The notes under the pieces were generated by a model that made no database searches, was not told where the DNA came from, and saw only the letters and a list, made by a program, of their open reading frames with translations. A DNA stretch of 35,645 bases from an uncultured Verrucomicrobiota bacterium (GTDB lineage: Bacteria; Verrucomicrobiota; Verrucomicrobiia; Palsa-1439), in contig CAZAQZ010000001.1 in the NCBI GenBank assembly GCA_964487175.1, forward strand, positions 1 to 35,645, read 5' to 3'. The position numbers and the translations under genes were made by a program. Numbering within the stretch: position 1 is the first letter of the stretch; each line of letters begins with the position of its first letter. Positions 1 to 35,645 of the stretch are shown here, piece after piece.

Positions 1-20
1 TTACTTTGGGAGGAAATCGT

Positions 21-76
21 CAAAAGTAACCAAAGTAGCCAAAGTAACCAAAGTACCCAAACTAACCAAAGTAAAC
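21..76. repeat. 9-bp tandem repeat, six head-to-tail copies (consensus CAAAGTAAC)
   Basis: Read directly: caaaagtaac / caaagtagc / caaagtaac / caaagtacc / caaactaac / caaagtaaac. One inverted copy sits at 1-9 (ttactttgg is the reverse complement of ccaaagtaa). The array may continue left of the window. Confidence 0.9.
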
Positions 77-185
77 AGTCGCGTTTTGGGGTGCTTGCAG
101 GGGTGAAAGTTTAACCCAAGTTGCAATTCCTGGCGAGAGCTACCGTTTAGCCCAGTAAAATACTCGTTTAGACGGGTACGTGTAT

Positions 186-737
186 ATGGGTATCACAAGG
201 CATATCATGCGGTTTTTTGGCGGGGACCGGGAAGCGGCGCAGGCGCCGGAGAAACCTGTTTCCCGCCCCATGGAAGTCCCCTACGTCGCCGGTCTTCCGA
301 AGGGAAACGAAACGGTGTTGGTGGCCGAGGACGAGAAACTGATCCGGGAGAACATGGTCTTTGCGCTTCGGCGGCTCGGCTACAAGGTCATTGAGGCAGT
401 CGACGGCGAAGAGGCACTCCAGATTTTTCACGATACAAAGGCCGAGGGCCGTGGAATCGATCTGCTGCTGACGGACTTGGTCATGCCGCGTATGAGCGGC
501 AAGGAACTGGCGTATCGTGTCGGATCACTCTATCCCAAAACCAAGGTGGTGTTTGCCTCCGCGTATCCGGAAAAACTGTCCGTCAACAGCGACGTATTCG
601 ATCAACGGATTCCCTTTCTCCAAAAGCCTGTGTCCACGAGCGCGCTGGCTTATAAGGTCCGCGAAGTCCTCGATGCCGCAAAGCGGGAGCGCCAATACGC
701 CACCCGCGAAGACGAGCATCATTCGGTTGCCGAGTAG
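186..737 (+). CDS. Single-domain response regulator (CheY-like receiver, no output domain)
   Basis: Receiver motifs: acidic pocket VLVAEDE, phospho-acceptor Asp in LLLTDLVMP, conserved Lys in PFLQKP. There is no DNA-binding or enzymatic domain after the REC fold. The start is ambiguous: GTG 180, ATG 186, ATG 207 (preceded by AAGG) or ATG 270. Confidence 0.85.
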   Translation: MGITRHIMRFFGGDREAAQAPEKPVSRPMEVPYVAGLPKGNETVLVAEDEKLIRENMVFALRRLGYKVIEAVDGEEALQIFHDTKAEGRGIDLLLTDLVMPRMSGKELAYRVGSLYPKTKVVFASAYPEKLSVNSDVFDQRIPFLQKPVSTSALAYKVREVLDAAKRERQYATREDEHHSVAE

Positions 738-833
738 TCCAGGCGGAAGACTCCTCGCGGGCAGTTTGGGCTGGCTCATCGGGGCGGCCCATGGCAGATT
801 TCCCAACGTGCTCGACAACCCGCGAATCCAATC

Positions 834-1580
834 ATGGCCAACGTGCCAGAGTTGAAATTCTGTTCACTCGCACTCCGCGATTTCCGTGATGGCACGCCCA
901 TTCCGGTGACATGGCACGAGAAGAAATCGGCGCCGGCGTTGGGAAAGGATGATGTGCACATCTGGCTGGCGAATTGTGGCCAAGGCGGCGGAAAGCCGGA
1001 TGTCCTGAGCGACGACGAAAGGTCGCGGGCGGCAAAGTTTCGCTTCGACCGCGATCGCGACCGATACACCGCGCGGCGCGCAATCCTGCGTCAACTCGTC
1101 GGGCAGTATCTCAAGACCAAACCATCCGGGATCGAGTTCGCGTACAACGAACTCGGCAAACCGGAAATTCTGCAGACTTCCGCTGACGGCGGGTTGCAAT
1201 TCAATCTCTCGAAATCCGGCGAGATGGCGGCGTATGCGTTCACCTTGGGTCGCAGAATCGGGATCGACATCGAGACGATTCGTCCGCAGATGGACTGGAT
1301 GGAAATCGCGGAACGGTTTTTCCATTCGCAGGAAATCTCCATGCTTCGGGAGGTGCCGGAATCGGACCGATCGGAATTATTTTTCTCATACTGGACAATG
1401 AAAGAGGCCTATCTCAAAGCACGCGGTGTGGGATTGCAACAGCCACTGCTGCAAATGGATTTCGCGGCGGTGGTGAACAAGGGGAAGAGCGTGTTTACGG
1501 ACACGGACGGTTCGCGATGGCTTTGCGGTTCGTTCAGGCCCGGTGAAGAAATCATCGGGGCGCTGGTCCTGGAGAGCTGA
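834..1580 (+). CDS. 4'-phosphopantetheinyl transferase, Sfp type
   Basis: Sfp-family motifs appear in order: GKPEI, FNLSKSG, GIDIE, and W-x-x-KEAYLKARG (FFSYWTMKEAYLKARG). The ~248 aa length fits group II PPTases. Confidence 0.9.
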   Translation: MANVPELKFCSLALRDFRDGTPIPVTWHEKKSAPALGKDDVHIWLANCGQGGGKPDVLSDDERSRAAKFRFDRDRDRYTARRAILRQLVGQYLKTKPSGIEFAYNELGKPEILQTSADGGLQFNLSKSGEMAAYAFTLGRRIGIDIETIRPQMDWMEIAERFFHSQEISMLREVPESDRSELFFSYWTMKEAYLKARGVGLQQPLLQMDFAAVVNKGKSVFTDTDGSRWLCGSFRPGEEIIGALVLES

Positions 1581-1587
1581 AAACCGG

Positions 1588-3732
1588 TCAGGCTTTTGGT
1601 CCGCCCGCCTTCTCGGCGGCGCCCTTGGGATAATAACCGTAATCGTAATACGGATCGCCGTAGGCAGACCGGCGCGTGCGCGGCACGGCATTAAGGATCA
1701 CCCCGGAGAGCGGCGCACCGGCCCGTTCGAGGACTTTGATGGCGCGAATGGCGATCATCTTCGGCGTCTTGCGCACCCGGACCACCAGGCATACGGAATC
1801 GATGTGATTGACCAACAGCAATGTGTCACTCACGCCGAAAATTGGCGCGGAATCCACGACGACCCGCTCGAACCGGCGCAACGCTTCTTCCATGAGCGCG
1901 GTGCAGGCGGCCGGCGTCAGCAATTCCGGCGCGCCCGGTGAATAGGGTCCGGCGGAGAGGCACCAGAGATTATTGATCCGTGTTTCCTGCACGAGATCGT
2001 CGAATCGTTGTTTGCCGCCGAGGAATTGCGTCACGCCCCAGGTGTTCCGGTTTTGGCCCCAGAGAAATTCATCCACCATCGGACGGCGCAAATCGCAATC
2101 GATCAACACGGTGCTAAGGCCCTGTTGCGCGAGGCTGACCGCGTAGTTGGCGGCGCAGAACGTCTTGCCTTCGCCGGGCATGGCGCTGGTGAACAAAAAG
2201 CTGCGCAGTTGTTTTTCCTGGCCCTGCATGGAGAGTGAAGTGCGCAGGCAACGGAATGATTCCGCCCCGGAAGTGGGCGTTTCGTCCTCCATGACGATTC
2301 TTCTTTCGCCGACTTTGACGCCGGGGATTTGAGGCACGGTGCTGAGGACAGGCATCTTCAGGATTTGCTCGGCTTCGGCGAGCGTCTTGAAAGAGTCGTC
2401 CAGGAACCCGCGTCCCAAGGCCAGCCCGAGCCCGAGACCCAAGCCAGCCAGTATGCCGAACACGAAGATGGCCGGCCTATTGGGTTTGATCGGTTTCTTG
2501 GGCGTTTCCGCCTTTTGGAAGACCTGAATGCTTTGGGTGGTGTAATTGCCGGCGATGGTTGCTTCGCCCATGCGCTTGACCACGGAATCGTACAGGGCGC
2601 GGTACTGCTCGATGTCGCGCATCAGGACGTTATAAGGCACAAACTGCTTGTTCAGCGCCTGCGCCTGTTCCTCCTGTTTGGACAATTCGTTTCCGAGGGC
2701 GACCTCCTGTGCGAGGGCATTTTCGTAGGCAACGCCAGTCACTTGCGCGGCTTTGACCACGGTGTTGGACAGCGCCTGATCGAGCTGGTCGAGCTTGTTT
2801 TCCGCCTGGATGTAAGTCGGATGCTTATCGAGATAGACCTGCCTGATGTTCGCGAATTCGATCTCCTGTTTGGTGACATCGGCCCTGGCTGCAGCCACTC
2901 CCGGGTCGGCGGCAATCGCGGGCAGACCCATCAGTTGTTGCACGTCGTCACCGACTTCATGCACGCGCTGGAACACAGTCTCCAGGCGCACGCGTTCGGC
3001 CTTGGCGGACTCCACTTTTTCATTCAGTCCCTTGAGGTTCTCGGCAACAATGGCCTGCCGCTGTTCGAGCGTGAGGGACTGGTCCTTGTAGGTCTGTAAT
3101 TTGGATTCGGCTTCATTCAACTTATGCTGCAATTCCTGGGCTTCCTCCCCGAGGAACGCCACGGCTTCTTGCGAGGCTTCCTTGTAGGATTCGGAATTCT
3201 GCCGGATGATCTCGTCGAGCATGGAGTTGGCGATTTGGGTGCAGAGTCGCGGGTCAGAGTGCTCGATGGTCACATCGATCAAATGCGTGCCCTTTCGCAG
3301 TTTGATGGAGGTCATCACGAATAATTTCGACTCGAGGATGACTTCGCGGGCGGGGGTCAGCGGTCCTGGCAGGTCGAACCGCGGATCGCGCGTCAGATTG
3401 TTGGTGGCGACGATGCGAGCCAGCGTGGAGGGGTTCTTCAGCAGTTGCTCGATCTCCGTCACTTTCTCCGACATCACATCTTCGCCGTGCGCGTCGTCGT
3501 GGCCCAGGCCTTCCATGTTGAGAATCTTGGGTTGCGCCGGTTCATACTTCAAAACCCCTGTGGCGGCGTAGACAGTGGGGGCGCGCGTGAGATAAATGGT
3601 CGTCAGGACCACCGCGATCACCAGGCAAAAGGTGATCAACCGGTAGTTTTCCAGAAGCATGTAAACGACATTTCGCCAGTCGAATGGAGGAGCGGTCGTT
3701 TCTTCTGATTGTTGGTAATCCTCGTCAAACAT
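1588..3732 (-). CDS. Polysaccharide co-polymerase / tyrosine autokinase (PCP-2a, Wzc/EpsB/GumC-like)
   Basis: There are two TM segments (VYMLLENYRLITFCLVIAVVLTTIYL and AIFVFGILAGLGLGLGLALG) flanking a long coiled-coil-like region. The C-terminal BY-kinase domain has Walker A (PGEGKT), A' (VLIDCDLRRP) and B (VVVDSAP), plus a Tyr-rich tail (YGDPYYDYGYY). Confidence 0.92.
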   Translation of the reverse strand: MFDEDYQQSEETTAPPFDWRNVVYMLLENYRLITFCLVIAVVLTTIYLTRAPTVYAATGVLKYEPAQPKILNMEGLGHDDAHGEDVMSEKVTEIEQLLKNPSTLARIVATNNLTRDPRFDLPGPLTPAREVILESKLFVMTSIKLRKGTHLIDVTIEHSDPRLCTQIANSMLDEIIRQNSESYKEASQEAVAFLGEEAQELQHKLNEAESKLQTYKDQSLTLEQRQAIVAENLKGLNEKVESAKAERVRLETVFQRVHEVGDDVQQLMGLPAIAADPGVAAARADVTKQEIEFANIRQVYLDKHPTYIQAENKLDQLDQALSNTVVKAAQVTGVAYENALAQEVALGNELSKQEEQAQALNKQFVPYNVLMRDIEQYRALYDSVVKRMGEATIAGNYTTQSIQVFQKAETPKKPIKPNRPAIFVFGILAGLGLGLGLALGRGFLDDSFKTLAEAEQILKMPVLSTVPQIPGVKVGERRIVMEDETPTSGAESFRCLRTSLSMQGQEKQLRSFLFTSAMPGEGKTFCAANYAVSLAQQGLSTVLIDCDLRRPMVDEFLWGQNRNTWGVTQFLGGKQRFDDLVQETRINNLWCLSAGPYSPGAPELLTPAACTALMEEALRRFERVVVDSAPIFGVSDTLLLVNHIDSVCLVVRVRKTPKMIAIRAIKVLERAGAPLSGVILNAVPRTRRSAYGDPYYDYGYYPKGAAEKAGGPKA

Positions 3733-4442
3733 CTCGATGGCTCAATATGACTTGGTTGCAGACACTAACAAAAGTAAAAGCACAAATCAAACCGATGGGA
3801 CCGGTTCTGTCGTCATTTCGTGGCAAAAAACACCCCAAGGCAGCGTTCTCAAGGGGAAAAGGCTTTGGACTGGCCCATCGGTAACCTGGGCTGTGGGAGG
3901 CACCTTGATTTGCGAGCCCCGGTGTTCAGTTTGCCGGACATTGTTGTTCAGGCTGTCCAGTTGAAATGTAAGATTTCCAGAACAGTGTGGCCCTTTGCGA
4001 CCCCGATAAAGGCGATTATTTTATGGACTAATGCTCGACAAACGAGCGAGTTAGCACTACGATTTAGAATCGCCTGCCAAACCTTATTTTTATTGGCACG
4101 CGGGGCGCTTAGGATGGCGAGTGCGAGTTTGTTCAATGTGGCGATCGGGCTCAAGGAAGTCAAATCAACGAACCACCGAGGGTGGATCGAGCAAAATGCT
4201 CGATTTCACCCCCCGGCGAAGCCGTCGTAAATTGATTTCTCGATGGGCGTTTCCACGGATTTGCATAGCGAAACCACGTTGAGGCAATGAGTTCGGGGCG
4301 GAGCGCACTGTTGCATCGCGCTTCGGCGCCCGTGTGAGGATGTGCTCCAAAGTCCCCTGTACGGACAGACTTGGAGAGTTGTGCATATACAGGTCGAATA
4401 GGCCTTGGCAGGGTTGTTGCATCCACAGATGTGACCGCCAGT

Positions 4443-4454
4443 GGCGGCAGCTTG
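4443..4454 (+). promoter_or_regulatory. ops-like motif GGCGGCAGCTTG in the operon leader (tentative)
   Basis: It differs from the enterobacterial ops element GGCGGTAGnnTG only at the T6 position. It lies 37-48 nt upstream of the wzm ATG on the non-template strand. GGCGG is also the 3' arm of a small hairpin (ccgcc-agt-ggcgg, 4435-4447). A short motif like this could occur by chance. Confidence 0.2.
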
Positions 4455-4490
4455 CTTGGATTTGAGTCTGAAACAGCGAAATAGGTTCCA

Positions 4491-5381
4491 ATGAGTACGA
4501 TCTCGACCACTTCAACCACACCTGTTGCTCCCGAAGAGAAACAGGTTGTCCACAAGCCGGAGTTGCATTTGCTCCGGCTCCAGTCGTCCAAAGGCTGGGT
4601 GTCACTCAATCTGCGGGAACTGTGGGAGTTCCGCGAACTGCTCTATTTCCTTACGTGGCGGGACATCAAGATCCGTTACAAGCAGACCGCCTTGGGTGCG
4701 TCCTGGGCGATCATCCAGCCCGTGTTTACGATGATCGTGTTCAGCATATTCTTCGGGAAACTGGCGAAGATGCCTTCGGACGGGATTCCGTATCCCATTT
4801 TCAGTTTCACCGCGTTGGTGCCGTGGACGCTGTTCGTGTACGGGTTGATGCAATCGTCGAACAGCCTGGTCGGCAGCGCGAACCTGATCCGCAAAGTGTA
4901 TTTCCCGCGCCTGGTCATCCCGATTTCGTCGCTGCTTTCCGGCGTGGCGGATTTTCTCGTCGCGTTTGCCGTGCTGCTATGCATGATGGCCTATTTCAAA
5001 ATCATCCCCAGCATCCACGTGATCTACGTGCCCTTCTTCCTGTTGCTGACAATTATCACGTCGCTCGGGGTCGGATTATGGCTCTCCGCCCTGAACGTGC
5101 AATACCGCGACGTGAAATATGTGGTGCCGTTTCTGACACAATTCTGGATGTATGCCACGCCGATTGCGTATCCCAGCAGCCTGTTGCACGAACCATGGCG
5201 CACCTTGTTTGGTTTGAACCCGATGACGGGTGTTGTCGAGGGTTTCCGCTGGAGTTTGCTGGGATCGAAGACGTATCCGGGATCGATGCTGATCATGTCC
5301 ACGGCCGTGGCCTTGCTGATGTTGGTCAGTGGCGCGTATTATTTCCGTCGCATGGAACGCACGTTCTCTGACCTGGTTTAA
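4491..5381 (+). CDS. wzm: ABC-2 type polysaccharide export permease (Wzm/KpsM/TagG family)
   Basis: The ABC-2 signature region is WEFRELLYFLTWRDIKIRYKQTALGASWAIIQP, followed by about six hydrophobic segments. The length (296 aa) is typical for Wzm. Confidence 0.92.
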   Translation: MSTISTTSTTPVAPEEKQVVHKPELHLLRLQSSKGWVSLNLRELWEFRELLYFLTWRDIKIRYKQTALGASWAIIQPVFTMIVFSIFFGKLAKMPSDGIPYPIFSFTALVPWTLFVYGLMQSSNSLVGSANLIRKVYFPRLVIPISSLLSGVADFLVAFAVLLCMMAYFKIIPSIHVIYVPFFLLLTIITSLGVGLWLSALNVQYRDVKYVVPFLTQFWMYATPIAYPSSLLHEPWRTLFGLNPMTGVVEGFRWSLLGSKTYPGSMLIMSTAVALLMLVSGAYYFRRMERTFSDLV

Positions 5382-6434
5382 TGAATTCGCACGATTCAAA
5401 GTCCGCGCTCCTCGGCAAGTTGGGCCTCCAGCCTGATGCGGGCCGCTGCCTGATCATTGGCGAAGTGGCGCAGGCGCATGATGGCAGTGTGGGGCTGGCC
5501 CATTCGTTCATCGACGCCATTGCCGCTGCCGGGGCCGATGCGGTCAAGTTTCAGACCCACATTGCCGCCGCCGAGAGCACTCCGGCCGAGCCATGGCGCG
5601 TGAAGTTCAGTCGGCAGGATGAAAGCCGCTTCGCCTACTGGAAGCGGATGGAGTTTACCGAACAACAGTGGATTGAGCTGAAACGACACGCCGACGAGCG
5701 TGGGCTGCTGTTCCTCAGTTCGCCGTTTTCGCTGGAAGCCGTCGAATTGCTCGAACGGGTCGGCGTTTGCGCCTGGAAGGTTGCTTCCGGCGAAATCGGC
5801 GGATCGATGATGTTCGACCGGATGGCCAAAACAAAACTGCCGATGCTGCTGTCCACCGGAATGAGCCCGATGGAGGAAATCGACCGTGCGGTCGATCAAG
5901 TCAAGCAGTGCGGCCTGCCGCTGGTCGTGCTTCAATGCACGACGGCATATCCCTGCCCGCCCGAGAAGGTGGGTTTGAATCTGATTCCGATTCTTCGCGA
6001 GCGGTACCAGACGGCTGTGGGATTGTCCGATCATTCCGGAACGATCTATCCAGGTCTGGCGGCCGCAACGCTGGGAATTTCCGTCCTGGAAGTGCACGTG
6101 GCGCTCAGCCGCGAAATGCACGGCCCGGACGTGTCCGCTTCGGTCACGACGGCGGAGTTGAAACAATTGGTGGACGGCGTGCGCTTCATCGAAAAGATGA
6201 AGGCCAGCCCCATCGACAAGAACGGTCTCGCCGCCGAACTGCGGCCGTTGCGTGAATTGTTCGGCAAAAGCATCGTGGCGCGCCGGGATTTGCCTGCCGG
6301 CACGGTATTGAAGCTGGAACATCTCGCCCTCAGAAAACCCGGCAGCGGTCTGCCGGAGAAGAAACTCAGTCGGGTCTTGAATCGCAAACTCCGCGTTCCG
6401 CTTTCGGTCAACGCGTTTATTTTGGAGGAGCACC

Positions 6435-6442
<8 letters not shown>
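5381..6442 (+). CDS. neuB: N-acetylneuraminate (nonulosonate) synthase, NeuB family
   Basis: N-terminal TIM-barrel motif IIGEVAQAHDGS with KFQTH. The C-terminal SAF domain reads IVARRDLPAGTVLKLEHLALRKPGSGL. Its ATG overlaps the wzm stop (TAATG). Confidence 0.9.
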
Positions 6443-7654
<1,212 letters not shown>

Positions 7655-7667
<13 letters not shown>

Positions 7668-8356
7668 GAATCGTCACCGCGCGCGGCGGCTCCAAGGGCA
7701 TTCCGGGCAAGAATATTCGCCCGATCTGCGGGAAGCCGTTGCTACAATACACCGCCGAAACGGCCCTCGCGGCGAAGCGCCTGACGCGCGTTGTCCTCAA
7801 TACGGACGACGAGGAAATTGCCGCAGTGGGACGTCGATGCGGGCTCGAGGTGCCGTTCATGCGGCCGCCCGAATTGGCCAAGGACGATACGCCGCACGTG
7901 CCTGTGTTGCAGGACGTGGTGAGGAAATTGGAACAGGCTGGAGAGAAATACGACGCGATCCTGACGTTGCAGCCAACGAATCCGTTGCGGCTGCCGTCCG
8001 ACATCGACGGAGCGATCGAGTTGCTTGAGAAAACCGGAGCCGATTCTGTGATTTCGTTTGTCCCTGTCGGCGAGAAACATCCGGCCCGGATGAAGTTCAT
8101 CGACGATGACGGCCGCGTGATTGATCCGCCGTTTGCCGAGAAGTTTGAAGGACAACGCCGGCAGGATCTGCAAAAACTTTTTCTGCGCGAAGGGTCGATT
8201 TACCTGACCCGTCGGGATGTGCTGATGATTCACAATTCTCTCAAAGGCCGCGATTGCCGTGCGTGGATCATCCCCGAAGATCGTGCCTGCAATATTGATA
8301 CGCCATTCGATCTGTTTCTCGTGGAGCAGTTGTTGAAACACCATGGCCGCGCCTAA
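7655..8356 (+). CDS. neuA: Acylneuraminate cytidylyltransferase (CMP-nonulosonate synthetase), short form
   Basis: N-terminal motif TARGGSKGIPGKNI. At 233 aa it is the cytidylyltransferase domain only, with no C-terminal esterase domain. It overlaps neuC by 13 nt. Confidence 0.9.
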
Positions 8357-9350
8357 GCCAGTCATTCTCGTTACGGAGTCGCTCGACTTCTCCAAGGAAG
8401 CCGTCGCCATGCTCCGCCGCGTGGGTAAAGTGGTCCTCAGCGACCTTGACCGTCCCCGTCTGTTGCGAGCCGTTGCACAGGCCGACGTTCTCTGGATACG
8501 GTTGCGCCATCGCATCGACGCGGAAGTGATGGATCACGCGCCGCGCCTGAAATTCATCGTCAGTCCCACCACCGGCCTGAACCACATCGATCTCGAAGAA
8601 GCGTCGCGTCGCGGTATCCGCGTGCTCTCGCTGCGCGGGGAAACTGAATTTCTGAAGAACGTTCACGCCACGGCGGAACATACCGTCGGTTTGTTGCTCG
8701 CCCTGGTGCGCCACATTCCCGAATCGAGGTCCCACGTCATCAGCGGCGGCTGGATTCGCGATCGTTTCCGCGGCAATGAACTTCAAGGCAAGACGGCAGG
8801 TGTCGTGGGTTACGGACGATTGGGCCGGATCGTCGCGCACATCCTTCTCGCATTTGAAATGCGGGTGCTGGCAAGCGATCCACACGTGTGGACTACCGAC
8901 GCCGATCCGGGAGTGGAAATCGTGCCGTTGAACGAATTGTTGCGCGAGTCTGATGTCGTTTCACTGCATGTAAACCTCTACGCCGAGACCAGCGGCTTCT
9001 TTGGGGCCAACCATTTCGCACAAATGAAACCCGGCGCGTGGTTCATCAACACCGCGCGCGGTGAATTGGTGGACGAGGCGGCTTTGTTGGAATCACTGCA
9101 GACGGGCCGGTTAAGCGGCGCGGCGGTGGACGTGTTGTCCGACGAGCGTTCCACGGGCATGAACAATCATCCGTTGGTTCAGTACGCGCGCCAGCATGAG
9201 AACCTGATCGTAACGCCGCACATCGGTGGATGCACGATAGAGTCCATGGAGAAAACGGAATTGCACATGGCCAAGAAGCTTTGTGATGCGTTGTCGGCGA
9301 AGAGCGCTGATGTGCCGCCGCTTTCGGCATCTGAGGTTCGGCCGTCATGA
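8343..9350 (+). CDS. D-isomer-specific 2-hydroxyacid dehydrogenase (SerA/glycerate dehydrogenase-like), NAD-binding
   Basis: Rossmann motif GKTAGVVGYGRLGRIVA. Catalytic-region motifs are NTARGELVDEAAL, DVLSDE and TPHIGG (catalytic His). It overlaps neuA by 14 nt. Confidence 0.88.
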   Translation: MAAPKPVILVTESLDFSKEAVAMLRRVGKVVLSDLDRPRLLRAVAQADVLWIRLRHRIDAEVMDHAPRLKFIVSPTTGLNHIDLEEASRRGIRVLSLRGETEFLKNVHATAEHTVGLLLALVRHIPESRSHVISGGWIRDRFRGNELQGKTAGVVGYGRLGRIVAHILLAFEMRVLASDPHVWTTDADPGVEIVPLNELLRESDVVSLHVNLYAETSGFFGANHFAQMKPGAWFINTARGELVDEAALLESLQTGRLSGAAVDVLSDERSTGMNNHPLVQYARQHENLIVTPHIGGCTIESMEKTELHMAKKLCDALSAKSADVPPLSASEVRPS

Positions 9351-10318
9351 ACCAAACCGGATCTGAGAACATCAAGATGTCCGTGATTATCCGCTGCCGC
9401 AACGAGGCGAACAGCCTGCGTCAGTTGTTCGATGCTTTAAAGTCCCAGAAGTGCAGTTTTCCCTGGGAGATCGTGGTAGTGGACAACGCCTCCGAAGACA
9501 ACACTCAGGAAGTCTGCCGCCAGTACGGTGTACGCGTCGCGTTCCTGCCTCGTGGGGAATTCACTTACGGTCGCGCCACCAACGTCGGCATTCAGCACGC
9601 GCGCGGTGAACTGATCATGCTCATGAGCGCGCACGCAATGCCCATCGGCTCCCACTTTTTCGAAAGCGCTGTGGCGCCGTTCGTCGATCCGACCATCGCC
9701 GCGGCTCGTTGTCTCTGGCTGGGCAGCAAGAAGGAAATTCTGACCCAATGGCACAAGCCGAAGGACATCCAATACAAGTCGGCGGAGGAGCAAAAGCTGG
9801 CCGAGTCCGGCACGAAATGGCTGGGCGAATACCCAACCGCGGGTTGCTGCGTATTGCGTCGCTCGGTGTGGGAAGAGGTCAAGTACGATGAGAAACTTGA
9901 AGCCAACGAGGACAAATTCTGGGCGTCTCAGGTCCTCGCGCGCGGCCACAAAATCCGGTCCTGCTCCGAAGCAATGTGGATGTACACGCGCCAATACCAG
10001 CCGCGCGATCGCTGGCGCAAGGACAACCGCGAACATCTCGCACTATACCGGATCACCGGACGCGCACCATTGAGTTGGTCAGCCTATTTCTCCAAGTGCG
10101 CGAAGGCGGTATTGAGCGCGCCGGTGATGGCTATTCGGTACGCTTCCGGGATCATCATTTGGAACACGTATCTGGTGACCATTCCATGGCAGTCACGCCG
10201 CGCGCACAAACCCGGCAGTCTGCCGGAATTCGAGAAGGGGTTGAAGACGATTTCCCCAGCGCCGAATGCACCCGCACCCGCGCCGACGAGCGTGACTCCG
10301 GCCGCCAGCGCCAAGTAA
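9347..10318 (+). CDS. Glycosyltransferase family 2
   Basis: N-terminal GT-A signature SVIIRCRNEANSL...EIVVVDNASEDNT. ATGA overlap with the dehydrogenase gene. Confidence 0.85.
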   Translation: MNQTGSENIKMSVIIRCRNEANSLRQLFDALKSQKCSFPWEIVVVDNASEDNTQEVCRQYGVRVAFLPRGEFTYGRATNVGIQHARGELIMLMSAHAMPIGSHFFESAVAPFVDPTIAAARCLWLGSKKEILTQWHKPKDIQYKSAEEQKLAESGTKWLGEYPTAGCCVLRRSVWEEVKYDEKLEANEDKFWASQVLARGHKIRSCSEAMWMYTRQYQPRDRWRKDNREHLALYRITGRAPLSWSAYFSKCAKAVLSAPVMAIRYASGIIIWNTYLVTIPWQSRRAHKPGSLPEFEKGLKTISPAPNAPAPAPTSVTPAASAK

Positions 10319-10323
10319 TTGAA

Positions 10324-12144
10324 ATGAACCACGACCTTCAACAAATCCTCGCCTCGCTCGACCAGCGTCCGAGTATGGCGGCGTACATGCAAGCCGCGCG
10401 GCAGATACCATCGCTCCGCGAAGTGCTCGTGCCCGTGCGCCTGGCGCTGCTGGCGTCGTTCACCATCGATTCCCACGCGCCATTTCTGGTTGTCGAGGCG
10501 GCACGGCTGGGATTTGGCGGGGAGATGTACGTCGCTCCGTTCAATTCGGTGAAACAGGAACTGTTTGATCCAAGCAGCGGCTGCGCCCGGCATAAACCCG
10601 ACGTCGTGTTCATTGCGAATCTTCTGACAGATGTTTCACCGGCGCTGGCGAATGAATCGCTCGCGCAGGATGCGGCGCAACTGGATCAACAAATCGACGC
10701 GCTCGTTGCCGACACCCTTGCCCCGGTGCAGGAATTCTGGAAACGTTGTGGGGCAACCGTGATTCTCCACAATTTCACGCGTCCACGCTATCCCGCGCTC
10801 GGCATTTACGAAGGAATGGCGGCTGGTTCTCCGACGGACGTGATCAATCGCATCAACGCGCGCCTGGCGAAGGCGGCGGCGGCGATTCCGGGTGTTTACG
10901 TCCTCGATTTCGACCGCGTTTGCGCGGAGGTCGGCTACGCCAATTGTTACGACGACAAGATGTGGTATCTGGGCCGCTCGCCATTTTCAGTTTCCGTGTG
11001 GCAGTTGCTCGCCCAGAATCAGGCAGCATTCATCCGCGCGCTGCTTGGTCCGCAGCGGAAATGTCTCGTGCTCGATTTGGACAACGTTCTCTGGGGCGGG
11101 ATCATTGGCGAAGCCGGACTGGCCAACATCAAGCTTGGTCAAACTTATCCCGGCAACGTGTTCCGGGATATCCAGCAGGCTGTGTTGGAATTGTATCACC
11201 GGGGCATACTGCTGGCGATCAACAGCAAGAACAATCCCGCGGACGTGGACGAAGTGTTCGCCTCGCATCCCGACATGATTCTGAAGAAACAACATTTCGC
11301 CTGCATCCGCGTCAATTGGCAGGACAAACCGTCGAACATGCGGGAGATCGCCCGAGAATTGAACATCGGCATCGAGAGCCTGGTGTTCTTTGACGACAAT
11401 CCCGCCGAGCAGGAATTGATGCGCGAAGCGTTGCCGCAGGTCTTGACGCTGCCCGTGCCTGCTGAGCCGATGAAATACGTGAAAGCGCTCCGGGACAGCC
11501 GCGCGTTCGACCGTTTGTCGCTCACCGACGAAGACCGCCGTCGCGGCGAGATGTACCGGCAACAATCTGCCCGCCATCAACTCGAGCAGTTGGCCACGTC
11601 GCTCCAGGATTTCCTGACCGGCTTGCAAATGTCGGTCGCCATTGACCGCGTCGATGAATTTGCCTTCCCGCGTGTCGCCGACTTGTTCCAGAAGACGAAT
11701 CAATTCAATCTTACGACACGCCGGCATCTCGCGCCGCAGCTCCGCGCGAAGATGGACGACCCGGCTTGTGGCGTGTTCAGCCTGCGGGTAATCGACCGGT
11801 TTGGCGACAATGGCATCGTGGGTGTGGCCATTATCCAGCAACAGGACGAGACGGCGGTAATCGAATCCTTGTTAATGAGTTGCCGTGTCATTGGGCGCAC
11901 GATCGAGACTGCGTTGTTGTCGTTCCTCGTGGATTGGGCGAAGGATCGCGGCCTCGGCGCGCTGGAAGGCGAGTTCATCCCCACGGCCAAGAATGTGCCG
12001 GCGGCGGATTTCTACGCCCGACATGGATTTTCGCAATTGGGTGGCGCCGCCCTCGGAACGCGGTGGCGATTGGAGCTTAACAAAGTTCCGTTCCAGTGGC
12101 CGACCTACATTCTACGCAGCGCGCAGGCTGTCGCAGGAAAATAA
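10324..12144 (+). CDS. FkbH-like HAD-IIIC family enzyme (putative glyceryl-S-ACP forming)
   Basis: HAD motifs: I LVLDLDNVLWGG, II LAINSKN, III VFFDDNP. The C-terminal acyltransferase-like domain has a conserved Cys (LLMSCRVIGR). I took the start at ATG 10324 (MNHDLQQ), 5 nt after the GT2 stop. The longer track ORF (9976) would overlap the GT2 gene. Confidence 0.85.
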   Translation: MNHDLQQILASLDQRPSMAAYMQAARQIPSLREVLVPVRLALLASFTIDSHAPFLVVEAARLGFGGEMYVAPFNSVKQELFDPSSGCARHKPDVVFIANLLTDVSPALANESLAQDAAQLDQQIDALVADTLAPVQEFWKRCGATVILHNFTRPRYPALGIYEGMAAGSPTDVINRINARLAKAAAAIPGVYVLDFDRVCAEVGYANCYDDKMWYLGRSPFSVSVWQLLAQNQAAFIRALLGPQRKCLVLDLDNVLWGGIIGEAGLANIKLGQTYPGNVFRDIQQAVLELYHRGILLAINSKNNPADVDEVFASHPDMILKKQHFACIRVNWQDKPSNMREIARELNIGIESLVFFDDNPAEQELMREALPQVLTLPVPAEPMKYVKALRDSRAFDRLSLTDEDRRRGEMYRQQSARHQLEQLATSLQDFLTGLQMSVAIDRVDEFAFPRVADLFQKTNQFNLTTRRHLAPQLRAKMDDPACGVFSLRVIDRFGDNGIVGVAIIQQQDETAVIESLLMSCRVIGRTIETALLSFLVDWAKDRGLGALEGEFIPTAKNVPAADFYARHGFSQLGGAALGTRWRLELNKVPFQWPTYILRSAQAVAGK

Positions 12145-12145
12145 G

Positions 12146-12421
12146 ATGAACGCAACGAATGGCAAAGTCGTGAGCGCCACAGTCAAGACCTACGATCGTC
12201 TGTGCCAGATGATAGCCGGAGTGCTTGGCGTGACCGCGTCAGAGTTATCGGACACATCCTCCCCGGACACGATCGCGGCATGGGATTCGTTAAATCATTT
12301 GAATCTTGTAATGGCGTTGGAAAGCGAATTTGGCGTCAGCCTGTCGCCGGAAGACGCGCTGGAAATGCGCACGGTTGGATTGATGCGCGAGATTCTTCGG
12401 CGCAACGGAGTGGAAATCTGA
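12146..12421 (+). CDS. Acyl carrier protein
   Basis: It is 91 aa with the phosphopantetheine attachment motif AWDSLNHLNLVMALE (DSL). The ATG at 12146 lies 1 nt after the FkbH-like stop. Confidence 0.9.
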   Translation: MNATNGKVVSATVKTYDRLCQMIAGVLGVTASELSDTSSPDTIAAWDSLNHLNLVMALESEFGVSLSPEDALEMRTVGLMREILRRNGVEI

Positions 12422-13521
12422 TGAAGACGGCCTTCGTGGATTGCCAGGAACGGCAGATCGGGGAAGTGCGCGAGTTCTTCGCGCGGGCATACCGGCCGAC
12501 GTATCGATTGGCGACGGATGAATCTTTGTTGCGGTGGCAATATGGTCCGACGCCATCCAGTCCCAACAAGCCTTGTCATTTGAAGCTCTCCTTGCTCGAT
12601 GGAGCGGTGGCGGGATGCCTGGGTTACATCCCGGCAGAGGTCAGCCTGAATGGACATATCTTGAAGGGCGCGTGGGTCGCGAACTGGATGGTCGATCCCG
12701 AGCAGCGGCGGTTGGGACTCGGTCCGTTCTTGATGCGCGAGGTTGTGAAACAATTTCAAGTGAACCTGGATTTGGGCGCGAATGAAGACGCGCGTGACTT
12801 ACTGTCCCGGATGGGCTGGAAGGATTTTGGCAATCTGGCACGGTACGTATGCGTGCTGGATTTATCAGGGACAGCTGCCTTGACCGAGAGCGGACGGTTG
12901 CAGTGGCCATCAGCGGCAGCGCCCCTGCCAGGGATTTCGAAAGGTCGTTCCATCGAAGTCGGGATGGTCGATGAATTCGATGACGAAGCGACGGAACTGT
13001 GGGATCGCACGTGGGGCGCGAAGGACTCTCACGCGGGCGGTACGCGCCGTTCGGCGGCGTTTCTCAACTGGAGATACGCGAGTCATCCGGTATTCAAGTA
13101 TCGCCTGTTTGAAGTTCACCAAAACGGGCGGCTCAGCGGCGTTGCGGTCTATCACGTCGAACACGTCCGAGATCTTCCAGTACGCGTGGGCCGGATGGTG
13201 GAACTGATCCTCGACGTCGCGCACCCGTCCGACTCCGACGGTGTGCTGTTGAGGGCCGTGATGGAGGATGCGAAATCGCAAGGCGTCGCGGTGATGGATT
13301 TCTTCAATGCGAGCAAACGTCTCGCGGATGTGATGACGCGCCATGGATTTCTACCAGGTGAGAGCGAACCGGCGATGCAGATCCCGATGTTATTTCAGCC
13401 GGTGGACCGGCGGCGATCGGGGATTCGTTTCATGGCGAGCCTGGGGAATGTTCCCGAAGCAGCGGAAGTGCAGGACTGGTACGTTACGAAGAGCGATGGC
13501 GACCAAGACCGGCCAAACTGA
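12421..13521 (+). CDS. Large GNAT-like (FemAB/Acetyltransf_6-like) acyltransferase
   Basis: It is 366 aa with a GNAT-like core (GAWVANWMVDPEQRRLGLGPFLMREV) and a second C-terminal lobe. The start overlaps the ACP stop (TGATG). It is a paralogue of 23465-24517. Family assignment is from motif resemblance only. Confidence 0.7.
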   Translation: MKTAFVDCQERQIGEVREFFARAYRPTYRLATDESLLRWQYGPTPSSPNKPCHLKLSLLDGAVAGCLGYIPAEVSLNGHILKGAWVANWMVDPEQRRLGLGPFLMREVVKQFQVNLDLGANEDARDLLSRMGWKDFGNLARYVCVLDLSGTAALTESGRLQWPSAAAPLPGISKGRSIEVGMVDEFDDEATELWDRTWGAKDSHAGGTRRSAAFLNWRYASHPVFKYRLFEVHQNGRLSGVAVYHVEHVRDLPVRVGRMVELILDVAHPSDSDGVLLRAVMEDAKSQGVAVMDFFNASKRLADVMTRHGFLPGESEPAMQIPMLFQPVDRRRSGIRFMASLGNVPEAAEVQDWYVTKSDGDQDRPN

Positions 13522-13524
13522 TGA

Positions 13525-13989
13525 ATGAGCGCGACGAACATGATGCAATGGGCTGATATCGAGCGGATTAAAGCAGGCGACACGGCGGCGTGCGATTTTG
13601 TCGTGAACGCGCAGGCCGTGCAGACGTTCGCCGATTTATCCCTGGACGACAACGCGCTGCACATGGACGCCGCGGTCGCGGAATCGTGCGGGTTTCTCAA
13701 GCGTGTTGCACACGGCATGCTGGCGTTGAGCGCGATCTCGCGGCTGATCGGCACGCAATTGCCTGGGCATGGCTCGTTGTGGAGCTCTGAGGAATTACGA
13801 TTTGTCACTCCGGTGTTTGTGGGTGATTCACTCACGGCGCGGGTCACGGTCGAACAGGTTTCGCGCGGCGCCGGGATGGTGAAATTGAAGACGGAAGTTC
13901 AGAACAACACTACCGGTGCGGTCGTGCTATCCGGCACAGCGATGGTCAAGGTTCCGCTGCGCAAGGACAAGGAAGGGAAACCGGCATGA
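13525..13989 (+). CDS. MaoC-like hotdog-fold (R)-specific dehydratase/hydratase
   Basis: Hydratase-2-like motif FADLSLDDNALHMD (Asp/His pair) followed by VAHGML. The ~154 aa length fits a single hotdog domain. Confidence 0.85.
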   Translation: MSATNMMQWADIERIKAGDTAACDFVVNAQAVQTFADLSLDDNALHMDAAVAESCGFLKRVAHGMLALSAISRLIGTQLPGHGSLWSSEELRFVTPVFVGDSLTARVTVEQVSRGAGMVKLKTEVQNNTTGAVVLSGTAMVKVPLRKDKEGKPA

Positions 13990-14960
13990 GCGCATCGAGT
14001 CCTTCCTTGTGGGCGATCAATTACCACTACGTCCGGGATCTTTCGCGCACGCGATATCCGCGCATTCGGGGCCGGTTGACAAGCGATTTCGAACAGCAGG
14101 TCGCATGGTTGAGCGAACGGTGTGAAATGGCCACGCTTGAATCGGCAGCGGATTTTCTGGCAGGCAAATACGAAGCGGGCCGCGATTTGTGCCTGCTGAC
14201 GTTCGACGACGGATTGAAGGACCATTACACCAACGTGTTGCCGATCCTTGCCGACCGGGGAATCCAGGGACTGTTTTTCATCTGCACGGTCTGCCTGGAG
14301 AAAAACTATGTACTGCCGGTCCACAAGAACCATTTCCTGATGGCTGCACTGGAATTCAACGAGTACCGGAAGGCATTTTTAGAGCAGTTGGCCCTGTTGA
14401 CGAGCGAGACGCCGGACACGGTTGATGTCGAGAAAGCGAAACTCGGTTATCCGTACGACAGCGAAGAAGTGGCAGTGTTCAAGTTTTTTCTCAATTACGT
14501 TGTCGCCGAGCCGCTGCGAGTACGAGTGCTGGATGTATTGTTCGAAAGATATTTCGGCAATGAAGCGGCGTTTGCGAAGGAATTGTATCTGAACTGGGAT
14601 GAAGCCCAGCAGATGCAAACCGGCGGAATGATCATTGGTGGTCACACCCACAATCACGTGGCGCTCTCAACGCTGAGCAACGAGGAGCAGGCGGTGGATT
14701 TGGCCACGTGCGGCTCGGTGTTGCGCAAACGTCTCAAGCCGCAGGAATTCTGGCCATTCTGTTATCCATATGGCCACAGCTATTCGTTCAATGCCGCGAC
14801 CATCCAGCGGCTCAAGGCAGTCGGCTTCATATGCGCATTCACCACGGAAACCGGCTCAAACCGGCCCGGCGATGATCTGTTCACTTTGCGGCGGGTTGAT
14901 ACCAACGACGTGTTGAAGAAAATGCAGCCCGTGCAGGCTGCAGTAACGGCGAGCAAATAG
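13986..14960 (+). CDS. Polysaccharide deacetylase family protein (NodB homology / CE4)
   Basis: NodB motif 1 is LLTFDDGLKDHY and the His motif is GGHTHNH. ATGA overlap with the MaoC gene. Confidence 0.85.
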   Translation: MSASSPSLWAINYHYVRDLSRTRYPRIRGRLTSDFEQQVAWLSERCEMATLESAADFLAGKYEAGRDLCLLTFDDGLKDHYTNVLPILADRGIQGLFFICTVCLEKNYVLPVHKNHFLMAALEFNEYRKAFLEQLALLTSETPDTVDVEKAKLGYPYDSEEVAVFKFFLNYVVAEPLRVRVLDVLFERYFGNEAAFAKELYLNWDEAQQMQTGGMIIGGHTHNHVALSTLSNEEQAVDLATCGSVLRKRLKPQEFWPFCYPYGHSYSFNAATIQRLKAVGFICAFTTETGSNRPGDDLFTLRRVDTNDVLKKMQPVQAAVTASK

Positions 14961-14964
14961 ATCT

Positions 14965-16722
14965 ATGTGTGGCATCATCGGAATGTTTGGTTCAGGGATT
15001 GACCGCGCACTGTTCGACGCGGCAGTCGCCAGTCAGGGTCATCGCGGTCCGGACGCGACGGGCGTGCACATTTCGCCCAGCGGTTTGGCGGCGCTGGGCC
15101 ACAACCGGCTCAGTATCATTGATCTCTCCGATGCGGGTCGCCAACCAATGCCCGATTCAAGCGGGCGTTACTGGATTGTTTTCAACGGCGAGGTGTACAA
15201 CTACATCGAGCTGCGCAAGGAATTGGAATCGCATTACGCCTTCCGGTCGCAAACGGACACAGAAGTTCTGCTGGCGGCTTATGAGAAATGGGGCGAAGCA
15301 TGTCTCGACCGGCTCATCGGCATGTTCGCGTTTGCGATTTGGGACGAGCAGAAACAGGAATTATTCGCGGCGCGTGACCGGTTCGGAGTCAAGCCGCTCT
15401 ATCTATACGAGCCGGCGGGTGGGAGCCTATGGCTCGCCAGCGAGATTAAGGCGCTTCATGCGGCGGGAGCGCCTGCGGACATGGACGGTATCGCTTGGGC
15501 GACGTATTTGGCGTCCGGCATGTACGATCATGGAACCAGGACGTTCTGGCGTGATGTCCGGCGCGTGCCACCGGGCGGCTGTCTGACGTGGAGCGTACGC
15601 AACGGTCTCAAAGAACGCATCTGGTACGATCCCGCGACGGCAGTGTTGAGACTCGGCATGGACACGCGCAGCGACACCGAGGTGGGACACGAACTTCTGG
15701 AATTGCTCGAGAACAGCGTCAAACTCCGATTTCGGGCGGATGTGCCGGTCGGTGTCTGTCTTTCCGGCGGATTCGATTCCTCCTTGTTGCTGGGACTGGT
15801 GCATCGTCTTCAAGGCAACGACTCGAGCGTCAAGACGTTCACTTTTTTTTGTGGCGACCCAGCGTATGATGAAACGCCATGGGTCGAGAAGATGCTCGAA
15901 GCGACCAAGCATCCGTCATTTTTCTGCCGGTTGAGCGCCGATGAAGTTCCGGAACTCGCGGCGCGCGTGCAAAGCTTCCAGGATGAACCGTTTGGTGGAC
16001 TGCCCACACTGGGCATGGCGAAGGTTCATGAACGCGCGGCCGCCGAGGGCGTGATTGTGTTGCTGGACGGCAACGGTCTCGACGAAGGATGGGCTGGATA
16101 CGATTATTACGCGCGGGCCCGCGATGTGGACGCATCCGTCGGGCCGGTGCAGGGCTCGACCGGGAAGACCAAGCAAGGGGCCTGTCTGGTGGCGGACTTT
16201 GCCCGGCTGGCATTGCCGTTCGTGCTGGCGCGACCATTTGGCGATGCATTGCTTGACCTGCAGTACCGTGACATCATGCAGGCGAAAATACCTCGGGCGA
16301 TGCGGTTTGCAGACCGGGTTTCGATGATGTACAGCCGGGAATTGCGCGAACCATTTCTGGATCATCGGATTGTGGAGTTGGGATTGCGTCAGCCCGCGGA
16401 CCGGAAAATACGCGATAGTCAGGGCAAGTGGTTACCACGGCAGATTGCTGCGCAACTTGTCCCCGGTGGCGTGCGTGAGGCGCCGAAACGGCCTGTCCAA
16501 ACACCGCAGCGGGAATGGTTGCGCGGTCCGCTCAAGGGGTGGGTTGAAACGCAATTGGAGATTGTGTTGGGCGAATTTGGCGGGAGTTGGTTCGATGAGG
16601 CGGCGATGAGACAGCGGTGGAGCGATTATCAGCAGCAGGGCGGAGACAACAGTTTCTTTCTCTGGCAGTGGGTGAATCTGGGGCTGATGTTGCAAAAGCA
16701 GGGAGCAGGGGCACTGGTATGA
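14965..16722 (+). CDS. Asparagine synthase-like glutamine amidotransferase (AsnB family)
   Basis: N-terminal nucleophile MCGIIG and PP-loop motif CLSGGFDSS. The length is 585 aa. Confidence 0.9.
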   Translation: MCGIIGMFGSGIDRALFDAAVASQGHRGPDATGVHISPSGLAALGHNRLSIIDLSDAGRQPMPDSSGRYWIVFNGEVYNYIELRKELESHYAFRSQTDTEVLLAAYEKWGEACLDRLIGMFAFAIWDEQKQELFAARDRFGVKPLYLYEPAGGSLWLASEIKALHAAGAPADMDGIAWATYLASGMYDHGTRTFWRDVRRVPPGGCLTWSVRNGLKERIWYDPATAVLRLGMDTRSDTEVGHELLELLENSVKLRFRADVPVGVCLSGGFDSSLLLGLVHRLQGNDSSVKTFTFFCGDPAYDETPWVEKMLEATKHPSFFCRLSADEVPELAARVQSFQDEPFGGLPTLGMAKVHERAAAEGVIVLLDGNGLDEGWAGYDYYARARDVDASVGPVQGSTGKTKQGACLVADFARLALPFVLARPFGDALLDLQYRDIMQAKIPRAMRFADRVSMMYSRELREPFLDHRIVELGLRQPADRKIRDSQGKWLPRQIAAQLVPGGVREAPKRPVQTPQREWLRGPLKGWVETQLEIVLGEFGGSWFDEAAMRQRWSDYQQQGGDNSFFLWQWVNLGLMLQKQGAGALV

Positions 16723-18014
16723 GTGATGTTGCAATTCGAGTTGTGAACGTGGGGAAGCAATTCCTCATTGGGGCCAAGCAGAGTGCATCGAGCGCGTTCG
16801 GCCATCGGCCCATGCTGCATGAGCGGTTGACCTCCGCCGCGAAGCGTGCGGTGAGCGCGCCGTTCAGAAAGAAGCACAGCAAGACGGAATCGTTTTGGGC
16901 GTTGCAGGATGTGTCGTTCGAGGTCCAGCGCGGCGAAGCCGTGGGTATTGTCGGCCACAACGGCGCAGGCAAAAGCACACTGCTGAAAATTCTTTCGCGG
17001 ATCACCGAACCAACGATTGGGTATGCGGACATATATGGCCGGCTGAGTTCCTTGCTCGAAGTGGGCACGGGGTTTCACCCGGAATTGACTGGCCGGGAGA
17101 ATATCTATCTCAATGCGGCGATTCTCGGAATGAAAGCGTCTGACATCGAGCGCAAATTTGACGAGATTGTCGCCTTTGCCGAAGTGGAGAAATTTATCGA
17201 CACGGCCGCCAAGCATTATTCGACCGGCATGTACCTGCGCCTGGCGTTTTCGGTGGCGGCCCATCTGGAGCCGGAAATCCTGCTGGTCGACGAGGTGCTG
17301 GCGGTCGGCGACGCGTCATTCCAGAAGAAATGCCTCGGCAAAATGGAAGACGTGGCGAAACAGGGGCGCACCGTACTATTTGTCAGCCACAACATGGCGG
17401 CGGTGGAAGGTCTATGCCAGAAGGTTGTCTGGCTGCAGCATGGGCGCATTCACCAAATCGGCGATTCCCACGAGATTGTACCATTATATCTTCGCACCGC
17501 GCTTGAGACGATCACCGAACAATGCTGGGACGATCCGAATACCGCTCCGGGCAACGATAAGGTGCGCTTACATCGCGTTTGCGTGCGACCGGCCGACAAT
17601 GACGCGCTGGGGTCCATCAATATTCGTACACAGTACGTGATCGAGTTCGAATACTGGAACATGGTTCCCGACTCGCGGCTCGACCTCAGCTTTCATTTGT
17701 ACAATGAGCAGGGGATCATGGTGTTCAATCACAACACCTATCTCGAGCAGGCCTGGCACGGCCGCCCGCGTCCCCAAGGCCTGTTCCGCTCGACCTGTTT
17801 CATCCCAGGCGACCTGATGAACGATGGCGAACACAAGGTCAACCTCGTCGTTACGTCCGATCAGGCGCAGGCGATTTACAAGCACTCTGACCTTTTGGCC
17901 TTTACGGTGCTCGATGCGCCGGAAATGCGAAACGCGTGGCACGGTCGGTGGCCGGGCGCGGTGCGGCCGAATTTGAAATGGAAGACGGAGTTTCTGGAAA
18001 ACTCCGAGCACTGA
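16719..18014 (+). CDS. wzt: Polysaccharide ABC exporter ATP-binding protein with C-terminal Wzt_C-like domain
   Basis: Walker A GHNGAGKST, signature YSTGMYLRLAF, Walker B ILLVDE. About 160 extra C-terminal residues are beta-rich (RVCVRP...IEFEYWN...LSFHLYNEQG...VNLVV). ATG 16719 overlaps the asnB-like stop (ATGA). Confidence 0.9.
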   Translation: MSDVAIRVVNVGKQFLIGAKQSASSAFGHRPMLHERLTSAAKRAVSAPFRKKHSKTESFWALQDVSFEVQRGEAVGIVGHNGAGKSTLLKILSRITEPTIGYADIYGRLSSLLEVGTGFHPELTGRENIYLNAAILGMKASDIERKFDEIVAFAEVEKFIDTAAKHYSTGMYLRLAFSVAAHLEPEILLVDEVLAVGDASFQKKCLGKMEDVAKQGRTVLFVSHNMAAVEGLCQKVVWLQHGRIHQIGDSHEIVPLYLRTALETITEQCWDDPNTAPGNDKVRLHRVCVRPADNDALGSINIRTQYVIEFEYWNMVPDSRLDLSFHLYNEQGIMVFNHNTYLEQAWHGRPRPQGLFRSTCFIPGDLMNDGEHKVNLVVTSDQAQAIYKHSDLLAFTVLDAPEMRNAWHGRWPGAVRPNLKWKTEFLENSEH

Positions 18015-18035
18015 GCGAACGCCGGTCCTTTGCAA

Positions 18036-19073
18036 ATGAAACCGACTGTTACAGTCATCATGCCGGCGCACAACGCCGAGAAGTGGATTGGCGTGGCCAT
18101 TGCCAGCGTATTGCGGCAGACCTATCGGGAGTTCGATTTGTGGGTGCTGGAAAACGGTTCGACGGACGGCACGCTCGAGGTCGCCAGACAATTTAACGAT
18201 CCACGGCTGAAGGTATTCAGCCTGGGGCGTGTAGGTTTCCAAGGCGCCCTGCAGTACGCAATCGAGAACGCGAAATCCGACTGGCTGGCGCGCATGGACG
18301 CTGACGACATCATGCTGCCCCAGCGGCTGCAGATCCAGATGGAGTTTCTGGAAAAACATCCCGAGTTCGTGTTTGTCGGCACCGCGTATGCTCTTTTGAC
18401 CCCGTTCGGCCACATATTTGAGCGTTTGCCGCGCATCGAGGCGCGGCAGGTGGACCGGGCGTTTTTAGGCGTAGGCCGCGGACGCTTTGGCGACCCGTGC
18501 ACGGTGTTCAACCGGCGGGCGGCGCTGGAAGCGGGCGGAGTGGACCCGGAGTTCACGATGGGTGATGTGCCATTGTGGTTTCGGTTGTTGACGCGCGGAA
18601 AAGGCTGGCAGCTTGGCCTGCCGCTGCATGTGTACCGCATGAGTGCGCGGTCGATGAGCAAGGACATGGCTTTCATTGAGGAATGCATGAGAGCACGTAA
18701 AAAGTACGCGCCCGAAGTTGTCGGCTCAGCGTTTCCCAAGGCGGGCTGCAAAGGGAATTTCTGGGGCCAGATTGTACTGATGGAATTACTGGCAGGTGAC
18801 ATTAAATCAATGCGACAGGCGATCGCCTTGCTCGAACGAGAAGGCGATTTTGGAGCCGAAGCGCGCCGGATGTTGCAGCGCAGCTACGGCGGGATGCTCA
18901 CCTCGGCAGCCTACAGGTTCCACTATCGCAATCGCTATCGCCGGCGGACCGATTGGGAGCGCGATCTCGCGGAGTTGGTGGCCATGTCTGCGGGTGTCGG
19001 ACAGGAGATTTTGATTGATCAGGAGCGGGGGATCACTGAGGAGCGAACCAGAGAAACGAAAGCGCACGCATGA
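18036..19073 (+). CDS. Glycosyltransferase family 2
   Basis: GT-A signature VTVIMPAHNAEKWIGVAIASVLRQTY...LENGSTDGT and a DxD-type motif RMDADD. I preferred ATG 18036 over the TTG at 18030. Confidence 0.85.
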   Translation: MKPTVTVIMPAHNAEKWIGVAIASVLRQTYREFDLWVLENGSTDGTLEVARQFNDPRLKVFSLGRVGFQGALQYAIENAKSDWLARMDADDIMLPQRLQIQMEFLEKHPEFVFVGTAYALLTPFGHIFERLPRIEARQVDRAFLGVGRGRFGDPCTVFNRRAALEAGGVDPEFTMGDVPLWFRLLTRGKGWQLGLPLHVYRMSARSMSKDMAFIEECMRARKKYAPEVVGSAFPKAGCKGNFWGQIVLMELLAGDIKSMRQAIALLEREGDFGAEARRMLQRSYGGMLTSAAYRFHYRNRYRRRTDWERDLAELVAMSAGVGQEILIDQERGITEERTRETKAHA

Positions 19074-19939
19074 TCGAACGTTCCAACTACCGTAACACGC
19101 TCGTTGAGTCCAAGGAGTTATACTCCCCGTTGCCACTGACCGAAAGGTTGCTGGATGGGCTGATCGATCAACAACGGGCCGTTCCGACTCGCGATCCTTT
19201 GCTGCAGCTCAAACGGGTCTATTGGCGCTGGCTGACGCTGAAGACATTCGTGGCGGATTTTCGAAACCACTGGCTCGCTCCCTCGTACTCGCAGGAAGGT
19301 GAGGACGGCATCCTTAAGCGGGCGTTTGCGGGTCAACGAACCGGCTTCTTCGTGGACATTGGGGCGCACCATCCCAAACGGTATTCCAACACGTATTACT
19401 TTTATTTGTACGGCTGGAGAGGCATCAATGTTGATCCCTTGCCGGGAACCATGCAGATGTTCAACCAGGTCAGGCCGCGCGACATCAATATCGAGGCCGC
19501 CGTCGCCAACGGTAATGCGTCGCTTACGTATTACGAGTTTGATGAGCCGACGTTGAATGGGTTTTCGAAGGAAATCTCGGAGAACCGGCATGAAAACGGC
19601 CCATATAAGATCGTCAACGAACGCAAAGTGCAGACTCAGAAGCTCTCCGAGATTCTCGATCGCCATCTGCCTCCGGGTCAAAAGATCGATTTCCTGAACA
19701 TAGACGTTGAGGGGTTCGACCTCGAAGTGTTGCAATCCAACGATTGGGAAAAGTATCAACCGACCATTGTGCTGGCGGAGGATCTGTGTTTGACGGACCT
19801 GCGTCATATAGACCAATCGCCTGTCGCATGTCTTATGCAGCAGCACGGTTACGAGCTTTATGGCAAGGCAGTGAACACGCTTATCTTCCGAAAAATCGGC
19901 CGGCCGCTGCCGTACGAACGCAACGCAAAGTTCGAGTAA
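19070..19939 (+). CDS. FkbM-family SAM-dependent methyltransferase
   Basis: Motifs GFFVDIGAHHPKRYSNT and IDFLNIDVEGFDLEVLQS are typical of the FkbM family (TIGR01444-like). ATGA overlap with the upstream GT2. Confidence 0.8.
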   Translation: MIERSNYRNTLVESKELYSPLPLTERLLDGLIDQQRAVPTRDPLLQLKRVYWRWLTLKTFVADFRNHWLAPSYSQEGEDGILKRAFAGQRTGFFVDIGAHHPKRYSNTYYFYLYGWRGINVDPLPGTMQMFNQVRPRDINIEAAVANGNASLTYYEFDEPTLNGFSKEISENRHENGPYKIVNERKVQTQKLSEILDRHLPPGQKIDFLNIDVEGFDLEVLQSNDWEKYQPTIVLAEDLCLTDLRHIDQSPVACLMQQHGYELYGKAVNTLIFRKIGRPLPYERNAKFE

Positions 19940-19967
19940 CCAGTCCGTTTCACTTCCTCAATTTGTC

Positions 19968-20945
19968 ATGAACCTGGCGTACATAATCACCGCGCACAAG
20001 AATCCCGACCAACTGGCGCGCCTCATCGAGCGGCTTAACACCGAGGGCGCGACGTTTCTTGTGCACATCGACAAGGGGGCGAACGCCCAGATGTATGGCC
20101 GGATGGTGGATGGCGTGCGGCATTTATCGAACGTCCATTTCATGCAGAAAAGATTCAAGTGCCACTACATGACACTGTTCAGCGCGGTGCAGGCGGTGGT
20201 GCAGGGCATCGGAGAGATCTTGGATAGGAAAGTCGCATTTGACTACCTCGTTTATGTGACGGGGCAGGATTATCCGATCAAGACTAATGCGCAGATCAAG
20301 TCGTTTCTGGAGAATGCGACAGGGAAATCGTACATGGCGTCCATGCCATTGCCGTTTGAGGGCAGGCATCCCACCGGTGGGAGGATCGTGCAGAATGCCG
20401 CGCGAATCGAACACTGGCACTTCCATTTGTTTAATCGCTATGTGCGCGTGCCATTTCGCGGGGGGGCGCTTTGGGCGCGCATCCTGAACCGGTTGCTTCC
20501 AAATAAGCGCACGTTTCCGGCTGGATTCAAACCGTACGGCGGTTGGGCGTATTGGTGTCTTACCCGGCAGCACGTGGAGTACGTTTACAGTTTTACAAAG
20601 TCGAACCCTGCGTTCGTGCGATTCTTCAGGTATGTAAAGTCGGCGGACGAAGTCATTTTTCAGACGATGCTGTTGAATTCGCCATTCAAGGATGAAATCG
20701 TGAACGATGACCTGCGCTACGTGGATTGGTCGTCGGATGATTGCCATCCTCAGGTGTTGCGCAAGGATGATATCGGCAAGCTCATCGGGTCAGACCGTTT
20801 ATTTGCGAGGAAATTTGACGTCACGGTGGATGCGGAAATCCTGGATTCGATCGACGAACGAATCCTGAAGATCATCCCCGACCGGACGGGTCACGGCGTT
20901 GAGACCCGGAAGGAAGCAGCACCGAAGGCTTGCTGCTCGGCGTAA
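19968..20945 (+). CDS. GT14-like (core-2/I-branching enzyme family) glycosyltransferase
   Basis: The N-terminus LAYIITAHKNPDQLARLIERLN...FLVHIDKG matches the pattern of bacterial Branch-domain beta-1,6-GlcNAc-transferase-like proteins. Assigned by motif resemblance only. Confidence 0.7.
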   Translation: MNLAYIITAHKNPDQLARLIERLNTEGATFLVHIDKGANAQMYGRMVDGVRHLSNVHFMQKRFKCHYMTLFSAVQAVVQGIGEILDRKVAFDYLVYVTGQDYPIKTNAQIKSFLENATGKSYMASMPLPFEGRHPTGGRIVQNAARIEHWHFHLFNRYVRVPFRGGALWARILNRLLPNKRTFPAGFKPYGGWAYWCLTRQHVEYVYSFTKSNPAFVRFFRYVKSADEVIFQTMLLNSPFKDEIVNDDLRYVDWSSDDCHPQVLRKDDIGKLIGSDRLFARKFDVTVDAEILDSIDERILKIIPDRTGHGVETRKEAAPKACCSA

Positions 20946-21005
20946 AGAGAAAGCAAGGATTTGAGGGGATGCAACCAGAGAGGGAGGACGTGAGGAGTAT
21001 GAGAA

Positions 21006-22043
21006 ATGCAAGGCCGGGTATTTGCGGGCCGTTCTTCTCGGACCAGAGACAATGGGCATCCCGTTGATGTTTCAGTAATCATTTGCACGTACAATCGATC
21101 AGAGAGTTTGCGACGGACGTTGCAGGCGTTCTGCGATCTCGAGATCCCGCGCAACGTGACCTGGGAGTTATTGGTGGTGGATAATAACTCCAGGGACGCC
21201 ACGCGCGCGGTCTGCAGCGACTTCGCGGCGAGACTCCCGTTGCGCTACCTGTTTGAAGCGTCGCAGGGACAAAACAACGCCCTGAACCGCGGTGTCGAAG
21301 AGGCCGAGGCGGATTTATTGCTGTTCACGGACGACGATGTGGACGTGGAACCGCAGTGGCTGGTGAGTTTCCTGAATGTCGCCAGGCGATATCCGGCTGT
21401 GAGTTTCTTTGGCGGGAAAGTCATTCCACGTTGGGAGTGTGCGCCTCCACAATGGCTAAGCGAGAACGCAAACTCATTGCTTCGTCATGTGGCGACAGCA
21501 TTTGAAATGGGTGAATCAGAAGTGTTCGTGACTGCCTCCGATTGTGTATTCTACGGAGCCAATCTTGCCATTCGCAAGCAGGCGTTCCTGGGGACAACGA
21601 AATTTCGTCCCGACCTCGGGCCGTGCGGCGTGGGACAGGTCCGTGGCGGGGAAACGGCGCTGCTGCGGGAATTGCTGGCTGATGGCCATAAGGGGTTATA
21701 CGTGCCTTCGATGGCCGTGTACCATCGAAACACGTCCTCCCGTATGACCGAATCATATGTGCGCGCCTATTATCACGGGGCCGGTGTTACGGAAGTGCGC
21801 ATGAACGAATCGCGAAATGGTCACAAGGCTTTCCTGGGTGCGCCGAGATACCTTTGGTTGAAGCTGACGAAACATGCGCTTCAGTACGCGATGTTTCGCT
21901 GGACGCGGCCATCTGCGGTCTGGTTGCGGGCGGAAATCGAGATGGCGACCAGCTGGGGCCGGATCACGGAGTTGCGCCGGCTCCATAAGCAAGCGGATGA
22001 TCAACTTGTGGGTGAAGCTCAGGTCCACACAGCCCGGGTGTAA
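21006..22043 (+). CDS. Glycosyltransferase family 2
   Basis: GT-A signature VSVIICTYNRSESLRRTL...LLVVDNNSRDAT and DxD motif FTDDDVD. Confidence 0.85.
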   Translation: MQGRVFAGRSSRTRDNGHPVDVSVIICTYNRSESLRRTLQAFCDLEIPRNVTWELLVVDNNSRDATRAVCSDFAARLPLRYLFEASQGQNNALNRGVEEAEADLLLFTDDDVDVEPQWLVSFLNVARRYPAVSFFGGKVIPRWECAPPQWLSENANSLLRHVATAFEMGESEVFVTASDCVFYGANLAIRKQAFLGTTKFRPDLGPCGVGQVRGGETALLRELLADGHKGLYVPSMAVYHRNTSSRMTESYVRAYYHGAGVTEVRMNESRNGHKAFLGAPRYLWLKLTKHALQYAMFRWTRPSAVWLRAEIEMATSWGRITELRRLHKQADDQLVGEAQVHTARV

Positions 22044-23487
22044 TTTGCACGATTCTTTGAGAACTAAAACGAAACCGGCAATCGTCATTTCCATCCCGTT
22101 GGTTTGGGGAGTGCGCAATATTCTGCGCTCCGGACTGTACGCGGAGTTGTCGAACCATTTCCGGGTCATCATCGCCGCCCCGGAGGAAGGACAACAGGAT
22201 TTGTTGCGGGACGGGATTCCCATTGATGACTTGTGGTTTCTTGATCATCCCAAGGAAACGGCGCGCCACGCCCGGCTCATGAAAACCCTGAAGAGCGCGC
22301 ACGGCAGAATGCACCCGACTCCGTCCGATGAGATTTTCGGCCAGTGGAGCAAACAGAAGAGCAACGGGACAAACGGCAGTCTCCGCCACAAGACCGTCGA
22401 AGCGGTCTACAAGGGAGCCGGCTTGGTGGCTTCCAATCGCGCGCTGTTCCATTGGCTGGAGCAACGGGAAGACGAAGCTTATGAGCAGATGATCCCGCAA
22501 CGCACCTGGGACTTGCTGCGCAAGACGCAACCGGTGTTCGGATTGTCCACCAGCCATGTGATCAACTGGGAATGGTCGCTGTTCCGCGCCATGCACGCGC
22601 TCGCTATTCCGATCGCGACTCACGTGTTGTCCTTCGACAACCTGACCGCCCGGGGCTTCATCCCGACGAAGCATTTCGATCATTTCCTCGTCTGGCACGA
22701 AGCGATGGCCGATGAACTGAAGCGATTCTATGCCATTCCCGAAAGTCGGATCACGATCACGGGCACGCCGCAATTCGATTTTCACGTCCGTGATGAGTTC
22801 CGTTGGTCGCGGGAACAGACCGCCAAGACATTAGGACTCGATCCACGCCGTCCGTATTTTCTGCATTGCGCGAACCATCACGCCATGACGCCCGGCGAAC
22901 CGGAATTGGTCGCCGCCGTCGTGCGTGAAGCGTCCACGGATGCCCGGTTTCAGAAGCACCAATGGGTCATTCGTCTGCATCCGCTCGACGATTACAGACG
23001 ATGGGAATCCCTGGCGCAACAATTCGACAACGTCCGCATTAGCCAGCCTTGGACGCAGGTCCAGGGTGAGGCATGCTGGGCGGCGCCGTCCAGCGACGAA
23101 CTGGCGCGCCTGGCCAACACGCTCCGGTACGCCGATGCGACCATGACGATGGGATCGAGCACCGCGCTGGACAGCGCTGTGGTGGACACGCCGATCATTT
23201 GCGTCGGATTCCATCCGCGGACGGGATCAGCGGAGGACATCTTCTACCGCACGTCGCATTTTACGCATCATTACAGCCCCATTATGGAAAGCAACGCGGC
23301 ACCGCTGGCGCTTACCATGACGGAACTCATGGATCATCTCGGTCAGGCGGTTGCCCATCGCAGCGCGTTGCACGAACAGCGCGTGCGCCTGGTTGCCAAG
23401 GTCTGCGGCCAGGTGGATGGCAAGGCGGCTGACCGCATCGCCGAAACGGTCATTCAATTTGTTCATGCGCAATCCAACCATCATTAA
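21997..23487 (+). CDS. Unassigned GT-B-like transferase (TagF-like or CMP-ulosonate-transferase-like; function uncertain)
   Basis: The ORF is clean and ~500 aa. An N-terminal lobe starts at KPAIVISIP, followed by ITGTPQFDFH (like the GxPxxD of TagF-type enzymes). The second lobe has VIRLHPLDDY and TMGSSTALDSAVVDTPIICVG. The start is ambiguous: ATG 21997 (47-nt overlap with the previous gene), or TTG 22045/22057 just after the upstream stop. Confidence 0.6.
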   Translation: MINLWVKLRSTQPGCNLHDSLRTKTKPAIVISIPLVWGVRNILRSGLYAELSNHFRVIIAAPEEGQQDLLRDGIPIDDLWFLDHPKETARHARLMKTLKSAHGRMHPTPSDEIFGQWSKQKSNGTNGSLRHKTVEAVYKGAGLVASNRALFHWLEQREDEAYEQMIPQRTWDLLRKTQPVFGLSTSHVINWEWSLFRAMHALAIPIATHVLSFDNLTARGFIPTKHFDHFLVWHEAMADELKRFYAIPESRITITGTPQFDFHVRDEFRWSREQTAKTLGLDPRRPYFLHCANHHAMTPGEPELVAAVVREASTDARFQKHQWVIRLHPLDDYRRWESLAQQFDNVRISQPWTQVQGEACWAAPSSDELARLANTLRYADATMTMGSSTALDSAVVDTPIICVGFHPRTGSAEDIFYRTSHFTHHYSPIMESNAAPLALTMTELMDHLGQAVAHRSALHEQRVRLVAKVCGQVDGKAADRIAETVIQFVHAQSNHH

Positions 23488-24517
23488 CAGCCGGTCAGCA
23501 GGCAGCACCGGCGGGAAGGGGAACGCGTTTCACTTCGAACCGATCACGTCTTCCAATGTGGAAACCGTGGCCGAATTGCTTCAGGAACGCAACGACACGA
23601 TGCGTTCCTACACCCGGTGGAAGTACGCGCAGAAGCCGGACGCCGATTTCAAAGGCGTCATTGCCGAACGCGACGGTGTGCCGGTTGGTTGCTTTGGACT
23701 GGTCGTGCGTGATTTGGTGCTGCCCGATTGCCGGCGGATGCGCTGCGGCTGGTTTGCCGATTGGTATGTGACGACCCGTGTGCGGGCCGGTGGACTGGGG
23801 ACGGAGATGTTGCGCGAGATTTCGAAGAACTATCCAATCGTGTTTGGTCATCCGGCCCCGGAGAAAGCGCGCAAGATTTGCCTCGCCAACGGATATCGCC
23901 CCATCGGGTTTCAGTCGCGCCGGCGACTGGTGTTCGACCGGTTCGTTTACGAGCGGGCGCGCACGAGATATTCGGTGAAAGCGGTTGCCAATTTGCTGTT
24001 CGGTGTCCAACGCAGTGCTGGGGTGAAGCTCGCGGCATTGTCGGCAGGCCGTCGTAGCGACGGGAATGGTCATGCCTTGAAGCCATTCGCCCATTTTGCC
24101 GATGTGGAAGATCACACCACGTGGGTTTCACGTCAGCCGGTACGGCCCGATGCGTCGAGGAGAAACGGTCTATGGGAAACTATTGGTCTGCAGGTGTTTT
24201 TCGTCGATGATCTTGTGCCCGGATCCGGATTGCGGAGACGCATTCAATTCACCAAAGGCCACCGACAATTCTCGCGAGAGGCATGGAGACCATTCATCCG
24301 GGCGTGCCGCGACGCGGGTTGCGTTTATCTGGAATGTTTCACAACGAACCGCCTGCTCGACGGCGTGTGGGCAAGCTTTGGCGCATGGCGTCATCCGGAG
24401 GCTTCGGTGCTGGTGCACGGCCAGATAGATCTGACCGATAAGTTGTTCCTCCATGGATGGGACCGCGAAAACTGGACGTACCTGGCCGGTGGATCGTCCA
24501 ATGGCGAGGGCCGTTGA
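23465..24517 (+). CDS. Large GNAT-like (FemAB/Acetyltransf_6-like) acyltransferase, paralogue of 12421-13521
   Basis: Same layout as the first copy: an N-terminal region (FEPITSSNVETVAELL), a core CGWFADWYVTTRVRAGGLGTEMLREI, and a second lobe. ATG 23465 overlaps the upstream gene by 23 nt. Confidence 0.65.
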   Translation: MRNPTIINSRSAGSTGGKGNAFHFEPITSSNVETVAELLQERNDTMRSYTRWKYAQKPDADFKGVIAERDGVPVGCFGLVVRDLVLPDCRRMRCGWFADWYVTTRVRAGGLGTEMLREISKNYPIVFGHPAPEKARKICLANGYRPIGFQSRRRLVFDRFVYERARTRYSVKAVANLLFGVQRSAGVKLAALSAGRRSDGNGHALKPFAHFADVEDHTTWVSRQPVRPDASRRNGLWETIGLQVFFVDDLVPGSGLRRRIQFTKGHRQFSREAWRPFIRACRDAGCVYLECFTTNRLLDGVWASFGAWRHPEASVLVHGQIDLTDKLFLHGWDRENWTYLAGGSSNGEGR

Positions 24518-25521
24518 TGTCGAGCAACAAGAAAATGTCGATGATTTCTGACTCTCCAAGGGTTTCCGTTATCATTGCGAGTTACCGGCGGCAATCTCAT
24601 TTGTTGAAGGTACTGGATCAACTTGTCGCGCAGGATTATGAACCCACCGAAGTGTTCGTCGTGGATGCATCCCCAGTTGAAGAGCAGCTCTCCAATGCCC
24701 AGGTGGCCCACTATCCAAGGTGGCTCTCCTACGTGCGCTTTACTGAACGCGGTAACGCGTCGCGCCAGCGCAACACGGCTCTGAAACTGTGCGCGGGCGA
24801 CATCATTCTCTTTTTGGACGACGATGTGGAGTTTGGTCGTGACCTGATTGATCAGTACATCCGCGCGTTTCGTGAAACGGGCGCCGATGGGATCAACGGC
24901 ACGGTACTTGTGCCCAACGAACGGCCAAGCAACGCGCCGAAACTCGTCCACACCATTCCGATTCAATATCCCGGCGCTGCGAATTACCAGGCCTACGACG
25001 GCATCATCGAGACGCACGTCATTTGCAGCGCCAGTTTCGCGGCGACGCGTTCGTCACTTCTCACGGTGGGCGGTTTTGATGAACAATTGCACGGGTCCCG
25101 CGACGATGTCGATCTGGCGATCCGCATGATCAAGAAGGGTTTTCGGGTCATCCACCACAACGGGCCGTGCCTGCTGCACTTGATGGCACGCGGCAATGGG
25201 TCCCGCTCCCCCGAGATGGGGCGCGAATGGGCAACGGCCAATTTATTCTATTTCCAGTTTACGCACTATTGGCAACATCGCCGGGCGCTGCTGATGTGGC
25301 GGACGCTTTGGGATTACTGCCGTCCCTCCCGCCACTGGCTGGAACCCGCTGTCATCGCGCACCGATGGACGGGCGTGATTCGCGCATACCGGGTAGCGGT
25401 TCGCCGGGTCGATGAAGGACCGAAACTCTGCAATTCATCGAACGGAAATGGGTCTGGAGTCAAAGATTCAGCGCCTCTGATTGTCACGGAGCCCAGCGTT
25501 AAGGTGGCAAGCCATGGTTGA
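24517..25521 (+). CDS. Glycosyltransferase family 2
   Basis: GT-A signature VSVIIASYRRQSHLLKVLDQLVAQDY...VVDASP and DxD motif FLDDDVE. The start overlaps the upstream stop (TGATG). Confidence 0.85.
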   Translation: MSSNKKMSMISDSPRVSVIIASYRRQSHLLKVLDQLVAQDYEPTEVFVVDASPVEEQLSNAQVAHYPRWLSYVRFTERGNASRQRNTALKLCAGDIILFLDDDVEFGRDLIDQYIRAFRETGADGINGTVLVPNERPSNAPKLVHTIPIQYPGAANYQAYDGIIETHVICSASFAATRSSLLTVGGFDEQLHGSRDDVDLAIRMIKKGFRVIHHNGPCLLHLMARGNGSRSPEMGREWATANLFYFQFTHYWQHRRALLMWRTLWDYCRPSRHWLEPAVIAHRWTGVIRAYRVAVRRVDEGPKLCNSSNGNGSGVKDSAPLIVTEPSVKVASHG

Positions 25522-26728
25522 TTTCGCCACCGCATCGCCTGTGGATTATGAAGCGCTGACTCCCGCGACGGTGCCGATCCATATCGTGTTCCTATGCAAT
25601 GAATATCCGCCCGACCCGCATGGCGGGATCGGGAGTTTCACCCAGACGATGGCGCGGGCGCTGACAGCGCGTGGGCACAAGGTGACGGTGGTCGGTTTTT
25701 ATACTCGCAAACAGGAGTTGTGCGAGCGGGACAGCAACGTAACTGTCATCCGGTTGCCGCACACGCGCATCCCGGGTTCCGGTCTGATCACCAACGCAAA
25801 ACGCCTGGCGTGGGAATTGGAACGCATCCATGCCGAATCCGCCATTGATATCATCGAAGGCCCGGAAAACAGCATGGCGCTGGTGCCGAAGTCTTTCCCG
25901 GCCGCAAAAGTGATCCGGATGCACGGCGGGCACCACTTTTTCTTCACCACGCTCGGCAAGAAACCACGGCTGTTGCGAAGCTGGATTGAGAAACGGTCCT
26001 TCCGCAACGCCGACCACTTGTGCGGGGTCAGTAAATTCGTCGCGGAAACAACGCGCGATCTGCTGCATCTTGGCGACCGCCCGATTGAAGTTCTGCCGAA
26101 TGCCGTTAACGTGACCCAATTTCGTCCCCACCCCCATGTGGAGGAGGAGCGCGGGCTGATCGTGTTCGTCGGCACCGTGTGTGAGAAGAAAGGCATCATC
26201 CAATTGGTGCAGGCAATGGCCCAGATCGTCGGCGCCGTCCCGGAAGCGCATTTATGTGTTGTAGGACGTGATTCGATCGATCCGAAAACCGGCGGATCGT
26301 TTACCGAGCAGCTTCGCCAGTTAATGCCGTCGGAATTGAAATCGCACGTCGAGTTTCGCGGTCCGGTGGAACACGCCCTCATCCCGGAACTGCTCGCCAA
26401 GGCCGAGGTGCTCGTCTACCCGTCACATATGGAAGCCATCGGGATCGCATTAATCGAAGGATTGGCAATGGGCAAGGGGATGGTCATCGGCCATGCTGGC
26501 CCGGCGCCTGAGGTGGTCGAGAACGGCGTTTCGGGGCTTCTCTGCGATCCCTATTCGCCGGTCTCCATTGCTGATTCGGTGATCATGCTGCTGAAGGATC
26601 AACAATTGCGTAACCGGATGGGCGCGCGGGCGCGACAGCGGGCGGTGGATTTATTTTCGTTGGACACAATCGTGAAACGCAACGAGGCATTTTACCGGCG
26701 GTGTCTGGGCCGGAATGGTCATGAATAA
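25514..26728 (+). CDS. Glycosyltransferase family 4 (GT-B, Glycos_transf_1)
   Basis: N-terminal motif HIVFLCNEYPPDPHGGIGSF and an E-x7-E motif (EAIGIALIE), followed by ENGVSGLLCDP. I preferred ATG 25514 over the TTG at 25481. Confidence 0.88.
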   Translation: MVDFATASPVDYEALTPATVPIHIVFLCNEYPPDPHGGIGSFTQTMARALTARGHKVTVVGFYTRKQELCERDSNVTVIRLPHTRIPGSGLITNAKRLAWELERIHAESAIDIIEGPENSMALVPKSFPAAKVIRMHGGHHFFFTTLGKKPRLLRSWIEKRSFRNADHLCGVSKFVAETTRDLLHLGDRPIEVLPNAVNVTQFRPHPHVEEERGLIVFVGTVCEKKGIIQLVQAMAQIVGAVPEAHLCVVGRDSIDPKTGGSFTEQLRQLMPSELKSHVEFRGPVEHALIPELLAKAEVLVYPSHMEAIGIALIEGLAMGKGMVIGHAGPAPEVVENGVSGLLCDPYSPVSIADSVIMLLKDQQLRNRMGARARQRAVDLFSLDTIVKRNEAFYRRCLGRNGHE

Positions 26729-27944
26729 TCCCGAGCGACTTCTCATCGTGTCGCACGTGCTGCATTACCGGCATGAAGGAAAGCTGTATGCCTACGGACC
26801 GTATACTCGCGAGATCGACATCTGGGCTGACCTTTTTCCGCAGGTTGTCATTGCCTCACCTTGCCGCGACGAAAGACCACCGGGCGATTGCGTGCCGTTT
26901 ACGCGCCCCAACATTTCCATCACGCCACAGCGCGAAGCGGGAGGCGACAACCCACTCGCGAAATTCAAGCAGGTCGTACTGCTGCCCGTGATGATCCGGG
27001 ATCTTTGCCGGGCCATGCGGACGGCGGACGCGATTCACGTTCGCTTTCCCGGCAACCTCGGTCTGCTGGGCGCGTTGCTTGCGCCGCTGTACTCGCGCCA
27101 TCTGGTGGCAAAGTTTGCCGGTCAATGGAACGGCTATCCCGGCGAACGGCTCGCCTTGCGCCTGCAACGAGGCGTGCTTCGTTCCTGGTGGTGGCATGGC
27201 CCGGTTACGGTATACGGACAATGGCCGAACGAGCCGCCCCAGATCGTTCCATTTTTTACATCGATGATGACCGAAGACATGGTCGCGCGAGCGGCAGTCG
27301 TGGCGCAGACAAAGGAGATTAAGCAGCCACTGCGCGTTTTGTTTTCGGGTCGGTTGGCCAGGGAAAAGCGCGTGGATGCGCTGCTGGAGGCCGTGAAGAT
27401 TTTGGCGGATCGCGGTATTTGGCTTGAAGTGGTGCTGGTGGGCGGTGGCGTCGAGAACGCCAATCTGCGCCAACAGACAGAAAAACTCGGTCTTCAAGAT
27501 ATAGTGAAGTTTGCCGGGTCTCTCCCGTTCGAGGAGGGCCTGAAATGGTACGAGTGGGCCCATTGCCTGGTATTGCCGTCCGCGAATTCCGAAGGCTGGC
27601 CTAAAGTGATCGCGGAAGGCATGTGCTACGGCCTAGTTTGCATCGGGGTGGACCATGGTCAAGTGCCGCTGATGCTCAGGGACCGCGGGATTCTGCTGAA
27701 TTCCGGCACTCCGCAGGAGATTGCCGCCGCGCTGCAGCGGGTGGCGCAGCGGCCCGGGGATTTTAATGACATGAGGCGGAACGCGTCAATGTGGGCACGC
27801 CAGTACTCACTCGAGGGGTTGGGCGAGGCCTTGCGTGACCTGTTGAATCACCGCTGGGGAGTATTGCTGAATCCATCGGCTCCGCGGACGTCGAAGGTCG
27901 TGAGTCTTGCTTATGAAACAGATCGGTGTACTGCAAGTTTGTGA
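26715..27944 (+). CDS. Glycosyltransferase family 4 (GT-B)
   Basis: E-x7-E motif EGWPKVIAE in a C-terminal Rossmann lobe (LRVLFSGRLAREKRVDALLEAV). The start is ATG 26715 or 26721. Confidence 0.85.
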   Translation: MVMNNPERLLIVSHVLHYRHEGKLYAYGPYTREIDIWADLFPQVVIASPCRDERPPGDCVPFTRPNISITPQREAGGDNPLAKFKQVVLLPVMIRDLCRAMRTADAIHVRFPGNLGLLGALLAPLYSRHLVAKFAGQWNGYPGERLALRLQRGVLRSWWWHGPVTVYGQWPNEPPQIVPFFTSMMTEDMVARAAVVAQTKEIKQPLRVLFSGRLAREKRVDALLEAVKILADRGIWLEVVLVGGGVENANLRQQTEKLGLQDIVKFAGSLPFEEGLKWYEWAHCLVLPSANSEGWPKVIAEGMCYGLVCIGVDHGQVPLMLRDRGILLNSGTPQEIAAALQRVAQRPGDFNDMRRNASMWARQYSLEGLGEALRDLLNHRWGVLLNPSAPRTSKVVSLAYETDRCTASL

Positions 27945-29046
27945 CTCGTTAGCGACGGGTGGTATGGAGCGGGTGGCGGTTAACCTCGCCAACGCACTCC
28001 CACAAGATCGCTATCGCAGTCATCTGTGCTCAACCCGCGAGGAAGGTCAGATGGCGGAATTTGTGCAACCGCACGTGGGCAGGATTTGTCTGCACCGCTG
28101 CAAACGGTTTGATGTCGCGGCATTGCGAAAGTTTATCGGGTACATCCGGGACAACGAGATTCAAATTATTCACGCGCACGGCACATCGGTGTTTTTCTCG
28201 ATTTTGGCCTCGGGCTTCAGCCCGCATCCGATTCTGATCTGGCACGATCATTTTGGTCGTTACGCCACCGAGGAGCGACCGGTGTGGCTCTATCGTCTGG
28301 CCGCGAAGCGGGTCGACAGCGTGATTGCGGTAAATCAATCGCTGGCGAACTGGGCGCAGGAGCGTCTCCATTTGCCTGCCGTGCGTGTACGCTACATTCC
28401 CAACTTTGTTTGCGAACCCGGTGAAAAGGAAGAATCGCCTGCATTGCCTGGACAAAATGGATTTCGGATCGTGTGCGTCGCCAATTTCCGTCCACAGAAG
28501 GACCATTTGAATCTGTTGGAGGCGATGCGGATCATCCTGCGGCAGATTCCGGAGACGCATCTGTTACTCCTGGGAAACGGCACGGGGACGCCCTGCTACG
28601 AGGACGTGATCGAGAAGATTTCCAGCAATGGTCTGGCGGGACACATCTCGGTAATGGGATTGCGCAAGGACGTATACGCGGTGCTGCGTGCCTGCGATAT
28701 CGGGGTGCTGAGTTCGTCTTCCGAGGGACTGCCGCTGGCATTGCTCGAATACGGATTTGCTGGAATAGCGGTTGTGGCGACCCAGGTGGGCCAATGCGCC
28801 GAGGTGCTGGCAGGCGGGCGATGCGGCATGCTCGTCCGGCCGCGCGATCCCGAGCAGATGGCGAAGGCAATTCTTTCACTGCTGCGGTCGAAGAAGCGGC
28901 GCAGGGAGCTTGGAAGCAGCCTGAACGAGCGCGTGCATCGATCCTACAGCCAGGAAGTCGTGATTCGCCAGGTGGCGGACGTTTATAAGACCGCGCTCAC
29001 CCGCAGCGAGAGATTTGTGGATCCTTCAGAACACCGAATCCGGTAG
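27913..29046 (+). CDS. Glycosyltransferase family 4 (GT-B)
   Basis: N-terminal motif LQVCDSLATGGMERVAVNLAN and an E-x7-E motif (EGLPLALLE). ATG 27913; the track ORF begins at TTG 27907. Confidence 0.88.
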   Translation: MKQIGVLQVCDSLATGGMERVAVNLANALPQDRYRSHLCSTREEGQMAEFVQPHVGRICLHRCKRFDVAALRKFIGYIRDNEIQIIHAHGTSVFFSILASGFSPHPILIWHDHFGRYATEERPVWLYRLAAKRVDSVIAVNQSLANWAQERLHLPAVRVRYIPNFVCEPGEKEESPALPGQNGFRIVCVANFRPQKDHLNLLEAMRIILRQIPETHLLLLGNGTGTPCYEDVIEKISSNGLAGHISVMGLRKDVYAVLRACDIGVLSSSSEGLPLALLEYGFAGIAVVATQVGQCAEVLAGGRCGMLVRPRDPEQMAKAILSLLRSKKRRRELGSSLNERVHRSYSQEVVIRQVADVYKTALTRSERFVDPSEHRIR

Positions 29047-29059
29047 GGCGAAGACAGTC

Positions 29060-30517
29060 ATGGAACCGCTTACATCTGCGATCACTCCAAAGCCCGGCTT
29101 CCATCCTCTTGAACGGGGCCGTGGGGCCAGCAGCGACCAGATATCGTGGCTGGCGGTGGTTGGGTTTATCCTTCTGCATCTGCCGCTGGCCTTGATGATG
29201 AAATTTGTGCCAACCGTGGCCACGGTGGATGCGTTCCTAGTGCTGGCAGTGGGGATGAAATGGGCGATGAGCGGTCGCCAATTGGCGAAGGTTGCCTATA
29301 TTGGGGCCTACATCGCAGGCTGCGAAGTCATTTGGCGGGCTGTAGGCGCGTCCATTTATTGGGAATTTGGGAAATACGCGACAATCCTTATTTTCATCGT
29401 GGCACTGGTCAGGAGCCGGAGATTCCAACTTCCTGCGCTGCCAACCGCCTATTTCCTGTTGCTGATTCCGGCGACTCTTCTGACATTGTGGCAGGCGAGT
29501 TTTTCCGACGCGAAGAGTATGATCAGTTTTAATCTGTCCGGCCCGCTGGCGCTGGCGGTCAGCGTGATGTTTTTCATGAAGATCCAACTACGGCGCCAGC
29601 AGCTTGTACGCGTGTTGATCGCGTTCATTGGACCGGTGGTGGGTATGGTGGCCATCATCGTGCTCGGACTCGCCTCCGCCGATGTGAAGTTTGGCCGGCA
29701 GTCCAACGTGGAGGCCAGCGGCGGTTTTGGCGCCAATCAGGTGTCGGCGCTTCTTGGGATGGGGTGCATCGCGGCGTTCCTCTGTCTCCTGGGTGGGAAA
29801 CAGCGGTGGCAACTCAAACTACTATTCATCGGGCTGATGCTGGAATTCGCCGTGCAAAGCGCGCTGACGTTTTCGCGGGCCGGCATTTATTACGCAGCCG
29901 CCAGTCTTGCCGTTGGTTGTCTGATGCTCATGAGGAATATCAAGGCAGCGTTGGAAATGGCAGTGGTTCTTGGAATCCTGTTTCTCCTTACCAACTACGT
30001 GGTTTATCCACGTTTGGATGATTTTACTGGGGGCGCACTCTCAGCGCGTTTTGAGAATACGCACCTTTCCGGGCGGGCGGAAATCATGGATGCCGACTTG
30101 AAAATCATGGCCGAACACCCGATTTTTGGAATTGGAGTCGGCCAGGCCATGAGCGAGCGTGCCAAGTTCTTCAAGGGTTTCGCCTCGCACACGGAGTTTA
30201 CGCGATTGCTGGCCGAGCACGGCATCTTCGGTTGTGTTGCCGCGTTGCTGTTGGTTGTTATGGCAATCAGAAACGTTGTGGTCTCGCCGACAGGCAAAGG
30301 ACGGGCGGTGGCAGCGGCGTTGGCGACCTACAGCTTCTGTTTCATGACCGGCAACGGCATGCGAATGGTTCTGCCTTCTTTCCTGCTCGGTCTGGCTGCC
30401 GTCCGGCTTGGGCCGGAACGACCGCCAAAGCGAAAAGAAAACACCCCGCAGCCCAACAACCCCGTTCGATTCAGCGATTATCCACGCAGGTCGAAGCCGC
30501 AGTTGCACCCTGCATGA
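29060..30517 (+). CDS. O-antigen ligase / Wzy_C-domain polytopic membrane protein
   Basis: About 10-12 hydrophobic segments. A loop with FSRAGIYY...RFENTHLSGRAEI...GIGVGQ...HTEFTRLLAEHGIFG is typical of the Wzy_C/O-antigen-ligase family. The ATG at 29060 lies after the upstream stop. Confidence 0.8.
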   Translation: MEPLTSAITPKPGFHPLERGRGASSDQISWLAVVGFILLHLPLALMMKFVPTVATVDAFLVLAVGMKWAMSGRQLAKVAYIGAYIAGCEVIWRAVGASIYWEFGKYATILIFIVALVRSRRFQLPALPTAYFLLLIPATLLTLWQASFSDAKSMISFNLSGPLALAVSVMFFMKIQLRRQQLVRVLIAFIGPVVGMVAIIVLGLASADVKFGRQSNVEASGGFGANQVSALLGMGCIAAFLCLLGGKQRWQLKLLFIGLMLEFAVQSALTFSRAGIYYAAASLAVGCLMLMRNIKAALEMAVVLGILFLLTNYVVYPRLDDFTGGALSARFENTHLSGRAEIMDADLKIMAEHPIFGIGVGQAMSERAKFFKGFASHTEFTRLLAEHGIFGCVAALLLVVMAIRNVVVSPTGKGRAVAAALATYSFCFMTGNGMRMVLPSFLLGLAAVRLGPERPPKRKENTPQPNNPVRFSDYPRRSKPQLHPA

Positions 30518-30535
30518 CACAATATCGGACATCCC

Positions 30536-31684
30536 ATGAGTCTTGACGTTCATCAATCAGCCGTCGCGAACACCTTGCCAATCGTCAACGGCAGCACGGA
30601 ACAGTCTGTCTCCGCCATTCATGAGGCAGTCGTGCCGAGCGACCGCACCATCGGTGTCCTGCTCGTTGGCAACTTTCTCTCGGGATCAGTCGGGACCCGC
30701 GGCGCGTGCGAAGAACTGGCATTGCACCTGAACGGCCTGGAACGGCTGCGAATCCTGACGACGTCGAGCAAGGAGGGGCGGCTGCCGCGTCTGGCGGACA
30801 TGCTGGCCACCATTTGGCGACGACGGGACGAGTACGATGTGGCGCAAGTGGACGTGTACAGCGGTCCGGCGTTCTTTTGGGCCGAGGCGACGTGCCTGCT
30901 CCTGAGGCAAATCAAGAAACCTTATGTGCTAACATTGCACGGGGGCAATCTGCCCGCATTTTCCCACGGCCAACCTGACCGGGTCCGGCGCTTATTGCAA
31001 ACCGGTCGCGTTGTGACAACGCCATCGGAGTACTTAAACGATCAAATGTCGCCATATCGGACCGATCTTCGTCTTTTGCCCAACGCGCTTGATCTGAAGT
31101 CCTATGCGTTTCGGCACCGGAGTCAGCCACGCGCGGCACTGGTCTGGTTGCGCGCTTTTCATGAGATCTACAACCCCGAGATGGGCCCGAAAGTAGTCCA
31201 ACTCCTCGCCCGGGATTTTCCGAAATTGTCCATGATCATGGTCGGTCCCGATAAACGCGATGGCAGCCGACAACGCACGCTGCAGATTGCCACCGATTTG
31301 GGTGTTCTGGATCGCATGACATTTCCCGGTGGCGTTCGCAAGACGGAGACCCCCGGCTGGCTCGATAAAGGCGACATCTTCCTGAACACGCCCAACGTGG
31401 ACAACATGCCCGTCAGCGTCCTCGAAGCCATGGCAAGCGGCCTGTGTGTCATCAGCACCAATGTCGGCGGCGTGCCCTATCTTCTCAAGGACGAGTCCGA
31501 CTCCTTATTGGTCCCCGCCAATTCCCCCGAAGCGATGGCCGCAGCCGTGAGCCGAATCCTCACCGAGCCGGGCCTGGCGGATCGTCTTTCGCAGAGCGCC
31601 CGGGCTAAGTCGGAAAAGTACGATTGGAATGTCGTGCTACCTCAGTGGGAAACGTTGCTCCGGTCGGTGGCCGGAAACGCCTGA
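30536..31684 (+). CDS. Glycosyltransferase family 4 (GT-B)
   Basis: C-terminal lobe motif DNMPVSVLEAMASGLCVISTNVGGVPYLLKDESDSLLVP. Confidence 0.88.
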   Translation: MSLDVHQSAVANTLPIVNGSTEQSVSAIHEAVVPSDRTIGVLLVGNFLSGSVGTRGACEELALHLNGLERLRILTTSSKEGRLPRLADMLATIWRRRDEYDVAQVDVYSGPAFFWAEATCLLLRQIKKPYVLTLHGGNLPAFSHGQPDRVRRLLQTGRVVTTPSEYLNDQMSPYRTDLRLLPNALDLKSYAFRHRSQPRAALVWLRAFHEIYNPEMGPKVVQLLARDFPKLSMIMVGPDKRDGSRQRTLQIATDLGVLDRMTFPGGVRKTETPGWLDKGDIFLNTPNVDNMPVSVLEAMASGLCVISTNVGGVPYLLKDESDSLLVPANSPEAMAAAVSRILTEPGLADRLSQSARAKSEKYDWNVVLPQWETLLRSVAGNA

Positions 31685-31706
31685 CGGCAATCCGCCAAGT
31701 GCTGAT

Positions 31707-32909
31707 ATGAAACAACGCTGCTTTTTTATCGGGACGCCGCTGGGCGATCTGTCGATCATGAAACAGTTCGAGGCCCTCGGCCGCGAACTGGCGGAGCGTG
31801 GCCATAGAGTGATTATCCTGGCTCCGCACCGGAAGGTGGAATTGGCCCGACCCAATGAAAACCCCGCAGTCCTTATCTGGCCAAGTGAGCGTCCGACAAA
31901 GTTGCGCGACGCCTGGTTCTTTTACAAGCTCGTGCGCCAGTTCAAACCTGATTGCGTCGTGGGCAGCTACGCCGCCGTGAACATCATGATGATGGTCGGC
32001 TGGCTCGCGCGCGTGCCGCAACGCATCGCGTGGTATCACACGTTGAGCAGCCAGATCAATTTGGATCAAAAGATGCCCGGTTGGCGGATGAAATTGCTTC
32101 GCCTGCGCAAACGTCTCGTTTATCGCGCTGCCACTTACATCGTTCCCGTTTCACGCGCCGCCAGCGACGATGTTCGGGACATTTATCACCAATCGGAACA
32201 GAAGCTACGCATTTTCCTCAATTCCGTGGCCGATCCGGTTCAGCACGGGACCGCACCGGTCGCAGTAACAGGCCGGGCGGTGTGCATCGCACGGTTCTTT
32301 CCTTCTAAGGGCCAGGATGTACTGATCCGGGCGATCCATATTCTGAAGGCCGATCATCCCGATGTGCACGCCGAATTTCTTGGCGATGGACCGTCGAAGG
32401 AAGCCTACACGCAATTAGCCCGCGAATTGGGAGTTACTGATCAGTGCCAGTTTTCAGGTGCCGTCAGCCATGATGAAGTGTTGGATCGAATGCGCACGGC
32501 AACGGTGACCGTCCTGCCGAGCCGCAATGATAACTGCCCGTTAGTGATCATCGAGTCGCTCGCCGTGGGAACTCCGGTCATTGCATCGAGAGTGGGTGGC
32601 ATCCCCGAGGTGGTACGCGACGGAATCGACGGGTTCCTGGTGCCGCCGGATGATCCCCAGGCGCTAGCCGCCAGGCTGAACGAAGTTCTTTCGGATGCGG
32701 CATTGCGGCAGAAGTTGAGAACGTATGCGCGCGAAGGATTTCTCTCGCGGCTCGAACTGCATCGCGCAGTGCAGGAACAAGCCGATTGGTTGGAAGGACT
32801 ACATCCCGATGGACAGCCATCCGGCGCGATGGCGAGCCTGAACAAGAGCGCATCGAATGGACCGCGCGCCATGCCCGACCGCAGACCCATGGTGGCCGAT
32901 TGTGAGTAA
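31707..32909 (+). CDS. Glycosyltransferase family 4 (GT-B)
   Basis: C-terminal lobe motif LPSRNDNCPLVIIESLAVGTPVIASRVGGIPEVVRDGIDGFLVPP. The ATG at 31707 (MKQRCFFIG) lies after the upstream stop. Confidence 0.88.
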   Translation: MKQRCFFIGTPLGDLSIMKQFEALGRELAERGHRVIILAPHRKVELARPNENPAVLIWPSERPTKLRDAWFFYKLVRQFKPDCVVGSYAAVNIMMMVGWLARVPQRIAWYHTLSSQINLDQKMPGWRMKLLRLRKRLVYRAATYIVPVSRAASDDVRDIYHQSEQKLRIFLNSVADPVQHGTAPVAVTGRAVCIARFFPSKGQDVLIRAIHILKADHPDVHAEFLGDGPSKEAYTQLARELGVTDQCQFSGAVSHDEVLDRMRTATVTVLPSRNDNCPLVIIESLAVGTPVIASRVGGIPEVVRDGIDGFLVPPDDPQALAARLNEVLSDAALRQKLRTYAREGFLSRLELHRAVQEQADWLEGLHPDGQPSGAMASLNKSASNGPRAMPDRRPMVADCE

Positions 32910-34326
32910 GTTGCTTTCCCTTTATCATGCGCTCCCGGCGCCGGTGAGGCCGGTAGTCGCCAGCTTGCGAGGCTTCCATCTTCGTTCCTGGCGTTACGGG
33001 TCGGAGACGGATCAGCTAGCTCAAGAGGCCTTGCAGCGTGACCGCTGGAGTCCCCAGGAATGGCGGCAATGGCAGCAGAAAGCATTGAAAGACCTGCTGC
33101 ACCGGGCTTCCACGGAAGTCCCGCATTATCGCGATTACTGGCGGAATTGGAAAACTCCGGGCCGTGTGACATCCCTGCCTGACTGGCCGATCCTCGAAAA
33201 GGAATCGCTGCGGGCGAATCCGAAGGCGTTTTTGGCGGACGGATGTAAGCCCAAGAAAATGTTTCATGACCACACCAGCGGCACAACGGGGAAATCCCTC
33301 GACCTGTGGGAAAGCCGCGACACGGTACGCGCGTGGTACGCGTTGTTTGAAGCGCGCTGTCGGCTTTGGTACGGCGTGTCGCGTCACGATCGATGGGGCA
33401 TGTTGGGCGGGCAATTAATCGTCCCTGTGGCCCAGCGGCGTCCGCCGTTTTGGGTGTGGAATTCCGGTCTTGACCAGCTTTATCTGTCCGCGTATCACCT
33501 CGCACCCGACCTCATTTCACACTATCTAAAAGCCTTAAGCACCTACCGCGTCACGTATCTGCTGGGATACACGTCGGCCCTGTATGCCCTTGCCATGGAG
33601 GTTTTGGAAAGCGGTCGAAAAGGTCCGCAGATGAAAGTGGTCATCACCAACGCTGAACCGCTATTCGATTATCAGCGGCAGGCAATTGCCGAAGCATTCA
33701 ACTGTCCCGTGCGCGAAACGTACGGCATGGCGGAATTGGTTGTCGCGGCCAGCGAATGCGAGGCGGGCCGGATGCATTTGTGGCCCGAGGCGGGCATCAC
33801 GGAGATTGTTGACGGTGACAAACCTGCGCCCGATGGACAGGCCGGCGATTTGGTTTGCACGGGATTGAGCAATCCGGATATGCCGCTGGTGCGCTACCGC
33901 GTCGGCGACCGCGCCGCCCTGGCAGCCACGGATGATCGTTGTCCGTGTGGAAGGACGCTGCCCGTGCTCAACTCGATCGAAGGCAGATTGGATGATGTGT
34001 TGTACACGATTGATGGACGAGTCATCGGACGACTTGACCCCGTTTTCAAGGCGGGCGTTCCGATTCGAGAAGCCCAAATCATCCAGGACGGGTTGGACCG
34101 AATCCGTGTCCTGTACGTGCCCGCGCCCGGGTTCACGAATGTCGATCGGGAACTGATCGTCGCGCGCCTTCAAGCCAGACTGGGGCCCATGAATGTCGTG
34201 ATGGAATCGCTTTCGGAAATCCCCCGCACCGCCAATGGCAAGTTTCGCGCTGTGGTCTGCAACCTTTCGTCCGATGAGAAAAAAAAGGCCCGTCGGGGGC
34301 AAGTCGAAGAGTTGGTCGGGTCATGA
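32902..34326 (+). CDS. Phenylacetate-CoA ligase-like adenylate-forming enzyme (PaaK/CapK/F390-synthetase family)
   Basis: ANL P-loop HTSGTTGKSL, then ETYGMAE, YRVGDRA and the zinc-knuckle-like CPCGRTLP...IEGRLDDV. I preferred GTG 32902 (8-nt overlap with the upstream gene); ATG 32857 is the alternative. Confidence 0.85.
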   Translation: MSKLLSLYHALPAPVRPVVASLRGFHLRSWRYGSETDQLAQEALQRDRWSPQEWRQWQQKALKDLLHRASTEVPHYRDYWRNWKTPGRVTSLPDWPILEKESLRANPKAFLADGCKPKKMFHDHTSGTTGKSLDLWESRDTVRAWYALFEARCRLWYGVSRHDRWGMLGGQLIVPVAQRRPPFWVWNSGLDQLYLSAYHLAPDLISHYLKALSTYRVTYLLGYTSALYALAMEVLESGRKGPQMKVVITNAEPLFDYQRQAIAEAFNCPVRETYGMAELVVAASECEAGRMHLWPEAGITEIVDGDKPAPDGQAGDLVCTGLSNPDMPLVRYRVGDRAALAATDDRCPCGRTLPVLNSIEGRLDDVLYTIDGRVIGRLDPVFKAGVPIREAQIIQDGLDRIRVLYVPAPGFTNVDRELIVARLQARLGPMNVVMESLSEIPRTANGKFRAVVCNLSSDEKKKARRGQVEELVGS

Positions 34327-35357
34327 GTTCGCTTCCTTTTGTGAGCGTGATCCTGCCGGTCTTCAACGAAGAACGGTTCATCCATGCCAGCCTGACCGCG
34401 GTGCTGGAGCAGGATTATCCCCACGACTTGATGGAGGTGATTGTGGCGGACGGACGGTCAACGGACCGGACCCGCGAGATCGTGGAATCGTTGCAGGAGA
34501 AGTATCCCAACATCCGCCTGATCGACAATCCGGAGCGGATCGTGTCAACCGGATTGAACCACGCGCTCAAGACCGCGCGTGGCGACATCATTATTCGTCT
34601 GGACGGCCATTGCGAGTACCCGAAGGATTATCTGCGGAGCGTGATTGCGTTGCGCGAGCAAATGAAGGCCGACAACGCCGGCGGCGTCCTGATCCCGTTG
34701 GGAAACTGCAGTTACACCTCGCAGGCCGTCGCGGCGGCGTATTATTCGCCCGTGGGAATCGGTAACGCGCTGCGGGGTCATGCGGACTCGACTGCGGTAA
34801 CCGAGGTGGACACGGTGCATGGCGGCTGCTGGAAGCGCGAGCGTCTGATGGCGCTCGGCGGGTTTGACGAAGAAATGGTGAGAAATCAGGACGACGAGCT
34901 CAGTTTCCGATTGCGAAAATCCTCAGGCCGGATTGTGCAGAGCGGTGCCATCCGGGTGAAATACTGGGTGCGCGACAGTTATCGAAAACTTTTCATGCAA
35001 TTCGCGCAGTACGGCTACTGGAAGGTGCGGGTGGTTCAGAAGCATCCAAAGCAATCCAACATTCGGCACATCGTGCCATCGGGTTTCGTGTTGGCGGTTC
35101 TCGTGAGCGCGGCGTTGTCGCCGTTTTTTGCGGCGGCGCGCTGGGCGCTGGCAATCGTCCTAGGCGGATACGTCCTAGCAATGTGTTTGGCGGGACTACG
35201 CGAGGCGATGCGGACCAGGCTGAGTCTCTGGCCCGGTGTGACCCTGGCGATTCCGGCGATGCATATCGGTTATGGCGTCGGATTCCTGCTCGGCTGGCTG
35301 CGCTGGTTGGTGGGGCCGCTGCCAACGGACCGCATATTCGAAAAAAGCACGCGATGA
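34323..35357 (+). CDS. Glycosyltransferase family 2 with C-terminal TM segments (ExoA-like)
   Basis: GT-A signature VSVILPVFNEERFIHASLTAVLEQDY...VADGRSTDRT. The C-terminal third is hydrophobic (VPSGFVLAVLVSAALSPFF..., LAIVLGGYVLAMCLAG). ATGA overlap with the ligase gene. Confidence 0.85.
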   Translation: MSSLPFVSVILPVFNEERFIHASLTAVLEQDYPHDLMEVIVADGRSTDRTREIVESLQEKYPNIRLIDNPERIVSTGLNHALKTARGDIIIRLDGHCEYPKDYLRSVIALREQMKADNAGGVLIPLGNCSYTSQAVAAAYYSPVGIGNALRGHADSTAVTEVDTVHGGCWKRERLMALGGFDEEMVRNQDDELSFRLRKSSGRIVQSGAIRVKYWVRDSYRKLFMQFAQYGYWKVRVVQKHPKQSNIRHIVPSGFVLAVLVSAALSPFFAAARWALAIVLGGYVLAMCLAGLREAMRTRLSLWPGVTLAIPAMHIGYGVGFLLGWLRWLVGPLPTDRIFEKSTR

Positions 35358-35484
35358 TAAGTGGCCTATTGATAACGATTTATGAAAACAGGGAACCGGC
35401 AGGTGCTGGAAATTCCTTGTTCCATTCACGCGCCAAGGAGTCAGGGGAAGCAGTAATCGGTGATGTAAACAAGGGGACAGTACG

Positions 35485-35645
35485 ATGCAGTCATATATAC
35501 TGGAGAACGAGAGTCTCATTGAAATGCAGCCAATGAACACGGGCAATCAGAATGTCAGCAGCGACGGGCAGTTGACCAACGCCGAGCGCCTCAAGGTGCT
35601 GGTGGAATGGAACGACACCAAGGTCGATTACCCGAAGGATGTGTG
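35485..35645 (+). CDS. 5' end of a probable adenylation-domain (NRPS-like) protein, truncated by the window edge
   Basis: This ORF is not in the supplied track; I translated it by hand as MQSYILENESLIEMQPMNTGNQNVSSDGQLTNAERLKVLVEWNDTKVDYPKDV. The E-R-x-x-L-L-x-E-W-N-D-T-x-x-D-Y-P pattern is the usual lead-in to NRPS A domains. An AAGGGGA Shine-Dalgarno lies 8 nt upstream. Only 53 codons are visible. Confidence 0.55.
   Translation, partial: MQSYILENESLIEMQPMNTGNQNVSSDGQLTNAERLKVLVEWNDTKVDYPKDV

Follow-up and report, generated by a model that had tools for sequence, protein, structure and literature searches.

A candidate N-acyl exchange cassette with an FkbH-like enzyme, a carrier protein and a CE4 deacetylase in a verrucomicrobial glycan locus

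Our analysis of a 35,645-nucleotide stretch of DNA from an uncultured Verrucomicrobiota bacterium (hereafter the window) points to a cassette of five genes (10324-14960, + strand) that we read, with somewhat more confidence than doubt, as an N-acyl exchange module: it would deacetylate the GlcNAc-derived N5 of a nonulosonic acid and re-acylate it with a three-carbon (C3) unit that comes from 1,3-bisphosphoglycerate. An earlier note on this DNA had proposed the core of this logic, in which an acyl carrier protein (ACP) receives a C3 unit from an FkbH-type enzyme, a GNAT-like enzyme passes this unit on and a CE4-deacetylated amino sugar or nonulosonate accepts it. This core is strongly, though indirectly, supported by conserved catalytic residues, by gene fusions, by the neighbourhood of 80 loci that carry the tandem-GNAT gene (labelled as ~15 phyla, 44 of them with full flanks) and by Neu genes in 33 of these 44, while we infer the substrate, the final acyl identity (glyceroyl, or pyruvoyl/lactyl after the action of MaoC), the acceptor and the order of the steps.

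Cassette layout and genomic neighbourhood

The five genes were described as tightly coupled, and the ORF coordinates checked in the window agree, with all genes on the + strand and junctions that overlap or nearly touch. The FkbH-like enzyme (10324-12144, 606 aa), which combines FkbH_N, an HAD-IIIC phosphatase and a C-terminal GNAT-fold acyltransferase domain with Cys520, is followed by i) the ACP (12146-12421, 91 aa) with its DSL phosphopantetheine attachment site, ii) the tandem-GNAT protein (12421-13521, 366 aa), iii) a PhaJ/MaoC-type (R)-specific hydratase/dehydratase (13525-13989, 154 aa) and iv) a putatively cytoplasmic CE4 (NodB-homology) de-N-acetylase (13986-14960, 324 aa). The successive junctions (TAAgATG, TGATG, TGAtgaATG and ATGA) indicate translational coupling, and the domain calls for all five proteins are above curated thresholds. 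An AsnB-like glutamine amidotransferase gene (14965-16722, +; Asn_synthase 190 bits, TIGR01536 372 bits) lies directly 3' of the cassette and is coupled to it, but is a candidate member only; such a gene occurs in 10 of the 80 loci, and in two of Acidobacteria, L003 and L004, it is present in duplicate upstream of FkbH.

The surroundings are as previously outlined and comprise, all on the + strand where coordinates are given, an Sfp-type 4'-phosphopantetheinyl transferase (PPTase; 834-1580, PF01648 and PF22624 matches), NeuB (5381-6442, Pfam NeuB match), a hydrolysing NeuC (6435-7667, Epimerase_2 match) and NeuA (7655-8356, CTP_transf_3 match), together with glycosyltransferases, a Wzm/Wzt exporter and an FkbM-family methyltransferase. 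The cassette genes recur across the 80 loci (CE4 in 67, ACP in 48, FkbH in 43, MaoC in 27 and any of NeuA/B/C in 47), and the gene neighbourhood is conserved.

Genes for an ACP, a PPTase and a hotdog dehydratase are commonly met in lipid and polyketide pathways, and glycans exported by ABC transporters need special termini, so that the cassette might make a lipid or aglycone anchor, or a small secondary metabolite, rather than a glycan decoration. We regard this as highly improbable. Profile searches found no KS, AT or PKS gene in the window, just as the earlier note had it, and the window likewise holds no thioesterase or condensation enzyme. Across the 80 loci there is no modular ketosynthase and a KSIII-like ORF in only two, and the cassette is also present where no ABC transporter is encoded and in small-genome MAGs labelled as Patescibacteria.

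Loading and transfer of the acyl unit

The FkbH-like assignment of the first gene is confirmed by profile scores for TIGR01686 (FkbH; 311.6 bits versus a cut-off of 146.65, whole model covered) and TIGR01681 (HAD-IIIC; 66.7 versus 35.75), in addition to matches to FkbH_N (PF21211) and to a GNAT fold at the C-terminus. Residues 37-401 match PDB entry 3SLR (BF1531; E 5e-48), and the AF2 model (pLDDT 88) retrieves 3SLR (TMt 0.82) and, for the C-terminus, GNAT folds in Foldseek. Our alignments A2 and A3 included the FkbH of locus L008, which lies in a Streptomyces tetronate-type cluster next to a FabH-like KSIII, an ACP and a PKS and is recovered by phmmer at E 1.6e-86. In these alignments D251/D253, S301-K302-N303, K335, D357-D358 and S519-C520-R521 are invariant, and thus the HAD motifs and C-terminal cysteine singled out beforehand do correspond to conserved catalytic columns. 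Glycan-type and PKS-type enzymes share every HAD catalytic motif as well as the SCR cysteine, which argues for the same phosphatase-plus-thioester chemistry. OzmB is a characterised FkbH with a catalytic cysteine. By analogy, we propose that the FkbH-like enzyme charges the ACP with a C3 acyl unit that originates from 1,3-bisphosphoglycerate: based on the chemistry of the family, a phosphoglyceryl/glyceryl thioester would form on Cys520 of the GNAT-fold domain, the HAD domain would strip the phosphate and the D-glyceryl group would pass to holo-ACP. A published table lists FkbH loading modules as turning 1,3-bisphosphoglycerate into D-lactate-ACP (PMC7901079).

The ACP itself matches PP-binding (PF00550, 35 bits) and its DSL serine is kept in all 42 ACPs of related loci, as expected for the carrier protein that had been recognised from this motif. 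The Sfp-type PPTase, which had been suggested to prime it, holds the same position in the relatives L093 and L094 (72% identity), and ten other loci have AcpS-type PPTases inside the cassette. This is in line with a role of the locus-encoded enzyme as candidate activator of the ACP.

For the third protein, the label "GNAT/FemAB-like" was right in its first half. Acetyltransf_9 (32.1 bits) and Acetyltransf_1 (27.6 bits) score above their cut-offs; the FemAB-like label is rejected since Acetyltransf_6 stays at 16.6 bits, below its cut-off of 22, and the fold is a tandem GNAT. The AF2 model (pLDDT 89) resembles Eis, N-myristoyltransferase and 2OZG with TM values of 0.5-0.6. Profile searches gave no NCBIfam match, and the protein is the founder of an unnamed tandem-GNAT family with 9,163 representatives at E<=1e-3 (~9,000 clusters) and the C-terminal motif DWYVTKxDGDQDRPN. 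Members are fused to ACP (in the close relatives P0002-P0008 and in L011, L012, L015 and L018), to FkbH and ACP (L020, L066, P0181 and P0242), to an AMP-binding (AMP-ligase) domain (P0264) and also to a SAM methyltransferase. We propose that the enzyme moves the ACP-bound C3 acyl group onto the freed amine, a step supported by these fusions.

The two loader types exclude each other among the 80 loci, with FkbH in 43, AMP-ligase in 17 and an overlap of 0, which indicates that the FkbH and AMP-ligase modules can stand in for each other as acyl loaders on one CE4+GNAT core. This distribution also bears on the rather doubtful alternative that the FkbH-like enzyme uses another phosphorylated donor, or an acyl-CoA via its GNAT domain, and that the ACP carries e.g. 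acetyl, 3-hydroxybutyryl or phosphoglyceryl. The usual substrates of MaoC/PhaJ enzymes are C4-C6 3-hydroxyacyl thioesters, and nonulosonates with an N-3-hydroxybutanoyl group are common; besides, the enzyme is only ~31% identical to the tetronate-cluster FkbH, the FkbH_N domain is without known function and 3SLR is uncharacterised. However, hydroxybutyryl-type groups are already covered by the AMP-ligase+SDR module, which never occurs with FkbH, the whole TIGR01686 model is matched at twice its cut-off, and the invariant motifs described above argue for the chemistry of the PKS-type enzymes.

Acyl variants and deacetylation

Starting from glyceryl-ACP, we infer that the PhaJ-like MaoC protein would dehydrate the 2,3-dihydroxyacyl thioester to enolpyruvoyl/pyruvoyl-ACP. 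Its assignment as a MaoC hotdog dehydratase holds (PF01575, 68.2 bits; catalytic Asp and His kept in 30/30), and among PDB entries it comes closest to PhaJ (1IQ6, E 2e-21) and human HTD2. MaoC is nearly confined to FkbH loci (24 of 27) and is mutually exclusive with a VOC enzyme, which takes its place in other loci. In sister loci, an SDR directly after MaoC would yield D-lactyl-ACP, and the order FkbH-ACP-MaoC-SDR-GNAT-CE4 is recurrent, e.g. in Pedobacter steynii DSM 19110. No reductase was seen near MaoC in eleven MaoC-containing loci and lactyl is therefore not the general product; N-pyruvoyl groups are unusual. The window encodes a short D-3-phosphoglycerate-dehydrogenase-like D-2-hydroxyacid dehydrogenase (8343-9350, +; 2-Hacid_dh_C, 184 bits) with PGDH structures as nearest PDB matches, which could be a pyruvoyl-to-D-lactyl reductase or serve a nonulosonate-pathway step. 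According to the inspected gene orders, 11 loci have this gene and 9 of them place it next to NeuA; its presence in AMP-ligase-type loci too weakens the reductase assignment.

The fifth protein is a NodB-type deacetylase, as had been noted (PF01522, 71.2 bits), with the Asp-Asp and His...His metal/catalytic motifs kept in 69/69. CE4 enzymes are classically polymer-active. The translation of this one has no N-terminal hydrophobic signal. Of the 80 loci, 67 have its gene next to the GNAT-like one, as do 41 of the 44 with full flanks, and the simplest explanation for this near-obligate pairing is deacetylation followed by re-acylation of one nitrogen. Every nonulosonate has one acetyl group inherited from UDP-GlcNAc. 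We propose that the CE4 enzyme exposes the amine by removing this acetyl group in the cytoplasm, either from N5 of Neu/Leg/Pse or from the same nitrogen at the UDP-GlcNAc/ManNAc stage. The pairing also makes it improbable that the GNAT-like enzyme O-acylates a sugar hydroxyl, as in the 9-O-lactyl sialic acid of animals, with CE4 as an unrelated esterase or editing enzyme. Lactyl esters of sialic acid do occur naturally, and on S. meliloti pSymB and a Niveispirillum plasmid FkbH-like/ACP pairs also partner with putative O-acyltransferases of the MBOAT and WcbI types, but GNATs, and above all tandem Eis/NMT-like ones, are overwhelmingly N-acyltransferases and the known bacterial products are amides.

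Acceptor sugar and known N-acylated sugars

A product or intermediate of the CMP-nonulosonate (Neu5Ac-type) pathway is the likely acceptor. NeuC exceeds the TIGR03568 equivalog cut-off (345 versus 235.9). One gene separates the cassette from NeuA, and 47 of the 80 loci have NeuA/B/C genes no more than 10 kb from the GNAT-like gene, as do 75% of the full-flank loci (33/44); these loci come from very different phyla, and in many the Neu genes are interspersed with the cassette (L055, L071, L077, L078, L084 and L089). The frequency and position of the Neu genes weigh against another acceptor, an alternative that is unlikely yet less so than the others: the same chemistry could act on GlcN, ManN, a hexosaminuronate or a 6-deoxy-amino sugar, as nucleotide sugar or lipid-linked oligosaccharide, with the Neu genes merely co-located. 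Neu genes are missing within 10 kb in eleven of the 44 full-flank loci, and on an Azospirillum thermophilum plasmid CE4-ACP-AMP-ligase-AsnB-GNAT belongs to an EPS/O-antigen cluster (GT2/GT4/O-antigen-ligase) that lacks them as well; thus, the acceptor is not always a nonulosonate. In addition, the many glycosyltransferases in the window imply a glycan built from several sugars, and N-(R)-2-hydroxypropionyl perosamine is known from V. cholerae O144 (cited in PMC7281560).

With a nonulosonate as the preferred acceptor, NeuB, NeuA and a TagB-like transferase would afterwards make the N-(glyceroyl/lactyl/pyruvoyl) nonulosonate, activate it and attach it to a glycan, which the Wzm/Wzt ABC transporter would export. 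The TagB/Glyphos_transf-like protein (21874-23487, +; PF04464 match) is a candidate for this transferase: its family recurs in 26/80 loci, and it scores sub-threshold (33 bits versus a cut-off of 200) against NF046086, the BFO_1060 family, which comprises the transferases for Pse/Leg derivatives in T. forsythia (PMC5420450). The suggestion that the FkbM-family enzyme O-methylates the acyl unit was not borne out, as the syntenic locus L001/L093 has no FkbM, just 2 of the 80 loci contain one, and the gene sits among glycosyltransferases beside Wzt; its link to the cassette is weak.

Sugars of the expected kind have been described. The capsule of Psychrobacter marincola contains 5-N-[(R)-2-hydroxypropanoyl]-Pse (PMC7281560), and T. 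forsythia has Pse5Am7Gra, for which the responsible gene was called "elusive" and the analysis of the glycosylation cluster gave no candidate for the glyceroyl group (PMC6120980). In contrast to the cassette proposed here for N5 together with CE4, the glyceroyl group of T. forsythia is on N7, where a deacetylase is not needed. In C. jejuni, the Pse carrying dimethylglyceric acid is missing in a strain that has only a pseudogene version of cj1302, a gene with an fkbH domain (PMC7099621). In the open literature searched, a single paper brings up FkbH along with a glycan, and does so in passing, consistent with the view that FkbH-like genes in glycan loci are biochemically undefined. N-D-lactyl-Pse and N-glyceroyl-Pse sugars are thus known, and new in our best reading is the cassette as a set of candidate genes for such sugars. 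If this is true, it would be the first testable genetic explanation for N-lactyl and N-glyceroyl sugars on bacterial surfaces.

A translationally coupled cassette in a glycan operon

The window is a single long glycan operon on the + strand (GC ~58%), whose nearest relatives come from uncultured Verrucomicrobiia. All five genes claimed by the earlier note for 10324-14960 were found there on the + strand: an FkbH-like enzyme (10324-12144; 606 aa; TIGR01686 and HAD-IIIC above cut-off), an ACP (12146-12421; 91 aa; PP-binding), a GNAT-like protein (12421-13521; 366 aa; Acetyltransf_9 and Acetyltransf_1), a MaoC protein (13525-13989; 154 aa; MaoC_dehydratas) and a CE4 deacetylase (13986-14960; 324 aa; Polysacc_deac_1). 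With the exception of the FemAB-type label, profile searches confirmed each domain assignment of that note above curated cut-offs. The junctions TAAgATG, TGATG, TGAtgaATG and ATGA indicate translational coupling throughout the cassette, the ACP starting 1 nt past the stop codon of the FkbH-like gene.

The remaining genes of the window include those for Wzm, for NeuB, NeuC (of the hydrolysing type) and NeuA, and for a PGDH-like dehydrogenase of 2-hydroxyacids, as well as for GT2, GT4 and GT14 glycosyltransferases, an AsnB-like amidotransferase, an FkbM-family methyltransferase, a TagB-like protein and a second GNAT-like protein. Upstream lie a Wzc-like protein and an Sfp-type PPTase, which is kept adjoining Wzc in relatives of 72% identity. 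Profile searches of the window revealed no PKS- or FAS-type ketosynthase or acyltransferase. The export genes are of mixed type: alongside an ABC transporter (Wzm plus a Wzt that carries the terminator-recognition domain Wzt_C) there are a co-polymerase of the Wzc-like tyrosine-kinase kind and a membrane protein resembling Wzy_C/O-antigen ligases (ORFs at 1588-3732 on the - strand, 4491-5381, 16617-18014 and 29015-30517). As annotated, Wzt shares ~100 nt with AsnB, so that the true start of its ORF probably lies further downstream. A 136-aa ORF between the Wzc-like gene and Wzm (3820-4230) matches neither Pfam nor NCBIfam models. At the distal end of the operon, a PaaK/CapK-like adenylate-forming enzyme (32857-34326), with a sub-threshold match to the DVU_1553-family AMP-dependent ligase model, may possibly provide a second acyl- or carboxylate-activating step for the same glycan locus.

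Proposed loading and processing of a C3 unit on the ACP

The FkbH-like enzyme covers positions 2-320 of the 323 in the TIGR01686 model (311.6 bits versus a cut-off of 146.65) and consists of three domains, FkbH_N, HAD and a C-terminal single GNAT fold, the first two of which match 3SLR, the structure of the uncharacterised B. fragilis protein BF1531 (E 5e-48; TM 0.82 for the predicted model). A phmmer comparison with the FkbH of a Streptomyces tetronate-type cluster (locus L008), where it is placed between a FabH-like KSIII and the ACP, gave an E-value of 1.6e-86. In alignments of 11 and 35 sequences that include this reference, D251, D253, S301-K302-N303, K335 and D357-D358 are invariant, and so is S519-C520-R521. 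The HAD Asp residues and the C-terminal Cys singled out by the earlier note thus do occupy the conserved positions, and the equivalent of C520 is presumably the catalytic Cys in OzmB, lying in the acyltransferase domain on which FkbH enzymes carry the glyceryl thioester.

The window shares with the FkbH/OzmB/Tmn16-type glyceryl-S-ACP synthases the full-length TIGR01686 match, the HAD motifs and the SCR cysteine, and with their loci a stand-alone ACP adjoining FkbH as well as a PPTase; the L008 cluster shows the order FkbH-ACP-PPTase. In contrast to methoxymalonyl-ACP (FkbGHIJK) and tetronate operons, the window has neither the FkbK/FkbI dehydrogenases nor the FkbG O-methyltransferase, neither a FabH-like tetronate synthase nor a PKS, and its methyltransferase belongs to the FkbM family instead of the FkbG type. 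The downstream user also differs from those pathways, being a tandem-GNAT transferase that is paired, inside a glycan locus, with a CE4 deacetylase. The earlier note had suggested that the FkbM-family enzyme might O-methylate the acyl group, a role for which we found no support, as such a gene occurs in only two of the 80 related loci that we analysed and is absent from the syntenic loci L001 and L093.

The combination of FkbH, ACP and dehydratase is also that of trans-AT PKS loading modules (DH-KR-FkbH-ACP, e.g. bryostatin BryA), for which D-lactyl-ACP is the proposed product, and the ketoreductase of these modules is matched in sister loci such as L084 from Pedobacter. FkbH loading modules are tabulated as converting 1,3-BPG and ACP to D-lactate-ACP (PMC7901079), and the lactyl group known from Pse is likewise of (R)/D configuration (PMC7281560). 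However, the PKS domains correspond to discrete proteins here, the PKS DH is replaced by a single hotdog protein of the MaoC/PhaJ type, and the acyl product would be passed to an amine and not to a ketosynthase. The MaoC protein itself (PF01575, 68.2 bits) has kept the catalytic D and H, as did all 30 of the 30 sequences compared, and its nearest PDB entries are the PhaJ (R)-enoyl-CoA hydratase 1IQ6 (E 2e-21) and human HTD2. From a 2,3-dihydroxyacyl thioester, a dehydratase of the PhaJ type would produce enolpyruvoyl- or pyruvoyl-ACP, and MaoC probably redirects glyceryl towards pyruvoyl or lactyl. An SDR gene directly follows MaoC in seven loci, including that of Pedobacter steynii DSM 19110, where it would lead on to lactyl-ACP. 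This window contains no SDR, and the final acyl group could be glyceroyl or pyruvoyl, or else D-lactyl if a reduction is carried out by the PGDH-like dehydrogenase or by a distant reductase.

The short D-3-phosphoglycerate-dehydrogenase-like 2-hydroxyacid dehydrogenase (8343-9350) adjoins NeuA in nine of 11 carrier loci according to a manual gene-order count. Besides the window, L015, L025, L028, L045, L048, L065 and L066 are among these comparison loci, and the carrier loci stem from several phyla and include some with an AMP-ligase. Because the enzyme tracks NeuA and is also present in these AMP-ligase loci, we downgraded it as a dedicated pyruvoyl reductase.

The deacetylase and tandem-GNAT pair in related loci

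The GNAT-like protein matches Acetyltransf_9 with 32.1 bits (cut-off 25) and Acetyltransf_1 with 27.6 bits (cut-off 20.7), while no NCBIfam model was matched. It was modelled by AF2 (pLDDT 89) as a tandem GNAT with two GNAT folds per chain, which aligns over the full length with 2OZG, NMT and Eis2 at TM 0.5-0.6. Nearest in structure are N-myristoyltransferases, Eis and a protein from Anabaena that is itself uncharacterised (10-14% identity). The FemAB-like label of the earlier note was rejected, since the Acetyltransf_6 (PF13480) score of 16.6 bits falls short of the cut-off (22) and no Fem protein is among the top 50 Foldseek matches. The CE4 protein (PF01522, 71.2 bits versus a cut-off of 23.1) carries the Asp-Asp (TFDD) and His...His metal/catalytic motifs, which are kept in 69 of 69 members from related loci, and its translation has no N-terminal signal sequence. 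PDB sequence searches with both proteins returned no characterised close relative. The GNAT-like family has no name so far and is large, with 9,163 representatives at E<=1e-3 (50% clustering) and 510 at E<=1e-30. Within the window, a second tandem-GNAT-like ORF of 388 aa after the TagB-like gene (23351-24517) is distantly paralogous to the cassette protein (E 1e-11, with 28% identity across the N-terminal domain); it has no NCBIfam match, and a homologue went undetected in most related loci. An orphan member without the cassette is found on several 62-kb Escherichia albertii plasmids (22% identity, E 1e-17; L091, plasmid p3RM15115, 11627-12694), where CE4, ACP and Neu genes are missing from its surroundings.

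We scanned one genome per species, which gave 303 GNAT-like relatives, and analysed 80 loci, annotating six-frame ORFs up to 10 kb from the GNAT-like gene with domain-level HMM envelopes and clustering the leftover ORFs de novo. The MAGs and genomes concerned are labelled Verrucomicrobiota, Acidobacteriota, Chloroflexota, Planctomycetota, Patescibacteria, Gemmatimonadota, Pseudomonadota, Desulfovibrio piger, Bacillota (including Sporomusa malonica), Bacteroidota (including Pedobacter steynii), Actinomycetota, Bdellovibrionota and Binatia, besides a Prochlorococcus single-cell genome and two MAGs labelled Nanoarchaeota. The cassette recurs as a conserved modular accessory of nonulosonate pathways. 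CE4 was found in 67 of the 80 loci, ACP in 48, FkbH in 43, MaoC in 27 and at least one of NeuA/B/C in 47; among the 44 loci with full 10-kb flanks, 41 contain CE4 and 33 a Neu gene. The de novo clusters added an HSD17B10/FabG-like SDR (23/80), an AMP-dependent ligase (17/80), an AcpS-type PPTase (10/80) and a VOC/glyoxalase protein (5/80), and also a PseB-like dehydratase (27/80) and a PtmE-like nucleotidyltransferase (18/80), which indicate that the associated nonulosonate is of the Neu, Leg or Pse type depending on the locus.

The accessory genes follow clear rules. FkbH (43 loci) and the AMP-ligase (17 loci) stand beside the same CE4 and tandem-GNAT core and never overlap, ACP accompanies FkbH in 39 of its 43 loci, MaoC occurs together with FkbH in 24 of 27 loci (the remaining three being truncated), and MaoC and VOC/glyoxalase exclude each other. 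Gene fusions tie the parts of the cassette together physically: ACP is fused to GNAT in the closest relatives, FkbH to ACP and GNAT in Aureliella and Pirellulaceae MAGs and also in P0181 and P0242, an AMP-binding domain to GNAT in P0264, and GNAT to a methyltransferase in P0384. CE4 and the tandem GNAT form an invariant core to which interchangeable loaders would supply acyl groups. The loader may also carry an acyl group different from the proposed C3 unit. Transfer to an oxygen instead of a nitrogen, or a cassette that serves a lipid or a metabolite, may be considered as well, but both readings are disfavoured by the GNAT fold, the pairing with CE4 and the absence of condensing enzymes (no modular KS in the 80 loci and a KSIII-like ORF in two only).

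Outside the core pairing, an FkbH-like/ACP pair stands with an MBOAT, resembling Dlt logic, on the pSymB-like plasmid of S. meliloti RCAM1750 (L009, 815-5849); pSymB of S. meliloti 1021 (L007) has a frameshift in its FkbH-like gene. On a Niveispirillum plasmid (L010, 9806-14286) such a pair is accompanied by a WcbI-family putative acetyltransferase and an SDR. Such partners suggest that the FkbH/ACP pair serves glycan loci as a general acyl-donor module. A MAG with the label 'uncultured Pseudomonadales' has a cassette on two contigs (L049, L059); the protein nearest to its GNAT-like protein, at 93% identity, is from Candidatus Woesebacteria, which suggests a binning or labelling error. A search with the L049 protein provided no link of the cassette to Psychrobacter, which makes N-lactyl-Pse.

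The probable acceptor nitrogen and a proposed modified nonulosonate

Starting from a CE4 deacetylase next to an acyltransferase, deacetylation followed by re-acylation of one nitrogen would be the simplest reading. The same logic is used for Nod factors, where the cytoplasmic CE4 enzyme NodB strips one GlcNAc-derived N-acetyl group and the acyl-ACP-dependent NodA re-acylates, NodF being the ACP. The two systems differ in the transferase, as the tandem GNAT is non-homologous to NodA, in the acyl group (a glycolytic C3 unit is proposed here versus a fatty acid) and in the acceptor, probably a nonulosonate here and a chitooligosaccharide there. The N-acetyl group of UDP-GlcNAc is passed to every nonulosonate, where it becomes N5. 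Replacing this inherited group calls for a deacetylase, but in Leg and Pse the nitrogen that derives from the 4-amino group is open to direct acylation. The latter case is represented by PseH and LegH, which likewise N-acylate an amine of a nonulosonate precursor, using acetyl-CoA on the newly introduced 4-amino group without the need for a deacetylase; unlike the tandem-GNAT family, they are single GNAT or LbH proteins.

In the window, NeuC scores above the TIGR03568 equivalog cut-off (345 versus 235.9), NeuB (285 versus 399.65) and NeuA (145.7 versus 205.7 on the PseF model) score below their cut-offs, and no PseB/LegB dehydratase or aminotransferase was found. The acceptor nitrogen is probably N5, which is the only nitrogen in the probable Neu5Ac-type pathway of this window; this also fits the sole published N-lactyl pseudaminic acid, that of P. 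marincola, chemically established and reported in 2020 without genetics, with its (R)-lactyl group at N5 (PMC7281560). The acceptor may also be another amino sugar, in line with a quarter of the full-flank loci, and likewise an Azospirillum EPS locus, being without Neu genes.

The loaders can also be compared with those of known glycan loci. Some amino-sugar or pseudaminic-acid loci contain a dedicated ACP along with enzymes for acyl activation (PMC7874193), such as V. cholerae O1 RfbK-O (tetronate on perosamine) and orf1-3 of the Aeromonas flagellin island group II; for the Aeromonas islands, genes for ACP, 3-oxoacyl-ACP reductase, AMP-synthetase and deacetylase are listed with no role assigned (PMC7874193). 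The AMP-ligase and SDR variant of the cassette family (17 AMP-ligase loci) resembles these sets, whereas the window has an FkbH loader, and we found no literature that ties the V. cholerae O1 or Aeromonas sets to the CE4 and tandem-GNAT pair. Like the window, C. jejuni has an FkbH-domain gene, cj1302, inside a nonulosonate glycosylation locus. A strain with a cj1302 pseudogene is devoid of the dimethylglyceric-acid forms of Pse, which is a correlation only (PMC7099621), and the published requirement for these forms is cj1295 (PMC3068675).

Two further proteins may act on the same glycan. The TagB-like, Glyphos_transf-like protein (21874-23487) has a weak sub-threshold match to the BFO_1060 family (33 bits versus a cut-off of 200), which includes T. 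forsythia transferases of Pse5Am7Gra and of a Leg derivative (PMC5420450). This match and the recurrence of the protein in 26 of the 80 loci make it, judged from its sequence, a reasonable candidate for a sialyltransferase-like enzyme that transfers the modified sugar. The AsnB-like glutamine amidotransferase (14965-16722) is translationally coupled to the CE4 gene and, in L003 and L004 from Acidobacteria, occurs in duplicate upstream of FkbH. An AsnB-similar protein has been proposed for acetamidino formation in T. forsythia (PMC6120980), and the enzyme in the window might introduce an amide or amidine into the sugar on which the cassette would act.

In summary, the core of the earlier note, a C3-acyl-ACP combined with deacetylation and re-acylation, is well supported by indirect evidence, apart from its FkbM and FemAB details. 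The cassette is a variant on known FkbH glyceryl-ACP chemistry joined to a Nod-like logic and not a categorically new system. Beyond this, we tentatively propose, as one joint claim with somewhat less than even chances, an N5-acyl editing system in MAGs and genomes with labels of ~15 bacterial phyla and of DPANN archaea, in which CE4 and the tandem GNAT work with swappable loaders, the FkbH/ACP loader, hitherto known from polyketide pathways only, diverts 1,3-bisphosphoglycerate into N-glyceroyl, N-lactyl or N-pyruvoyl nonulosonates, and the Verrucomicrobial locus with NeuC, NeuB and NeuA only makes an N-(C3-hydroxyacyl)neuraminic acid. To our knowledge, no true sialic acid with an N-acyl group other than acetyl or glycolyl has been reported from bacteria.

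N-glyceroyl Pse of T. forsythia and di-O-methylglyceroyl Pse of C. jejuni (PMC3068675) are chemically established, and the basis of the T. forsythia glyceroyl group was called a 'major challenge' in 2017, with a candidate gene that 'remains elusive' in 2018 (PMC6120980). In the open-access literature, the only relevant passage on FkbH together with polysaccharide, glycan or nonulosonic terms was a passing remark on cj1302 (PMC7099621), and we found no description of a cassette of CE4, tandem GNAT and FkbH/ACP. The N-acyl groups of nonulosonates govern their antigenicity, their recognition by phages and lectins and their resistance to sialidases. Few genes that install acyls other than acetyl or acetimidoyl are known, and the cassette offers a concrete and testable set of enzymes. 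The cultured carriers Pedobacter steynii DSM 19110, Desulfovibrio piger and Sporomusa malonica DSM 5090 bring the genetic basis of such acyl groups within reach of experiments, a DGDQDRP-type tandem GNAT beside a CE4 gene is a signature that could predict non-acetyl nonulosonates from genomes, and the enzymes could serve to make N-acyl-modified sialic acids. If our reading is true, the cassette would be a polyketide extender-unit loader that has been recruited into glycan tailoring.
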